Part shown: positions 1-64,000 of the stretch, piece after piece
Position numbering within the stretch: the first letter of the stretch is position 1
How the letters are laid out: each line of letters begins with the position of its first letter
NCBI GenBank assembly: GCA_029070965.1
Contig: JAIEBI010000058.1
Location: forward strand, 14,135-78,134
Length of the DNA stretch: 64,000 nucleotides
Direction: 5' to 3'
DNA from: Clostridiales bacterium
Lineage (GTDB): Bacteria; Bacillota; Clostridia; Christensenellales; Pumilibacteraceae
Program-made: the position numbers and the translations under genes
Notes under the pieces: generated by a model
Database searches by the model: none
The model's input: the letters and a program-made list of their open reading frames with translations, nothing else
What the model was told of the DNA's origin: nothing

Positions 1-1
1 A

Positions 2-1273
2 AAAGCGTTTGAATTGTATTCTATCGCCGCAAAGCTCGGTAATTTGGAAGCAATGTGCGATTTGGGATATATGTATCTTGTAGGACAGGGCGTTGCTACG
101 GATAAATATCTATCCTCGCATTGGTATAAAACGTCCGCGGATTTGGGCTATGTACATTCCATGAGAGATATCGGTCAAAATTATCTGAACGGCGACGGTG
201 TTGCCGCTGATGCTAAGGAAGCTGTCCGATATTTTCAAATGGCATCCGACAACAACTACTCTCACGGTACGGGCGATTTGGCGTATTGTTACATGAACGG
301 AATCGGCGTCGAAAAGAATTCGGATAAAGCAAAAGATTGTTTCCTTTTGGCTCTCCGTCAAGACGCCGAGCGCACGATGCGAGATTTGTTTGCTTACGGC
401 GTGGACGTCGTTGCTCTTAAACAAAATAATGAATTAAAGTTTTTGGATAATACGGAAATAACCGAAATAAGCGTGCAAAATACTTATGCGGAAACGCTAT
501 GCGTTTCAAGTCGTATTGCTTACGTAGACCCGTCATGCTTCTATTCAAGTAAAGTAAAAAAAATATTCGTTGAAAAGGATAATCAAGCCTATTGTTCGTC
601 TAACGGAGTGCTTTACAGTAAGGACAAAAAAACTCTCGTGCGGTTCCCGCTTGCTTCACCCGAAAAAACTTTTGCCGTGCCATACGGTGTCGAAACGATA
701 GGAGAATGCGCATTTCAAAACGCGCGTAATTTAGAGCATGTTACGCTGCCAGAAACGGTAAAAATTATAGAAAACAGTGCATTCGACGATTGCAAAAATT
801 TAATTGACGTGTTGTTGCCGACGTCTTTAAAATCGATTGGGGCTTGGGCTTTTCACGGCTGCGATAAGCTGCAACAAATAGTTTTACCTCGATATGTAAC
901 CAAAATAGATAAGTATGCTTTCGGTTCGTGCGAATCGCTTACGGAAATCTCGGTACCCATACAAAACGAATTTTATTGTTGCGTCGACGGCAATTTATAT
1001 ACCAAAGATAAGGACGTGCTGTTGCAATACGCTATAGGCAAAAGTGACACACAATTTAAACTGCCGAATGAAACGAAGGAGATTGCATTCCGCGCTCTTT
1101 CCGACGCTTTTAATTTGCAATATATCGACTTAAACAACATTCAAACCGTAGGAGATAAAGCATTCTATTATGCAACGGCGTTAAGAAAAATTTCTTATAA
1201 CGGTTCCGTGCAATTTGGGCAAGACGTTTTTGGGCACACGCCGCAAGATTTGCAAAAGGAGATACGTTCATGA
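2..1273 (+). CDS. SEL1-repeat + BspA-type leucine-rich repeat (LRR_5) protein, 5' end outside the window
   Basis: Frame is open from base 2 (KAFELYSIAAKLGNLEAMCDLGYMY..G.G = SEL1 repeats). C-terminal half has TIGECAFQNARNLEHVTLPETVKIIENSAFDDC-type LRR_5 repeats. Confidence 0.85.
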   Translation, partial: KAFELYSIAAKLGNLEAMCDLGYMYLVGQGVATDKYLSSHWYKTSADLGYVHSMRDIGQNYLNGDGVAADAKEAVRYFQMASDNNYSHGTGDLAYCYMNGIGVEKNSDKAKDCFLLALRQDAERTMRDLFAYGVDVVALKQNNELKFLDNTEITEISVQNTYAETLCVSSRIAYVDPSCFYSSKVKKIFVEKDNQAYCSSNGVLYSKDKKTLVRFPLASPEKTFAVPYGVETIGECAFQNARNLEHVTLPETVKIIENSAFDDCKNLIDVLLPTSLKSIGAWAFHGCDKLQQIVLPRYVTKIDKYAFGSCESLTEISVPIQNEFYCCVDGNLYTKDKDVLLQYAIGKSDTQFKLPNETKEIAFRALSDAFNLQYIDLNNIQTVGDKAFYYATALRKISYNGSVQFGQDVFGHTPQDLQKEIRS

Positions 1274-1947
1274 TATATTTGGCGGCGGATATACACGGGC
1301 ATATACGATTGGAAAGGCTGAAAGAATTGTTGCGGCCTTATACCCTTACAAATAGCGATTATCTGATTGTTTTAGGCGACGCAGGTATTGTATGGAGCGA
1401 AACGGAGCATAAAGAAGTGCGAGCTTATTATGAGAGTTTGCCGCTGACGACGTTATTTTTAGACGGAAATCACGAAAACTTTGATTTGCTGGAAGCTTAC
1501 CCTGCGGTTAGTTTTAAAGGCGGCAAAGCGCATAAGGTCGGCAAAAAAATATACCATCTTATGCGCGGGGAAATTTATACAATCGACAATAAAACTTTCT
1601 TTGTTTTCGGCGGCGGGTTTTCACTGAAAAAATTGACAAATTCGTCCCCGATAAGCGTTTGGGAGCGGGAGATGCCCAACGAAACCGAATATGAGAACGG
1701 GCTCAAAAATTTGGCGCAATACCGCTTTGCTGTCGACTATATGCTTTCTCATGTTGCACCTACAAAAATTGCGAACGAAATGCGGCTACCATTGATAGAT
1801 CAAGAAATTAAATTAAATAATTATTTGCAAGAAATCAGCGAAAAGACGGATTTCAAAAAATGGTTTTTCGGACACCACCACAAAGATAAAAACGGCGAAA
1901 ATTGGTCGGCAATATACGATAGAATTTTGGTATTGGGAGATAGATAA
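1270..1947 (+). CDS. Calcineurin-like metallophosphoesterase
   Basis: Motifs DIHG, GD, GNHENF, SH, GHHH in the canonical order. ATGA overlap with the upstream gene. Confidence 0.9.
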   Translation: MIYLAADIHGHIRLERLKELLRPYTLTNSDYLIVLGDAGIVWSETEHKEVRAYYESLPLTTLFLDGNHENFDLLEAYPAVSFKGGKAHKVGKKIYHLMRGEIYTIDNKTFFVFGGGFSLKKLTNSSPISVWEREMPNETEYENGLKNLAQYRFAVDYMLSHVAPTKIANEMRLPLIDQEIKLNNYLQEISEKTDFKKWFFGHHHKDKNGENWSAIYDRILVLGDR

Positions 1948-3977
1948 TGTTACAAAAATTTATCGATTACGTAAAAGAAATGAATATTCTAAACGAAGAT
2001 ATCGATATAGATTTCTCCGATTTGGCATTTGCTTACGATTACAACGAGGTTCAGGAACTGTTTTTTGATGAAGTAAACAATAATTTTGTTTTTATTGTAG
2101 GGGAAACGGGCTTGCGCAAAAAGGATATGCTTGCACGCATTTGCAAGGATTTATTTTTGCGCGGGGTCGAAAAACAAGATATGTTGTATCTCGATTATGA
2201 GCTTCCCATACTGCACGGCGAAGATATTTATCCTTTGATTCAAGAATTTTATTGCGCGCGAAAATCAAGCAAATTCGTTTATTTGATCGTCAACGAAATT
2301 CAAGAGCTCGGCGATTGGTTTTGTTTTACTCAAAAGTTAAAGACGGAATATCCCGGGCTTAAACTGCTGTGTTCGTCGTCGACGCCGCCGTATATCTTTG
2401 AAAAGGTTTACGACAAACAAGCCGAGTATTGCAAAATAATAGTGTTATCACAAAAAAATGCGTCCAACATAAAATATAAAACACAATCGTTCGGCGTATA
2501 TAAGGAGTTTAAATATAATCAAAAAGACGGGTTTATCGAGATTAAAGGGTTGACGAAGGAGGGCAAAAAAATGCCCTGCCATTCCGTTCCCAAAACGATA
2601 AACGGGCTGCCGGTAAAAATTATTGCAAGCGGAGCTTTTCACGATAGAAGTGAATTGTTGTCGATTACGTTGCCCGACGGTGTCGAAATGATAGGCGACT
2701 ATGCTTTTTCCAAATGTAATAATTTGAAAGAAATCCGATTACCTCAAAATCTTACATATATCGGCGAGCATGCATTTTTAGGCGCAAAATCTTTAAGCTC
2801 CGTTATTGGTGGGGATAAGGTTTGCCATATCGGAAACAGCGCTTTTTATGACACCGCATGGCTCAAAAGCCGATCGGAATTTGCAATTATCGGCTCGACG
2901 CTTTATAAATACAAGGGTAACGAGCTACATGTGGAAATTCCGCATTGCATACGTCATTTGTCAAGTTATGCTTTTGCCGATTGTTCTATTGAGAGCATCG
3001 CCGCAAATTCCGATTTACAAATGGGGGAAGGTGTGTTTTATAACTGCAAGCGGCTTAACCATATCGATATCGAATTATCCGTCATTCCGCCGTTTGCTTT
3101 TTACGGGTGTGAAAAGCTTATTGATGAGTTTTTCGTTGAGTCGGTAGGAAAATGGGGATTATACGGTTGTTTTTCTTTAACCGAAATTTCCGTAAAAAAC
3201 GTCGGAACATGTGCGATGGCAAACTGTCAATCCCTGAGGCGGCTGAACGGCATACGTAATATTTCAAAGGGCGGGCTGTGGAATTGTTTAAGTTTAAATT
3301 GTTTTGACACGACAAACCTCCAATTTATCGGTGCGTTCGGTGTGGGGATAAGTGCCGTGCGGCAGCTGACGTTCTGCGGACATGCTATCGGCGATTTTGC
3401 TTTGTTTTCCGCAAAGAATTTGCACAGCGTAAAGATTGCCACACAAATTTCGATTGGGAAAAGTATTTTTTATAAATGTGATTCAGTTAAAGAAATGGAG
3501 ATTTTCGGAAGCAAAAAACTGTCTTTCTATTTTGCCGGAGAAATACCGAATGTGGAAGCTTTGGTGTTGCACGGAGACGTATCCGATGACTTTTGCAGAA
3601 ATAATCTGCACCTGAAATCACTGGTATTGGAAGACGTGCAGCGATTCGGGCGGTGGAGCTTTTATAATAATTCGGCGCTCCAAACCGTTATTTTTAAAAA
3701 CGTCAAAAGCATCGGCGATTGGGCGTTTGCTTATTGTGACGGTATTACAAAAATCGAATTGCCCGAGGAAACGGAATATATAGGAATGAACGCCTTTCGA
3801 TATTGCCATAACTTGTCGTACATCAAAATGTTGGCGACGACGCCCGTTTCATTTGGTGCAAACGCGTTTTATTCCACCGCCGACAATAAAAGGTTTATAG
3901 TTCCGTTGAACCTGAAATGCGAATATAAAGCACAGCCTATTTGGAATGAATATTCGGCTCGGATGGCGGAGGAATAA
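1947..3977 (+). CDS. Degenerate AAA_14-like ATPase domain fused to LRR_5 repeats
   Basis: N-terminal FIVGETGLRKK / YLDYE / YLIVNEIQ / LLCSSS resembles AAA_14 with broken Walker motifs. Many IGDYAFSKCNNLKEIRLP-type repeats follow. Confidence 0.75.
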   Translation: MLQKFIDYVKEMNILNEDIDIDFSDLAFAYDYNEVQELFFDEVNNNFVFIVGETGLRKKDMLARICKDLFLRGVEKQDMLYLDYELPILHGEDIYPLIQEFYCARKSSKFVYLIVNEIQELGDWFCFTQKLKTEYPGLKLLCSSSTPPYIFEKVYDKQAEYCKIIVLSQKNASNIKYKTQSFGVYKEFKYNQKDGFIEIKGLTKEGKKMPCHSVPKTINGLPVKIIASGAFHDRSELLSITLPDGVEMIGDYAFSKCNNLKEIRLPQNLTYIGEHAFLGAKSLSSVIGGDKVCHIGNSAFYDTAWLKSRSEFAIIGSTLYKYKGNELHVEIPHCIRHLSSYAFADCSIESIAANSDLQMGEGVFYNCKRLNHIDIELSVIPPFAFYGCEKLIDEFFVESVGKWGLYGCFSLTEISVKNVGTCAMANCQSLRRLNGIRNISKGGLWNCLSLNCFDTTNLQFIGAFGVGISAVRQLTFCGHAIGDFALFSAKNLHSVKIATQISIGKSIFYKCDSVKEMEIFGSKKLSFYFAGEIPNVEALVLHGDVSDDFCRNNLHLKSLVLEDVQRFGRWSFYNNSALQTVIFKNVKSIGDWAFAYCDGITKIELPEETEYIGMNAFRYCHNLSYIKMLATTPVSFGANAFYSTADNKRFIVPLNLKCEYKAQPIWNEYSARMAEE

Positions 3978-4033
3978 AATCGAAAATCGGCTTTTGCTCC
4001 AAATAAGCGCGTATAAAAATTTTTAAGTTTATA

Positions 4034-4062
4034 TTGACTTATATTCTATAATGGTGTATAAT
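4034..4062 (+). promoter_or_regulatory. sigmaA promoter of the rSAM-TIR operon
   Basis: TTGACT (4034-4039), 17 bp, TATAAT (4057-4062). Confidence 0.75.
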
Positions 4063-4100
4063 TATCATGAATATTAGCGTTTATTGTCGAGGAGAATGTT

Positions 4101-5201
4101 TTGCCATATTGCAATAAAAAAATAATATCGTTTTTGCTTACTTCGCGCTGCAATATGGCGTGTAAGTACTGTTACGGTGCCCGAAAAGCGGACTACAACA
4201 AGTTAGACCTTGATTTTGCCAAGTGCGGCGTGGACGAATACGTCGCCACGGGCGCGGTCAACGGTATAAGATTTTTCGGAAACGGCGAGCCTACGACCGA
4301 ACCGCAGCTCATAAAAGATATTTGCGAGTATGCGCGCAAGTTCCGCAAGAACATTAATTGTGAAATTCAAACCAACGGTTATTTCGGCGAGGAGCTTGCT
4401 GAATGGCTCGCGTACAATATGGATGAGATTTGGGTGTCGATGGACCTTTTGCCCGACACGCATGACATGTTTCGCGTGACGCGCGGCGGCAAACCGACAT
4501 CGGGCGTTATCGAACGCAACCTCAAGTATTTTAAATCGCTCGCGGACAAGCGTGCGATGGTCGGCGTGCGCAGTACGATAACGCAGTACAACATTGACCG
4601 CCAAAAAGAGGGCATAGACTATCTTGCCAATCTCGGTATAAAGTATATTTGGGTCGACCCGATTTTTCCGCCGGTCAGCGAGGCGGAGGATAAGACGTTC
4701 GAGCCCATTGACATGATGCACTTTGCGCGTACGTTTATCGACGCGCGCGAGCACGGCAAAGAGCTCGGCGTTTTTTACGAAACCAATCTTACGACCAACT
4801 TTGACGGCCCGACATGCTACAACTGCCGTTCGTGCCTGCCTATGCCGCACCTCACTATGGACGGGTACGTTTCCGCATGCGAAATGTGTATGAGCGGGGC
4901 AAACCCCGAGGGGCTTGACGCGTTTGTTTACGGCAAGTACGACAAAGAGCATAACAAGATAATATACGACGAAAAAAAGATAGCGGTTTTGCAAAGCCGC
5001 ACGCTCGACAACCTTAAGGACTGTCGCGACTGCATTGCGCGCGAGCACTGCGCGGGCTTTTGCCTTGGCGAAACGCTCAACGAGAACGGCGATCTTTTCA
5101 AGATAAAACGCGTAATTTGCGAGCCGCTTAGGTATCTGTACGCAAAAATCGGCAACGACTATGCGCGCTTCGGCGGTGAGTTTAAATATAAGCACCCTTG
5201 A
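4101..5201 (+). CDS. Radical SAM / SPASM-domain protein
   Basis: C17xxxC21xxC24 (CNMACKYC), FFGNGEPT, QTNG, then SPASM-type CYNCRSC...CEMC and CRDCIAREHCAGFC...C. TTG start behind GAGGAG. Confidence 0.92.
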   Translation: MPYCNKKIISFLLTSRCNMACKYCYGARKADYNKLDLDFAKCGVDEYVATGAVNGIRFFGNGEPTTEPQLIKDICEYARKFRKNINCEIQTNGYFGEELAEWLAYNMDEIWVSMDLLPDTHDMFRVTRGGKPTSGVIERNLKYFKSLADKRAMVGVRSTITQYNIDRQKEGIDYLANLGIKYIWVDPIFPPVSEAEDKTFEPIDMMHFARTFIDAREHGKELGVFYETNLTTNFDGPTCYNCRSCLPMPHLTMDGYVSACEMCMSGANPEGLDAFVYGKYDKEHNKIIYDEKKIAVLQSRTLDNLKDCRDCIAREHCAGFCLGETLNENGDLFKIKRVICEPLRYLYAKIGNDYARFGGEFKYKHP

Positions 5202-5214
5202 TGAAGGAGGAAAA

Positions 5215-7584
5215 ATGGAAGAACGGAACAACACGATTGACGAATACGGCGGACTTGCCGAACCAAAGACGAGCGCCGAGCAAATTTTGCGTCAATTCAA
5301 GCGCAAGAGCGTAGTCGCAAGAGATTGGATAAAAGATTTGGTCGATAACGGTTACCGCAAGGCGGTAAAAACGGGGCGGCGTCGTTCTGTCGCGGCTTTG
5401 GAGGAAGGATTTTTCATGTCCGACGAAATGCCGGACGTGGGTGTGCTATCCATTGCTCCGTCGCTTTCCGCCCTTCTTTCCGAGCTGAAAGAGCTTAGGG
5501 AAGGCAAGGACGATGACGTTGCGGCGGGCGCAATGTCGTTTACCGATGTACTTACCGCCAATCGAAACGAAGTTTTGGACGTGGTCGTCAAGTCGGTATG
5601 CAGGCTGCTTGCCGAGTGCTATCCCGACGGACTGCACACCAATATAGAGGACGTGCTTTTTTCGAGCGCGCCGTTCTATGACGGTATTATGGCGGGCGGG
5701 CGTTCGGTGTGGGAGCGCGACGGATATCTTGACACCGCTAGCTGGGCTTTTCTTGTTGCCGACCTAATAGAGCTATTCCTCAACCGTTTTGAAGAATGTG
5801 CGCCCGAGCTCTACAAAAAAACCAAGTGGACGGTGTACGATGGCGATGAGGCGGAAAGCCTGTCGGTAGAAAGGGTGCGCGATTACGTACGCAATATTTA
5901 CTACGCGAGCATTCGCACGACTTGCGATTGCATAGTCAAGCGCGACGGCAAATATTTGGGCTGGACGTTCCGCAAGATGAGAGGCAGTGAGACGCAGCCG
6001 TCGCTGTACTTTTCGTACGTTGCGTCCACCGTTTACCTTGGACTTTATAATCGTTTTAACGGCACGAAAGATGTCATCGTAAACATGCGTAATTTCGAAG
6101 AGGCGCTTCAAAAAAAGAGCAGGGACGAAAATAACGACGACATAAAAAGATATAGATTCTACGACGGGTTCAAGAGCGCGGAAAAGTTTAATAAAATGCT
6201 CGAATGGCTGACGCGTAATGAATTCTATGAAGCAGTAAAGTTTTTGCGCCGTTTGTCTCCGAATGAGATTGCCGAGCTGAACCTTTTGTACAACATTATT
6301 AACGACGGAAAGCCTTTGTCGTTCAAGCTTGACGGCGATGACGGCGGTTCGTTTACCGTGCTTAAAGAGGCGTCGACCGGACTTGCCGAGATGCTGTGGA
6401 ATGAGGGGTATGGAACGTATAAGAATAAAGTGCCGTTTAGCGAAAACATGGCTAAGGGGCCGTGCTTCGAGGACGGTTCGCTTATCGAAATGGAGGTCAT
6501 AAAGCGCAGTAGCCACAACAATGCGTTCTTCAACAACTTGTTTGTTATAGGTATAATACTTAACTCGGCGTACGACATGGAGGTTATGAAAAAAGACCCC
6601 AAAGAGTACGAGCGCATGCTAAACATATTCCAGCTTTCCATTCAAAATACTCAGCGTTGCTACGACGAAATAGAGGAAAGAGGGCTGCTGTACAAGATTG
6701 ACAGCTACATACTCGATTTTTCCGACAAGGTGGACAGCGCCAATACCGAGCTTGCCAAACAGTTGCGCAGGGTGAACATGTCGGTTGTCCCGCTTATGCC
6801 GCTAATGCTTAAAAACAACAACTTGATGAGCCAGTACGTTGTTCAGTATCCGCAAAAGCAAATGACGGAATCCTTAAAGGATATTATTAAAAACCGCAAG
6901 TATGTGGGTGATGAAGAAAAGAAACAAAGTTGGGTTTGGGATAAAGACGGCTACAACTCCATAACCAACTATTACTACGTTGACGCGCTCATATCGTTTT
7001 ATCGTTACTACAAGCAATACGAAGAACCGTTGATTGAGAACGAAGAGCTGCTTCGTAGGCGCGAAGCGCAAGCGGCGAAAAATGCGCAAGATCAGGTTCA
7101 GGCAAAGCTGGACGATATGAAAACGGAGCTCAACGCCGAAATCTCCAAGCGTGACGAGAGAATTGCCGAGTACAGAAGGGTATTTAAGGACTTTGCGCGG
7201 CTTATGGTCAACGGACTTATCGACGTTGTGGACGAGCAAATTACGGCGGACAAACTCATCGGCACGCTCAGTAACGAAGAAAAAACCAATCGTGACACAG
7301 TTATCGGCGAGCTTAACTCGTTTAACAGGGATTCGGACACTGTCAAGCTCAGTTCGCTTGTGCATTTGACTGAAAAGCTGCAAATTCTGTCCCTTCTTTC
7401 CATGGACAGCAACGAGCAGCTTAGGGCGTTCCTCAAAAACAGCGGGGCGAATAAATATGACGGGCACGTCAACCTTATCGCCGACGCATTCGGTACAAAC
7501 GGCAACAGCACTAAGTTTATGCGCAACCTGTTGATATTTATAATAGACAGCTTGGCTGCTAAAAAGCCTGATTCGGATAATTAG
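5215..7584 (+). CDS. Large hypothetical protein (789 aa), helical repeats plus C-terminal coiled coil
   Basis: Long ORF; ATG 5215 follows GAAGGAGG (the track start at 5161 lies inside the upstream gene). Coiled coil EAQAAKNAQDQVQAKLDDMKTELNAEISKRDERIAEY. Confidence 0.85.
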   Translation: MEERNNTIDEYGGLAEPKTSAEQILRQFKRKSVVARDWIKDLVDNGYRKAVKTGRRRSVAALEEGFFMSDEMPDVGVLSIAPSLSALLSELKELREGKDDDVAAGAMSFTDVLTANRNEVLDVVVKSVCRLLAECYPDGLHTNIEDVLFSSAPFYDGIMAGGRSVWERDGYLDTASWAFLVADLIELFLNRFEECAPELYKKTKWTVYDGDEAESLSVERVRDYVRNIYYASIRTTCDCIVKRDGKYLGWTFRKMRGSETQPSLYFSYVASTVYLGLYNRFNGTKDVIVNMRNFEEALQKKSRDENNDDIKRYRFYDGFKSAEKFNKMLEWLTRNEFYEAVKFLRRLSPNEIAELNLLYNIINDGKPLSFKLDGDDGGSFTVLKEASTGLAEMLWNEGYGTYKNKVPFSENMAKGPCFEDGSLIEMEVIKRSSHNNAFFNNLFVIGIILNSAYDMEVMKKDPKEYERMLNIFQLSIQNTQRCYDEIEERGLLYKIDSYILDFSDKVDSANTELAKQLRRVNMSVVPLMPLMLKNNNLMSQYVVQYPQKQMTESLKDIIKNRKYVGDEEKKQSWVWDKDGYNSITNYYYVDALISFYRYYKQYEEPLIENEELLRRREAQAAKNAQDQVQAKLDDMKTELNAEISKRDERIAEYRRVFKDFARLMVNGLIDVVDEQITADKLIGTLSNEEKTNRDTVIGELNSFNRDSDTVKLSSLVHLTEKLQILSLLSMDSNEQLRAFLKNSGANKYDGHVNLIADAFGTNGNSTKFMRNLLIFIIDSLAAKKPDSDN

Positions 7585-7612
7585 TCTACACAACAAAGGA
7601 GAATAACACATA

Positions 7613-8569
7613 ATGGCTATAAATTCGTTTTTTTCGTATAAGGGTGGTTCGGGTAGAACAACAACGACGCTAAACACGTTGTACTATCTGATTCAGGAAA
7701 CGCAACCGGACCCGTCGCATCCGCTCGTTATAATCGACGCGGACAACGAGAGCTATGGCATGTCCATGCTGCTCAAAGATCCCGAAGAGTCGTATCCCAC
7801 CGAGGTATCGCTTCAAGGATTGGGGCTCACTGCACGGCAGGACACATTCGTCCCGAGCGGCAGGCCGGACGATTGGCGGTCGTACCGCAATTTGGCTAAG
7901 TTCTTTATTCCGGTCGGGCATTATTTCACCAAAGACATAGACAAGGAAGCGGTGCTTCTTTTGCGTTCGGACGTTACGCCGGCGGAGCAACAAGCTGCAT
8001 TCGAAGCGGTGTTTTCGGTCGACAAAAACGGTAGAGTGCATGATAATTTGAAGGCTCTTGTAGAAAAAATGGAGATATGCGATTGCACCGTTGTGTTTGA
8101 CACTCCGTCAGGCACGCAGGATATGGCGACATTCGCGCTCAACTATTCGGACACTATCGTGTGCTGCATGCGCCCGTCCGTTCAGTTCGAAATGGGCACA
8201 CGGCTTTGCTTTGAAAAGCTCATTGCCAAGTGGGGTAAATACGGCAACAGAAAGAAGATAATATTCTGCCCGTCGGCAGTGCCGTTCCGCAAGACGGACG
8301 TAGACGGCAACGTCTATCCCGAGCACTATATCAACACCGTGTTTTCGCGGTTCAAGTCGGAAATGGATACCAAGGCGCACGACACGGGTGGCACGGTCAA
8401 GATTGTTTGGGGTATGCAGGACGGTGAAGTTCCGGGAATTCCCGAGGTCGACCGCTTCAAGTGGCAGGAATGTTGTTTGGCTAAAATGGGCGGCAACAAG
8501 GAAGACGAGCGCATGGCTAAGGAAAAGTACCGCAAGCTCGCCCAGCTTATCGACCGTTGCAACGGTTAG
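7613..8569 (+). CDS. MinD/ParA (SIMIBI) family ATPase, KGGxGRT variant
   Basis: SFFSYKGGSGRTTT deviant Walker A, IIDAD switch, VVFDTPSG Walker B. RBS AAAGGAG. Confidence 0.88.
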   Translation: MAINSFFSYKGGSGRTTTTLNTLYYLIQETQPDPSHPLVIIDADNESYGMSMLLKDPEESYPTEVSLQGLGLTARQDTFVPSGRPDDWRSYRNLAKFFIPVGHYFTKDIDKEAVLLLRSDVTPAEQQAAFEAVFSVDKNGRVHDNLKALVEKMEICDCTVVFDTPSGTQDMATFALNYSDTIVCCMRPSVQFEMGTRLCFEKLIAKWGKYGNRKKIIFCPSAVPFRKTDVDGNVYPEHYINTVFSRFKSEMDTKAHDTGGTVKIVWGMQDGEVPGIPEVDRFKWQECCLAKMGGNKEDERMAKEKYRKLAQLIDRCNG

Positions 8570-8593
8570 TCTAAGGAGATTGTATTACCGAAA

Positions 8594-11107
8594 ATGGCTG
8601 AAACAACCGAAGAATTCGAATACGAAAAAGACGCAGTCGACAAAATACTCGATATTTGTCGCACGGTCGAGGACAGTGCGGTAAGGCAAATTCTTCTCGG
8701 CCTCGATTACGAGGTGGAGGATTACGAAAAGGCGCTTAAAAAGCTCGGCAAGACTCTTCGAATTGGTACTTCCGAATGTGCGCCGATGTTCAACCGCATA
8801 GTTAACCTTGCGTTTTTGTACATAGTTTCCAAGTACAATTCGCTAGGGCTATCCGCTTCGTCCAACTGCGAAGCGCGTATTCAGCACGCTATTCACCAAA
8901 TGTACAATATGTACAACGTTTCGGACGACGTCGTTAAGTTTGTAATAACCAACGTTGCGCTCGGGCTGGACGCTAGCGAGGAATTCCTTAAAAGATTCGA
9001 GATTATATCGGAGAGTGGTGAATTTTGCCGCAAGACCGACGAGTATATAGATATATTTAAGCATATACAAAAAATCCGCCAGTCATCGTTCAAGGTGACC
9101 GACAATATCGACAACTCTGCCGAGCTTTTGTACGAGCTATTCAAAAAACTCGACTTTATTTGCAAGCTTCGGATTATACCGAGCGACGAGTATGTCGACA
9201 AAGATTCCGCCGTTGCGCCTTGCTCTTTCAAGGTGAACGGCAAGGTTTTCCCGTCCAAGTATTCGCTTGTAAAGTATAAGCGCAACGAGTTCACTACCGA
9301 ATATTTATTTTTGCGCAGCGTGGACGACCGCGAGTTTCCCAACGGCAAAGTAGCGCTTACGCTTAACTATACGAGTCTGGGCAATTACGACACGGGCGAG
9401 TTGACCAAGGTTTTGGTTGTGGGGCTTGATTTCAAGAGGAATCCGCACGCCGTGCGCACACCGAGCTCCGGCAATTACGACACGGGCGAGTTGACCAAGG
9501 CTTTGGTTGATGGGCGCAATTTCAATGAAAATGAGCCCACAGTACTCACGCCGAGCGTCGGCAAATTCTACTCGTACATCACCGGTGACTTGCTTAGAAA
9601 AAGACACAGAATGTCGTTTTGTAACGGTTTGACCGGTTATAAGTATTACGGCGAGCTTGCGGCTGCCGTCATGGACGCGCTCGAAATACTTACCGTTAGC
9701 GGCGATAAAACGTACACCGTTGTAGACAACTACATTTTGCCCGTCATCAAAAACAACTTTAACATATGTAAAGAGGATTGCGTTTGCACGGGCGACGGCT
9801 GTGAATTTGGCATGCGCGATCGTAAGTGCAACAAGTATAAGTGCGTCGATTCGGAAGAGCAGCTCATAACCAAATGTCTTATACACATGGACACGGTGTC
9901 CATACTCACGATACTCTTTTCCGTCGTGGGCTGCAAAGAGATATTGCCGCAAATATTTTCGCAGTTCCATTTCGATACTCCGAAGTCGTACGACAGTCTT
10001 TTTGCGCGCGTCAACGAGCAGCTTGACAAGCGGTTTTCGGAATTTTCGGGTGCTAATGTTGACAATCTTCGCACGAAGTTTTACAAAAAATCGATAGACT
10101 ATTTGTCGCTCGATATAGACAAAAGCGAGTCCGAGGATATTGTCGTCGCGCAAACGCTTAAACCGTTTAAGATACGCGCATATACCGACGCGCTTATTGC
10201 CACTCTCGAAAACCTCGACAAGGAGCCGCTCGATTACAGCGTCAATCCGAGCGAGACCGTTTACACCATAGGCGGCAAGATAGACCTTATCAACGGGCTT
10301 AAAGACATAAATACCGACGACGTAAAAAGCGTACTTCGTGATACGCTCAAAATAATTCTCGCGTACTATTCCGGCCTTGCCAACTGCAAGGGACAACAGC
10401 TAAATTACGAGATTCAAGCGGAGCAAACGACGACGCTCAAAGAAGCGACGGTCAAGCAATGCTACGCGGACATAAACAAAGCGTTTATGAAGGGCGTCGA
10501 CCGCAAGATGGAGCGGCTCGGGCCTAACCCCGACTTTTACACGCTTTTCCACGAGCTTTTCGAGGACATTAAGGACCTGAAAACGGATATTTCCATAATG
10601 CTCGGCAGAGAGATTGTGAGTGCTCGCGGACTATGGTGGTTTGTCGAGCTCGACGACGAGAAGAAAAAATGCTATCTCGTCGAGCGTCGCCGTAAGGACG
10701 GCGGCGGAGGAATGAATACCGTTTATCGGTGTGACCTCGACGACGACAAAAAGTGTGCGGCGGACATTAAAAAATTTACTTCGCGCGTCGTGGCGATTTT
10801 GGAGTTTTTGCGCGGTGAGGAGTCGCGCGGGGCGCGATACGCGTGCTATCCGCAGGTGCTTATTCACACAAGCAGCAAGATAAACGTCGACAACACTACG
10901 ATTAATGCGTTCACCGTGTACGACAACGAGCACTATACGCGCAAAAAGGAATATAACGTAATAACGTATTTCGCGTACGAGATAAGCAAGAGGTATTATT
11001 ATATCGTGCCGAAAAAGTTTGAAAAGACGCGCTGGATAACGTATCCCATACTTATACGTTGTTCCGAGTTCTATAACCGCGTGATAAAGGAGAACGGCAA
11101 TGAGTAA
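8594..11107 (+). CDS. Large hypothetical protein (837 aa) with internal 30-aa duplication and Cys-rich segment
   Basis: Long ORF, RBS AAGGAG, overlaps the TIR gene start by 8 bp. No family recognised. Confidence 0.85.
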   Translation: MAETTEEFEYEKDAVDKILDICRTVEDSAVRQILLGLDYEVEDYEKALKKLGKTLRIGTSECAPMFNRIVNLAFLYIVSKYNSLGLSASSNCEARIQHAIHQMYNMYNVSDDVVKFVITNVALGLDASEEFLKRFEIISESGEFCRKTDEYIDIFKHIQKIRQSSFKVTDNIDNSAELLYELFKKLDFICKLRIIPSDEYVDKDSAVAPCSFKVNGKVFPSKYSLVKYKRNEFTTEYLFLRSVDDREFPNGKVALTLNYTSLGNYDTGELTKVLVVGLDFKRNPHAVRTPSSGNYDTGELTKALVDGRNFNENEPTVLTPSVGKFYSYITGDLLRKRHRMSFCNGLTGYKYYGELAAAVMDALEILTVSGDKTYTVVDNYILPVIKNNFNICKEDCVCTGDGCEFGMRDRKCNKYKCVDSEEQLITKCLIHMDTVSILTILFSVVGCKEILPQIFSQFHFDTPKSYDSLFARVNEQLDKRFSEFSGANVDNLRTKFYKKSIDYLSLDIDKSESEDIVVAQTLKPFKIRAYTDALIATLENLDKEPLDYSVNPSETVYTIGGKIDLINGLKDINTDDVKSVLRDTLKIILAYYSGLANCKGQQLNYEIQAEQTTTLKEATVKQCYADINKAFMKGVDRKMERLGPNPDFYTLFHELFEDIKDLKTDISIMLGREIVSARGLWWFVELDDEKKKCYLVERRRKDGGGGMNTVYRCDLDDDKKCAADIKKFTSRVVAILEFLRGEESRGARYACYPQVLIHTSSKINVDNTTINAFTVYDNEHYTRKKEYNVITYFAYEISKRYYYIVPKKFEKTRWITYPILIRCSEFYNRVIKENGNE
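9380..9559 (+). repeat. In-frame 90-bp tandem duplication
   Basis: GGCAATTACGACACGGGCGAGTTGACCAAGG is identical at 9380-9410 and 9470-9500. The remaining ~59 bp of each unit are diverged. Confidence 0.9.
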
Positions 11108-12278
11108 GACTTTTCTCGACCGAAAAAATCCGGACGTGCCGTATGTGTTTATAAGCTATTCCCATGCGGACGGCGACCCCGATAAACCCGAAAAAAATTA
11201 CGTCGGAAAGATGCTGACTGCGCTAAACGACCTCGGCGCGAATTTTTGGTACGACAGCAAACTCCGCATCGGACAAGATTGGTTTGAAAGGGTCAAGGCG
11301 GTAACGGCAAACAAGAATTGCATGGGAATCATCTACATAATGAGTCCCGATTTCATGCTGAGTGACGCCTGCTTTAAGGAATTTTCGCTTTTTGACGAGC
11401 TCAAAAAAACACACGACAATTTTCGCGCGTGTCACATTTTGATGGACGAGGAAAAGCCGACAGACTTTTATAAGTTTATCGATGACGCTCGCGATAAGCT
11501 ACGCGCCAAAGGATTGGAACGCGATAAAGCTAAAATAATACGTCAGAATTTAGAAGAATATGAAGACTGCTTCGATCCCAATATTCTCTATTGCGCTATT
11601 GCAAAGTCCGACGTGGACGACGACAAATTTGTGCGCAAGCTGTTTGCAGACGTTTTTCAAGCTTGGGGTTGCGCTTCCGAGGAAACGGGCAAGATAGACG
11701 CTCTCGTAGATGATCAGCTTGTGAACGGCGATTATCGTATAAAAATCAAAGACTGCTACATGCTTACGGGCATCGTCAACCGAAGCGAGGCGGAATGGAA
11801 AGCGTTTTCTTACAACGGAAACACACTGTCCGCGATACTTGTCTCTGAAGAGCTGTACTCGGCTACATGTCGCTCGCTCGCAAAAAACGCAATGGCGGAA
11901 ACGAATAGGCTTATCAACATTTCCGAAAAAGCGGATGCGGATGAGAAGATACAACAAGAAAAACATTTCGTATTCGATCCCGATTTTTTGGAGTGTTTAA
12001 TCAAAGATGAGGATGGAAATGTTATTAGATTTTTGCGTGCGTCGGAACACACCAAGAACTATTTGCAGTTAAGGGAAGCGCTTACAAAAGTGCCGCCAAC
12101 CTCGGCTGCGGACGACGGATACTTTTTCGTCACCGACAATCAGGATAACGTTTTGTTTGCCGACAGGGCGAGCGACGACGTTTACAGGCATATCCACGTC
12201 GACGCGTACGCCAGCCTGTTTCCGGTTATCGATATAGATTTAAACAAGTATAAAGAGTATATAGCCAAGAAAAATTAA
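11100..12278 (+). CDS. TIR-domain protein with DUF6273-like C-terminal region
   Basis: YVFISYSHAD, FWYDSKLRIGQDW, IMSPDFMLSDACFKE (E94) = TIR_2 signature. The C-terminal assignment is weaker. Confidence 0.85.
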   Translation: MSKTFLDRKNPDVPYVFISYSHADGDPDKPEKNYVGKMLTALNDLGANFWYDSKLRIGQDWFERVKAVTANKNCMGIIYIMSPDFMLSDACFKEFSLFDELKKTHDNFRACHILMDEEKPTDFYKFIDDARDKLRAKGLERDKAKIIRQNLEEYEDCFDPNILYCAIAKSDVDDDKFVRKLFADVFQAWGCASEETGKIDALVDDQLVNGDYRIKIKDCYMLTGIVNRSEAEWKAFSYNGNTLSAILVSEELYSATCRSLAKNAMAETNRLINISEKADADEKIQQEKHFVFDPDFLECLIKDEDGNVIRFLRASEHTKNYLQLREALTKVPPTSAADDGYFFVTDNQDNVLFADRASDDVYRHIHVDAYASLFPVIDIDLNKYKEYIAKKN

Positions 12279-12294
12279 TAGACGATACAAAAAT

Positions 12295-12331
12295 AATATC
12301 CCCGCGCAAAACGTAGGGATATTGTTTTTTT
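12295..12331 (+). terminator. Intrinsic terminator closing the operon
   Basis: AATATCCC...GGGATATT stem followed by G-T7. Confidence 0.75.
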
Positions 12332-12454
12332 GGGGTATTATCGCACAGTGAGTGCGCGGTAACCCAACATACAAAACGGAGCAAGAGCCTTGACCTTTCC
12401 GCCGTATAGTGGTAGAATTATTTCGATATTAATTAAGCGGCCGAGGAGCGTTTT

Positions 12455-14812
12455 ATGAAGAAGCTTATTGCTTTTGTTTTGGCGGTAATTTCCGCGATTG
12501 CCTGCATATTCGGCATATCGGGGTGCAAGGCAAAAGCGACAAAAGATAAACCGCAGTCTTCTTCGTTAAAAGCCACGGCGCTGGGCATAGGCGGCGGCGG
12601 GGCGCTTTTTTCGCCCGCAATCAGTCCGTTGGACGAAAGCACTATGGCGGTTATACCCGACATGGGCGGCGTTTACGTATCGCACAATGCGGGGGTGGAC
12701 TGGAAGAGAACGAATATACAAGGTATTGTACAAAAAGCATATTTCGATCCCAATAAAAAAGGCGTAGTCTATGCGGGCGGTTCGGGACTATACAGAAGCA
12801 CGGATAACGGCGACAGCTTTAATATAATCTTCCCGCGCGAGGAAGAGATAATCGAAAGAAGAACAAGTGATGAAACAACTATGCACTATTTATTTACAAG
12901 CGGGAATTATCCGACGTACAAACTTGTAAAGGACATATTGGTAAACCCCAACGATTCCGATAACATCTTTGTGCTTATGTACTACGGGAAAGATGGTTCC
13001 GTATTTGAAAGCAAGGACAACGGTAAAAGCTTTGAGGAAATATTCTCTTACACCAAACAAGAGTTTTACGGCGTTTGGCAAGGCTTCAACAAGCTTTTAT
13101 ACCAAAAGGAAACGGATACGTTATATTACGCCATAGAAGAAGGGATATTTAAATTCGATAGAAACGAACGCCAATGCAACCGCGTATATAGCAGCGACTT
13201 GGGAATAGTCGACATTGCGTATTTTCAAGAAAACGGCAAGACCTATTTTGCGGTTATAGAAAAAACCGATCAGCTTGAAAAATTCGATACAAAGGTATTT
13301 TATACAACCGATTTTACGTCCGAAAGCACGGTGGATATAACCGACAAAATAGTAATCGGCTTGCAGGATACGTTTGACGCTTCGGGATATGCGGGCGTTA
13401 CGTATAATTGGAAATTTCAATATATAGCAGCAAATTCGATAAATAATATTTACGTAACTCAAAATTCATTCTCTAATAATTCGGCTTACCCGTATACCAT
13501 AGCAGGGATTATACGCTTTAACGGGCAAGGCGGCAAATGGCTGTACGGCAATCCGTACAAAAATCACGCGACCGACGCCTTAGTGGAAAAGGGCTGGAAT
13601 GACGGTAATATAGCGGCCTTCGGAATTGCATTGAGCAAAAAAGTCGAAGGCGCTATATTGTACACAACCTTATGCGGCGTTTACTATTCGCCCGACAGCG
13701 AGCATTTTTATCAACGGTATTGCCACACTATCAAAGAAGGTAATATTACAAAATACGTTACAAACGGCATTGACGAACAAACAACCTACGGCGTGCGAGT
13801 AAATCCGTTTAACAAAGACAACATACTGCTGCTGAACACCGATTTGGGATTGATAAGAAGCGAGGATAACGGAGCGTCATGGTCAAGGGCGTTGACGGGA
13901 ATTAATTCGGCATGGACTAACACCGTATACGACGCTCAATTCGATACAAGAAAAGAAAACGTCGTATATTCGGTATGGTCGGGACGACATGATATGCCGT
14001 ATGAACCGAGCAACGAGACGGACGGTGCAAATAAAAGAGGTGGATTTGCAATATCTAACGATGCGGGAAAGACATGGGACAGTGCGTATTCCACGGGCTT
14101 GCCGGAAACTTCGATACCTGTAAAAATGAGTATTGTCTATCCGCAAAACAACGGAGCCGAATTAACGATATACGTCGCTACGATGAACCATGGATTTTTT
14201 GTAAGCTACGATACGGGAAAAACATTTGCGGAAATAAACGACGGGATAGAAAGAGTCAGCTATAAAGAAGGCGAGCAATACCGATATATTTTGGCTGAAG
14301 ATATAGAAGCGAAAGACGGCAGGGTATTCGGTTGTACGGCAAGAAGTAACTATAACGGTCAAGTGCAAGCGGGGGAAGTGTTCGAGCTGAAAAATAACAG
14401 GTGGGAAAAAATCGAATTACCAGCCGATGTACAAACACCGAGAGATATATATTACCACAACGGAACGCTGTACGTATCGGCAACGGTGGTACGAACATGG
14501 AATCCCCATAACGGCGTGGACTACGGAAGCGTGGGCGGCGGACTTTACGCCTATAAGGATGGACAAATAAATCAAATATTTGATAAAAATATCTCCGTAA
14601 CGGGAGTGCAAATCGATTCCAAAGGCGTAATGTACGTAAGCGATATCAACGGAAATATTTACCGCAAAACCGCCAAAAGCGATTACGTAAAGATTTATAA
14701 CAGTTATCACAGCATCAGCAAAGGCGTACAGCTGGAAAACGATAACGTACTCTATTTACCGACCTTTGGCGGCGGGTTGCTAAAATTGGAAGGACTGGAA
14801 AGTCTTCGTTAA
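12455..14812 (+). CDS. Secreted lipoprotein, BNR/Asp-box double beta-propeller (GH74-like fold)
   Basis: Signal peptide with lipobox IFGISGC. GIGGGGALFSPAISP..PDMGGVYVS; Asp-boxes STDNGDSF, SKDNGKSF, SEDNGASW, SNDAGKTW, SYDTGKTF. Confidence 0.8.
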   Translation: MKKLIAFVLAVISAIACIFGISGCKAKATKDKPQSSSLKATALGIGGGGALFSPAISPLDESTMAVIPDMGGVYVSHNAGVDWKRTNIQGIVQKAYFDPNKKGVVYAGGSGLYRSTDNGDSFNIIFPREEEIIERRTSDETTMHYLFTSGNYPTYKLVKDILVNPNDSDNIFVLMYYGKDGSVFESKDNGKSFEEIFSYTKQEFYGVWQGFNKLLYQKETDTLYYAIEEGIFKFDRNERQCNRVYSSDLGIVDIAYFQENGKTYFAVIEKTDQLEKFDTKVFYTTDFTSESTVDITDKIVIGLQDTFDASGYAGVTYNWKFQYIAANSINNIYVTQNSFSNNSAYPYTIAGIIRFNGQGGKWLYGNPYKNHATDALVEKGWNDGNIAAFGIALSKKVEGAILYTTLCGVYYSPDSEHFYQRYCHTIKEGNITKYVTNGIDEQTTYGVRVNPFNKDNILLLNTDLGLIRSEDNGASWSRALTGINSAWTNTVYDAQFDTRKENVVYSVWSGRHDMPYEPSNETDGANKRGGFAISNDAGKTWDSAYSTGLPETSIPVKMSIVYPQNNGAELTIYVATMNHGFFVSYDTGKTFAEINDGIERVSYKEGEQYRYILAEDIEAKDGRVFGCTARSNYNGQVQAGEVFELKNNRWEKIELPADVQTPRDIYYHNGTLYVSATVVRTWNPHNGVDYGSVGGGLYAYKDGQINQIFDKNISVTGVQIDSKGVMYVSDINGNIYRKTAKSDYVKIYNSYHSISKGVQLENDNVLYLPTFGGGLLKLEGLESLR

Positions 14813-14884
14813 GGCGGCAGCTGAAAAATATTTTAGCGGTTACATTTACGAATATATCGTAGACAGTGCAAAATAGAACACAAA

Positions 14885-14913
14885 AAACAGCCTCCGTAAT
14901 GCGGGGGCTGTTT
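14885..14913. terminator. Bidirectional terminator between convergent genes
   Basis: AAACAGCCTCCG-TAATG-CGGGGGCTGTTT. Confidence 0.75.
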
Positions 14914-14927
14914 GTGGGATTTTGTAT

Positions 14928-15377
14928 TTAATAATAGTAGTGGTAATAGTAGTACGGGGTAGAGGCAATTTGCGTCATTACGATGATGAATATGAGTACG
15001 TAAAGGGCGATGAACACAATGCTCAAAATCAAACCCGCCTTAGCCAAGCCATGGTTTTTCTTTCTGTTCAAGCCGATTATCGAAAAAATCAAGCCTAGTA
15101 TCGGCGAGAAAAAGGAGAATATAAATCCGAGCAAGCCGAATACGCCGTTTTCCGCCGCGGAGGTCGGGGCATTTTGGGCTTGCGGTTTCGGTTGCGGCGG
15201 CGGTGGAGTTTGCGTGTTGTTGGTTGTGGGCGGTACGAGCGGCGCAAAAGGGTCGTAATCGTCTTCGACCTCGGGCGTTATTGAATCTTTTTGTTCGGCG
15301 AGATAGGTGGGTTCGCCGCAATTATAGCAAAACCTACTGTCGTCGGATAGCTGTGTGCCGCATTTTCTGCAAAACAT
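14928..15377 (-). CDS. Zinc-ribbon + DUF4190-like membrane protein
   Basis: MFCRKCG...FCYNCG, Pro-rich linker, two TM helices. RBS AGGGAG before ATG 15377. Confidence 0.8.
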   Translation of the reverse strand: MFCRKCGTQLSDDSRFCYNCGEPTYLAEQKDSITPEVEDDYDPFAPLVPPTTNNTQTPPPPQPKPQAQNAPTSAAENGVFGLLGFIFSFFSPILGLIFSIIGLNRKKNHGLAKAGLILSIVFIALYVLIFIIVMTQIASTPYYYYHYYY

Positions 15378-15539
15378 ATTTTTTCTCCCTATGAATTGTA
15401 CATATATATTATATATAAGCTTCCCGTAAAAAGTCAATATAATTAAGATTAAAATATGATTAGAAAGTGAAAGAATGGTAGCAAATGTGTTTTTACAAAA
15501 GTACTTGCAATAATGCTCGATTTAATGTATAATTACAGT

Positions 15540-16208
15540 ATGAAAAACTTTGTATTTGATTTTTATAACACGCTTGTCGACATTCGCACCGACGAGCACA
15601 GTGAAGAGAGCTGGCAGGGCGTTGTCGCGTTCTTTGCCGAGCGCGGCATTGAAGCCGATCCGCAAAAGCTGATTGCGCTTTACGACGAGTGCTGGTCGAG
15701 CTATTTGTTCGACCTTAAAGAGACGTCCAAGTACGATTATCCCGAGGGCGACATCACCGAGGTGTACAAGCGCATGGCGATAACGCTGGGCGGAGCGCTC
15801 TCCGACAAGGAAGCCGCTTTGTGTGCACAAATCGCGCGCAGGGATTCCATGCGCAAGTTTTGCCTTTTCGACGGTACAGTCGAGCTGCTCAAAACGCTTA
15901 AACGCACGTCCAAGCTGTACCTTTTGAGCAATGCGCAAAGCGTGTTCACCATGGACGAAATAAATTCGCTCGGCATTGCGGATTTGTTCGACGGCATCAT
16001 GCTCAGCTCGGACTACGGTTGCCGCAAGCCCGACAAGGCGTTTTTCGACTGCCTGTTCAAAAAGTACGGGCTGCGTCGGCGCGACACCGTAATGGTGGGC
16101 GACGATATAGAAAGCGACGGCAAGGGCGCAACCGCCTACGGCTTGCGCTACGTGTACGCCGGTGGCGGCGCGGCGGCGCACCGTGTGGAAATTATCACGC
16201 TTAAATAG
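15540..16208 (+). CDS. HAD-family hydrolase
   Basis: FDFYNTL motif I, LSNA, KPD, MVGDDIESD. Promoter TTGCAA-17-TATAAT (15505-15533) directly upstream. Confidence 0.88.
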   Translation: MKNFVFDFYNTLVDIRTDEHSEESWQGVVAFFAERGIEADPQKLIALYDECWSSYLFDLKETSKYDYPEGDITEVYKRMAITLGGALSDKEAALCAQIARRDSMRKFCLFDGTVELLKTLKRTSKLYLLSNAQSVFTMDEINSLGIADLFDGIMLSSDYGCRKPDKAFFDCLFKKYGLRRRDTVMVGDDIESDGKGATAYGLRYVYAGGGAAAHRVEIITLK

Positions 16209-16218
16209 GCGCGTAAAT

Positions 16219-16920
16219 ATGCTGTTGGATTCAATCATATTCGATTTGGACGGAACGCTGCTCGATACGCTGGACGATTTGACAGCGGCGGTCAATCACG
16301 CGCTTAATGCGTTTTCGTTGCCGACCGTGACCAAGCCGCGAGTGCGGCGGTACGTCGGCAACGGTGTGCCGAAATTGATAGAACGCGCGGTGTTCTTTGC
16401 TACTACGGGCGCCGACCCCGATCTCGACGGCAACAACGATTGCGACAGGTCGCTCGTTTCCGCTTGCCTTGCGCTGTTCACCGAATACTACGACAAGCAC
16501 AGCTCCGATTATACCGCGCCGTACGCGGGCGTGGCGGAAATGCTTGCGGCGGTAAAAGATATAGGACTTAAATCGGCTATCGTCACCAACAAGTACGACG
16601 GAGCGGCGCGCGAGCTGAAAAATATTTTCTTCCCCACGGTGGATTTGATTATCGGCGCGCAGGACGGCATACGCCCCAAGCCTTCGCCCGACGGCGTGTA
16701 CAAGGCGCTCGAAATGCTGGGCAGTTCTACCTCGCGCTCGGTGTACGTGGGCGACGGCGAAACAGATATGAAAACAGCCGCGGCGTGCGGTATGCCCGTG
16801 GTGGCGGTTACGTGGGGCTTCCGCGACGAATACGTGCTGCGTGAATTCAATCCCGACTTTGTAATAAATAAACCGTCCGAGCTGCTTAGTGCGCTTCGCG
16901 GCGGCGGATTGATAGCGTAG
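16219..16920 (+). CDS. HAD-family hydrolase, phosphoglycolate phosphatase-like
   Basis: FDLDGTLLDT, VTNK, KPSPD, YVGDGETD, GVTWGFR-like AVTWGFR. Confidence 0.9.
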   Translation: MLLDSIIFDLDGTLLDTLDDLTAAVNHALNAFSLPTVTKPRVRRYVGNGVPKLIERAVFFATTGADPDLDGNNDCDRSLVSACLALFTEYYDKHSSDYTAPYAGVAEMLAAVKDIGLKSAIVTNKYDGAARELKNIFFPTVDLIIGAQDGIRPKPSPDGVYKALEMLGSSTSRSVYVGDGETDMKTAAACGMPVVAVTWGFRDEYVLREFNPDFVINKPSELLSALRGGGLIA

Positions 16921-16929
16921 AGGAAAAAC

Positions 16930-17631
16930 ATGACGGTAGAGGAATATAAATCGCGTGTAGAAAAAGCACAGCGTATCGTGTTTTTCGGCGGGGCGGGAGT
17001 GTCCACCGAAAGCGGCATCCCCGACTTTCGCAGTACCGACGGGCTGTACAACCAAAAGTACGACGCGCCGCCCGAGGTCATACTTTCCGCCGATTATTTT
17101 TACGGGCACACGGACAAGTTTTACAAATTTTACTTTGACAAAATGATTTACACGTCCGCGCAACCGAACGCCGCGCACAAAAAGCTGGCGGAGTGGGAGC
17201 GCGCCGGCAAGCTGCTCGCGGTAGTTACGCAAAACATCGACGGCTTGCACCAAGCCGCGGGCAGTAAAAACGTTTTCGAGCTGCACGGCACCGTGCACGG
17301 CAATCATTGTTTGCGGTGCGGCAAGAGTTATACGCTCGACGAGATGTGCGCACATAAGCCCGACGTGCCGCGGTGTAGCTGCGGCGGCGTTATCAAGCCC
17401 GACGTGGTGCTGTACGGCGAGAGCTTGCCCGAGGACGCGGTAAGCGGCGCGGTGGAAGCTATTGCAAATGCGGATATGCTCATTGTGGGCGGGACGTCGC
17501 TTTCGGTATATCCCGCGGCTGGATTTATCGGCTATTACAGTGGCGACAGGGACAACCTAATAGTAATAAACAAGTCGCGCATAGACGGGTTTAAAAACCA
17601 GCTGAACGGCAAGCTCGGCGAATTGCTGTAA
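16930..17631 (+). CDS. cobB: NAD-dependent protein deacylase (sirtuin)
   Basis: [25 protein letters not shown], CxxC...CxC zinc site, [19 protein letters not shown]. Confidence 0.93.
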
Positions 17632-17646
17632 AAGGAGAGCGCAATA

Positions 17647-18210
17647 ATGAACGGCTTTGATGGCGGCGAAAAAAAACTTAACGCGGGGCGGGCGCGGTCT
17701 ATGGACCTCATTACGACCGCCTTGTTCGAGCTGCTGGAAAAAACGCCGTTTGCGCAAATAACGATAAGCGAGCTGTGCCAAAAGGCGGGTGTGGCGCGCA
17801 AAACCTTTTACAGGAATTTCAAGGACAAAACGGCTGTGGTCGAGCGACTTGTCGATCAGGTGTTTTATGAGTTCCAACAAAAGTACGATTTCAAAACCTC
17901 GGGCGCGCGCAAGATATACAGGTATTGGTACGAGTATATTCTTTGTACCAAGGAATTTTCGGCTATGTTTTTCGACCCCGATTTGTACCTGTTCATAGTG
18001 CAAAAAATCCGCGAGTTTGTTCAAATTGAGGTGGAGGAGGCGATGTACAACGCCGCGTCCTTCGATCCGCTTCACGCCGATTATTATTTGAGCTTTGCCG
18101 CGGCGGGCATAGCCTCGATAATGCGCGAGTGGATGAAAAACGATTACCAAACCCCCGCGGACGTCATGGCGGTTATGACCGCAAGACTTATCGGCGGAAT
18201 ATTAATGTAA
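17647..18210 (+). CDS. TetR/AcrR-family transcriptional regulator
   Basis: ITISELCQKAGVARKTFYRNF helix-turn-helix. Confidence 0.9.
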   Translation: MNGFDGGEKKLNAGRARSMDLITTALFELLEKTPFAQITISELCQKAGVARKTFYRNFKDKTAVVERLVDQVFYEFQQKYDFKTSGARKIYRYWYEYILCTKEFSAMFFDPDLYLFIVQKIREFVQIEVEEAMYNAASFDPLHADYYLSFAAAGIASIMREWMKNDYQTPADVMAVMTARLIGGILM

Positions 18211-18275
18211 AAAACAGTTGCATTTATCAAAAAAATCGTGTATATTAATATGCACGGCAAAAGCCATACTATTAT

Positions 18276-18663
18276 GGGGATGTATTGGCTTCGACGGCGC
18301 GGCTCAGCGACGGAAAGCAGGTGATAGGGTCGGCTATCTAAAAACGCAAAAGGCTTTAATTGCCAACAAAAACGAAAACGCCAAAGTCATGAAGTTCGCA
18401 GCTCCTGTTGCGGCTCCGGCAATGGCATTCGCAGCTTAGTTTTAGCTGCACGTTCGGCTCTATATCCTATCGGTAGATGATCGGGCGTAATCAAGATGGG
18501 CTCCCGCGCGGGGGATTGGTCGCACCCCGAACGGAACAAGACCTTGCGGCGCACCGCCTTTGTATATTGCGGCGGCGCGTCGGACATCAAGCAATAAACT
18601 AAACCTGTAGAAGTCCGCGTAACCCCGCGTCGGAAACCGGTTCAAATCCGGTCATCTCCACCA
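18276..18663 (+). ncRNA. ssrA: tmRNA
   Basis: 5' GGGGATGTATTGGCTTCGAC and 3' GGTTCAAATCCGGTCATCTCCACCA tRNA-like ends. Tag frame 18362-18439 ends in FAA*. Promoter TTGCAT-17-TATATT at 18218-18246. Confidence 0.95.
18645..18663 (+). repeat. attL core (19 bp, 3' end of ssrA)
   Basis: AATCCGGTCATCTCCACCA, exact copy at 52036-52054. Confidence 0.93.
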
Positions 18664-18667
18664 TTTT

Positions 18668-18697
18668 AAACGCACTACAATATATTGTGGTGCGTTT
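18668..18697. terminator. Stem-loop just inside attL (likely phage-supplied ssrA/int terminator)
   Basis: AAACGCACTACAAT-AT-ATTGTGGTGCGTTT. Confidence 0.6.
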
Positions 18698-18790
18698 GTG
18701 TATTTGTGTACTATATTTAGAAAAATTATTCTATATTATTCTGTATTATTGTACAGTATTGTGGATTTTGTTACTAATTTATGTTACTAA

Positions 18791-19936
18791 TTATTTGATT
18801 TTATCGATGATAGCTTGTTTATCGGCCGCGTAAAGATGCCCGTAAGTTTTTAGAACTTGCTCCGGCGTGTCGTTAATTAGGTCCGCAATGACAAAAATAT
18901 TTGCGCCGAGATGTACGCACATTGATACAAATGAGTGCCGCAAGTCGTAAACGCGAATCTGTTTTACGCCCGATTTTGCCACGTATCTATCAAAGGCGTG
19001 GGCGATTGTGTTTTCATGGATTGGGTGGTCGCCGCCGAAATAGAAAGGCGATTGTGGCGTATACTCAGCAAGGGCTTGTTTAAGCGGAGCGCAAATTTGT
19101 GAGTAATCTCTTTGTTCGTTTTTGGTTGACGTTATGGAGTAGGGGGTGTCATCGAGTGTCTTGCGGGAATAAGTCTTATCAAATAAAATGGTGCTTTCCG
19201 ATACGTCGTCTGCTTGCAGTGCGATTATTTCACCCTTGCGCCGTCCCGTATAAAACATCATGCTGAAAAATGTGCGGTATACGGGATTGTCTACGGTGGC
19301 GATAAATTGGTTAAATTCCTCGACCGTCCAAAATTTCATTTTGGTTTTAGGCGTTCGACGTCGCGGCTTGCGTAACTTCGATAAATTGTTCTCAATTCCG
19401 TAGCGGTCGGACAACCAAGTCAATAGCGCGCTCAAAGACGTGCGTATTTTTGTCAGATAAGCGTGAGAATAGTATTGATTGGTCTTTGGGTTGCGCATGG
19501 ACCACAGCTCGTCCTGCCACCGATAAAGGCGCTCCCGCGTGAGATTTTTTATAGGCTCACTGCCGAGCTGCGGGATAATATATTTATTATAGTTGTTTTT
19601 CTTGTCGTAGATAGAGCTGTCTTTGTTTTGATTGCCGAGTGCGGCAAGGTAGAGCGGAACCACGTCCGCCACCGTTTGTTCACTTGTTGCGTCCACTTCG
19701 ACAGGTTTACGTACCGCTTTACGCTTGGCGAGTTCACAGTACTCTTGCACAAAGTCAAGGTAGGCTTGTTTTGCATCGCCTTTGGTTTTAAAGCCGGACA
19801 GCTTCTTTTGCTTTTCCACACCTTCCATTGTTACAATGCGGAATACGATATCGTAAACGCGCCCGCGCTTGGTTTGGCGTTCGTGCGTGGAAAACTTGTT
19901 GGAGCTTATATAATAGCGTTCGGGGGTGGTGTTCAT
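18791..19936 (-). CDS. int: Phage tyrosine integrase
   Basis: N-terminal arm-binding KQKKLSGFKTKGDAK, FYTGRRKGEIIAL, YDLRHS, TYGHLY catalytic Tyr. Confidence 0.93.
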   Translation of the reverse strand: MNTTPERYYISSNKFSTHERQTKRGRVYDIVFRIVTMEGVEKQKKLSGFKTKGDAKQAYLDFVQEYCELAKRKAVRKPVEVDATSEQTVADVVPLYLAALGNQNKDSSIYDKKNNYNKYIIPQLGSEPIKNLTRERLYRWQDELWSMRNPKTNQYYSHAYLTKIRTSLSALLTWLSDRYGIENNLSKLRKPRRRTPKTKMKFWTVEEFNQFIATVDNPVYRTFFSMMFYTGRRKGEIIALQADDVSESTILFDKTYSRKTLDDTPYSITSTKNEQRDYSQICAPLKQALAEYTPQSPFYFGGDHPIHENTIAHAFDRYVAKSGVKQIRVYDLRHSFVSMCVHLGANIFVIADLINDTPEQVLKTYGHLYAADKQAIIDKIK

Positions 19937-19939
19937 ATT

Positions 19940-20479
19940 TTACTGTTTGGGCTTTGATATGGTATCCTTGGCGGGTGTTTTAGCTAATTTGTTCATAATG
20001 CGATTTTTTTGTTTAACAAAGCTGTTAGAGTTTTCATCATTCGCAGCGTTCTTATATCCTTTACTTATAGCTAAATCGCATAATCTAATGGCTTCTTGAT
20101 ATTCGCCGTGCTTTTCTAATATTATTATCTTACGAGATAATGAACCGGCAAATACAAAGCTACTATGCGATTCTTTAATGGTTGCTTTCTGAACATCATC
20201 ATAAAGCGCTATATCCATGTCGCACATAAGTAGGCAATAATCAAGCGCGGTGTCGGCGACGTCTCTTAATTTATATATGATATTTATAAGTTCAATTAGC
20301 GCATAGTGTAGGGGGATTACACAGGAGAGAGTGGGGCGAGTGTAAGAGTTTATCTCGCAAGCTTTATTATATATGTCTTTTGCCGACATAGCTTTGTAAT
20401 TTTCTCTTACGGCAAGCTGAACACGTCCGACCCTTTCGCCATACGCATTTTGCTTGTTTAATTCAGTGATGAAGTCCAT
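19940..20479 (-). CDS. Hypothetical immunity-region protein (TPR-like helix pair)
   Basis: ORF tightly between cI and int; ILEKHGEYQEAIRLCDLAISKG. Confidence 0.75.
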   Translation of the reverse strand: MDFITELNKQNAYGERVGRVQLAVRENYKAMSAKDIYNKACEINSYTRPTLSCVIPLHYALIELINIIYKLRDVADTALDYCLLMCDMDIALYDDVQKATIKESHSSFVFAGSLSRKIIILEKHGEYQEAIRLCDLAISKGYKNAANDENSNSFVKQKNRIMNKLAKTPAKDTISKPKQ

Positions 20480-20482
20480 GAC

Positions 20483-21115
20483 TTACCTCACATCACTTTG
20501 GAACGCGACAGCCTTGCCGAGAATGCGGATTTCGTTTAGTTCATCATTCTTATAAACAAATTCCTTGTATTTTGGGTTTTCCGGCCGAAGTACAAGCATT
20601 TTATTTTCAGGATAGTAATATACGCGTTTAAGTGTTGCTTCGTCGCCAATTAGTACAACTGCAATTTCTCCATTCTCGACCATGTCTTGTTGACGGCAGA
20701 AAACAATATCTCCATCCATAATACGAGCGCCAATCATGCTGTCTCCTTGCGCCGTAAGGCAAAAGTCAGCATTTATATCCGTGCCAGCCATAACATAGCT
20801 CTCTCTATCCTCGTCCGCATAAATAGGTTCGCCGCAAGCGACTTTGCCGAGCATTGGAACGCGGCGGCGGCCGATGGGGGAAAGGCTAGGGATGTCGTAA
20901 ATGCCGCTGTTTGTTGTGTGACGCGCGTCAGTTCGGCCAAGTAGATAATCGACCGATACGCCAAAATACTCGGCGAGTTTATTTAGTGTTGTGAAGTCGG
21001 GCTCACGTAAGCCATTTTCATAATTTGATAGTGCTTGCATGCTCATCCCTATAACCGTTGCCACGTCCACTTGTTTGAGCTTTTTTTCACGACGCAATTC
21101 TTTTAATCTATTCAT
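20483..21115 (-). CDS. CI/LexA-like repressor (HTH_3 + S24 peptidase)
   Basis: MNRLKELRREKKLKQ..LSNYENGLREP; VACGEP cleavage site, GDSM Ser, ATLKR Lys. RBS GAGGT before ATG 21115. Confidence 0.92.
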   Translation of the reverse strand: MNRLKELRREKKLKQVDVATVIGMSMQALSNYENGLREPDFTTLNKLAEYFGVSVDYLLGRTDARHTTNSGIYDIPSLSPIGRRRVPMLGKVACGEPIYADEDRESYVMAGTDINADFCLTAQGDSMIGARIMDGDIVFCRQQDMVENGEIAVVLIGDEATLKRVYYYPENKMLVLRPENPKYKEFVYKNDELNEIRILGKAVAFQSDVR

Positions 21116-21139
21116 TTTGTGGTACCTCACATTGATTTT

Positions 21140-21233
21140 AACATATTGTTTAAAAAAATTCCACAAATTGTTAAAAAATACTTGACATTCCTCAAAATGT
21201 GTAGTAAGCTATATTTACGCTCAACAATTTGAG
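21140..21233. promoter_or_regulatory. Lysis/lysogeny switch: rightward promoter and candidate operators
   Basis: TTGACA (21182)-17-TAAGCT. Related 11-mers AACATATTGTT 21140, CACAAATTGTT 21162, CTCAAAATGTG 21191, AACAATTTGAG 21223. Confidence 0.55.
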
Positions 21234-21251
21234 GAATTTAGGAGGCATGAC

Positions 21252-21506
21252 ATGAAAAGAATTAGAGAATGGCGTAGCGATGAATGGGAAACGGGCGACA
21301 AGGCGAGGAGTCAGCGGGAATTGCAAAGAATGGCGAGAAAGATAATCACGAACGCTGAAAAGGTGGAAAACGAACCTACGCCCGGACATTCGGAAGTCAA
21401 CTTGGGTCGCGTTTTAATATGCACATCAAGCCTTTTGCCGAATACCGAGTACATTATTCATATGAATGGTTTTACGGTCGAGGACATAATCGAGATTATA
21501 TCTTAA
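21252..21506 (+). CDS. Hypothetical phage protein
   Basis: RBS AGGAGG; first gene after the rightward promoter. Confidence 0.65.
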   Translation: MKRIREWRSDEWETGDKARSQRELQRMARKIITNAEKVENEPTPGHSEVNLGRVLICTSSLLPNTEYIIHMNGFTVEDIIEIIS

Positions 21507-21517
21507 AGGAGGTAATT

Positions 21518-21697
21518 ATGCAGGGACTTAAACAAAAGCGCAAAGCGGGGCGTTGGAAAACGCAAGAAATTGCGGATGCCGCAGGTGTAACCATTGCGGC
21601 CGTCTACGCTTGGGAAAGCGGCAAGCGTTTTCCTACGAAGCCGAAGCTGGACAAGCTTTGCGAGTTCTTTCACTGCAAAGTAGACGATTTGCTGTAA
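21518..21697 (+). CDS. Cro-like HTH protein
   Basis: RBS AAGGAGGT; QEIADAAGVTIAAVYAWESGKRFP. Confidence 0.85.
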   Translation: MQGLKQKRKAGRWKTQEIADAAGVTIAAVYAWESGKRFPTKPKLDKLCEFFHCKVDDLL

Positions 21698-21707
21698 GGA
21701 GGTAAGC

Positions 21708-21938
21708 ATGACTTACGATAAACGCAGCGAAATCTTGTCAAAGGATTATTTGACCATAGCGGATATGCAGGATTTGTTGGGCTTAAGCTATAATGACGCG
21801 GCAAAGCTAATACGCGAGATTAAGCGAAAGCACAATCGACTGAACACGCGCGGCAAAATCCATATCCAAGATTATATTGACTACTATCAGCTTGACGCGA
21901 TACGGTATCAGCCCGTCGCGCAAGCTACCAAAATCTAA
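21708..21938 (+). CDS. Excisionase-like HTH protein
   Basis: YLTIADMQDLLGLSYNDAAKLIR; position after cro. Confidence 0.6.
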   Translation: MTYDKRSEILSKDYLTIADMQDLLGLSYNDAAKLIREIKRKHNRLNTRGKIHIQDYIDYYQLDAIRYQPVAQATKI

Positions 21939-21954
21939 CAAGGAGGTGAAAAGC

Positions 21955-22179
21955 GTGGAATCAACGACTTACTACAGCCCAGCGGGAGTGCCGCATAAGA
22001 TAAGCACTAACTATACGCCAAGCGGTTATGAGATACGGCTTGACGGTAAGATTTGCGGTATGGCTGACGATCGTACGGAACTTAACGACGCGGTGCGAGA
22101 GTTAGTCAAGCGTAAGAGATTTTCGGAAACTCCGAAAAGCCAGCAAAGAAAAACTCCGCTTCGTGCCGGCAAGCTATGA
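21955..22179 (+). CDS. Hypothetical phage protein
   Basis: GTG start behind AGGAGGTG. Confidence 0.6.
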   Translation: MESTTYYSPAGVPHKISTNYTPSGYEIRLDGKICGMADDRTELNDAVRELVKRKRFSETPKSQQRKTPLRAGKL

Positions 22180-22299
22180 GCGGAGTAATTGAAAGGCTTA
22201 GGACAAGCCATAAGCTGTCCTAATTGTATCACAACAGTAAGTAACAGTCAATCATTCGGAGCTATCCGACAACAAAAAATTCAATTAGGAGAAACAATC

Positions 22300-22563
22300 A
22301 TGAAAAAATATTACCAAGAGCAACTCGCCAAAGAAAAGGTGGAGCTGGAGTACATAGCAAAAGGCGTTGTAGTTTCGGTGGACAGGCTCATTTACGATTA
22401 CCAACAAGCTTCGATACACACTCCGTTGTCTATTGAAAGTACTATGGCACTTGTAGATAATCTTAACACGATACTTGATGTTTATTTTACCAAAGTCAAA
22501 AATGTAGCGGGTGTGCAAAAGGCGCTTGACGATTATATTGCAAAAAACGGGGAGGATAAATAA
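22300..22563 (+). CDS. Hypothetical phage protein
   Basis: RBS AGGAG before ATG 22300. Confidence 0.65.
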   Translation: MKKYYQEQLAKEKVELEYIAKGVVVSVDRLIYDYQQASIHTPLSIESTMALVDNLNTILDVYFTKVKNVAGVQKALDDYIAKNGEDK

Positions 22564-22564
22564 G

Positions 22565-23065
22565 ATGCCTAACATTTACAAACTTGGTGACGATTACCTT
22601 ATGCTTGCGAATCGTCTTGCGGATACGGCGGACGAGGACGGTGTTATAGATACCACGCTATTACCCGTCGTATCGGAAGCGAAAGAGCTTGTCGAGAGTA
22701 AAGCCGCATCAATCGGCTGTGTTGTCAAGGAGATTAGTGCATATAAGGCGCAAATCGACGATGAAATCAAGCGCCTTACCGCGATGAGTAAGACGCTTGG
22801 AAATCGTATTGATTATCTTACGGGTGCGACAAGCGCAGTGTTGCAAGCGTGCGGGATAGAGCGTGTAAACGGCGTGCATGCCGTTATATTGTTCCGCCGC
22901 TCTGAACAAACGGTAATCGACGACGAAAGCGAGTTGCCCGACGAGTACACAACGACCAAGATAACCGTCACGCCGGACAAGACCAAGATTAAGAACGCAA
23001 TCAAGGCAGGACAAGCAGTCCCCGGCGCGCGGCTTGTTGAAAAGCTCAACATTCAAATTAAGTAG
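22565..23065 (+). CDS. Siphovirus Gp157-family protein
   Basis: C-terminal PDKTKIKNAIKAGQAVPGARLVEKLNIQIK. Confidence 0.85.
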   Translation: MPNIYKLGDDYLMLANRLADTADEDGVIDTTLLPVVSEAKELVESKAASIGCVVKEISAYKAQIDDEIKRLTAMSKTLGNRIDYLTGATSAVLQACGIERVNGVHAVILFRRSEQTVIDDESELPDEYTTTKITVTPDKTKIKNAIKAGQAVPGARLVEKLNIQIK

Positions 23066-23076
23066 GGAGGCGAGTT

Positions 23077-23778
23077 ATGAATATCTATCAAGCAATCCAC
23101 GGCGTTATGAATGAAGTTGGCGCAATCGGCAAAAACCGTAAGAATCAGCAACAAGGATTTATGTACCGCGGTGTGGACGAAGTAATGAACGCGCTACAGC
23201 CTGCTTTTGTCAATCATAACATATTTGTTGTACCCGAAGTATTGGAGCAAACACGCGAGGAGCGCACCACGAAAAACGGCGGCCAGCTACTGTACAGCAT
23301 ATTGAAAGTCAAATTCACGTTTTACGCCGACGACGGCTCTAATGTATCGGCAACGGTAGTCGGTGAGGGGATGGATAGCGCTGACAAAGCGAGTAATAAG
23401 GCGATGAGCGTAGCGTTTAAGTATGCGTGCTTCCAAGTCTTTTGCATCCCGACCGAGGAAATGGTTGACCCTGACAGCGAAACGCCGCCGCAATCAACGC
23501 AAAAGCCCATACGCCAAGCATACGATAACGGTCCGCCCGCTGCACCGCCGCCTCCACCCGCACAGCAATCGGACAAAGGCACGGTCACAGAAAAGAGTAT
23601 TCGCACACAACAGCTTGAGCGACTTATATCCGGTACAAAGCATACACTTGACGAAGCAAATATCGTTGCTCAAAAAGCTTATGGTGCAGCTAACTACGAC
23701 GCGCTTGCAATACCACAATACAATGACCTGTACGACCGTTTAGAAAAAAAGATAAAGCAGGAGCGTGGCAATGGCTGA
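23077..23778 (+). CDS. ERF-family ssDNA annealing protein
   Basis: GFMYRGVDEV and GEGMDSADKASNKAMSVAFKYA. Confidence 0.85.
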   Translation: MNIYQAIHGVMNEVGAIGKNRKNQQQGFMYRGVDEVMNALQPAFVNHNIFVVPEVLEQTREERTTKNGGQLLYSILKVKFTFYADDGSNVSATVVGEGMDSADKASNKAMSVAFKYACFQVFCIPTEEMVDPDSETPPQSTQKPIRQAYDNGPPAAPPPPPAQQSDKGTVTEKSIRTQQLERLISGTKHTLDEANIVAQKAYGAANYDALAIPQYNDLYDRLEKKIKQERGNG

Positions 23779-24343
23779 CGTATTCGGAACAATCGAATGC
23801 ACCATCGAAAGTTGCATGACCGACCGCGACGGGTCGCTTGTAATGGCGTTGCGCGCTAAAAGCGGCGAAAAGCGGTCGGCCGAGCAAATTCTCGACGAAA
23901 CGCTTTCAGTGCAAAAAACGCCCAATAAACGGCTTATAGCGCAATTCAAATGGCATCGAGAAAAACGAAGCTTAAACGCCAATGCGTACTTCCATGTACT
24001 TGTCGGTAAAATAGCGAAAGCCACGCAGCAAAGCGAAACCGAAATCAAGCGACATCTTGTGTTTGACTACGGCGTACAGCTTGGAGCTTTGGTACTGGAA
24101 AGCGATATGGCGCCCGAAAAGGCGGGTGTTGATTACGCAAAACCGATTAAAGATTTTCAGTCGCCAAAAGGTAAGCCGTGCGTGGAATACATGGTATACA
24201 AGCAAACGCGTAAGCTCGATACGGCGGAAATGGCACGGCTTATCGACGGAACGGTGTCGGAAGCACAGCAGCTCGGTATAGAAACCAAAACGCCCGCCGA
24301 GTTGGACAAAATAAAAGCGCTTTGGGCAAGCGACAAGGAGTAG
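23771..24343 (+). CDS. NinB-like phage recombination protein
   Basis: KRSLNANAYFHVL...TRKLDTAEMARLIDGTVSEAQQLGIET. Confidence 0.6.
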   Translation: MADVFGTIECTIESCMTDRDGSLVMALRAKSGEKRSAEQILDETLSVQKTPNKRLIAQFKWHREKRSLNANAYFHVLVGKIAKATQQSETEIKRHLVFDYGVQLGALVLESDMAPEKAGVDYAKPIKDFQSPKGKPCVEYMVYKQTRKLDTAEMARLIDGTVSEAQQLGIETKTPAELDKIKALWASDKE

Positions 24344-24345
24344 AA

Positions 24346-24765
24346 ATGAACAAAATCATATTGATTGGCAACCTTACCAAAGATCCCGAATCGGGCAGCA
24401 CTCAGGGCGGAGTCAACTTCACTCGGTTTACTATAGCGGTTAACCGTCCATTTACAAATTCAGCGGGAGAGCGCGTCGCGGATTATTTCGATATAATCGC
24501 ATGGCGGCAACTCGCCGAGCGTTGCGCTAAATACCTATTCAAGGGCAGTAAGGTCGGCATTAACGGCTATGTTCAGCGCCAGCAGTACGAGGACCGCGAC
24601 GGCATTAAGCGCACGTCGTTCGACGTCGTAGCGGAAGAAGTCGAGTTCTTAACGCCGCGTAGCACCGTCGCGGGCGGCGGCGCACAGGACGGTTACACAC
24701 CGAATGAACCGCGTCAACCTATCTCAGATATGCAACCCGTCGACAATGACGATTTGCCGTTTTAA
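24346..24765 (+). CDS. ssb: Single-stranded DNA-binding protein
   Basis: MNKIILIGNLTKDPE...DDLPF. Confidence 0.95.
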   Translation: MNKIILIGNLTKDPESGSTQGGVNFTRFTIAVNRPFTNSAGERVADYFDIIAWRQLAERCAKYLFKGSKVGINGYVQRQQYEDRDGIKRTSFDVVAEEVEFLTPRSTVAGGGAQDGYTPNEPRQPISDMQPVDNDDLPF

Positions 24766-24778
24766 AAGGAGGTGAACA

Positions 24779-25576
24779 GTGGCAAGAAAGCGAATGATTT
24801 CCCCTGAGATATGGGAGTCGTCGTCTTTCTCGAAGTTAACTGATTTTGCAAAACTGATTTTTATCGGCTTGATATCAAATGCCGACGACGAAGGTAAAGG
24901 TAAAGCCAACCCCGGTTACATAAGGTCGAAGCTGTTCCCGAACGACGAGGAAAGGCGCGTGACCGACATCAAAAAAGCCCTATCCGAGATAGCACTGACG
25001 ATGTCCATTACGTTCTATGAAGTCAACGGCGATAGTCTCTATCACTTAACAAATTGGGCGCGCTGGCAAAAAATCGATCGTCCGACGCCATCAAAATTCC
25101 CTAATCCGCCAAAAGAGCAATCTATGGGGGAAAGGGGGAACTGTACGCAAAATCAAGCACTCGACGAAGGCTCGACGAATACTCGACGAATACTCGACGA
25201 AGGCTCGCCCTTAATAGAAAAGAATAGAATAGAAAAGAATGAAAAAGAAGAGAGTGCTATATATGTAAACTCTTACAACGCGGGCGCGCATGCGCGTATG
25301 GACCCGCCCTCGGTGGACGAAGTTCGGGAATACTGCCGAGAAATCGGTAGTGCCATAGATGCGCAACGTTTTGTAGACTACTATACGGCAAACGGCTGGA
25401 TGGTTGGAAAGAATCCTATGCGCGATTGGAAAGCAATGGTGCGGCGCTGGGGAACATTACAATTTGGTGACGCTTCAAGTTCCGCACCGAAAAGAATTAC
25501 GTATCAAACGTATACCGATGAAGAGCTTAACGCAATGTTTACACAAATCACGGAGGACGACACAACAGCGTCGTAA
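24779..25576 (+). CDS. Phage replication initiation protein
   Basis: MARKRMISPEIW..LIFIGLISNADDEG N-terminus; C-terminal PPSVDEVREYC..FVDYYTANGW..MRDWKA; internal iterons. Confidence 0.85.
   Translation: MARKRMISPEIWESSSFSKLTDFAKLIFIGLISNADDEGKGKANPGYIRSKLFPNDEERRVTDIKKALSEIALTMSITFYEVNGDSLYHLTNWARWQKIDRPTPSKFPNPPKEQSMGERGNCTQNQALDEGSTNTRRILDEGSPLIEKNRIEKNEKEESAIYVNSYNAGAHARMDPPSVDEVREYCREIGSAIDAQRFVDYYTANGWMVGKNPMRDWKAMVRRWGTLQFGDASSSAPKRITYQTYTDEELNAMFTQITEDDTTAS
25160..25207 (+). repeat. Four 11-bp iterons (putative phage origin)
   Basis: CTCGACGAAGG-CTCGACGAATA-CTCGACGAATA-CTCGACGAAGG-CTCG. Confidence 0.8.
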
Positions 25577-25637
25577 CAATATAGACTTAACGCCGCAAGT
25601 CGGGCGGCATTACCCGACAAAAATAAGGAGAAATATT

Positions 25638-26648
25638 ATGAACGAAATTACAACACTTTTGGCAACTGCCGAAATCAATAGAACAGCCGTACAGAACGAC
25701 GCCATCCGTGCGCATGAGCGAGTAATCATGGATAGGCAAATGGTGGTTTGCGGACTGTCCAATCTTTGCCGTGATCTAAAAGAAATTCGGGATATGCGCC
25801 ACTATGCAACACTCGGGTACAGCGACTTTGGACGGTACACCGAAGAGCAACACGGCATAGGTGAGCGGCAAGCTTACAAGTACATACGCATATTCGAGCG
25901 GCACGGCGCCGAGTTTTTGAACTTGAATTCAAAACTTGGAGTGACCAAGCTCTTGGAACTTGCCGTACTCGACCGCGATGAAAGGGACAAGCTATTGTCC
26001 GAGCATAATACCGACGAGCTTGCTGGTATGAGCGTCGGCGAGGTGAAGCAGCTCGTTGAAGGTGCGCAAGAACTTCACGGGCAAATGGACATGTTTGACG
26101 CCATCGAAGTGGACAAAGCATCGGCGCCGGCGGAAACTGACGTCGAAGCAAGCTTACGCGAAAAAATAGAAGCGGAGTATGCCGAGAAAATAGCCGAGCT
26201 TGAAAGCAAGGTGATGACAGACGCCGAACTCGCGGACTTTAGGCGCGAAGCCGAAAAAGAAGCGGCAGCAAAAACCAGCGAGGCAGTAAAACAACTCAAA
26301 GCCGACCTTAAGGCGGCGAAGGACGGAAAGACTGCTGCCGAAAAAGCAAAGGCGGAGGCAGAGAGGGCAAAAGCCGAAGCGGACAAGCAGCTCAAAGAAC
26401 TCGCGGATAGCGAAAAACAGCTCAAAGAACTCAAAGAACGCATCAATGCGGCGGAAGCCGAAAAGGCGGCGGCCGAAAAGCAAATACGACTGTCGGCAGA
26501 CCCCGAGTATGCGAGATTCAAGTATATGTTCGAACGCTGGCAAGCTGATTCGGCCGCGCTTGTGGAACAGCTTTTCAAGTGCGACGAGAGCAAGCGCAGC
26601 AAGCTCATAGGTGCAATCAAAAAGGTTATGGAGGGACTGGGACTGTGA
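25638..26648 (+). CDS. DUF3102-like protein with long coiled coil
   Basis: LKEIRDMRHYATLGYSDFGRY..IGERQAYKYI..LGVTKLLEL; RBS AAGGAG. Confidence 0.7.
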   Translation: MNEITTLLATAEINRTAVQNDAIRAHERVIMDRQMVVCGLSNLCRDLKEIRDMRHYATLGYSDFGRYTEEQHGIGERQAYKYIRIFERHGAEFLNLNSKLGVTKLLELAVLDRDERDKLLSEHNTDELAGMSVGEVKQLVEGAQELHGQMDMFDAIEVDKASAPAETDVEASLREKIEAEYAEKIAELESKVMTDAELADFRREAEKEAAAKTSEAVKQLKADLKAAKDGKTAAEKAKAEAERAKAEADKQLKELADSEKQLKELKERINAAEAEKAAAEKQIRLSADPEYARFKYMFERWQADSAALVEQLFKCDESKRSKLIGAIKKVMEGLGL

Positions 26649-26977
26649 GAAAAGACGAGTTTTTAAGAATGATGGTGCAGGACAACGAGACGGAGTCCGA
26701 CAAGAATAAGAAAGCGCTGTATGCCGACGTCATCGAGTGCATGGACATAGCACTGTCGCAGTCGTCGGCAGATACAGATATTGCTGCGGACAAAACGGTG
26801 GAGGGCGCGTACAACACGGTCGAGACGTTCGCACGAAAGAACAATCGTAAGTCTGTCGGCCCGTTTGAAAGCGCCGAGCTTATTGCGCAATATCTCGGCG
26901 TTAAGTACGAGCGTGCGACAAAGAAGTACGCTAAGCCTAAGCCGCCGACGGTCAATCTCGACGATCTGTTAGACTGA
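26645..26977 (+). CDS. PcfK-like protein
   Basis: KTVEGAYNTVETFARK; directly upstream of a PcfJ gene. Confidence 0.55.
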   Translation: MRKDEFLRMMVQDNETESDKNKKALYADVIECMDIALSQSSADTDIAADKTVEGAYNTVETFARKNNRKSVGPFESAELIAQYLGVKYERATKKYAKPKPPTVNLDDLLD

Positions 26978-26986
26978 GGTGATGGC

Positions 26987-28537
26987 ATGTGTAATTATGG
27001 CTATTCCTCGCGGTACAAAAAAGGACCGCGCGCGCCGAGGGGACTTCTCAATAGAATTCAGTATATGTGCGAGTCTTTGCCGCCCGATTTCGAGGAATGG
27101 GAACATGGGATTTTCACTAAGCTGATTTTTTACAAGAAACTTGATAGAAAAACGGCGATAGGGCACTGTGAGTGTGGCGCTCAAGTCGAAATAAAGCCGT
27201 CGCGGTCGGGCAGCATTATAACCTGCCCGTCCTGCGGCGAGCAAGTTCGCGTTACTTACTCATGCGGCATTCACCAACAACGTTTTGTTACATATATCAG
27301 TCGACTCGACGACGGCTGGATTTGCAGAATGTTCGTTTCCAACAAATTAAGCTCTTTTACCAACGGTAGGGTATCCGTATCGCATTTCATGACTGAGGAA
27401 CAGCGCGATTGGCTGGGCGCGGACAGCGACTCGGTAATTAGCTTTCATCCGGTGTGGGGTGGCGACGAACGATGGCTTAAAGGTAGAGGTAGGACTCACG
27501 GCATGGGATATTCTGGCTGGAAAATCGACGAAAGACAGCTCGATACTTATCCGCATAATCTTACACGGTTATTTAAGGGTAGCGGGTATGAGTACTCTGC
27601 ACTGGATATTGCTTGCGAGCATTCCCGCGTTAGTCCTTTGAGGTATCAGCTTGAATATAAGCACAACCCTAAACTCGAAATGCTTTATAAGCTCGGTTTG
27701 TATATGGTTGCAGAGCAGATAATGTATGAGGATTGGAGCCATAATGCTCGGCGCATAATGGAAAACGTTAAATCGCTTAAAGACCTCGGTATATACAGCG
27801 CGGACGAACTCAAACAGTGCCATCGTCTAAAAGTCGAGCAGCTTATAGCAAGAAAAGAAGTCAAGAGCTGGGACATTCCCGAAACTGACATTTCTCTCGC
27901 CATTGATTTTGTTTGCAATGTGAACAGTCGATGCGGCGAAGATATGAAATACAGTTTTATAACGAGGCAAGGGTGGTATAAATACTATCTAACACAACGG
28001 TCCGAATATTCAAGCATCAGGAATTTCGTAGCAGATTACACCGACTATATAAGGGATTGCATAACGCTCGAACTCGACATCAACGATACGCAAATCAGTA
28101 AGCCGCATTCGCTGAAAACGGCGCACCAGCGTACACTTGCCGAGGTAAAAATAAAATGGGATAAGGACAAAAATCAGCTTATTCAAAATGTCTACGAAAG
28201 GCTGAAAGACCTTGTCGAATGGTCGAACGGTAAATACTGCGTTATTATGCCGCACAGCGCCGAGGAAATAATTACGGAAGGTAAACGACAGCAGCACTGC
28301 GTCGGCGGGTATTGCGATCGTGTTGCCAAAGGGACGTCCGTAATTGTTTTTATACGGCGCGAGGAAGCAAAGGACGACAATTTCTATACAGCGGAGTTTC
28401 TGCCGAATATGACCAAACTGAGCATAATGCAAGTGCGAGGACAGCGTAACGCACCTATGACCGATGACGTGAGAACGTTTATGTCGCAATATGAAAGCTG
28501 GTTCAATCGTCGCGCTCAGGCTAAGAATGTAGCTTAA
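26987..28537 (+). CDS. PcfJ-domain protein
   Basis: PHSAEEIITEGKRQQHCVGGY..IVFIRREE..FYTAE..QVRGQRN. Confidence 0.88.
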   Translation: MCNYGYSSRYKKGPRAPRGLLNRIQYMCESLPPDFEEWEHGIFTKLIFYKKLDRKTAIGHCECGAQVEIKPSRSGSIITCPSCGEQVRVTYSCGIHQQRFVTYISRLDDGWICRMFVSNKLSSFTNGRVSVSHFMTEEQRDWLGADSDSVISFHPVWGGDERWLKGRGRTHGMGYSGWKIDERQLDTYPHNLTRLFKGSGYEYSALDIACEHSRVSPLRYQLEYKHNPKLEMLYKLGLYMVAEQIMYEDWSHNARRIMENVKSLKDLGIYSADELKQCHRLKVEQLIARKEVKSWDIPETDISLAIDFVCNVNSRCGEDMKYSFITRQGWYKYYLTQRSEYSSIRNFVADYTDYIRDCITLELDINDTQISKPHSLKTAHQRTLAEVKIKWDKDKNQLIQNVYERLKDLVEWSNGKYCVIMPHSAEEIITEGKRQQHCVGGYCDRVAKGTSVIVFIRREEAKDDNFYTAEFLPNMTKLSIMQVRGQRNAPMTDDVRTFMSQYESWFNRRAQAKNVA

Positions 28538-28549
28538 CGGAGGTGTGTA

Positions 28550-28717
28550 ATGACTGAATCTATCAAATGCCCGTACTGCGGCACAACGACAACATTGCAC
28601 AAACATACAAAGCGTAGGGCGTGCGCTTGCCGGCGCTTGCATGAGTACATAGACGTTAACGGCAAGAAATACAACGTGCTGTACAAGAAAGGCGGCACAA
28701 AGGAGATTATACGATGA
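28550..28717 (+). CDS. Small Cys-rich phage protein (55 aa, below the ORF-track cut-off)
   Basis: RBS GGAGGTG; MTESIKCPYCG...CACRRLHE; ATGA overlap with the next gene. Confidence 0.6.
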   Translation: MTESIKCPYCGTTTTLHKHTKRRACACRRLHEYIDVNGKKYNVLYKKGGTKEIIR

Positions 28718-29142
28718 TCGATAAACGACATTTATTCAGAGGCTTTCACCCCGACGAGATCGGCAAGACAACAATCATACTCAACGGCGAGAAGATACGC
28801 GGCGAGTGGGTGTACTGGAATATTAAGGGAGAGTTAGTCAACTCCGAAACTGTCGAAGAATGTCCATATTTTGAATACGGATACAAAAAATCATACGTAC
28901 ACGAACTTGAAGTCATCCCTGAAACTATCGGACAATGGGTGATAATGGATAAACGCGGCAAGGATTTGTTCTATGGCGATAAGGTCAAGATCACTTTTGA
29001 CAATCGGGAAGATATCTCTTATGAAGAAGGGATAATCTGTTGGGATGATTGTGAGTTTTTTGTTAAAACACAAAATGAAGAATATGCGTTAATCCCTAAT
29101 AGAACCGAGGTTATCGGCAACAAGTGGGAGGAGGCAAAATGA
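28714..29142 (+). CDS. YopX-family protein
   Basis: RHLFRG..GEWVYW..PETIGQW..DKRGKDLFYGD..EVIGNKWE. Confidence 0.8.
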   Translation: MIDKRHLFRGFHPDEIGKTTIILNGEKIRGEWVYWNIKGELVNSETVEECPYFEYGYKKSYVHELEVIPETIGQWVIMDKRGKDLFYGDKVKITFDNREDISYEEGIICWDDCEFFVKTQNEEYALIPNRTEVIGNKWEEAK

Positions 29143-29612
29143 AATACGCAGAACAAACGACAGTATCAAGCGAACGCAGTCGTGCCGAGATAGAAACGAT
29201 ACTCGGCCGCTATGGTGCAAGCTCGTTCGCCTATATGTGGCAAGGCACGACGGCGCTCATACTCTTTGAATACAACGGCAAGCGCATTAAGTTTATGTTA
29301 CAGCTTCCGAGCCGCGACGATAAAACAATCAAATACACGCCGGAACGCGGCACGCTGCGCAGTAGAGAAGCGCAAGACAAGGCGTATGAGCAGGCTGTGC
29401 GGCAGAAGTGGCGCGCGTTGGCACTTGTTATCAAGGCGAAGCTCGAAGCCGTAGAAAGCGGAATAAGCGTCTTTGAAGAAGAGTTTATGGCGAACATAGT
29501 TTTGCCGAACGGACAAACAACTGCGGAATATATGCTTCCGCAAATCGACAAGGCATATCGGATTGGTGAGATGCCGCCGATGTTGCCGATGCTTAACGGA
29601 GGGACGAAATGA
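29139..29612 (+). CDS. Conserved hypothetical phage protein
   Basis: YAEQTTVSSERSRAEIE..WRALALVIKAKLEAVESGI; RBS GGAGG. Confidence 0.75.
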   Translation: MKYAEQTTVSSERSRAEIETILGRYGASSFAYMWQGTTALILFEYNGKRIKFMLQLPSRDDKTIKYTPERGTLRSREAQDKAYEQAVRQKWRALALVIKAKLEAVESGISVFEEEFMANIVLPNGQTTAEYMLPQIDKAYRIGEMPPMLPMLNGGTK

Positions 29613-29842
29613 AAGACTATGTTTGCAAATGCGGCGCAGTCAATGAAGTAGAACTTCGGCAGCAAGGAAACGCAACAGGATTGTATTGCAAAAAGTGCGG
29701 TCGGTGGCTTAAATGGGTAGGTAAAGACGAGTATTGGGCAATCATACATCGTTTTGAAAAGACTGGAAACACCGCGCCAACGGTTGAATTGCCCGACGAG
29801 TTGATTATCAATGGCGTGAAATATAGGAGAATAGAGAAATGA
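29609..29842 (+). CDS. Small zinc-ribbon phage protein
   Basis: CKCG...CKKCGRWLKWVGK. Confidence 0.7.
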   Translation: MKDYVCKCGAVNEVELRQQGNATGLYCKKCGRWLKWVGKDEYWAIIHRFEKTGNTAPTVELPDELIINGVKYRRIEK

Positions 29843-30186
29843 AAGCATGGCTTGTTAGGCGCAAAGATGAGGGTACTGCTACGGTAGTGTTTGCCGAAAC
29901 GAGAGGTAAAGCAAAACAGGTAGCAATGTGGTACTCGGATGGTTTTGAAGATGTTGGCTTCTGCGACATCGAAGCAACAAGGCTACCTGAAATCGATAAA
30001 TACTACAAAAAAGGTAAGATAGAAATGGATTGGGATAACCCACAAGACCGAATTGTTCTTGTTGATAAATGTGGGTTTAGGTGCGAGTACGTAGATTTGG
30101 ATTTATGCGATAAATGCTCCGCAAGAGAGTATTGCGGTGCGTATGAAGAATTTATCGATGCACGCGGCGAGGAGGATGACACATGA
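29839..30186 (+). CDS. Hypothetical phage protein
   Basis: Coupled ORF; VFAETRGKAK. Confidence 0.7.
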   Translation: MKAWLVRRKDEGTATVVFAETRGKAKQVAMWYSDGFEDVGFCDIEATRLPEIDKYYKKGKIEMDWDNPQDRIVLVDKCGFRCEYVDLDLCDKCSAREYCGAYEEFIDARGEEDDT

Positions 30187-30734
30187 AATCAATCATTAGA
30201 AGCGCAAAGCCTTATTGGATATATCTAATTCTTACGGGCAAGAAAACGGTCGAAGTCGGCAAGGAATATCCGAAAGCCGCAGATTGGAACAAGACGGTCG
30301 AAATGTATTGCAGCAAGGACATGCGGTCATTCAACCGTATTCCTGAAAAGGATCGTGCGTGGATGCGGAAGTATCTCGGAAAAGTGGCGTGTCGGTTTGT
30401 GTGTGATAAGGTGGATAAATATAATTATCATAAGGGGCTTACCAAATTCGGCGGTGAGTTGGGGCTGCCTATCGGCACTTACGATTCTTACTTGATTTTT
30501 GAAGACGATTATAAAGCAATGTGTCTTACATATGACGAAGTGAAATCTTATGGCGGAGGCAAACCACTTTATGGCTTACATATCACTGACCTCAAAATCT
30601 ACGACAAGCCGAAAGAGTTGGGCGAGTTTAAGAAAACCGTGAAGAAGTGTACAAACGACGTTTGGTATCGAGTAAAAGAATCACCTACTTGTCCGCCGCA
30701 GTCGTACTACTATGTAGAGGAGTTGAGAGGATGA
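30183..30734 (+). CDS. ASCH/PUA-like domain protein
   Basis: SIIRSAKPYWIYLILTGKKTVEV..PPQSYYYV. Confidence 0.7.
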   Translation: MKSIIRSAKPYWIYLILTGKKTVEVGKEYPKAADWNKTVEMYCSKDMRSFNRIPEKDRAWMRKYLGKVACRFVCDKVDKYNYHKGLTKFGGELGLPIGTYDSYLIFEDDYKAMCLTYDEVKSYGGGKPLYGLHITDLKIYDKPKELGEFKKTVKKCTNDVWYRVKESPTCPPQSYYYVEELRG

Positions 30735-30943
30735 AATTAGCGGGAATTATATTGATGTCAATCGGTGGCGGCGTTCTTGCATTACTCTTCATTGCGTTCG
30801 CTTTGAATGTCATTTGGGATTATGAACTGTTTGAAGATGAGAATGTCAACGGCAAGTACAATGGGAGCATTTTGGGCACTGTGGCATTTGTGTCAATCTT
30901 AGTGTTATTCATGGGCTTAATACTTTTTGTAATTGGGGTTTGA
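30731..30943 (+). CDS. Small two-TM phage protein
   Basis: Two hydrophobic helices; RBS GAGAGG. Confidence 0.6.
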   Translation: MKLAGIILMSIGGGVLALLFIAFALNVIWDYELFEDENVNGKYNGSILGTVAFVSILVLFMGLILFVIGV

Positions 30944-30953
30944 GGGTGAATTT

Positions 30954-31553
30954 ATGACCGACAAGCAAAAGAATTTTATCAAGGCAAAAGCAATCGCCGA
31001 ACGGAACAAAGAGCGGATAAAAGAACAAGCGCCGAATCTCGAAGATAGGACGGGGATATATGTGCTTACCCGCGAAGAAAATGGACTCCATTATGGATAT
31101 GTTGGTAAAGCGCAAAAGCAAGGTATAGTTAGCCGTCTTGCGCAACACCTATCGGGTTATGATCAATGGATAGATAAATCCATCCGAAAGCACGGTCTTT
31201 TTAGTGAAGATAACATAAACGGTTGGAGAGTGCTTACATACCAATATTGCCGTCCAGATGAATGTGACGAAGCGGAACGGGAGTTCATTGTTCACTTTGC
31301 TAATCAAGGCTATCAGCTCCGCAACGTTGAAAGCGGCGGCACAACCGGCAAAACCGACATAAACGAACGCAAGCCCGCACGCGGCTACCGTGACGGCGTA
31401 AAGCAGGGTGAGCGGAACGCTATAAAGAAAATCGCGCATTGGTTTGATAAGCATTTAAAAGCCGACTACAGGTCGGACAAGCCGTCAAAGAACGCAATCA
31501 AGGCGTTAGACCAATTCAATCAACTTTTACAAGGAGCGACCGATAATGACTAA
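30954..31553 (+). CDS. GIY-YIG endonuclease
   Basis: GIYVLTR..GYVGKA..RLAQH..E..YQLRN. Confidence 0.8.
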   Translation: MTDKQKNFIKAKAIAERNKERIKEQAPNLEDRTGIYVLTREENGLHYGYVGKAQKQGIVSRLAQHLSGYDQWIDKSIRKHGLFSEDNINGWRVLTYQYCRPDECDEAEREFIVHFANQGYQLRNVESGGTTGKTDINERKPARGYRDGVKQGERNAIKKIAHWFDKHLKADYRSDKPSKNAIKALDQFNQLLQGATDND

Positions 31554-31725
31554 GAAAATCAAAGATTTAACATTAAACGATATGCCTAAATGTTGGGATA
31601 AATTATATCATATCAATCCCGCTTTTATGTGCATGTTTACTGATGACGAAGAACGCTTTAATTATGCCAAAAGCACATTGCCCGAAGATGTCGGCAATAT
31701 GGAAATTGAGGTGGATAATGACTGA
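31546..31725 (+). CDS. Small hypothetical phage protein (59 aa)
   Basis: RBS AAGGAG; overlaps both neighbours by 8 bp. Confidence 0.55.
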   Translation: MTKKIKDLTLNDMPKCWDKLYHINPAFMCMFTDDEERFNYAKSTLPEDVGNMEIEVDND

Positions 31726-32194
31726 CGAGGAAAAGAAACTCAACGAAGCAATAAAGCAGAACGGCGTAGATACGCAGGCGGATATTCTTGATGAACCGAA
31801 ACGTCGTTACCCACAATATGTCGAGCCTCCGCATAACGAGCAAAAGACTATGACCGATGAACAAATCGAGAAAGGGTTGTATGCTTGTGGGGTTAGTCGC
31901 AAATGTGACGGTTGTCCTTATTTTGAAAATTGCAAAAAGGCGACTAATATCACGCACGATGCACTCGCTTACATAAATCGCCTTAAACGCGATAAAGAGC
32001 GAATCAAAAAGAATTGGAATATTGCAGTCAGCGTACAACGCGCAATATGGAAAGCGAAAGTTAAACGTGCGGGCAAAGACACGGCAAAAGAGATACTGCA
32101 AGATTGGTACGACGATACAAGGGTGCGGCTGGGCGAGGACGGCAAGTATATAATCAATTATGCCAAGAAATACGGCGTGGAGATTGGCGAATAA
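31718..32194 (+). CDS. Hypothetical phage protein
   Basis: RBS GAGGTGG; CGVSRKCDGCPY motif. Confidence 0.65.
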   Translation: MTDEEKKLNEAIKQNGVDTQADILDEPKRRYPQYVEPPHNEQKTMTDEQIEKGLYACGVSRKCDGCPYFENCKKATNITHDALAYINRLKRDKERIKKNWNIAVSVQRAIWKAKVKRAGKDTAKEILQDWYDDTRVRLGEDGKYIINYAKKYGVEIGE

Positions 32195-32204
32195 GGATGT
32201 AATC

Positions 32205-32345
32205 ATGGATGAATTAGTGATAATGGGAATTGTTGCGGCAGGACTGCACGTGATAATAGACATAGTATTAATGTGCGTTTACGCCAAGCGCAATAGAAAA
32301 AACAAGGAGGACAACCATGAACGAAATAGCGATATCGTCAAATGA
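32205..32345 (+). CDS. Small single-TM phage protein
   Basis: RBS AAGGA; one hydrophobic helix. Confidence 0.5.
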   Translation: MDELVIMGIVAAGLHVIIDIVLMCVYAKRNRKNKEDNHERNSDIVK

Positions 32346-32511
32346 CGTTAGTGTCGGGTATGAAACGCCGCAAGAGCGGCTTGCAAAATTGGGCGCAAAG
32401 ATTGTGCCGTACGAAACAAACGAGCGATGGGTGATTGATGGTCAGTTGGTTTACATAGAGCGGACACCGATTGATTGGCACAAAGCTTTTGCGCGAGGAG
32501 GGCAGACATGA
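32317..32511 (+). CDS. Small hypothetical phage protein
   Basis: RBS AAGGAGG. Confidence 0.55.
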   Translation: MNEIAISSNDVSVGYETPQERLAKLGAKIVPYETNERWVIDGQLVYIERTPIDWHKAFARGGQT

Positions 32512-32921
32512 CGACACAAGAAGTGAAAGACATGATACAGTCGGCAAAGTCGATTGAGCGCGAGAGCGTGCGGATGCAACAAGAGATCGAGCAGCGGCGC
32601 GAGGAACTGCTGAGCGTTAAAAGCGCTATTGGCGGTGAGCGCGTTATGAGTAGCGAGAAACTGTCAATGCCTGAGCGAGTGTATTTCAGCTTGGAAAAGC
32701 TCTATACGCAATATAGCGACGTATGCCAACGCTTGCATGATAAACGCGGAGAAATCGAACAAGCGATATCGACATTAGACCCGATAGAGCAAGAGATTGT
32801 TCGCGCGTGGATAAACGGTAAGACCGAGGAGCAAATTGGGACGACCGTAGGATATTCGCGGCCTACGATTGCGAGATACAAGCGGCGCATCTTGGTGAAA
32901 TTAACACATTGTAAAAGTTGA
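32508..32921 (+). CDS. RinA/ArpU-like (sigma70 region-4 HTH) late transcription activator
   Basis: ISTLDPIEQEIVRAWINGKTEEQIGTTVGYSRPTIARYKRR; last gene before packaging. Confidence 0.75.
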   Translation: MTTQEVKDMIQSAKSIERESVRMQQEIEQRREELLSVKSAIGGERVMSSEKLSMPERVYFSLEKLYTQYSDVCQRLHDKRGEIEQAISTLDPIEQEIVRAWINGKTEEQIGTTVGYSRPTIARYKRRILVKLTHCKS

Positions 32922-32972
32922 TATACCATGATACAATGACCCGTGTTATAATGGTAGTGTTAAAGATTATGC

Positions 32973-33026
32973 AAAGGCACTACTTGACATAGCGGCATGG
33001 CTGTGATACAATCAAGCAGTGCCTTT
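32973..33026 (+). promoter_or_regulatory. sigmaA promoter embedded in an inverted repeat
   Basis: TTGACA (32984)-17-TG-a-TACAAT (33007), flanked by AAAGGCACT / AGTGCCTTT. Confidence 0.65.
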
Positions 33027-33040
33027 TTGTTGGAGGCACG

Positions 33041-33472
33041 ATGGCGGAGTTTAGAGAGCGCGAGCATCCTCGCGGACAGCCTGATAATGCAGGACAGTTC
33101 GTCAAAAATGGTGAGGCGCAAGGCGGAAGTGCGCAATCAAAGGAGTATTCAAATCTTCCGAGTGCAGGGCAATTGGTTGAGCGCTATGAGCGAAAGTTTG
33201 GTACTGTCGACCGAGAGCAATTAACGCCAAGCGAATGGCGCAGGTATTATGATGCTATCGGGGATATTAAAGCAGAGACAGTTCGGGAGCGTAAAACAAA
33301 GAATGGGAATCGCTGGGTTATACTTAATTCCGACGAATTGCCTGACGGAACGAGAACGCCCGCAAGGCTGATTATTGACAACGGCAAGTACATTTCGCCT
33401 AAGGTCAAGACAATATTGACGTTTGATAATGATGACGAAATGTACGACTTAATGGACAGGTTGGGGAGGTAG
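33041..33472 (+). CDS. Hypothetical protein with N-terminal HPR motif
   Basis: FREREHPRGQPDNAGQF; RBS GGAGG. Confidence 0.75.
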   Translation: MAEFREREHPRGQPDNAGQFVKNGEAQGGSAQSKEYSNLPSAGQLVERYERKFGTVDREQLTPSEWRRYYDAIGDIKAETVRERKTKNGNRWVILNSDELPDGTRTPARLIIDNGKYISPKVKTILTFDNDDEMYDLMDRLGR

Positions 33473-33475
33473 AAT

Positions 33476-33709
33476 ATGTCTAACGGTCTACAAGGACGTA
33501 AAAGCGAAATGGTAGATTTATTTATCAAAAAAGCCAAAGAACGCGGATATGAAAAAGATGCGATGATAATCGGCGGGGCAATAGCGTTGTGTAAGCAAAA
33601 CCACAATGACCCTTGCGACACATTGCAAGCATTGATTGATTTAATCGATACTTGCAAAGACGATGATGAGTTCATAGCGGAGGCAGGACTTTTAATCGGC
33701 ATAGAGTAA
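33476..33709 (+). CDS. Small helical hypothetical protein
   Basis: RBS GGGGAGGT, 3 bp after the upstream stop. Confidence 0.7.
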   Translation: MSNGLQGRKSEMVDLFIKKAKERGYEKDAMIIGGAIALCKQNHNDPCDTLQALIDLIDTCKDDDEFIAEAGLLIGIE

Positions 33710-33789
33710 TTATAACTAACATTTTAAACCAACAAGCAAGGCATAAAATCCTTGCTTTTTTCATGCAAGAAAAAGGAGAGTGATGCAAT

Positions 33790-34173
33790 GTGGCGAACGA
33801 AAAAAACTTAAAACCGCCGCGAAGCACGAGCGAAGCAAGAGAAAGAGGCGCGAGAGGCGGGAAAGCGAGCGGCGAAGCGCGTCGGCGTAAACGTAGTTCG
33901 CGTGAAGTCTTGGAAATGCTCAATCGCCTTAATGCAACCGAGCAAGAGGCGGCGGAGCTTGCCAGTAATGGCGTGTCCAAAAATAATATGACGCGGCAAG
34001 TCCTCCGCATGTGGGGGCTACAAAAGAAAGCTGAGAGCGGCGACGTCGCGGCCAACCGCCTTATTCTTGAAGTACTTGGCGAACTCAATGCGCCTACCGT
34101 TCCCGATGACAGCGATAGCGGCTTCACGTTTAAGATAGAGGATTTCAGTAATGACGACGTTTCCGATACCTAA
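33790..34173 (+). CDS. Terminase small subunit (putative)
   Basis: MANEKNLKP..EARERGARGGKASGEARRRK; directly upstream of terL. Confidence 0.7.
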   Translation: MANEKNLKPPRSTSEARERGARGGKASGEARRRKRSSREVLEMLNRLNATEQEAAELASNGVSKNNMTRQVLRMWGLQKKAESGDVAANRLILEVLGELNAPTVPDDSDSGFTFKIEDFSNDDVSDT

Positions 34174-35485
34174 GCCGTATAAGCCGCTGCTCGACCCGAA
34201 AGTGCGAAAGATTGTTGAGGAAAGCGGGCGCTCGACAGGTAAGTCAACTACGAACGAAACGGTTGCGCTGGCGCTGACGTTACAAAGCAAGTACAACAAC
34301 GTGCTTTATATGCGTGCGGAGCAGCGCGACCTGCGGGATATATTCAACTCGACAATATCCACAATGCAAGGTCTTGGGGTAGAACGGTACTTCGAGAGCA
34401 AGACTTCACCGTTTGAAATAACGTGCATTGTGACCGGCGCAAAGATATATTTCCGCGGTATTAACGGCAAGACGGTTGACGACTTGACTGCGACCAAAGG
34501 CTTTACGCCGCAGTACAAAACACTCGCGCTGGCGATACTCGACGAGGCGAACGAAGTCAAATGCTTTAATCATGTGCGGGCTGCGGAAACGACCGTCAAC
34601 AAATTCCTACTGCCAAGCGCAAAGATTATCTATGCGTACAACCCGCCCGCGTCGCGTAGGCATTGGGCGAACATACAGTTTCCCGAAATGGTGCGCAACG
34701 GTGCGACACGCATTCACAGCACTTGGGAAGATATCCGCCGCTTGCTCAAAGCCGAGACGATAGAGGAAATCGAGCGGATGCGCGAGCAGGACCCGAAGCA
34801 TTATCGCTTTTGGTACGGTGGCGAAATTGTCGACCTTGAAGGCGCGGTTATATGGAGCTTTGACCGCAAAAAACACTTGTTGCCCGTATCGGAGCTGCAA
34901 AACCGAATACGCGCCAATATATACTATCAGCCGCTCGCAATGTTCTACGGCGTTGACAGCGGCATAACGAGCGATGCAACGGCGGTGAGCGCGTGGGGAT
35001 TATATCCCGACGGGCGACTTATTAAGCTCGACACAATGTACTTCGATATCGCCCGAGCGCGGCGATATACGGATATTAAGGGTTTTTCGCATACCGACCA
35101 AGTTTTATATATGCTTGATTGGTACAATGGCTTTAAAAAGCGTATGAGCGCCCTCGGCATTAATATCCCGCCGCCCGAATGTGAGCGGTGGTGCTTTGAC
35201 GGGGCGGCGCTTACGCAGGACTTGATGCTCGAATGGGAAAAGACAACGCATTTCAATTGCGTAGCAGTCACGAACAAGGACATAGAGCGCGATAATGCGA
35301 GACTTGTCAACAGCTATCAATCGGAATTGCTTGCAATCCTTGACACTCCCGAGAATGCTGTGTCGGTTGAACAGCTCGAAACGTTCAGCTATGATGAGAA
35401 CAACGAAATACCCGACGGACAAGCCGACCATACGATTGATGCGGACAAGTACGCGACGTATGAATTTTATTACAACTACATTTAG
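34151..35485 (+). CDS. Terminase large subunit, PBSX family
   Basis: SGRSTGKST Walker A, ILDEA Walker B, YNPP, GVDSG and DHTIDADKY nuclease motifs. Confidence 0.9.
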   Translation: MTTFPIPKPYKPLLDPKVRKIVEESGRSTGKSTTNETVALALTLQSKYNNVLYMRAEQRDLRDIFNSTISTMQGLGVERYFESKTSPFEITCIVTGAKIYFRGINGKTVDDLTATKGFTPQYKTLALAILDEANEVKCFNHVRAAETTVNKFLLPSAKIIYAYNPPASRRHWANIQFPEMVRNGATRIHSTWEDIRRLLKAETIEEIERMREQDPKHYRFWYGGEIVDLEGAVIWSFDRKKHLLPVSELQNRIRANIYYQPLAMFYGVDSGITSDATAVSAWGLYPDGRLIKLDTMYFDIARARRYTDIKGFSHTDQVLYMLDWYNGFKKRMSALGINIPPPECERWCFDGAALTQDLMLEWEKTTHFNCVAVTNKDIERDNARLVNSYQSELLAILDTPENAVSVEQLETFSYDENNEIPDGQADHTIDADKYATYEFYYNYI

Positions 35486-35494
35486 GAGAGCGTT

Positions 35495-37039
35495 ATGAGC
35501 TTTCAAATTCCACAGTATTTACAATCATATCTCGACAAAAAGAAAGACAGTCCGTATTCGAACTACGTCAACACGTCGGAGTACTACGCCAATACGAACG
35601 CGTATGTAATGAATTACCTTAACCGCGTTGTTAGGCAGTGCATGGCGTATGCGAATGGTGCGCAGGACGGAGCGTATAACAGCGGACTGTCGGCGAATAT
35701 CGGGTACACAGCGATTAAAAACGCGACAAAACTCATTAAGGGTGACAAAACGATATTTGCAGGTGACGATCACGCAACGGCGTTTTTGTCGGATACTTGG
35801 GCGCCGTATGCGCGGTTTGACATATTCCTTGAGGAGCTTATCAGCTACACGCTTGCGGGCGGCACGGCGCTTTTCAAACTCAACAAAGATTCGCTTGGTC
35901 GGTGTTCGCTGTCAGCGTCGCGCGTGGATCGTAACACGTTCACCGTTGTCGACAATGGCGACATAGTGGACGTAACGTTTATGCTTACGCTTCTATCAAG
36001 CACTACGAGCAATAACGTGAACGAAGCGTTGTGGCTTGTTGAGCGTCGATATTACGCGGAGGACCGCAAACCTACGGTTGTCTATCACGTTCACCGAAAA
36101 AGCGGCATTGCGGGCAATGAGACGATGCCCAATACCGATGGGGAAGGCTTGCCGTATGACGCACTCCCGCTCGTTGCGAAGCAAGCGGTTGAGCGACTGG
36201 GTATAGAGCTTGACACGCCTATGGAATTACCGTACCGCGACGGACTTGGCGTATGGGCGTCGCTCAATACGGCGACGAATAGCTGCGTACCTGGACTGCG
36301 CATGGGAGACCCCGCGCTGTACTCGACGCTTGACTTACTGTGGTCGATTGACACGGTATTTAGCGGCTCGCTGATAGACGTACTCAATGGCGAAGGCAAA
36401 GTTCTTGTGCCGAAGCGTTTTCTCGGCAATATCAACGCAGCGATACAAAAAGCGTTAAAAGCGCGACCGGACTACGGAACACTTGATGCGGTTGATGAGG
36501 GTGACAGCGGGTTTGTATATGTATCTACGCCGCATGACAAGGATTTCCCGCCTACGGACGTGCAGTTCGATATCCGCTCGGAGCAGTATCGCGGTATGTG
36601 GGAGCTATACCTAAAACAATTCGCAGTTGCGTTCGGTTACGCGCCGACAACACTGTTCCCGTATTTACAAGACGCGTCACCTAAGACGGCACGAGAAGTC
36701 ACGGCGGAAGAGAACTTGACGCGGGCGAGTGTGCAATCAGCACACCGCTTACTTATCCCCGAGCTTAACCGCGCGATTGCCGAAGTGTTGTATCAAGCAG
36801 GCTTTAAAGGCAAAGCGACATTGCAGCTTTCCGATTACATAGGCAACAAGCTTATGCGCGACGAGAACTTGCGGCAAAATTATGCGGCTGGACTTATCCC
36901 GCACGAAACGGCAGTGCAAATCGCAAACGGTTTGTCGGCAAAAGAGACGGCAGAGTATATGGCAAAGATTGCGACCGAGCAAAAAGAGACGGCATTCGGC
37001 GGCAAGCAGTATGACGACACTGATTATTTCGGAGGATAG
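35495..37039 (+). CDS. Portal protein (A118/SPP1-like)
   Basis: 514 aa after terL; KTAREV signature; QFDIRSEQY. Confidence 0.82.
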   Translation: MSFQIPQYLQSYLDKKKDSPYSNYVNTSEYYANTNAYVMNYLNRVVRQCMAYANGAQDGAYNSGLSANIGYTAIKNATKLIKGDKTIFAGDDHATAFLSDTWAPYARFDIFLEELISYTLAGGTALFKLNKDSLGRCSLSASRVDRNTFTVVDNGDIVDVTFMLTLLSSTTSNNVNEALWLVERRYYAEDRKPTVVYHVHRKSGIAGNETMPNTDGEGLPYDALPLVAKQAVERLGIELDTPMELPYRDGLGVWASLNTATNSCVPGLRMGDPALYSTLDLLWSIDTVFSGSLIDVLNGEGKVLVPKRFLGNINAAIQKALKARPDYGTLDAVDEGDSGFVYVSTPHDKDFPPTDVQFDIRSEQYRGMWELYLKQFAVAFGYAPTTLFPYLQDASPKTAREVTAEENLTRASVQSAHRLLIPELNRAIAEVLYQAGFKGKATLQLSDYIGNKLMRDENLRQNYAAGLIPHETAVQIANGLSAKETAEYMAKIATEQKETAFGGKQYDDTDYFGG

Positions 37040-37042
37040 TGC

Positions 37043-38080
37043 ATGGATTTAGCGGATAGAGGACTTAATCCGCAAGCGGAAGCAATTGAGGAAGCGCAAA
37101 CGGAAATACGCGTTGCGGTTCGTGACGGCTATCTTGCACGCAAATCAAAAGCCGCTATTAATACGGAGATTCAAACCATTATTAGGCGCAAGCTTAAAAG
37201 CGTGAAAAATGCGGACTTGCGCTCTGCTGCGGTGCAGTCGCTCAATGCATTTGCGGAGCGACAGTACAACACTTATTTGCGTGAGTTTGGCGCTCTGCCG
37301 ACATATATACTTTTGCTGTCCGTGCTGATAAACGACGCTCCGACAGCACCTTCATTTGAACGTGCGGCAACCGACATACAACGTTATGCGCCCGTCACAT
37401 ACGAAACAGGTGCGCACGGTGTGCCGCTGCAAGAGTATTCACGCGATTATTTCAAGCGAAATGTAGCGCCCGTGTTGGAGCGCCTTGCGAACGAGAACGC
37501 GCTCGATCCCGACGACGTAAGTGGTCGCAATAGTTTACGCAACCGTGCGGAAATGGAAGTGCGGTATGCGCGACATCTCGACGAAATTGAGGCACTACGG
37601 GCGGCGGGTATTAAGCTTGTTACGAGCTCCGTACACGCCGATTGTTCGGACCGCTGTTATGAGTGGCAAGGGCGCGTATATAGTCTTGATGGCACAAGTG
37701 GCACGACCGAGGACGGCAAGCCGTATGTGCCGATAGAAACGGCAACGGACGTGTATTACACCACGAAAGCCGGTAAGGTGTACAAGAACGGGTTGTTTGG
37801 GTTTAATTGTCGACACTATCTTGTTACATATACGCCGAACATGGTTATACCGCATGTGAGCCGCGAAACGCAAAAGAAAGAGCAGACAATTAACACGCGA
37901 CAGCGCGAGCTTGAACGACGCGTGCGCGAACAGCGCGAAAAAGCACTAATGTTCCGTGACATAGACCGCAATCGCTATTTGGTGGCGAGGCGGCGGGCGA
38001 TAGAAACCAACAAAGAATATATACAATATAGCAAAGATAATGGCAGGGCGTACTACCCGAGCCGTACAAAACTTTTATAA
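37043..38080 (+). CDS. Minor capsid protein (MuF / Phage_min_cap2-like)
   Basis: SSVHADCSDRCYEWQGRVYS..GLFGFNCRHYL. Confidence 0.82.
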   Translation: MDLADRGLNPQAEAIEEAQTEIRVAVRDGYLARKSKAAINTEIQTIIRRKLKSVKNADLRSAAVQSLNAFAERQYNTYLREFGALPTYILLLSVLINDAPTAPSFERAATDIQRYAPVTYETGAHGVPLQEYSRDYFKRNVAPVLERLANENALDPDDVSGRNSLRNRAEMEVRYARHLDEIEALRAAGIKLVTSSVHADCSDRCYEWQGRVYSLDGTSGTTEDGKPYVPIETATDVYYTTKAGKVYKNGLFGFNCRHYLVTYTPNMVIPHVSRETQKKEQTINTRQRELERRVREQREKALMFRDIDRNRYLVARRRAIETNKEYIQYSKDNGRAYYPSRTKLL

Positions 38081-38093
38081 AGGAGCAATCGTT

Positions 38094-38477
38094 ATGAAGA
38101 ACAAGACCAAACTGAACTTGCGCATACAGCGCAACAACAATCTGAACGACATCGTTTATGATGATACCGCGGGTCCGGGAAATGGGCGACATCATTACCA
38201 AGTATTCCTAAAAGGCAATGAAGATACTGTTGCGTCGCCGTTGCTTGATATTCAATTTCAAGAGGGACCGCGTAAAGACCCGCGTTCCGTATCGGGCGTA
38301 CTGGAAACCGACCTTTTGGAAATTGTGCGTCATAGACTTCAATGCTTCCAACTCGGCGAATACCACACGGATGAGAACGCTTTTGCGCTTATGCATATTG
38401 AAGAAGCACTTATGTGGCTCAATAAACGCGTAGAAGACCGTGCGGAACGTGGCGTACTCGGTACGATGAATAAGTAA
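38094..38477 (+). CDS. tad1: Tad1-family anti-Thoeris/anti-CBASS signal-sequestering protein
   Basis: GPGNGRHHY..IQFQEGPRK..GVLETDLLEIVRHRLQCFQ..ENAFALMHIEEALMWLNKRVEDRAERGVLGT closely follows the C. botulinum Tad1 sequence as I recall it. Confidence 0.85.
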   Translation: MKNKTKLNLRIQRNNNLNDIVYDDTAGPGNGRHHYQVFLKGNEDTVASPLLDIQFQEGPRKDPRSVSGVLETDLLEIVRHRLQCFQLGEYHTDENAFALMHIEEALMWLNKRVEDRAERGVLGTMNK

Positions 38478-38504
38478 GGAGCGATCATGAATAAATCCAC
38501 CAGA

Positions 38505-38530
38505 AGCCGCGACCACCCTCGCGGTTTTTT
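38505..38530 (+). terminator. Stem-loop with T-run after tad1
   Basis: AAGCCGCGA-CCACCC-TCGCGGTTTTTT. Confidence 0.6.
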
Positions 38531-38567
38531 AATGCAAAAAATTTTTGGGAGGTAACAAAGACAAATT

Positions 38568-39080
38568 ATGGCATTTCCATTTTTCAAAAAAAAGAAACAG
38601 GAGGACCAAAACGAAATGACCACACTCGAACAAGTCCATAAGGCTTATGAGGACCTTTCGGACGACGACAAAAAGAGTTTCCATCAGTCGATTGCCGACC
38701 GTATTCACGAGAGTATAGGCGAGCAGGAGCATGACGACGGAAACGAGGACAGCCAGTCGGCGGAAGCGCGCGAACACGAAGCGCTCGGCGCGGAACACGC
38801 TGACGGCAAGGGCGACGTCGCGGAGTTGCACGAAAAGGACGACAGCGCGGAAGAGAAACGCGAGGACAAGGATGACGAGGATAAGTACGGAGCCATTCTT
38901 GCACGACTGGAAGCGCTCGAAAAGCGATTTGAAGCAAACGACGACACGGATGCAAAAGCCGCCGAGGAAGCGGCAAAGGTGTACGGCGTAGGAAACGGTG
39001 TGTTCGCCGCCGCGCATAAGGATGAAGAAAAAATTACACCGAAAGAAGCGAGCGAAATCGCACGCAAATTCAAAATGTAA
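38568..39080 (+). CDS. Capsid scaffolding protein (putative)
   Basis: Highly acidic and helical, immediately before the major capsid gene. Confidence 0.65.
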   Translation: MAFPFFKKKKQEDQNEMTTLEQVHKAYEDLSDDDKKSFHQSIADRIHESIGEQEHDDGNEDSQSAEAREHEALGAEHADGKGDVAELHEKDDSAEEKREDKDDEDKYGAILARLEALEKRFEANDDTDAKAAEEAAKVYGVGNGVFAAAHKDEEKITPKEASEIARKFKM

Positions 39081-39098
39081 AGGAGATAAAAAACAATC

Positions 39099-40391
39099 AT
39101 GCCAGACAATGTTATTACCACAGGTCTTAACGACACCTCGGTGTTCTTGCAGAACGCCGCAAACCTTAAAGCTCCGTTCACGGTCAATCCGTCGAGCGGA
39201 CAATTTCCTGCACTCGGCAATATAGCGGTAAATCGCCGCCTTGCGTCGCAGTGGCAGCTCATTCACCTTGACGAGCGCATTTTCGTTGACGGCATGGGCA
39301 TTACGTCCATGAACGCCGAAAGCGAAGATGCAGCGGGCGTTCGCATCCCTATGCTCGTTCCGCCCGTGCGCAATATGCGTACGCTTGCAATCACGCCGTG
39401 CGGCAGCGGCGTAGGGCAAGGCACGCCCGGCAACGACCAAGCGTTTAACCGTAACTTGCCGCACGGTATGCAAACCAATGCCGTGGATATCTGGTTTAAT
39501 CAGGTATACGACGAGGCTGCGCAAATCTCGCGCGATCAAGCCAAGATGATAGGTAACAACCTTGACATCCTCGGACAGTTCACGGCCACGATTCCGCAGG
39601 TCACGGCACAGCTCATGGACGCGGAAATCATGGCGACACAAATTGCATCGGCGCTCTCGGTGCTTGGCAACAACGGATTGTACTACAATCCCGCGACCGA
39701 TACCGACGGCTATATGCAGTCGATAATGAACAGCCTCGGCACTTCATTGTCGAACGTAAAGAACGGCTATGTCGAGGGCATTGTATCGTATCCAGTTGAA
39801 AAGAGCGTGTACGTGCTACGTTACCGCGCATTTAACAAGCTCATGACAATCAAGAACGGCGCCATCGTCAACAGCGATATCGGTCAAAAGATTTTGCTGA
39901 ATGGCAAGTTCGACGATACCGGTTCGCGCTACCTCGGCGGGGCTATTCGCGGCTCGTACGGCGGCATTCTTATCAAGGTCGTTCCCGACGCATACTGGGA
40001 TTTGGCGGCGGCATTGCTCAATCTTACGGCTGAACAAAAAGCGCAGTTCGACAAGATTGACGGCTACATTGCCAACGGTCTCGGTACATACTTCGGTCGC
40101 GCCGCAGTCGCAACCGATGTGGATAAGTCGCCGACAACGTCTATGGGCTACATCGTACGTAATGATTGGCGCTGGGGTACGGTTGTTGCGCGTCGCTCGT
40201 CCATACAGCTACTTATCAGCTCGGCGAACAATGGCACCGACTTCACCAACCCCGTCACGGACTTCAAGGGCGTTATCGCACCGTCCGACGTCGAGGCGGT
40301 GCTTTCGACGTACAACGGCGGCACAGATACGACCGTGCAGCGTATCGAAGTCACGGGCAAGACTACGACGGACGATACCCCGACGAAATAA
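39099..40391 (+). CDS. Major capsid protein (putative)
   Basis: 430 aa, strong RBS AAGGAGA, GC-rich third positions, position in the head module. Confidence 0.72.
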   Translation: MPDNVITTGLNDTSVFLQNAANLKAPFTVNPSSGQFPALGNIAVNRRLASQWQLIHLDERIFVDGMGITSMNAESEDAAGVRIPMLVPPVRNMRTLAITPCGSGVGQGTPGNDQAFNRNLPHGMQTNAVDIWFNQVYDEAAQISRDQAKMIGNNLDILGQFTATIPQVTAQLMDAEIMATQIASALSVLGNNGLYYNPATDTDGYMQSIMNSLGTSLSNVKNGYVEGIVSYPVEKSVYVLRYRAFNKLMTIKNGAIVNSDIGQKILLNGKFDDTGSRYLGGAIRGSYGGILIKVVPDAYWDLAAALLNLTAEQKAQFDKIDGYIANGLGTYFGRAAVATDVDKSPTTSMGYIVRNDWRWGTVVARRSSIQLLISSANNGTDFTNPVTDFKGVIAPSDVEAVLSTYNGGTDTTVQRIEVTGKTTTDDTPTK

Positions 40392-40515
40392 GTCATTTGA
40401 ACTCAAGTTCAATAACACAACAAGGCAAAAGGCGAGGCTTTAATAGCTCCGCCTTTTCTATGCCGTCAAGAGTAAAGCCGTGCAACTCGGCAGACGGTAG
40501 CATTAGGAGTTAATC

Positions 40516-41043
40516 ATGAACGAACAACAAACATATCCCAAGTTTCCGTACGACGACCAAGTCATGCGCTACGATTACAATGCGCACCGTTACGTATTGA
40601 CGGAGCATGGCGTATTGACCGAGCTCGGCGAGAACTTGAACCTTATACTTAACGCCACGGCCGATGCGAACCCGAGTACGCTGGCGGAGCGCATTTTAAA
40701 GCGTGTGTCGCAAACGGTGTACATGTATTTGTACCGCGACACGGCGAACGAGCAGTGGCTTGAATACATACTCGCAAAGCACCCGCCGCTGCGTGAGCGT
40801 ATAAAAGAAATGTTGCAGGCGCAGCTTTTGTATATGCTTATGAACGGTGATTTGGGGCTGTATTCGGGCGTGAACGTGGCGAAAGGTCAAATCATGGACA
40901 TAGACAAATTGCGCGACCGCGCGCGCATAGCGCCCGAGGTAGAGGACTTGGCATTGCAAACTATCCCTGAGCTCGGATATTGCCTTAAATACGCGGGGTT
41001 TTTGCCGCCCGTGTCGTGCGAGCTGTATAGAGTGGGGTACTGA
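40516..41043 (+). CDS. Head-tail adaptor (putative)
   Basis: Synteny only. Confidence 0.55.
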   Translation: MNEQQTYPKFPYDDQVMRYDYNAHRYVLTEHGVLTELGENLNLILNATADANPSTLAERILKRVSQTVYMYLYRDTANEQWLEYILAKHPPLRERIKEMLQAQLLYMLMNGDLGLYSGVNVAKGQIMDIDKLRDRARIAPEVEDLALQTIPELGYCLKYAGFLPPVSCELYRVGY

Positions 41044-41044
41044 T

Positions 41045-41401
41045 ATGTTGAACGCGCTTAAAGGACTGGGACACAGTCAATTCGAGATTGCGCGCTGGGC
41101 GCCCAAAGAATACGGCAGGTACAAGTTTATCCGCGTCGAGCTTGTGAGCGAAAACGAGAAGCGGTGGAGCACCGTCATTCAAAACCTTATAACGGTCGCC
41201 GACAGCACCGTCATACGCACGGCAACGGTCTACGATTACGCGCCGCGCCAGCACGTTATGTTTCGCAACAAATGGTACGAGATACGCGCTGTGACGGAAA
41301 TAACGCAGGACATCGCGCCGCAGTCTCTCGCGCTGGTGAGCGGCGGCAATCGGCAGTTTATTATGGAGCTTGTCGAGGTAAACGGATATGCGGCCGTTTG
41401 A
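41045..41401 (+). CDS. Head-closure protein (putative)
   Basis: Beta-rich 118 aa with HVMFRNKWYEIRAV; synteny. Confidence 0.55.
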   Translation: MLNALKGLGHSQFEIARWAPKEYGRYKFIRVELVSENEKRWSTVIQNLITVADSTVIRTATVYDYAPRQHVMFRNKWYEIRAVTEITQDIAPQSLALVSGGNRQFIMELVEVNGYAAV

Positions 41402-41675
41402 GTTCTATACTTTGTGTAGAGAGTGTCAAGAAATCTTGAAAGCCGCCGCACCGTATAAGACAGGCAATTTGCGATATAACGCGATCAAGTTCGAAATAAC
41501 CGGCGATACATGCCGTCTATACGTAGACGAAAAAATAGCGCCGTATATGAAGTACACCAATGAGCCGTGGACAAATGGCATGAAAAACCCGAACGAGGGG
41601 TGGTTTGACCGCGCCGCTAAAAAGATCGCGCAGCACATAGCCGAACGAACAAGAGGAGATTTACATAATGCTTAA
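41388..41675 (+). CDS. HK97 gp10-like neck protein (putative)
   Basis: APYKTGNLR..APYMKYTNE. Confidence 0.6.
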   Translation: MRPFEFYTLCRECQEILKAAAPYKTGNLRYNAIKFEITGDTCRLYVDEKIAPYMKYTNEPWTNGMKNPNEGWFDRAAKKIAQHIAERTRGDLHNA

Positions 41676-42516
41676 GATATCCGACTTTGCAAACGAGATA
41701 CAAAAAGGGCTTAACCAAAACGCATACGGACTGAACTTCGCCATATTCTCGGACGAGGGGACGTATAAAGACGCGTTAATCTCGCGTACCGCCAAGACGC
41801 GGTACACTAACGGCTTGTTGCGCGTTGGCGCGTCTACGATAGTACCGACGCAAGGACTTACGGTTGCCACGCAAACCGCCGCGCTTGAAATATGCGTACC
41901 GTTGTTCAATCCCGACACGGACGAAGCCGTGATACAAAACCACCGTGCTGCGCTTGACGCGTATTTTCAGCAGTACCGTGTAGACTCGATGAAGGAGTAC
42001 GACGAAAACGACAATGTGGTCAAGGTATATACCGTCAGTTCTTTATCTTCGCTTGCCAACACGGGGGACGTAGATGTGCGCGACGGCGTTGGGACAAGCA
42101 TTACGTTTTACGTGAATATAGAGTTTGCGTACATACAAAACGGATTGAATTCGGCTAACTGCACGTTTACGCTTGACGGCTTCACTATTCCGTACACAGC
42201 GGCAAAAATAACAAAATCGCCCACTGCACAAACGGACGCATTCAGCGACAGTAACGGCAGGGGCGAGAGCGTAAACACATCGTTTGTACGCAGCTTTGAT
42301 TTCCAGCTCCCTGCGCAATCGGGTGCGGACAATCTTGCCAGTCTGATAATCAGCGAGCTGCTGGGCGTTGGACTTAATACGCCGCATACGCTTGTTGTTA
42401 CGATTGGTGATGACGATTCCAAAACCTACAACGTGGTATTCGGGCAAACGGATATTTCGTTAGAGGGCATTAACAACGCAGGGCATAACATTTCACTGAT
42501 TGAGAGGCCGTTCTAA
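41668..42516 (+). CDS. Tail structural protein (terminator and/or tube-like)
   Basis: Beta-rich 282 aa; synteny only. Confidence 0.5.
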   Translation: MLKISDFANEIQKGLNQNAYGLNFAIFSDEGTYKDALISRTAKTRYTNGLLRVGASTIVPTQGLTVATQTAALEICVPLFNPDTDEAVIQNHRAALDAYFQQYRVDSMKEYDENDNVVKVYTVSSLSSLANTGDVDVRDGVGTSITFYVNIEFAYIQNGLNSANCTFTLDGFTIPYTAAKITKSPTAQTDAFSDSNGRGESVNTSFVRSFDFQLPAQSGADNLASLIISELLGVGLNTPHTLVVTIGDDDSKTYNVVFGQTDISLEGINNAGHNISLIERPF

Positions 42517-43046
42517 TGGATTACGAGATAGTAATACGCAATGACACCGCCGACGCTCGCAAGTCGCCGATAGCGGGTAGTGGTACCGCCGCAAGCGATA
42601 CTACGAGCAATGGCGGTGGCGGCGGTGATGGCTTGTCGCTACGTCAAGGTGCAGCGAAGGGCTTAGTGGCTGTTAATCACTACATAAAGCCGTTTGTCGA
42701 CCAAATGGCTACGCAATACGTTACGACGGTGCAATTGCGTACGGGGTCGCAGGAGCTTGAGGAACGTATGTCCTTTAAAATGAATGTCACTCAAAAAGTG
42801 GTTAGCTTTGGGTCATCTATGTTAACGGGCGCATTAATGGGTAGTGCCGGCGGTCCTGTCGGCGCGGTTGTAGGCGCTGTAGCAGGCGCTGTTATGCGCT
42901 TAGCAACGATGGCAGTCGATTATTCCAATAAGCAGGAAAAACTCAACCTGCAGCGCAGTGTGGAAAATGTCGGACTGCGGTATATGAACGCCCGCGCGGG
43001 CGGTTCGGTCGCGTCGTTCAGCGGCAGTCGGTTGAAAAATCAGTAA
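42516..43046 (+). CDS. Short tape-measure-like protein
   Basis: 176 aa with TMP-type glycine zipper GALMGSAGGPVGAVVGAVAGAV; position before the baseplate gene. Confidence 0.5.
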   Translation: MDYEIVIRNDTADARKSPIAGSGTAASDTTSNGGGGGDGLSLRQGAAKGLVAVNHYIKPFVDQMATQYVTTVQLRTGSQELEERMSFKMNVTQKVVSFGSSMLTGALMGSAGGPVGAVVGAVAGAVMRLATMAVDYSNKQEKLNLQRSVENVGLRYMNARAGGSVASFSGSRLKNQ

Positions 43047-43061
43047 AAGGAAAAGGACGAT

Positions 43062-43526
43062 TTACTCGTCCTTTTTTAATTCATCTAATTCGGCTTGGAG
43101 CTTCTCGATGCGCTCTTGCTTGGCTGTTGCGGCTTGTTCGGCTTTGGCGGCGGCACGTTCGGCTTTGCGTTGAGCGCGTTGTTCCTTGCTCGGCGCAAGT
43201 TTAGCCGTCAGTTTGTCGACAAGCGGTTTAAAGCAGGGGAAATTAAATAATGCGATAGTCACCATAATAACGACGTCAGCGAGCATTGCGAGGATATCGA
43301 ATATTCCGTAGGTGCGATATAGCGCAATACTCGCATTAGTTTTTTGTACCATATCGGCAAATCCGCGGTCATGTCCATATTGCTCCAACATCTCTCGCGC
43401 CATTTTCTTGTAATATTCGAGATCAGGCAATAAAGGCTCGATGCTTTGCCAATGTTGAACGGCAACGGCAATCAAAACTGCGAGAATAAACAGCAATAAA
43501 ACTTCAATAACAATAGCTTTTTTCAT
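43062..43526 (-). CDS. Antisense moron: two-TM protein with C-terminal coiled coil
   Basis: Own promoter TTGACA-17-TAAAAT (43564-43536, minus strand) and stem-loop AAAAGGACGA/TCGTCCTTTT near 43053-43077. Confidence 0.8.
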   Translation of the reverse strand: MKKAIVIEVLLLFILAVLIAVAVQHWQSIEPLLPDLEYYKKMAREMLEQYGHDRGFADMVQKTNASIALYRTYGIFDILAMLADVVIMVTIALFNFPCFKPLVDKLTAKLAPSKEQRAQRKAERAAAKAEQAATAKQERIEKLQAELDELKKDE

Positions 43527-43576
43527 GATACCGTAATTTTAACAAAATATTTTTTATTTGTCAAGGAGGACAAATC

Positions 43577-46474
43577 ATGCAATTTGAAATTTTAATTGAC
43601 GGCAAAAACACACGAGTTGCGTTGCCCATAAAGTGGAACGCACTACTCGACGAGAGACTCGATGAAAGCCGTTTGTCGTTACGGCATGAACAAACAAAGC
43701 TATACCGTATAGGCGCGCCTGTTTCCATAAAAGTAAACGACACGCAAAAAGATTTTATTATATCTGCTGACGAAAGTACGGAGGTGCCGGCAGGCAGTGG
43801 TTTTTACAACCACGAGTTGTCTCTTATAGAGCCGACAAAACTGCTTGAGGGTATAATTGTAGAAAGTCTTACGTTTACAAATAATTTGGGGCGTACGTAT
43901 ACATTTAATCCTGTTAAGGTACAACGAGAAACTATTGCCAATAACGGTGAAAATTTTAAGGATACAAGTAATTATGTATCGCCTATGTTGTCCGGTACGA
44001 CTTTAACCGCCGCTCCTTTTTCGGATGTATTTTTTTATGACATAGGTAAAATATATTGGGAGGAGTCTTCACGAACAAATATAACTGTTACTTCACCGAC
44101 TGGGGAGGAATTTGTTTTAAAGTGTACGGATTTTAATGATTTATTTAAACCGTTAATAGTGGAAAATATTATGTCGGGAGTGTACACAATCCGATACTCG
44201 TGGGATAAAGGTCACTATGTATATCAGTTTTCTATTACCGCCGTTCCCAATTACAAGCCGCTCCCCAAATGGAATATCTGCAGCGTAATCAACCGCGTGC
44301 TAAACCTCGCGGAGCCGCACCTGCAAAGTGTAACGCCGCGCTATAAGCTTGATACTAAAAAACCGATTATAGGCTGGTCACAAGATGGAGACCCGATTAT
44401 GGGTTTGTCGCAAGCGGAAGAGTTTGAAAAAATACTTGCGCCCGAATTTGCGTTCACTAAATGCACGCTCAAAGAGATACTCGACCAAATAGGCGGCTTT
44501 ATTCACGGCATACCGCGCCTTATACGCGGCGATAGCGGCGAGTTTGACACAATTCACTACGATATGCTTAACGGCACGGACGAGGCGCTTATATCGTCGC
44601 AAAACGTGCGCTACATATCGGAAATTCATTCGCAAAACATAGAGGACTATGTGACTGAGCTGGACAGCACGGTGGACAACCTTGTCAATACGCTCAATAG
44701 TGGCGAGGGCGCTGTCACCGAGCCGTACGCGGGCGGGTTTAAGTCGGTACGCAGCGAGGAAGCGTATGTGCGTATCGAAGAAGGTAACATGGTAATATCC
44801 ACCACGTTGCCTATCTATTCGGTGCAAAAACTCGAAGTGATAGTGCCGAATAACAAAGGGGATATAACGGGCTATGTGTTCGAAGGCGCGGAGTACGGCC
44901 AGCTTTCATCATTCGACGGCAACTATCCCACCAGCAAAGCGTTTGCGCTGTATTACAATCTCGGCGAAAAGAATATAAAGGGGCTTAATTACAAATCGCC
45001 TAAGGTAATACAAGAAAAAGACGGTACATACACCATTACCAATATAATTAAGAAAGTAACGGGCGCAAACATCGAGGGTAATTATCTTAAACTTGCATTT
45101 CGTATAACGTACACGCCGATATTCTCGGCGCGCATCTTGCAGCACAAGCCGTATTTTAAGCCAATCGCGCGCCGCACGTTAAAACGCGCACTCGTGTACA
45201 ATCAGAGCGCTAATCTTGTAGAAACGCGGTACTACGGCGAGAATATGCGTGGAGCGATCGCGCGCATGGGTAATTCTGAATTCACGCGCACTTATCGTAT
45301 GCCAGACCTCACGTACGTGCCCAAAATCGGGCAAATCTTTAAGTACGACGGCGATGATTACTACATAAGCTCGGTTACGGTGGCGGTATATCCCGAAAGC
45401 GTGGACTTTACTGTTGGCATGAGTAAAGACTTTAACCGTCTAAGCCAGTACATAGGCATCAATAGCGAATGGCGTGCGTACGAGGTCAGCGAGCGCAAGG
45501 CATACAATCGCGATATGGTTTACCGCGATTTTTGTATAATAGGCAATGTTTACGTTGTTTCCTCCAATGACGCTACACAATTAACAACTACACGCGGATT
45601 GTCGTATATTGCTAATACGTTTTCACACTCTATAGAAGGTTCTTATGGGGAATCCTGTTCCAAACCGCTCACTTTAGCGAAAGTTGTTACTTACGACGAA
45701 CAGAACCACCCGTACACAGTCACACTACCGGTCGTATCTACGGCATTTGGCAATGCTATGGTGTTCTCATTTGGTATGGCTGATAATTTCTCGGCAGGGG
45801 CCAAGAGCGAGCTGCAAAAGGAGAATAACAAAATTACAGGTTATTGGCAAACAGACGTACCATATGTGGATTATTACGGGCGTGTAAATAGCATGGAGTT
45901 TTCGCTCGATTCGAAGGGCGTCACGCTTAAATACGATGATCAGGCTACGTTTGATTTACCGCAAGGTGATGAATCTGTCCAATCCGATGCGGCAATAAGT
46001 ATTTCGCATAATAACAGGCTGGTAATCGATAAAAATGGCAGTGAAATATTGCGCTTAAACTATCAGCTCGAATTTGTGAGCGATTGGAAAGATTTGATTA
46101 TTGGGGCGGCAATGGCGCGGAATTGCCTTATGGTGAGCACGCGCGAAACCGACAAGAATGGCAACGCTATACATGCGGCGGCGGTATATGTAGTCAATAA
46201 AAAAGTTGGGCGCTTTGATTCAGCGATAGACTTGTCTACGGCTACGCTCATATACGACTACCGCAACAATGTGCCGCAAATTGTACCCAAGGACAGGCCG
46301 CCGTTTATTGGTCCCTACATTGAACTTGGGGATGTTACGTCTACTGTTGCGGGCGTGGCTTGGGTTATCGCCGACCAGTCAAATGGGGACATATTGCTCG
46401 CACAAAACATGGATATAGCGGCAGGCGATACAATCAATTTGCCGCACATTTCACTTGTACACAATCTACCTTAA
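43577..46474 (+). CDS. Large tail/baseplate protein
   Basis: 965 aa, RBS AAGGAGG, position between the TMP-like and fibre genes. Confidence 0.7.
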   Translation: MQFEILIDGKNTRVALPIKWNALLDERLDESRLSLRHEQTKLYRIGAPVSIKVNDTQKDFIISADESTEVPAGSGFYNHELSLIEPTKLLEGIIVESLTFTNNLGRTYTFNPVKVQRETIANNGENFKDTSNYVSPMLSGTTLTAAPFSDVFFYDIGKIYWEESSRTNITVTSPTGEEFVLKCTDFNDLFKPLIVENIMSGVYTIRYSWDKGHYVYQFSITAVPNYKPLPKWNICSVINRVLNLAEPHLQSVTPRYKLDTKKPIIGWSQDGDPIMGLSQAEEFEKILAPEFAFTKCTLKEILDQIGGFIHGIPRLIRGDSGEFDTIHYDMLNGTDEALISSQNVRYISEIHSQNIEDYVTELDSTVDNLVNTLNSGEGAVTEPYAGGFKSVRSEEAYVRIEEGNMVISTTLPIYSVQKLEVIVPNNKGDITGYVFEGAEYGQLSSFDGNYPTSKAFALYYNLGEKNIKGLNYKSPKVIQEKDGTYTITNIIKKVTGANIEGNYLKLAFRITYTPIFSARILQHKPYFKPIARRTLKRALVYNQSANLVETRYYGENMRGAIARMGNSEFTRTYRMPDLTYVPKIGQIFKYDGDDYYISSVTVAVYPESVDFTVGMSKDFNRLSQYIGINSEWRAYEVSERKAYNRDMVYRDFCIIGNVYVVSSNDATQLTTTRGLSYIANTFSHSIEGSYGESCSKPLTLAKVVTYDEQNHPYTVTLPVVSTAFGNAMVFSFGMADNFSAGAKSELQKENNKITGYWQTDVPYVDYYGRVNSMEFSLDSKGVTLKYDDQATFDLPQGDESVQSDAAISISHNNRLVIDKNGSEILRLNYQLEFVSDWKDLIIGAAMARNCLMVSTRETDKNGNAIHAAAVYVVNKKVGRFDSAIDLSTATLIYDYRNNVPQIVPKDRPPFIGPYIELGDVTSTVAGVAWVIADQSNGDILLAQNMDIAAGDTINLPHISLVHNLP

Positions 46475-46486
46475 AAGGAGTAACAC

Positions 46487-46762
46487 ATGGATAATAAGAC
46501 AGTCAAAAACTACAAAGTAGCAATCGACGCAATTCGCGGCGCGCGCGACGAATGCGAAACTATCGCGCAGTATCTTGAACGGCTGGACGAGAGCTACGCG
46601 GTATCGCCCAATGACGCCGCAATAGCGGAGCCGCAGTACATGAACATAATCAAAGACGAAATGAACCACTGTTTGCGGTTCATTTTTAATATTGTCGTTC
46701 CTATAACGGGCATTGAGCCTGACATGGACGGCTTGGAGGGCGACGATGGTAATCTTTCTTAA
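46487..46762 (+). CDS. Small ferritin-like (ExxH) protein
   Basis: RDECETIAQY...IIKDEMNH helix-pair motif; RBS AAGGAG. Confidence 0.55.
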   Translation: MDNKTVKNYKVAIDAIRGARDECETIAQYLERLDESYAVSPNDAAIAEPQYMNIIKDEMNHCLRFIFNIVVPITGIEPDMDGLEGDDGNLS

Positions 46763-48995
46763 TCCTGACGGAACGGCGGAAAAGGTCACGCCCGAACACG
46801 TTTATCAGGGTAGCAACAACGTAATCGACATAACGGTCATAGCGCCGTATTCAATGAGTACGGCAATACAAATTGGGTTTATCCTGCCAAATGGTTTGTA
46901 CTGGACGAGCCCTGCGCCCGAAAACGCGCGGTATGCACCTATGGAGTTTGTCGGCCCGTCGGAGGAAAATGGCACCGCAGGCGCGTGGAGTTTTGTTTTG
47001 CCCATATCCGTCACGGAGCAGGTGGGCGAAGTGCAAGTGGCTATCAACGCAATTGGCACGACCGGCAACACAACCAGCTATCTTTGCCAGTTTACGGTCG
47101 AGGAGAGCGTATTGCCGAATTTGCCCGATGCGTCGCCTGAACCGAGTGTGTATGACCTCATACAGCAGTATTTGGCGCGACTTGATGGGAGGACTGCAAA
47201 CGTCCCGAACCTCGTTGCAAGCATACAAAAGGCAAGCGGCAATTCGTTTATATACACCGATAATAAGGGAGTAGTTAGTGCACCGATTGCATTGGGTGTG
47301 GTTGACTACGACCCAACATATGTTGGAGTGGTAAGCGTTATCGAACTGCCTGAGTCTGCATGGGGGTTCATTTATAACAGCGCTGGTACACTTATTGGCT
47401 ATGGGATCACAATACCTGCCGCTCAGCACGGTCAAATGCGAGACGGTGTTGCAGCTGAGGATTTGATGGTGAACTTCAAGCGTGTAAGTAGCGGCGGAAC
47501 TTATGGCCAATATAATGCGACCTATTCAATATCGCGGTCTGGGGATATTACTGTGACAAGCACCAGTATAGGCACGAATCCCGCACTCGTAGCAATCATA
47601 TGGAACGGTAAAGGACTTGCCGACGTCACGGCACGAAATGAGATTGCCGCGGAAACCACCGCGCGGGAAAGTGCCGATGCGAACTTACAACAGCAAATCG
47701 ACGAAATTGTAGACAGGGGCGTAGATAAAACCGCGCGAGAGCAGATAGCTGCGGAGATTGCCGCGCGGGAAAGCGCCGACGCGGAGTTACAGTCGGATAT
47801 CAATGCGGAGCGCACTCGCGCACAATCCGCCGAACAAGGATTGCAAAATGCCGTTAATACTAATGCGTCGAATATAGAGGAGCTGCGCGAGGATGTAGAC
47901 GAAATAGACAGCTATATCCCGTCATCGACGTCGGCAAGCAATAAACTTGCCGACCAAGCCTTCGTTAATTCATCCATAAACAATTTAGCGGCGTTTTACA
48001 TAACGAGTAACGCGCAGGGCGACGCTTTCACGACGCGGGCGGCTTTGCTCAGTGCAGCAACGTATTATTACGGCGGGCAGGCTCGTACTCCGACACAAAA
48101 CGACTACGCTATCGTATTGGCGGATGAAAGTCAACCGCTGGGCGTTGACGGGAAATATCCTACAACGCGGTATTCGTATCAAGGCTTAGCATGGAGCTTC
48201 CAATACGTACTCAACAACACGTCGCTGACGCAAGCGCAAGTCAATGCCATAAACAGTGGCATAACTGCCCAAAAGATAGCGAATATGGATGCTGCGACAG
48301 CGGACAAGTATACAAAACCGTCGAGCGGCATTCCTGAAAGCGACTTGTCGGAAACAGTGCAAGAAAAAATTAATAAAGCCGCGCCTGTGTATTCAGTCAA
48401 TGGTAAAACGGGCGCGGTAGCGCTTACTGCGGCGGATGTTGCGGCATTCCCTAATTCAGGCGGTACAGTAGACGGTAGCATAATTGTTAAAGGCGGTATT
48501 GTTCAGAGCGATGACGCGTTTAAGCTTACAAGAGCAAGCGGCGATACTTACTATTATGCCACGCGAACCGATACGGGTAATGAGATTAAGTTTGGCATAG
48601 GTAGTGGTGGCCAAAACCGTGGAATATGGGATGGTAAACTTAATAAGTGGGTTTTCCATATTGACAGTAGCGGGAAGGTTTATGTCAACGGTGTTGTGCC
48701 GTATTCGTCTAGTAATCCGCCGCAAAAGACAGGGGGTTTAGTCGATACTGCCGATAGGACAACGGTTCTAACTAATGCGTTTAATATTCATTTCTCAATA
48801 TCACTTACCAACTTGGGATTTACTGCAAATCAAAAGTATATTGGGGGAATGTTATTTATTTATGTAGGTGACGCATATGTAGTTGCTTATGTTGATAGTG
48901 AAAATAGCGCTATTGTAACTTACAATGGCGGGGTGGGGCAGACTACAACTGCACGAAGGTATCAATCCAGCTTACATTATTTTACGACGGGTTAG
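46746..48995 (+). CDS. Tail fibre / receptor-binding protein (BppU-like N-terminus)
   Basis: Heptad repeats AAETTARESADANLQ / AAEIAARESADAELQ; VYSVNGKTGAVALTAADV fibre motif. Confidence 0.75.
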   Translation: MVIFLNPDGTAEKVTPEHVYQGSNNVIDITVIAPYSMSTAIQIGFILPNGLYWTSPAPENARYAPMEFVGPSEENGTAGAWSFVLPISVTEQVGEVQVAINAIGTTGNTTSYLCQFTVEESVLPNLPDASPEPSVYDLIQQYLARLDGRTANVPNLVASIQKASGNSFIYTDNKGVVSAPIALGVVDYDPTYVGVVSVIELPESAWGFIYNSAGTLIGYGITIPAAQHGQMRDGVAAEDLMVNFKRVSSGGTYGQYNATYSISRSGDITVTSTSIGTNPALVAIIWNGKGLADVTARNEIAAETTARESADANLQQQIDEIVDRGVDKTAREQIAAEIAARESADAELQSDINAERTRAQSAEQGLQNAVNTNASNIEELREDVDEIDSYIPSSTSASNKLADQAFVNSSINNLAAFYITSNAQGDAFTTRAALLSAATYYYGGQARTPTQNDYAIVLADESQPLGVDGKYPTTRYSYQGLAWSFQYVLNNTSLTQAQVNAINSGITAQKIANMDAATADKYTKPSSGIPESDLSETVQEKINKAAPVYSVNGKTGAVALTAADVAAFPNSGGTVDGSIIVKGGIVQSDDAFKLTRASGDTYYYATRTDTGNEIKFGIGSGGQNRGIWDGKLNKWVFHIDSSGKVYVNGVVPYSSSNPPQKTGGLVDTADRTTVLTNAFNIHFSISLTNLGFTANQKYIGGMLFIYVGDAYVVAYVDSENSAIVTYNGGVGQTTTARRYQSSLHYFTTG

Positions 48996-49004
48996 GAGGA
49001 TGAC

Positions 49005-49307
49005 ATGCAAAGATTTTATGACGATATAACAGTACACGGTACGGTCCGCGCTGACAAGCTCTCAGGCGAGTTATCTGAAAGTACCCGCAAGCCGATAGAC
49101 GACCAAATTGCGGCGGCGCGCGATAAATTGGAAACGACGCAAAGCGCGTTAGCAGGGGCACAGGAAACAATAGACGCGCTTGTCGCAAATTACAACAACG
49201 CAATCAAAGTAATCAACAACCTTTCGGAGCGCATGGCGGCGCTCGAAAGCAACTACGACCCGACGGTAATAGGAGAGCCGCCGGCAATCAAAAAACAAGG
49301 AGAATAA
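49005..49307 (+). CDS. Coiled-coil phage protein
   Basis: RBS AGGAGG; heptad pattern. Confidence 0.65.
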   Translation: MQRFYDDITVHGTVRADKLSGELSESTRKPIDDQIAAARDKLETTQSALAGAQETIDALVANYNNAIKVINNLSERMAALESNYDPTVIGEPPAIKKQGE

Positions 49308-49309
49308 TC

Positions 49310-49816
49310 ATGAACACCATTTGGAACATTGTGGAACCTTATGTGCTTGCACTCGGCAGCTTCGTTACAGGCGGCGGGCTTATCGCTTTCATTGCGGCAT
49401 TTGTATGCAAACGCATTACGAACAAGGCAAGTGCGGCGTACGATATCCAAGCCCTTGCAAAGCAAATCGCGGATAAGCTTGGCGGCAAGACAATCGAGGT
49501 GGACATAACTTCGATTGTAGAAAAGCGGCTAAAAGAAATATCGAACAAGCTCGCCGCGCAAGTGGGTAAGGTCGCTGACGAAACCAACAGCTATAAGCCG
49601 CTACTTGTATGCATTGGTACAGCGCTTGCGCATCTCAAAATGTTGACAGATGATGAGCGCGCCGCACTCATTGCGGCGGTGCGGGAGCTCGACAAGGAGT
49701 ATGTGCCGCCTGCTAAAGAGGTAATCGCGACCATAAAGCTTGAGCCGATATCCGTTGCATCACCTCCTGCGTCGGACAATTCGCAAGAGCGGTCGCAGAC
49801 CGTGAATATGGAGTAA
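49310..49816 (+). CDS. Single-TM coiled-coil phage protein
   Basis: N-terminal TM helix. Confidence 0.7.
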   Translation: MNTIWNIVEPYVLALGSFVTGGGLIAFIAAFVCKRITNKASAAYDIQALAKQIADKLGGKTIEVDITSIVEKRLKEISNKLAAQVGKVADETNSYKPLLVCIGTALAHLKMLTDDERAALIAAVRELDKEYVPPAKEVIATIKLEPISVASPPASDNSQERSQTVNME

Positions 49817-49820
49817 TCCT

Positions 49821-50312
49821 ATGAAGATACGATACATATTGTTCACTATTCTGCACGCGCTGTTTTGCGCGGTTGTGCCGATAGTGTTTATATTCATTCA
49901 GTACGGCGATACAAGTGGGGGCTTACAATACAAGCTCCCACTTGCCGCTATATTGATAGTGGTGCTGGTGCTGATATTGGCAAAGAACACGCTACTGCGA
50001 CCGAGGATTACAAGAATGATCGCCGAGATCGCGCAGCACGAAGCGGACCTCAAAGTAGAGAGCGACAGCGGCAGGATTGCCAATCTTATATCTGAACTTA
50101 AACGAGAGCGGACGACCGAGGTCATTCTCAATGCGGCAGTGCCGCTACTTGTACTGTCGGCGTTGCTTATAGGCTGTAAGGCGCTCGAACGTTCGGCGCT
50201 TATGCTGTCCGGCGCAATTGGGTTCGCGCTTGCTTCGTATGCTGTTGGGACGGTATTCGGAGTATTGGCGGCGCGGCAGGTGTGGGCGAAACACGGAGGT
50301 AATGACAAATGA
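49821..50312 (+). CDS. Four-TM phage membrane protein (holin-like position)
   Basis: Four hydrophobic segments. Confidence 0.7.
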   Translation: MKIRYILFTILHALFCAVVPIVFIFIQYGDTSGGLQYKLPLAAILIVVLVLILAKNTLLRPRITRMIAEIAQHEADLKVESDSGRIANLISELKRERTTEVILNAAVPLLVLSALLIGCKALERSALMLSGAIGFALASYAVGTVFGVLAARQVWAKHGGNDK

Positions 50313-51166
50313 AAGAAAGCATTAGGCGGTTTATTCCGCTTGCAATAAGCGCAGTCACAATCATCGTTACGCTTATAGTGCAGTTCGCCGTATTCAGCAT
50401 AAACGATGAATTCAGTTGGTCGGAGTTTTTGCCGAATTTGATAATAAACATATTCTTGCTTGTGACAACGGCTGTTGTGTGGATCAATTCGGGAACGGAC
50501 CGCGCTAAGCGAGAGGAGAATTCCGCGTACAAAATCAATGCGGGAATATATGCCAAGCAAATTGCTGCAGTTACGGCGGATAATCGACTTGGTGAGTTGC
50601 GCGAGTTTTGCCGTATAAAGACTGAGGAAATGCGCGACAACAAGATTACGGTGTTGCTCGCCAATGTTGGGATTGACCGCAATACATACGATAGTGCGCT
50701 GTGTAAGCTTACGCGTATTGAACTCAAGGGCAAAAACTATACGCGCCGACAAATACGAACTATAAGGCGAATACAAGACGGTCGAGTGCGAGTCAAGCCA
50801 GTACGCGCAATGGATTTGCTGAGTGACAGCAAAACGCCCGACGACTGCGGCGTGAATTACGACGAGCAAACGGATAAGGCGTTGCGCATCTCATTCCGCG
50901 CGTTGCGCTCGGTATTTATAGCGCTTATATCGGCGTTGCTTGCAATCGATCCAGCGCAGGATATAACAAATATCGCAGCATGGGTAATGTTTTTCTTGCG
51001 GCTGTTTACAATCGTTGTTACAGCATATAACTCTGAACATGAGGGGTACGCCCGGATAACTGAAACCAAGAACAAGGTCATACTGCGTCGCATCGCGTTC
51101 TTGCACGAGTTCGACGAATGGGCGGGTACGCCGAGGTTAAACAAGGGCAACAGTCAGACTTCGTGA
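50309..51166 (+). CDS. 2+2 TM phage membrane protein
   Basis: Two TM pairs separated by a basic soluble loop; ATGA overlap. Confidence 0.7.
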   Translation: MKESIRRFIPLAISAVTIIVTLIVQFAVFSINDEFSWSEFLPNLIINIFLLVTTAVVWINSGTDRAKREENSAYKINAGIYAKQIAAVTADNRLGELREFCRIKTEEMRDNKITVLLANVGIDRNTYDSALCKLTRIELKGKNYTRRQIRTIRRIQDGRVRVKPVRAMDLLSDSKTPDDCGVNYDEQTDKALRISFRALRSVFIALISALLAIDPAQDITNIAAWVMFFLRLFTIVVTAYNSEHEGYARITETKNKVILRRIAFLHEFDEWAGTPRLNKGNSQTS

Positions 51167-51477
51167 TGCATTGATTTCAGTTTCAGTGCAAGCATTGCAA
51201 TTATTCTGCCGTTAAATAAACAACCGTTTTTGCCAATCGAGAGATAATCACGGATATGCTCGGATTGAGATATGGCATAAGCAATATCTCGTGTAATTGC
51301 GCGATATGTACAATCGTGATTGCGTGCTATTTTCTCATAGAGGTCTTGTAGCTTAATTATATAGTTCTCGCTTTTGATTGCTACGGCTTCTGAGAGAAAC
51401 GTAAAGCCCGATAGATGTGGTGGAACAGAGCTGTCGGAAACAAGTTCAATGGCACGTTTGTACAAATCCTTATTCAT
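51154..51477 (-). CDS. Stand-alone Spo0A C-terminal (DNA-binding)-like protein
   Basis: VPPHLSGFTFLSEAV..LYEKIARNHDCTYRAITRDIAYAI..NGRIIAMLALKL aligns with Spo0A [51 protein letters not shown]. Confidence 0.78.
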   Translation of the reverse strand: MNKDLYKRAIELVSDSSVPPHLSGFTFLSEAVAIKSENYIIKLQDLYEKIARNHDCTYRAITRDIAYAISQSEHIRDYLSIGKNGCLFNGRIIAMLALKLKSMHHEV

Positions 51478-51715
51478 CTTTTGTATATCCTAAATATAAT
51501 TTAAATATATTATAAATACAGGGAATGCGGAGATGGTTTTTTAAAAAGCACAAAAAGCTACAAAACATCACAAAACGCGGTAGCCTGATGGTTGCCGCGT
51601 TTTTATATTGATTATGTCAATTTTTATTAAAAATATAGATAAGTGTCAAAATATTACTTGACAACGGACTTTAAATTGTTAAAATTAATATATCATATAT
51701 TTGGAGGTAATTTTT

Positions 51716-51919
51716 ATGTCACTTGTGAATTTCCCGCCACCCAACACTAAGATTACTACACCGCCAACGCAACAAGAAGCGACACTTAATGTTGCTCAAC
51801 AGTATGAAAAGGCATCGAGTATTATTACTGATGTGATTGATGGAGTAAGGTATACAATAGAATGCAAAGAGAAAGGCAAAAAGCTTCCGCTTGATACCAA
51901 AAGTGAATATGAGAATTAA
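51716..51919 (+). CDS. Small hypothetical protein at the prophage right end
   Basis: RBS GGAGGT; promoter TTGACA (51658)-16-TG-t-TAAAAT. Confidence 0.55.
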   Translation: MSLVNFPPPNTKITTPPTQQEATLNVAQQYEKASSIITDVIDGVRYTIECKEKGKKLPLDTKSEYEN

Positions 51920-52035
51920 ATATAAAGTGTAATACTTTTTAAATTAAAATGTTACTAAAATGTTTCTTGGTATAAAAATACACAATATAAGGTGTTTTGC
52001 TTTATATGAAATATACCATATAATGTGTATGCTCC

Positions 52036-52054
52036 AATCCGGTCATCTCCACCA
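52036..52054 (+). repeat. attR core
   Basis: AATCCGGTCATCTCCACCA, identical to 18645-18663. Confidence 0.93.
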
Positions 52055-52063
52055 GAACGTAAC

Positions 52064-52102
52064 AAATCCGAACCAATCAAAAAAAGCGATTGGTTCGGAT
52101 TT
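52064..52102. terminator. 15-bp perfect inverted repeat after attR
   Basis: AAATCCGAACCAATC-9 nt-GATTGGTTCGGATTT followed by T-rich sequence. Confidence 0.7.
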
Positions 52103-52206
52103 TGTTTATAGTTCATGTATAACAAATAATAATATATAGCTTGACATTTTAAGTCAGTCCTTATATAATATTTTTAAATTAAAGTCGAATTTATGCAGGA
52201 TTGATT

Positions 52207-53022
52207 ATGGGAGAAAAAACAGGGATAAAAAGAAAATATATTTTGAATGTACCTACACTGCATTTTATTATTTATGCTGTATCAGCGGGGGTTGGCATAT
52301 TATCGAGTGTTTTGGTTGTTTGGCTTGGCTTTTTATATGAAAACGCCGTTATAAACTATTTTCTAAGCTTTACGGCATCATTAGTTATAACGCCAATTTT
52401 TGCATATTTTATTGATGTTTCCAACTCAAGAATACAGAAGACAACGCTTCAAGAGAAACGAGGGATGCTTCTTTATCCTATTGCTGGTTCAATTATGGCT
52501 ACATTATCAAGAATGGTAACTTTTTGTAACTATGATGAATTTAAGGACAAAGAAATCGATTTAAATAATATTGAAGAATGTACCCATATTATATTGGATA
52601 AGTACGTCATCGTCATAAGAAAATGGTGTAATCAAATAATTGATAATGAATTGCGTGATGAATATTTAAATTTTTGGAAATGGGAGGTAATAGGTTTTAT
52701 AGACATGGAAAAGCAACTGAAAATCATATTGGATAATCAGGTTGCATTGCTTTCAGAGGGTATTATGGATTTGATGGAAATCTATTCTCTCAATAGACTC
52801 TATGAAACTGTCGAGCAAGCGCGGTTACCTTGTTTTAAGGATCAAGATTGGAATACTAATACGTCTACGTTTAATTGGCCCACAGCCCCTATAGCGGAGA
52901 ATGATATTAATAATTTACACAAAGCTTTCACGAATTTCTTTTCTATGTTGAAACGGGCTATTGAAATCATACCTGAGTTTAAAATAATAAAAGAAAATCC
53001 AATAAAGACTATTGATGGATAA
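52207..53022 (+). CDS. AT-rich two-TM hypothetical protein
   Basis: Two N-terminal TM helices and a soluble helical C-terminus. Confidence 0.75.
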   Translation: MGEKTGIKRKYILNVPTLHFIIYAVSAGVGILSSVLVVWLGFLYENAVINYFLSFTASLVITPIFAYFIDVSNSRIQKTTLQEKRGMLLYPIAGSIMATLSRMVTFCNYDEFKDKEIDLNNIEECTHIILDKYVIVIRKWCNQIIDNELRDEYLNFWKWEVIGFIDMEKQLKIILDNQVALLSEGIMDLMEIYSLNRLYETVEQARLPCFKDQDWNTNTSTFNWPTAPIAENDINNLHKAFTNFFSMLKRAIEIIPEFKIIKENPIKTIDG

Positions 53023-53044
53023 AAAATATTAGTAGAGTATTACC

Positions 53045-53084
53045 AAAGACAGCGGATAGATTATTTACCCTATTCGCTGTCTTT
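53045..53084. terminator. Bidirectional terminator
   Basis: AAAGACAGCG...CGCTGTCTTT between convergent genes. Confidence 0.65.
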
Positions 53085-53378
53085 TTATAAGCTATTTAAA
53101 AAATGATTTAAAAGCTGTCTTTGTTCGGGAGTGAGGGCAGCAATTTTGTCAGCTGTGGTTTGTTTTGAGCGTTCTTTGGTTGAAAAGAATTCTTCAAGCG
53201 TTATTCCCAATCCCCAACAAATATGGTTTAGGTACTCTATTGTAGGGCTTTTTTTGCCGCGTTCCAACTGATAAATATAGGTAGGGGAAATACCTGCATT
53301 GTTAGCAAGCGCATTCTGGGTTAAATTCCGCGCTTCTCGTAATTCTCTTATTCGTTTTGCTATATCGTATTTTTCCAT
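53085..53378 (-). CDS. XRE-family HTH regulator (controller-protein-like)
   Basis: RIRELREARNLTQNALANNAGISPTYIYQLERGKKSPTIEYL; divergent from the methyltransferase. Confidence 0.85.
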   Translation of the reverse strand: MEKYDIAKRIRELREARNLTQNALANNAGISPTYIYQLERGKKSPTIEYLNHICWGLGITLEEFFSTKERSKQTTADKIAALTPEQRQLLNHFLNSL

Positions 53379-53397
53379 TTAATAGCACCTGCTTTTA

Positions 53398-53477
53398 ACT
53401 ATAGTAATAGTTTACGCACTATTGTCACATTATATTAAAACTATCGTATTGACAAATTAAAACTATAGTGATATAAT
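53398..53477. promoter_or_regulatory. Promoter with four ACTATnGT operator-like boxes
   Basis: TTGACA (53449)-17-TG-a-TATAAT (53472). ACTATAGT 53398, ACTATTGT 53418, ACTATCGT 53440, ACTATAGT 53462. Confidence 0.65.
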
Positions 53478-53512
53478 TATTTTACTAAAGTTCAAAATGA
53501 TTGGTGCGGCAT

Positions 53513-54526
53513 ATGGCGACAAAGACAATGACATCTGCAAAGCGAAATAAGGCGGATGAATTTTATACTCAGCTTAATGATATTGAGCAAGAGTTGAAAC
53601 ATTACAAGGAACATTTCTATGGAAAAATTGTTTTTTGCAATTGTGATGACCCGTATGAAAGTAATTTTTTTAAGTACTTTGCCATGAACTTTAATTTTTT
53701 AGGGTTAAAGAAGCTAATTGCTACTTGTTATGATACGTCACCGATAGCCTATACTCAGCTTTCGTTTTTTGGTGAAAATAAGACTATTCCAAACGGCAAT
53801 CGAAAGGCATATAAAATCGAAATTGAGCAAGTGGCTGATTACAACGGGGATGGTGCAGTTGATTTAAGCGATGTCGAGTGGTTACTGAAAAATAAGAATA
53901 ATACATTAACGATGTTAAACGGTGACGGCGACTTCCGCTCCGATGAGTGTATAGAACTTTTGGCGCAGGCAGATGTAGTAGTAACCAATCCGCCATTTTC
54001 GCTTTTTCGAGAGTATGTGGCACAGCTTATAGAATATGAGAAGCAATTTATAATTATAGGAAACAAAAATGCTATTACATATAAAGAAATATTCTCTTTA
54101 ATCAAAGCTGAAAAAGTCTGGTTGGGATATAGAAACATTAATGCGGATATGTGGTTTGTTGTTCCGGATAATTATGAATGTGAAAAAGTTATAGATGGAA
54201 AAAGATTGAAGCACATCATGGGGTGTTGGTTTACTAATATTGACACTACCAAAAGACATGAAAACCTAACATTATATAGGACGTATAATGCTGACGAATA
54301 TCCCAAATATGACAATTATGACGCAATCAATATTGATAAGGTATCTGATATGCCTTATGACTATGACGGATATATGGGAGTGCCTATTACATTTTTGGAT
54401 AAATATAATCCTGAACAATTTGAAATAATAAAGTTTCGCAAAGGAAATGATGATAAAGATTTGTCAATCAATGGAAAATGTCCCTATTTTCGTATTATAA
54501 TCAGGAGAAGAAAAAATGAAAATTGA
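53513..54526 (+). CDS. Adenine-specific DNA methyltransferase, EcoRI family
   Basis: KADEFYTQ, FCNCDDPYES, GDGDFRSDEC, VVTNPPFSLF (NPPF), GVPITFLDKYNPEQFEII. Confidence 0.9.
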   Translation: MATKTMTSAKRNKADEFYTQLNDIEQELKHYKEHFYGKIVFCNCDDPYESNFFKYFAMNFNFLGLKKLIATCYDTSPIAYTQLSFFGENKTIPNGNRKAYKIEIEQVADYNGDGAVDLSDVEWLLKNKNNTLTMLNGDGDFRSDECIELLAQADVVVTNPPFSLFREYVAQLIEYEKQFIIIGNKNAITYKEIFSLIKAEKVWLGYRNINADMWFVVPDNYECEKVIDGKRLKHIMGCWFTNIDTTKRHENLTLYRTYNADEYPKYDNYDAINIDKVSDMPYDYDGYMGVPITFLDKYNPEQFEIIKFRKGNDDKDLSINGKCPYFRIIIRRRKNEN

Positions 54527-55616
54527 ATTATATGAAATAGCAATCGCCGATATAGCAAAGAACTATATAGATAATGCTGAGGAGGGTGTTGTCGGCTATG
54601 ACGGAAAACTAAATATTCGCCCCAAATACCAGCGTGAATTTGTCTATGATGAAAGGAAGCGTAATGCCGTAATTAATACTATAATGAATGGTTTTCCGCT
54701 CAACGTAATGTATTGGGTGAAAAATGAGGACGGCACATTCGAGGTATTGGACGGACAGCAGAGAACTATCAGCTTTTGTCAATATATTAACGGTGATTTT
54801 TCGGTAAACAGCAGATTTTTCCATAATCTAACCGAAACCGAAAAACAACAAATATTAGACTATAAAGTGCTGGTGTATTTTTGCGAAGGTAATGACCGTG
54901 AAAAGCTTGATTGGTTTAGGATAATCAATATTGCCGGAGAGCGGCTAACAGAACAGGAATTGCGTAATGCTACATATACAGGGGCATGGCTTACGCATGC
55001 TAAATCTATTTTCAGTAAATCGAATTGTGCAGCTTATTTGTTGGCGAAAGATTTCGTGGGAGGGTCGCCTATTCGCCAAGAAATTTTAGAAACGGCGCTT
55101 GATTGGATAAGTAATGGAAATATAGAAGATTATATGTCTACACATCAACATGCACCAAACGCAAATGAGCTGTGGACGTATTTTCGCAATGTTATTGAAT
55201 GGATTAAACTGACTTTTATCAAATATAGGAAAGAAATGAAAGGTGTAAATTGGGGAGCATTATACGATGAATTTCACGAACAAACTTATGATACCGCACA
55301 ATTAGAACAAAAAGTCGCCGAGCTTATGGCTGACGACGATGTGGGTAACAAGAAGGGGATTTATCAATATATTTTGACGGGTAAAGAAAGGTTTTTAAAT
55401 ATCCGCGCATTTACCGATAGTCAAAAGCGGCAGGCGTATGAACGGCAAAATGGTACTTGTCCACATTGTGTGGCGGAACACCGAGAAAAAACACACTATG
55501 AAATTACAGAAATGGAAGGCGACCACATAACCCCTTGGTGCGAAGGCGGCAAAACAACCATCGAAAATTGCCAAATGCTATGCAAAGAGCATAATAGGTT
55601 GAAATCAAGCAGATAA
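54516..55616 (+). CDS. DUF262 (GmrSD N-terminal) + HNH endonuclease
   Basis: RPKYQREFVY, LDGQQRT, FRIIN..G..L, GDHITPWCEGGKTTIENCQMLCKEHNRLK. Confidence 0.88.
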   Translation: MKIELYEIAIADIAKNYIDNAEEGVVGYDGKLNIRPKYQREFVYDERKRNAVINTIMNGFPLNVMYWVKNEDGTFEVLDGQQRTISFCQYINGDFSVNSRFFHNLTETEKQQILDYKVLVYFCEGNDREKLDWFRIINIAGERLTEQELRNATYTGAWLTHAKSIFSKSNCAAYLLAKDFVGGSPIRQEILETALDWISNGNIEDYMSTHQHAPNANELWTYFRNVIEWIKLTFIKYRKEMKGVNWGALYDEFHEQTYDTAQLEQKVAELMADDDVGNKKGIYQYILTGKERFLNIRAFTDSQKRQAYERQNGTCPHCVAEHREKTHYEITEMEGDHITPWCEGGKTTIENCQMLCKEHNRLKSSR

Positions 55617-55861
55617 AATAAAACGGGTCTATAAACGGGGCGGGGGCTTATAATTGCTTAGACAACAATATGTACTCTTCACCAATAGAAAGGTTCAACC
55701 CTGTTGCTACTGTGTCCACCAAACAAAAGCACGCCTTTATGTCGTGCTTCATATTGATAAAAGCAGTGGAAGATAATTGGACTTTCATTGCTTTTTTATT
55801 GGGTATATGCTAAAATGTAACTACGATAATCAGTAATATAACAGTAAGCGAGGTAGACGGA

Positions 55862-56842
55862 ATGGCGGAGAACGAAGTGGAAGAGGTAGAAAAATCCGAA
55901 CAGGCGCATGACGAGCCGGAAGAAATCGACAAGGATGAACAGGAACGGGAACAGGACAAAAAGGCGGATCGCGTCGCATGGTTGCGTTTTGTGCTGCTCC
56001 ATGTTGCGGTGTTAATCCCGATAGTAATCGGAGTAACGTGCTTTATAGTCGGCAGTCATACCGACAACAATACAGTATCTTTTGTCGGTATGCTCGCGTT
56101 TGAGGCAGGCGTACCCTCGGTGATGGCCATACTCATAGCCGTCGTGCTTATATGGAAGTTTCGCAGCATTAAAAAATTGGAGTCGGATACAACGGACACG
56201 ACGACCGACACGACGACCGACACGACGGTCGCAATAGACGAAGCAAGCGACGACGAAGCGAAAGCGCAAACAATGTCGCAGAGAGAGCGCGAGCAGCATG
56301 CGATAGACGCCGTCAACAGCACAAATCGCTATGCAAGCCGAGCCAATATGGCAGATTACGAGGTGCAAAGCATAGCGGAAGGCATGAAACACGCGCCTAA
56401 GTGGGGGCTGCCGGTAGGACTTGTTTGTTTCTTTTCTCTTTTTGGCCTTCTTATCGCTGCGACTGTTCTTCTCATAAATCGAATATTCGTGGGCGCTATA
56501 ATATGCGCCGCAATAGTCGGTGTTGTTCTCATCACGACTTTTATCGTTATGGCGGTAAGCCGTGCAAGAGCAACAAACGGCGATATCAGTAAAGCCAAAA
56601 AGATTACCGAAGGCAAAGTTAAAGCTTGCTTTATGGCCGGTACGAGTACAATGAGGGCGGGCGGAAGCGTGCGCATAACCGGTGTAACTTACAGGGTGAT
56701 AGTAATAGCCGACGGCGTAGAATACGGCGCGTTTTCAAAGCGGTTTTACGAAACCGATGAAAACGTAACAGTTGCCGTTATGGGCAAAAAGCGTGCCAAA
56801 ATAGTAGAGGACTTCGAGCCCGAAGAAGTCGAAACCGAATGA
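55862..56842 (+). CDS. Four-TM membrane protein with acidic N-terminus
   Basis: Two TM pairs; 12-bp tandem repeat GACACGACGACC at 56195-56227 (DTTT). Confidence 0.75.
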   Translation: MAENEVEEVEKSEQAHDEPEEIDKDEQEREQDKKADRVAWLRFVLLHVAVLIPIVIGVTCFIVGSHTDNNTVSFVGMLAFEAGVPSVMAILIAVVLIWKFRSIKKLESDTTDTTTDTTTDTTVAIDEASDDEAKAQTMSQREREQHAIDAVNSTNRYASRANMADYEVQSIAEGMKHAPKWGLPVGLVCFFSLFGLLIAATVLLINRIFVGAIICAAIVGVVLITTFIVMAVSRARATNGDISKAKKITEGKVKACFMAGTSTMRAGGSVRITGVTYRVIVIADGVEYGAFSKRFYETDENVTVAVMGKKRAKIVEDFEPEEVETE

Positions 56843-56970
56843 ACGACAAATGATGATAACTATAAAGCTATAAATTTCAATTTACTGTACAAATGTGAAA
56901 AATATATACGGTATATTTATTTGAGTTTGCGAGGAAAACATGATATAATACGAACGAGGTGTTCAAAACA

Positions 56971-57495
56971 ATGGATAAATTTACGATAGAAATACCCGAG
57001 TTTTGCCTTGTGGCGCTGGTGGGCGCGACGTCGGCAGGCAAGAGCAGCTTTGCCAAAAAGCATTTTAAGCCGACGGAAATATTGTCCTCCGATTTTTTTA
57101 GGGCGATGATATGCGACGACGAAAATGAACAAAGCATATCGAGCGACGCCTTCGATTTGCTTTATAACGCGCTTAATAAGCGGCTTAAAAACCGTAAGCT
57201 CACTATTGTCGACGCGACGAGTGTGCAGCAAAGCGCGCGTACAAAGCTTTTGGACATCGCCAAGCAGCATAACGCACCTACGGCGGCGATAGTATTGAAT
57301 CCTCCCGAAGAAGTTTTACATCAGCGCAACCAAGCGCGCCCTGACAGAGATATTCCCGACAACGTCGTCAGCGAACATTACTGCGAGCTTATGCAAAGCA
57401 TAGAGAACTTGAAAGGTGAGGGCTTCGGTTTTGTATACATTTTAAATTCGCTTGAACAAATCGACAACGTGCAAATAGTCCGCACCGCGCTATGA
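56971..57495 (+). CDS. AAA_33 kinase: isolated N-terminal module of bacterial Pnkp (truncated)
   Basis: IPEFCLVALVGATSAGKSSFAKKHFKPTEILSSD..AFDLL..RKLTIVDAT..RN..RPDR; homology continues past the stop. Confidence 0.8.
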   Translation: MDKFTIEIPEFCLVALVGATSAGKSSFAKKHFKPTEILSSDFFRAMICDDENEQSISSDAFDLLYNALNKRLKNRKLTIVDATSVQQSARTKLLDIAKQHNAPTAAIVLNPPEEVLHQRNQARPDRDIPDNVVSEHYCELMQSIENLKGEGFGFVYILNSLEQIDNVQIVRTAL

Positions 57496-57519
57496 TACGA
57501 TAAAAAATACGAACATTGA

Positions 57520-57549
57520 AATAGCCGAATGTTATAAGCTTCGGCTATT
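57520..57549. terminator. Intrinsic terminator
   Basis: AATAGCCGAA...TTCGGCTATT followed by a T-run. Confidence 0.7.
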
Positions 57550-57605
57550 TTCTTTTTGTGCGGTAATATTGACATTTTGTTATATCGGCCGTATAATAGT
57601 TTTGT

Positions 57606-58025
57606 ATGCGTAAAGCTATGAACAAAGGCGGCATAAAAGATTTTATATTGCCCGCGGCGGTACTTTTTGTCGGTGCGGCGCTTACCGTCATGTCCTTTTG
57701 CTTGTACTATCTTGTTTCGCCGCTCCACATGGCTGTGCTTGTTTTGCTGTTTATATTGGATTTTATATATACCATAGTTTGCTCGTGCGGATTGCTTAAA
57801 TACGGGTCGGTAAAAAATTGGCATTGGAAGGGCGTTTTAATGGCGGTGTTGTACATACCCGCGTTTATTCTCGTTTCCTCGTTGTTTTTGCTCTTTTGCA
57901 ATGCGACGAATTTGCTTACACAGCATATTGTCGAAATAGTATATTGCGCGTTCTTCACCGGCCCGAGTATTATTTTTGTGATAATAATAGCGCTGCTTGC
58001 TATCGCTTGTTTGGGATATGCTTAA
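57606..58025 (+). CDS. Small multi-TM membrane protein
   Basis: Four hydrophobic helices; promoter TTGACA (57569)-17-TATAAT (57592). Confidence 0.7.
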   Translation: MRKAMNKGGIKDFILPAAVLFVGAALTVMSFCLYYLVSPLHMAVLVLLFILDFIYTIVCSCGLLKYGSVKNWHWKGVLMAVLYIPAFILVSSLFLLFCNATNLLTQHIVEIVYCAFFTGPSIIFVIIIALLAIACLGYA

Positions 58026-58080
58026 TAATTTGACTAACGCAAACGGTTTTTGTATATATAAACGGCAAGAGGAGGTTTAA

Positions 58081-58854
58081 ATGCGCGCATATACTGTGTT
58101 ACTAATAAAGGCTATTTTCCGCGCCATATTTATATTTTTAGTGTGCGGGCTTATGAATGCGCTTATAATCGGGCTCGTGGTCGTGCAGTATCCCGAAGAT
58201 ATTATGTCCTACGTTGCGTTGTCGTTTATTTTGCTCGTGGATGGTTTGCTTTTATTCCCTTGGATTGCTGCGTTCCGAAAAATAAAATACAAGCCAAAAA
58301 CGATTTCCAAGCATTTGGTTTTTTGGCTTAGTATGGTTTTGTACTGCTGTTTATTCGCCGTAGCTTGTTTGACAAGCGCGTTATTTATGGACTTAACGGC
58401 GGAAGGCAAAATCGTAGTTCCGCTGTTTCTCTGTATATTCGGCGGTATGGGTTTGGCGGATTTGAGCGTTTTGATTTATCAAATAATAGGATATATCCAA
58501 ATTAAACAATGCTTAAAATACGGCGAAGAAACTACCGCGGAGTTTGTAGGGGCAGGCAAAACCGTGAACGTGCATTATGGTAAGGAAAGACGCGGTACGA
58601 CTGTCACGGGTGTAAGTGTCATATTTAAATACATAGATTCTTACGGTGAGGAAACAGAAGCCGCAAGCAGGCGCGTGTTCTCGTGGGACGAGGTGGACGT
58701 TTTGGAAAAGGCGGGTACGTTCAAGATTAAGTTCAATCACCGTACCGCCGTCATACTGGAAACGTTCGAACCGCAGGACGAGGAACAGGAAGGACCTGAG
58801 CCGCAAGCCGACGGGCAATCGGAACCGTCGTCCGACGAAAAAGGCGAGGAATAA
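58081..58854 (+). CDS. Multi-TM membrane protein with OB-like C-terminal domain
   Basis: RBS GAGGAGGT; four TM helices then a beta-rich domain. Confidence 0.75.
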   Translation: MRAYTVLLIKAIFRAIFIFLVCGLMNALIIGLVVVQYPEDIMSYVALSFILLVDGLLLFPWIAAFRKIKYKPKTISKHLVFWLSMVLYCCLFAVACLTSALFMDLTAEGKIVVPLFLCIFGGMGLADLSVLIYQIIGYIQIKQCLKYGEETTAEFVGAGKTVNVHYGKERRGTTVTGVSVIFKYIDSYGEETEAASRRVFSWDEVDVLEKAGTFKIKFNHRTAVILETFEPQDEEQEGPEPQADGQSEPSSDEKGEE

Positions 58855-59018
58855 AGAGACATATCCTTATGCGTATATGTGCGTTTGCTGTGGGTGTTTG
58901 CCTATAATTTGCCGAAAAATATCAAAAATTTACACGTAACGGTTGACGATTGGCGTTTTGGGGTGTATATTAAATGTACATTGTGTGATAGCACAAAATA
59001 TCTATTAAGGAAAGGGAT

Positions 59019-60293
59019 ATGAAAAGAAGATTATTCACAATCATCATCGCCGCGCTGGCGGCAGTCCTTTGCGCGTTTGTTTTTGTAGCGTGCGGCGGAG
59101 ACAAGGGCGGTGACACTCATCCCGCCGACACGGCGTATACCGGCGCGCTTTCGGCTGAAACCTACGCTTCGCCCAATGCCGCGGCAAAGGCGTTTATAGA
59201 CGTCGAAATCAGCGGCGACGTTACCGACGCGACCTTTGTGTCGTACACCAAAACCGCCGACCTGACCGAAGATGAGGTTGACGCGCTCGATATTTCCGAA
59301 GCCGAAAAAGAGGAAATCGAGTCGGTGGAAAAGGGCGAGATCAAGTACACCGTTGCGGCAGGCGAGTCCGACTTGACCGTGCGCACTTCGGCGGACGAGG
59401 AAAAAACGTACTTTGTTATCATTGTCACGTACAAAAACCAAACCGTTAAATACTATTCGCCCATGATTAACACGGGCGATCCGCTTACCAAATCGTACTA
59501 CGACAAGATTTTTTCGGCGGAAAATTTTAAAAACGTAACGCTTAGCTATAAATTGGATCTTCCCATCAAAGCCAGCTATCAGAGCATGAGCTTTACCATG
59601 AAGACGACGATCAAGATTGAAGGCAAGTGGGACGAAGACTCTTACGGTTACTTTAAGTCCACTTCGACTGTCGATTTCGGCAAGCTGGGCGAGTTCATGG
59701 GCGTTAGCGGCAAGCAAACCATTGTTATGGAGCAGGTTTACGTAAACGACAAGACCTCTAAGTTCAACGGCTGCATATTTGCGCGCACCAAGGAAGACGG
59801 CGAAACGTCCGAATGGATAATGGAGGGCACAATCAAGGTCGACGACGGTATCTACGAAGAAATGCCTGATTACGGCGAGGATGACGACGATTACGATATA
59901 GATATGCCCGATTACGACGATGACGACGACATGCTGTCCAAGTTTATGCCCGCGTTCGACTACTCGTATTTTATCAAGACCAAAACAGGGTTCAAGATTA
60001 ACAGCGAAAAGCTTACCGAGTACATGAACATCGCGCTTAAAGACGCCTTCGACCAATCGGGCGCCCAAGCCATGGGCATTACGCTGGGTAAGACCTCCGC
60101 TTCCGCAGATTACTATGTATACGACGGCAAACTGACCGAAAGCGTTGTTAAAGTCAACTGCAAGTATTCTATGGATAATCAAGGCATGCATTACAACTAC
60201 ACGATGAACGAAAAAATCACGGTCAAGTATTCCGACTACGGCAACACCACCGTTGTCGTTCCGACCGATATAGACTTTGACAGCTATCTGTAA
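59019..60293 (+). CDS. Hypothetical lipoprotein
   Basis: Signal peptide with lipobox FVFVAC; acidic Asp-rich linker. Confidence 0.8.
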   Translation: MKRRLFTIIIAALAAVLCAFVFVACGGDKGGDTHPADTAYTGALSAETYASPNAAAKAFIDVEISGDVTDATFVSYTKTADLTEDEVDALDISEAEKEEIESVEKGEIKYTVAAGESDLTVRTSADEEKTYFVIIVTYKNQTVKYYSPMINTGDPLTKSYYDKIFSAENFKNVTLSYKLDLPIKASYQSMSFTMKTTIKIEGKWDEDSYGYFKSTSTVDFGKLGEFMGVSGKQTIVMEQVYVNDKTSKFNGCIFARTKEDGETSEWIMEGTIKVDDGIYEEMPDYGEDDDDYDIDMPDYDDDDDMLSKFMPAFDYSYFIKTKTGFKINSEKLTEYMNIALKDAFDQSGAQAMGITLGKTSASADYYVYDGKLTESVVKVNCKYSMDNQGMHYNYTMNEKITVKYSDYGNTTVVVPTDIDFDSYL

Positions 60294-60315
60294 TACGGTC
60301 TACATAGCTTAGAGC

Positions 60316-60350
60316 AAAACCCCGTCTGCATCTTTGCAAGCGGGGTTTTT
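60316..60350 (+). terminator. Intrinsic terminator
   Basis: AAAACCCCG...CGGGGTTTTT. Confidence 0.7.
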
Positions 60351-60508
60351 ACGTGCGCAAAAAAGGTGGCGCAAAAAACGTTGTGAAAACAGAGTGTATA
60401 CGGCATAGATAATATTATGGTAATTGCCGATGGCGTCTTTTTCAGTCTTGACAATATTCGACAATTTGATATATAATATTAGCGTGGCATTGTGCCTTAG
60501 AGGTGGTT

Positions 60509-61726
60509 ATGAAATCTTTGACCGAGCTATACAGATGCGGCATGGGTCCGTCCAGTTCGCACACGATCGCGCCCGAAAACGCAGCTCGTGCGTTTTTGGC
60601 CGAGCATGGCGACTTATCCGAATACAAGGTTATACTGTACGGGTCGCTTGCCAAAACGGGCAAGGGACATATGACCGACAAGGTTATTGTGCGCACGTTC
60701 GAGGGCCGTCCCGTGACGGTGGAGTTCAACACAGATAAAAAAGACTTGCCGCACCCCAATACCTTTGACATAATCGGCTATTCGGGCGGAGCGCAAGCGG
60801 CGACGTGGCGAGTGACAAGCATAGGCGGCGGTGCATTCAAGGTTAAGGGCAAAAAGAGTTCTTCGCCCGACGTGTACCCGCACAAAAATTTTCGCGAGAT
60901 TGCGGACTACTGCGAGAAAAACAACATCAGGCTGTGCGAGTACGCCCAAAAGTTTGACGTTGTAGGTATACGCGATTACGTGCGCGAGGTGTGGGCGGTA
61001 ATGCAGGACGCGATAGTGCGCGGGCTTGCCGCGGACGGAGTGCTTGACGGCGGGCTTAACGTAAAGCGCAAAGCCAAAACGCTGTACGAAACCAACAACG
61101 TGTTCGAGGACGGCATGACGCGCGAAAATCGGCTGGTGTGTGCGTTTGCGTTTGCGGTGGGCGAGGAAAACGCGTCGTGCGGCAAAATAGTGACTGCGCC
61201 CACGTGCGGCGCGGCGGGCGTATTGCCGGCGGTGCTGTACTACTACAAGAACAAGTACCATTACGCCGACGAAAAAATTATAGACGCTTTGCTTACGGCA
61301 GGCATAATAGGCAACGTTGTCAAGACCAACGCGTCCATAAGCGGCGCGGAATGCGGGTGTCAGGCGGAGATAGGTACGGCGTGTTCCATGGCGTCGGCGG
61401 CGCTCGGCGAGCTGTTCGGCATGAATATCAACCAGATAGAATACGCGGCGGAGGTCGCGCTCGAACACCACTTGGGGCTTACGTGCGACCCGATTAAGGG
61501 CTTGGTGCAAATCCCGTGCATAGAGCGCAACGCCGTTGCCGCAATGCGTGCTATAAACGCGGTCAACCTTGCCAACTTTTTGACGGACTCGCGCAAGATT
61601 TCGTACGATATGGTGGTTGCCACAATGTACAAGACGGGCAAGGATATGTCGCGCATATACCGCGAAACGGCGGAGGGCGGGCTTGCCAAGGCATACGTAG
61701 CGACCGATAGTGGAGGAGATGCATAA
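60509..61726 (+). CDS. sdaA: L-serine dehydratase, single-chain Fe-S type
   Basis: GMGPSSSHT, IVTAPTCGAAGVLP, ISGAECGCQAE, HLGLTCDP..GLVQIPCIERN, YRETAEGGLA. Confidence 0.93.
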   Translation: MKSLTELYRCGMGPSSSHTIAPENAARAFLAEHGDLSEYKVILYGSLAKTGKGHMTDKVIVRTFEGRPVTVEFNTDKKDLPHPNTFDIIGYSGGAQAATWRVTSIGGGAFKVKGKKSSSPDVYPHKNFREIADYCEKNNIRLCEYAQKFDVVGIRDYVREVWAVMQDAIVRGLAADGVLDGGLNVKRKAKTLYETNNVFEDGMTRENRLVCAFAFAVGEENASCGKIVTAPTCGAAGVLPAVLYYYKNKYHYADEKIIDALLTAGIIGNVVKTNASISGAECGCQAEIGTACSMASAALGELFGMNINQIEYAAEVALEHHLGLTCDPIKGLVQIPCIERNAVAAMRAINAVNLANFLTDSRKISYDMVVATMYKTGKDMSRIYRETAEGGLAKAYVATDSGGDA

Positions 61727-62631
61727 TGGGCAAAAAAACAAAAATGACTAAGGAAGCCAAGCTGAACTTTTTGAAAAAATTCATAATGGTCGTAATAGGA
61801 TGCTCTATATACTCGTTTGGTATAGGGGTGTTTCTCGACCCGTACAAAATGGCGGCGGGCGGCGTTACCGGTATATCCATACTTATCAACGCGGCGACGG
61901 GCGACAAGATAGGTACAGGCTGGCTGATACTCATAATCAACGTGCCGCTGTTTATTATCGGCTTAATATTTATCGGCAAAAAGTTTGTGCTTTCCTCGCT
62001 GGCGGTGGTCGGGCTGTCGTCCGGACTTATGGAAATATGCGCTAACTTTATAGTGCCGTACATGCCCGAAGTGAACGTTATTGTCGCAGCGCTCGCGGGC
62101 GGCACAATGTTCGGCGCGGGACTGGGGCTTGTATTCCGTACGGGCAGCAGCACGGGCGGAACGGATATAATAGTCAAGCTATTGCGCCGAAAGTTCAGGT
62201 ATCTTAAAACGGGCATTATATCGGTGTCGATAGATTGCTTGATAGTTATGGCTTCCACAATAGTGTACAAAGACTTAGAGCTTATGCTTGTTACCATTGT
62301 GTCTTTGGTAACGTTTTCTATTGTGTTCAACCGCGTGCTGTACGGCGGCAATTCCGCAATGAAGGTTATTATAATAACAACCGCCGAACGCGCGCGGCTG
62401 ATTTGCGACGGACTGCTTAAAGACTTGGACGTCGGCGCGACCATTATCGACGGCAAGGGCGCTTATTCGGGCAACGAAAAAACGATAATCATGTGCGCCG
62501 TCAAAAATTACGTGTACCCGCGCATTCGCGACGTCGTAAAAAAGTACGACAGCAGCGCGTTTACTATTGTGTCGTCGGCTTTGGAAATTTACGGCGAGGG
62601 CTATATGCCGCAGGACGCCGCGGAATTGTAA
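61726..62631 (+). CDS. YitT-family membrane protein
   Basis: AAGGVTGISI, INVPLFI, GSSTGGTDII, GATIIDGKGAYSG, AFTIV..EIYGEG. Confidence 0.92.
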   Translation: MGKKTKMTKEAKLNFLKKFIMVVIGCSIYSFGIGVFLDPYKMAAGGVTGISILINAATGDKIGTGWLILIINVPLFIIGLIFIGKKFVLSSLAVVGLSSGLMEICANFIVPYMPEVNVIVAALAGGTMFGAGLGLVFRTGSSTGGTDIIVKLLRRKFRYLKTGIISVSIDCLIVMASTIVYKDLELMLVTIVSLVTFSIVFNRVLYGGNSAMKVIIITTAERARLICDGLLKDLDVGATIIDGKGAYSGNEKTIIMCAVKNYVYPRIRDVVKKYDSSAFTIVSSALEIYGEGYMPQDAAEL

Positions 62632-62632
62632 T

Positions 62633-62667
62633 GAATTAAGAATTAAGAATGCAGAATTAAGAATTAG
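62633..62667 (+). repeat. Five heptamer units
   Basis: GAATTAA GAATTAA GAATGCA GAATTAA GAATTAG. Confidence 0.75.
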
Positions 62668-62750
62668 GGTTAAGTTTATTTTTGCCGAATTAAAAAACGT
62701 ATTGACACAGCGTTGCGTTTTTGCTATAATATTAAATACCGTTATTGCGA

Positions 62751-64000
62751 ATGATAAAGGGTGAAAAGGTGGTTACGTTTTGCTCCGCGTCGGTTAGCCT
62801 GTTATCGGCAATTACCGTCGCCAATCCCAAATCCATAACGTTCATATTGTTTTGCTTGAACATAGGACTGTTGCTTTGCGCCGTTATACAAACGACGGCG
62901 CTTGTCGTGCTGTACCGCAAAACGTTGTGCGCGTCGGTAGTGGGCTTGGCAAACATAATGGTTTTCGGCATGGGTGGAGTGTTGTTTGTCATTCAGCTGC
63001 TGATGTACGTTTACGGCAACGCCAATGCGATTTACGCCATATCGTTTTGCGTGTGCTTGCTGTATGCGTCGTTTATCACGTCCACGGTGTACAGCATAAT
63101 GCTGTCGCGCAACGAGCATAAAACGCTGTGTATACTTGCCGGCGTGTTCGATTTTATCCCGCCGATTGGTGTGGTGTTCACCGTTGTGTTGTCGTACAAA
63201 GTTCACCACGATACCGTTGCAAAACAATTTATTTACAAAGGCTATAACTATACGTACGCCGCGCTCGGGCAGTTTTGCGCCGCCAACAAAGCGACGCTTA
63301 TCGACATGGCTGGCGACGAGGAGCTGTATTCGCTCGACAAAAAGGAAACCAAGCATAAGCTCAATGAGTTGAAGCTTCACCTCGATACCGCCGAGGGCCA
63401 GTATGCGTACGCCGTTGCGCTGGCAACATACGTGCCTGACAAGAGCAAGACCGCCGTCAAGTATATGAAAAAAGCCGCCGACGGCGGTCATACCGCGGCG
63501 CTGTTCAACCTCGGCTACTACTACGAGGTGGGTGCGTACCTTCCCAAGGATTTAAAAAAAGCAAAGAGCTTTTACACGCGTGCGGCGGAAGCGGGCGACG
63601 AGGACGCGACGATGCGGCTGGCTATACTCGAGGTCAAATCGGGCGACGCCGCAGCAGGGTTCAAGCTGTTCAAGGACCGCGCGGAAAACAAGAGCGATTT
63701 GTGCGCCAAGTACAATTTGGGAATATGCTACGAGCAGGGTATAGGCGTGGATGCCGATATGGACAAAGCGCTTGACATTTACTGCGAGTGCATAGATGCG
63801 GGAATGTTCGAGGCGGAAAAACGCCTGTTCGCGATAGCTGCGCAGGATATAAACTCGGCGCAAAACGGCGAGTTCTTCCGCAGGGTAACGGACAGGCAGT
63901 TTAAAGGCTCGTTTGCAAAAATGATAGACGGGCTTATCGAAATAAAAAAGCGACTCGCATCCGACGCCGTCGAGCATTTTTTAAAGGTGCTTGACTTCAA
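62751..64000 (+). CDS. Membrane protein with C-terminal SEL1 repeats, runs off the window (absent from the ORF track)
   Basis: Promoter TTGACA (62702)-17-TG-c-TATAAT. Open frame from ATG 62751 with several TM helices, then KYMKKAADGGHTAALFNLGYYYEVG and AKYNLGICYEQGIGV. Confidence 0.85.
   Translation, partial: MIKGEKVVTFCSASVSLLSAITVANPKSITFILFCLNIGLLLCAVIQTTALVVLYRKTLCASVVGLANIMVFGMGGVLFVIQLLMYVYGNANAIYAISFCVCLLYASFITSTVYSIMLSRNEHKTLCILAGVFDFIPPIGVVFTVVLSYKVHHDTVAKQFIYKGYNYTYAALGQFCAANKATLIDMAGDEELYSLDKKETKHKLNELKLHLDTAEGQYAYAVALATYVPDKSKTAVKYMKKAADGGHTAALFNLGYYYEVGAYLPKDLKKAKSFYTRAAEAGDEDATMRLAILEVKSGDAAAGFKLFKDRAENKSDLCAKYNLGICYEQGIGVDADMDKALDIYCECIDAGMFEAEKRLFAIAAQDINSAQNGEFFRRVTDRQFKGSFAKMIDGLIEIKKRLASDAVEHFLKVLDF

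Follow-up and report, generated by a model that had tools for sequence, protein, structure and literature searches.

The 64,000-nucleotide window, by which we mean the whole stretch of DNA that was analysed, contains a 33.4-kb prophage with clean ends (18645-52054), integrated at the 3' end of a tmRNA gene, and within the head module of this prophage lies a gene that an earlier note had identified as the anti-defence sponge Tad1 (Table 1). Comparison of the two flanks of the prophage revealed that the 19-bp direct repeat at its ends is the sole exact repeat of 12 bp or longer that they share. The lysogeny genes match phrog_1 (E=1.3e-52) and phrog_4 (E=2.2e-46), and the early region carries Gp157, ERF recombinase, PcfJ-like, YopX, and GIY-YIG genes. 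In the head module, the candidate scaffold and candidate major capsid genes were assigned from their positions, and neither product had a family match in PHROGs or Pfam.

Table 1. Features of the prophage, its head module, and the neighbouring host operon, with positions in the window.
Feature	Positions	Strand	Remarks
Host five-gene operon, outside the prophage	4101..12278	+	Radical SAM/SPASM, 807-aa unknown, KGGxGR ParA-like ATPase, 837-aa unknown, TIR protein 11100-12278
attL, 19-bp direct repeat AATCCGGTCATCTCCACCA	18645..18663	+	3' end of tmRNA gene 18276-18663 (ARAGORN)
Lysogeny module	18791..21166	-	Tyrosine integrase 18791-19936, 179-aa ORF, CI/LexA-like repressor 20483-21166
Terminase large subunit 34151-35485 and portal 35495-37039	34151..37039	+	phrog_3717 E=2.5e-26, phrog_533 E=1.1e-26
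Minor capsid / head morphogenesis (SPP1 gp7-like)	37043..38080	+	phrog_581 E=1.4e-22; Phage_min_cap2 E=1.5e-18; directly upstream of Tad1
Tad1 ribosome-binding site (AAAGGAG)	38077..38086	+	Read from sequence; begins at minor capsid stop codon
Tad1-family sponge gene (P0001)	38094..38477	+	127 aa; gcADPR/CDN pocket intact, CTN pocket residues changed
22-codon micro-ORF, core peptide RSRDHPRGF	38487..38555	+	Own AGGAG 38477-38481 overlapping the Tad1 stop codon
Terminator-like hairpin	38502..38530	+	Core CCGCGA-CCACCC-TCGCGG at 38507-38524, then T6; inside the micro-ORF
Candidate scaffold, acidic 170 aa	38568..39080	+	Position only; same place in relatives
Candidate major capsid, 430 aa	39099..40391	+	Position only; syntenic 517-532 aa genes in relatives
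attR, second copy of the 19-bp repeat	52036..52054	+	Exact-repeat comparison of flanks

The open reading frame under study runs from an ATG at 38094 to a TAA at 38475-38477, with an AGGAG 7 nt upstream of the ATG, which itself lies 14 nt past the stop of the upstream gene. As the ribosome-binding site begins at the minor capsid stop codon, the gap between the two genes is too short to hold a separate promoter. When the protein was searched against PDB chains using phmmer, the best match was CbTad1 (7uav/7uaw/8smd, 8kbe-h; E=1.6e-28, far beyond chance for a set of 177,635 sequences), with residues 10-126 of the query aligned to residues 7-124 of the chain. CmTad1 (8kbb-d) matched with E=6e-16, and Tad1 entries were the only PDB chains with meaningful scores. 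The near full-length match to Tad1 and the C-terminal tail NKRVEDRAERGVLGT described in the earlier note are thus both present. In PHROGs the protein belongs to phrog_2428 (E=1e-30), a family without a recorded function, while hmmscan against Pfam gave 20.1 bits for Acb2_Tad1_hairpin (PF24729) versus a cut-off of 27 bits, across residues 94-113 only. The precomputed annotation of the collection assigns PF24729.3 to the protein and PF24729 to all of its more than 1,100 homologue clusters, and a search of NCBIfam gave nothing for it.

An AlphaFold2 monomer model built from 42 homologues (mean pLDDT 88.4) placed strands at residues 4-6, 18-23, 34-39, and 51-55 and helices at 71-87 and 93-118, which corresponds to the Tad1 topology of a beta-sheet followed by two long helices. 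Foldseek returned 20 PDB matches below E=1e-3, all of them Tad1 with TM scores of 0.75-0.85, and 0.82-0.85 to ligand-bound CbTad1; the next match had an E-value of 2.7. Taken together, the sequence, the predicted fold, and the pocket residues described below back the identification of a prophage-encoded Tad1, and indicate that the gene is a genuine member of this known phage family.

The order terminase-portal-minor capsid-Tad1-scaffold-capsid recurs in five phage contigs that are related to the prophage and come from other samples (L004-L006, L098, L099, L100), which argues that Tad1 is a stable resident of this phage lineage and not a recent insertion. The earlier note had described the gene as inserted between the minor capsid and scaffold genes; the location holds, with the scaffold assigned by position only, and the implied recency does not. 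Across 80 genomic loci we found no conservation of the neighbours of Tad1, and outside the lineage the gene occurs in unrelated phage backgrounds, in agreement with the horizontal movement of Tad1 described by Leavitt et al. (10.1101/2022.05.03.490397). A point against the sponge reading is that a late structural operon is an odd site for a protein needed before the signal accumulates.

Directly downstream of Tad1 we found the stem-loop that the note had reported, with a folding energy of -16.2 kcal/mol for a 76-nt stretch (z=-2.7; RNAfold), which a scan for consensus terminators did not list. Its core stem is invariant in five relatives, a set that offers no covariation. The micro-ORF in which it lies is present in all five related phages at 19-24 codons, and its RSRDHPRGF core is invariant despite synonymous changes in the codons for the first Arg (AGA/CGG/CGT), Asp (GAC/GAT), His (CAC/CAT), Pro (CCT/CCA), and Gly (GGT/GGC), while both Arg codons within the stem are always CGC. 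This pattern suggests constraint on the peptide and on the RNA structure alike, and one possible reading is that the micro-ORF and hairpin form a putative translation-sensitive terminator. An HPRG motif also opens a 143-aa ORF at 33041-33472.

To assess the binding sites of the protein, residues known to contact ligands in CbTad1 were mapped onto it through the phmmer alignment. Eleven CbTad1 residues contact 1''-2' gcADPR, namely H29, G55, R57, R78, F82, F87, N92, R109, R113, G120, and N122 (Leavitt et al., 10.1101/2022.05.03.490397); numbering in the CbTad1 PDB chain is native +1, and all 11 contact letters fit with this offset. The corresponding residues of the prophage protein are H33, G58, R60, R81, F85, Y90, N95, R112, R116, G123, and M125, so that nine of the 11 are identical, one is a conservative replacement (F87 to Y90), and one is changed (N122 to M125). 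The N122 column varies among homologues, and in the prophage protein N126 follows directly after M125. Residues Q8, L13, and L119 of CbTad1, which hold the guanine of 2',3'-cGAMP, are all retained as Q12, L17, and L122, and the C-terminal lid ERGVLGT is likewise present. The columns that contact gcADPR and cGAMP show little or no variation among the 120 closest homologues, and conservation is still high in a diverse set of 150 representatives of 50%-identity clusters, with G58 kept in 145/145, R112 in 145/148, R116 in 143/147, and R81 in 141/148. Judged by these residues, the gcADPR/CDN pocket of the prophage protein is intact.

Li et al. (10.1101/2023.11.15.567273) showed that Tad1 assembles into a hexamer and that cA3/cAAG is held at its three-fold interfaces by R90 and T97 (CbTad1 numbering), while adjacent residues pack against the bases. 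In the same study, changing either residue of CbTad1 to Ala (R90A or T97A) almost eliminated its binding of cA3 and its inhibition of NucC, with gcADPR binding unaffected. In the prophage protein R90 is replaced by D93 and T97 by M100, and of the residues lining this cyclic-trinucleotide (CTN) pocket S89 is replaced by H91 and C94 by F97. The exchange of ENAC for ENAF that the earlier note had pointed out is therefore real, and belongs to a set of four changes that all fall in this pocket. Of the 120 closest homologues, 116 have R, 114 have T, and 87 have C in the respective CTN columns, and D, H, and F occur there in the prophage protein alone; its H91 stands in place of S, A, or R. With D93 and M100 in place of R90 and T97, binding of cA3/cAAG is predicted to be lost. 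The hydrophobic hexamer contacts M107, W108, and K111 are kept, as are E103/E104, while those made by the R/T pair are lost, and the hexamer may be weakened. The changed three-fold pocket could also bind something other than nothing. A metal site formed by H91 and D93 at the three-fold axis was considered and dropped, as a 95%-identical sibling carries R91 and N93. The earlier note took it as established that Tad1 sequesters gcADPR and some cyclic oligonucleotides, and named cA3 among the ligands to be tried; for the prophage protein, the residues of the gcADPR/CDN pocket fit capture of gcADPR, and those at the cA3 site (D93, M100) speak against capture of cA3.

The CTN site appears to have been lost recently. 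Four homologues that are 81-84% identical (P0007-P0010) carry R, R, C, and T at positions 91, 93, 97, and 100, while the 95%-identical sibling P0126, which was sampled independently (contig L098), carries R, N, F, and I. In a maximum-likelihood tree the prophage protein and this sibling are sisters (99/93), nested among the forms that keep R/R/C/T, which makes the loss a derived state that arose recently within the subclade. The codons of the two sister genes differ by 38 synonymous and six non-synonymous changes, and three of the six fall in the five CTN-pocket positions (hypergeometric P=6e-4). Compared with P0010, the nearest relative examined (81% identical), four of the five pocket positions differ among 24 changes in all (P=0.004). 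Default megablast of the window against L004 gave no match at 75% identity, and these sequences were compared codon by codon instead. Overall the gene evolves under purifying selection, from which the CTN pocket is exempt. Of 147 diverse representatives of the family, 58 retain the R/T pair and 89 lack it, with Asp at the Arg position in 13. Loss of the CTN site thus looks recurrent across the Tad1 family, and by diversity commoner than the 6% substitution reported for this site in the preprint of Li et al., which makes the change in the prophage protein less novel. It also means that lacking a CTN site does not exclude a protein from the Tad1 family.

On this evidence we consider it likely that the gene encodes the Tad1 sponge of a temperate, siphovirus-like prophage, one that captures gcADPR and probably 2',3'-cGAMP-type dinucleotides and has lost its CTN pocket. 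What the analysis demonstrates is the homology, the fold, the identity of the residues, the purifying selection, and the derived nature of the pocket changes, whereas we infer its ligand binding, the loss of cA3 binding, its oligomeric state, and the timing of its expression by homology with CbTad1 and CmTad1, on which the functional claims rest. Like Tad1 proteins in general, it would assemble into a head-to-tail dimer at the least, and the two pockets at the dimer interface would enclose TIR-made 1''-3' and 1''-2' gcADPR and probably dinucleotides of the 2',3'-cGAMP type. During lytic growth or upon induction, signal captured in this way would no longer reach the host effector. As the three-fold-axis pocket for cA3/cAAG would be lost, the protein would serve as a sponge for the TIR signal only (plus or minus CDN), possibly in a weakened hexamer.

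We weighed whether the protein could instead be dual-functional like CbTad1, taking up cyclic trinucleotides as well as gcADPR through changed residues that still form a working three-fold pocket. The retained hexamer contacts are compatible with this, and the absence of the R/T pair from so many representatives means that many Tad1 proteins either do without CTN binding or use other residues for it. This alternative nevertheless seems unlikely to us, since mutation of either R90 or T97 alone nearly abolishes cA3 binding in CbTad1 and both sites are changed here, the acidic D93 would repel the phosphates it should bind, and a bulky Phe replaces the pocket-lining Cys. Furthermore, the sibling has yet other residues at these sites (N and I), which looks like a loss of constraint.

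A further alternative is that diversifying selection has re-tooled the three-fold pocket, either for a different host signal or for escape from a decoy nucleotide of Panoptes-type surveillance. The clustering of changes in the pocket against both P0010 and the sibling, in a gene whose remainder is strongly conserved, would be expected under such selection, and CbTad1 and ColiTad1 trigger Panoptes (PMC12657218), which would put pressure on sponges to narrow what they bind. The same pattern is, however, predicted by relaxed constraint after loss of function. The siblings also differ in their new residues (D/N, M/I, H/R), with no new conserved chemistry evident, and the Panoptes decoy is a dinucleotide that would be expected in the other pocket, and we therefore regard re-tooling as improbable. 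A broader proposal joins two ideas, namely that selection has reshaped the three-fold pocket (for a new signal of TIR-rich, CBASS-poor gut Clostridia, or for avoidance of a decoy sensor) and that the micro-ORF and hairpin are a translation-gated switch that sets the amount of transcriptional readthrough past Tad1 into the genes for scaffold and capsid; we give this combination only a small chance of being correct.

The sponge reading raises the question of which signals the prophage meets in its host. The host assembly (1.81 Mb, 94.5% complete) has as its closest named relatives gut MAGs labelled Christensenella or Christensenellaceae. Besides the TIR gene in the window, it carries a second TIR gene on contig C29 at about 40.6-41.4 kb (TIR_2 97.6 bits, PADLOC PDC-S66), which adjoins a PD-(D/E)xK candidate (PDC-S69). 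Profile searches of the host genome for canonical parts of Thoeris or CBASS gave no match for SIR2_2, ThsB_TIR, DUF2270, SMODS, or Csm1, and none for STALD or SAVED, the latter two being weak negatives as their controls matched in no control genome. The missing canonical Thoeris effector counts against the sponge reading, and the missing CBASS parts agree with it. Macro genes occur on other host contigs, beside neither TIR gene. Among 117 genomes of the host family, TIR_2 was found in 66, including 28 of 30 congeners, STALD in three, the CD-NTase domain SMODS in one, and Tad1 in three. With TIR present in nearly all congeners, the presence of a TIR gene in a Tad1-carrying host says little by itself. 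The earlier note had suggested that the phage meets TIR or CBASS signalling in this lineage; as a general statement the TIR part is plausible, and the rarity of CD-NTases speaks against the CBASS part. A TIR-rich, CBASS-poor lineage would fit a sponge that keeps the pocket for the TIR signal and drops the CTN pocket, with few Tad1-bearing genomes on which to judge.

The note had also singled out the TIR operon about 26 kb from Tad1 as the target. Its 392-aa TIR protein has an N-terminal TIR domain (TIR_2 30.1 bits versus a Pfam cut-off of 28) and Glu94 in an SDACFKEF stretch, where TIR NADases carry their catalytic Glu, with the aligned region ending just before it; a protein-atlas search returned only 'TIR'. 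Elsewhere in the operon Pfam matched Radical_SAM, and the NCBIfam matches AAA_KGGVGR (the ATPase) and FxsC_Nterm (the TIR protein) were both below cut-off. PADLOC gave weak ThsB/pVip matches only, the best ThsB model having E=1.6e-4, and among Pfam, PADLOC, and NCBIfam models we recognised no signal-sensing effector domain in the operon (SLOG/STALD, Macro, SAVED, DUF2270, caspase-like, or others); it is not recognisable as a Thoeris system. The marker of the operon (P0005) is found in two of the 117 host-family genomes, and the other two Tad1-carrying genomes have neither this marker nor a TIR_2 match. The homologous operon of the relative G019 is on contig C1, apart from the SIR2-TetR-tmRNA block on C14. 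As the prophage uses the tmRNA 3' end as its attachment site, the adjacency of prophage and operon is explained by integration and not by functional pairing.

We thus regard it as decidedly unlikely that the specific role of Tad1 is to neutralise a diffusible signal from this radical-SAM/ATPase/TIR operon, and the target proposed in the note has no support. In its favour, the TIR domain scores above the Pfam cut-off and has a Glu at the catalytic location, growth of the prophage has to be possible in an operon-carrying host, and the diversity of Thoeris-like systems goes far beyond the canonical types (10.64898/2025.12.03.692087). The operon has, however, no known signal-receptor domain, and a text search of the same systematic TIR survey found neither radical-SAM nor ATPase partners mentioned. 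Its marker is rare and missing from the other Tad1 carriers, and its adjacency to the integration site is not conserved in G019. The second TIR locus on C29 is at least as good a candidate, and the Tad1 of SBSphiJ7 is ineffective against Thoeris types whose signal is canonical cADPR (10.64898/2025.12.03.692087). The suggestion that the gene is decaying or has been co-opted, for example as a structural accessory of the head without sponge activity, might draw on its place inside the head module and on several Bacillus phage homologues annotated as 'structural protein', but is very improbable given the excess of synonymous over non-synonymous changes against the sibling, the invariant ligand-contact columns in the 120 closest homologues, the finding of Leavitt et al. 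(10.1101/2022.05.03.490397) that ten of ten diverse homologues inhibited Thoeris, and the nature of the 'structural' labels, which are depositor annotations with no evidence shown.

Tad1 is well studied, with 799 homologues reported in 2022 and 1,587 non-redundant members in a 2025 survey, and one further prophage copy adds little to this. What the present locus offers is a pair of near-identical phage lineages, one of which keeps the CTN pocket while the other has lost it, with the gcADPR pocket frozen in both. In hosts that are TIR-rich and nearly free of CBASS cyclases, this amounts to a natural experiment on which half of the sponge is maintained by which immunity. The protein could serve as a selective bait for gcADPR that does not pull down trinucleotides, and the family comparison (58/147) shows the CTN site to be much less universal than the substitution figure of Li et al. 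would suggest.

Among characterised systems, the prophage protein is most like CbTad1 from a C. botulinum prophage (PDB 7UAV, 7UAW, 8SMD, 8KBE-H), which is also borne by a prophage in a Clostridia host and with which it is about 45% identical from end to end and shares the fold (TM 0.82-0.85), the C-terminal lid, nine of 11 identical and one conservative gcADPR contacts, and the three contacts to the guanine of cGAMP. The two differ at R90/T97, S89/C94, and N122 of CbTad1, which correspond to D93/M100, H91/F97, and M125. CmTad1 (PDB 8KBB-D) belongs to the same family and has a similar fold (TM about 0.8), with the two-helix hairpin and the M/W/K contacts of the hexamer, but is only about 34% identical, keeps its CTN site (R88/T95), and has loops of other lengths around the dinucleotide pocket. 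The proteins P0007-P0010 from gut metagenome phage contigs resemble the prophage protein in length, head-module position, micro-ORF, hairpin, and an identical gcADPR pocket, and differ in having R, R, C, and T where it has H, D, F, and M at positions 91, 93, 97, and 100. Acb2, finally, shares with it the Acb2/Tad1 helical hairpin (PF24729) and the principle of a hexameric sponge whose three-fold pocket takes trinucleotides, but lacks the N-terminal beta-sheet and the gcADPR pocket of Tad1; in the Foldseek comparison the prophage protein matched Tad1 structures only.

A micro-ORF follows Tad1, the predicted signal-sponge gene of the prophage head module, in all five related phages that share this gene order, where it is 19-24 codons long and has the core peptide RSRDHPRGF. 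The peptide is kept across synonymous codon differences between these phages, while the arginine codons within the stem of the hairpin are invariantly CGC. Together, the micro-ORF and the hairpin may constitute a translation-gated terminator upstream of the scaffold and capsid genes. The HPRG motif also occurs in a 143-aa ORF of the same prophage (N-terminus MAEFREREHPRGQPDNAGQF), for which no family match was found.

Features of the prophage, its flanks and the TIR loci (window coordinates unless a contig is named).
Feature	Location	Strand	Context
Five-gene operon: radical SAM/SPASM, 807-aa unknown, KGGxGR ParA-like ATPase, 837-aa unknown, TIR protein	4101-12278	+	
143-aa ORF	33041-33472	+	Immediately upstream of small-terminase region
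Micro-ORF with its own AGGAG	38487-38555	+	3' of Tad1
Terminator-like hairpin	38502-38530	+	Within micro-ORF
EcoRI-type adenine methyltransferase (E=2.8e-138) and GmrSD_N/HNH protein	53501-55616	+	Directly right of attR
Second TIR locus	Own-genome contig C29, ~39.3-41.4 kb (locus L003, 7317-9449)		

The methyltransferase and GmrSD_N/HNH genes lie in a stretch of low GC content (0.34-0.38), and defence-type genes therefore flank the tmRNA integration site on both sides. An additional 74-bp copy of the tmRNA 3' end, with 91% identity, was observed on a separate contig of a congener (G001:C10:44963-45036), as would be expected if a different element used the same att site there.

The second TIR locus encodes two adjacent proteins, one of 275 aa whose TIR domain is C-terminal (TIR_2, 97.6 bits; PADLOC PDC-S66) and one of 357 aa that combines a zinc ribbon with PD-(D/E)xK (PDC-S69), and the pair looks like a small defence island close to the contig end.

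Upstream of the five-gene TIR operon, window positions 1-3977 (+) have a low GC content of 0.41 and encode a calcineurin-like phosphoesterase between two large BspA-type leucine-rich-repeat proteins, one of which additionally contains Sel1 repeats. A homologue of the operon was found in one congener at another locus, with 51-59% identity for the 837-aa protein. The operon loosely resembles actinobacterial FxSxx-COOH loci, the match to FxsC_Nterm being weak.
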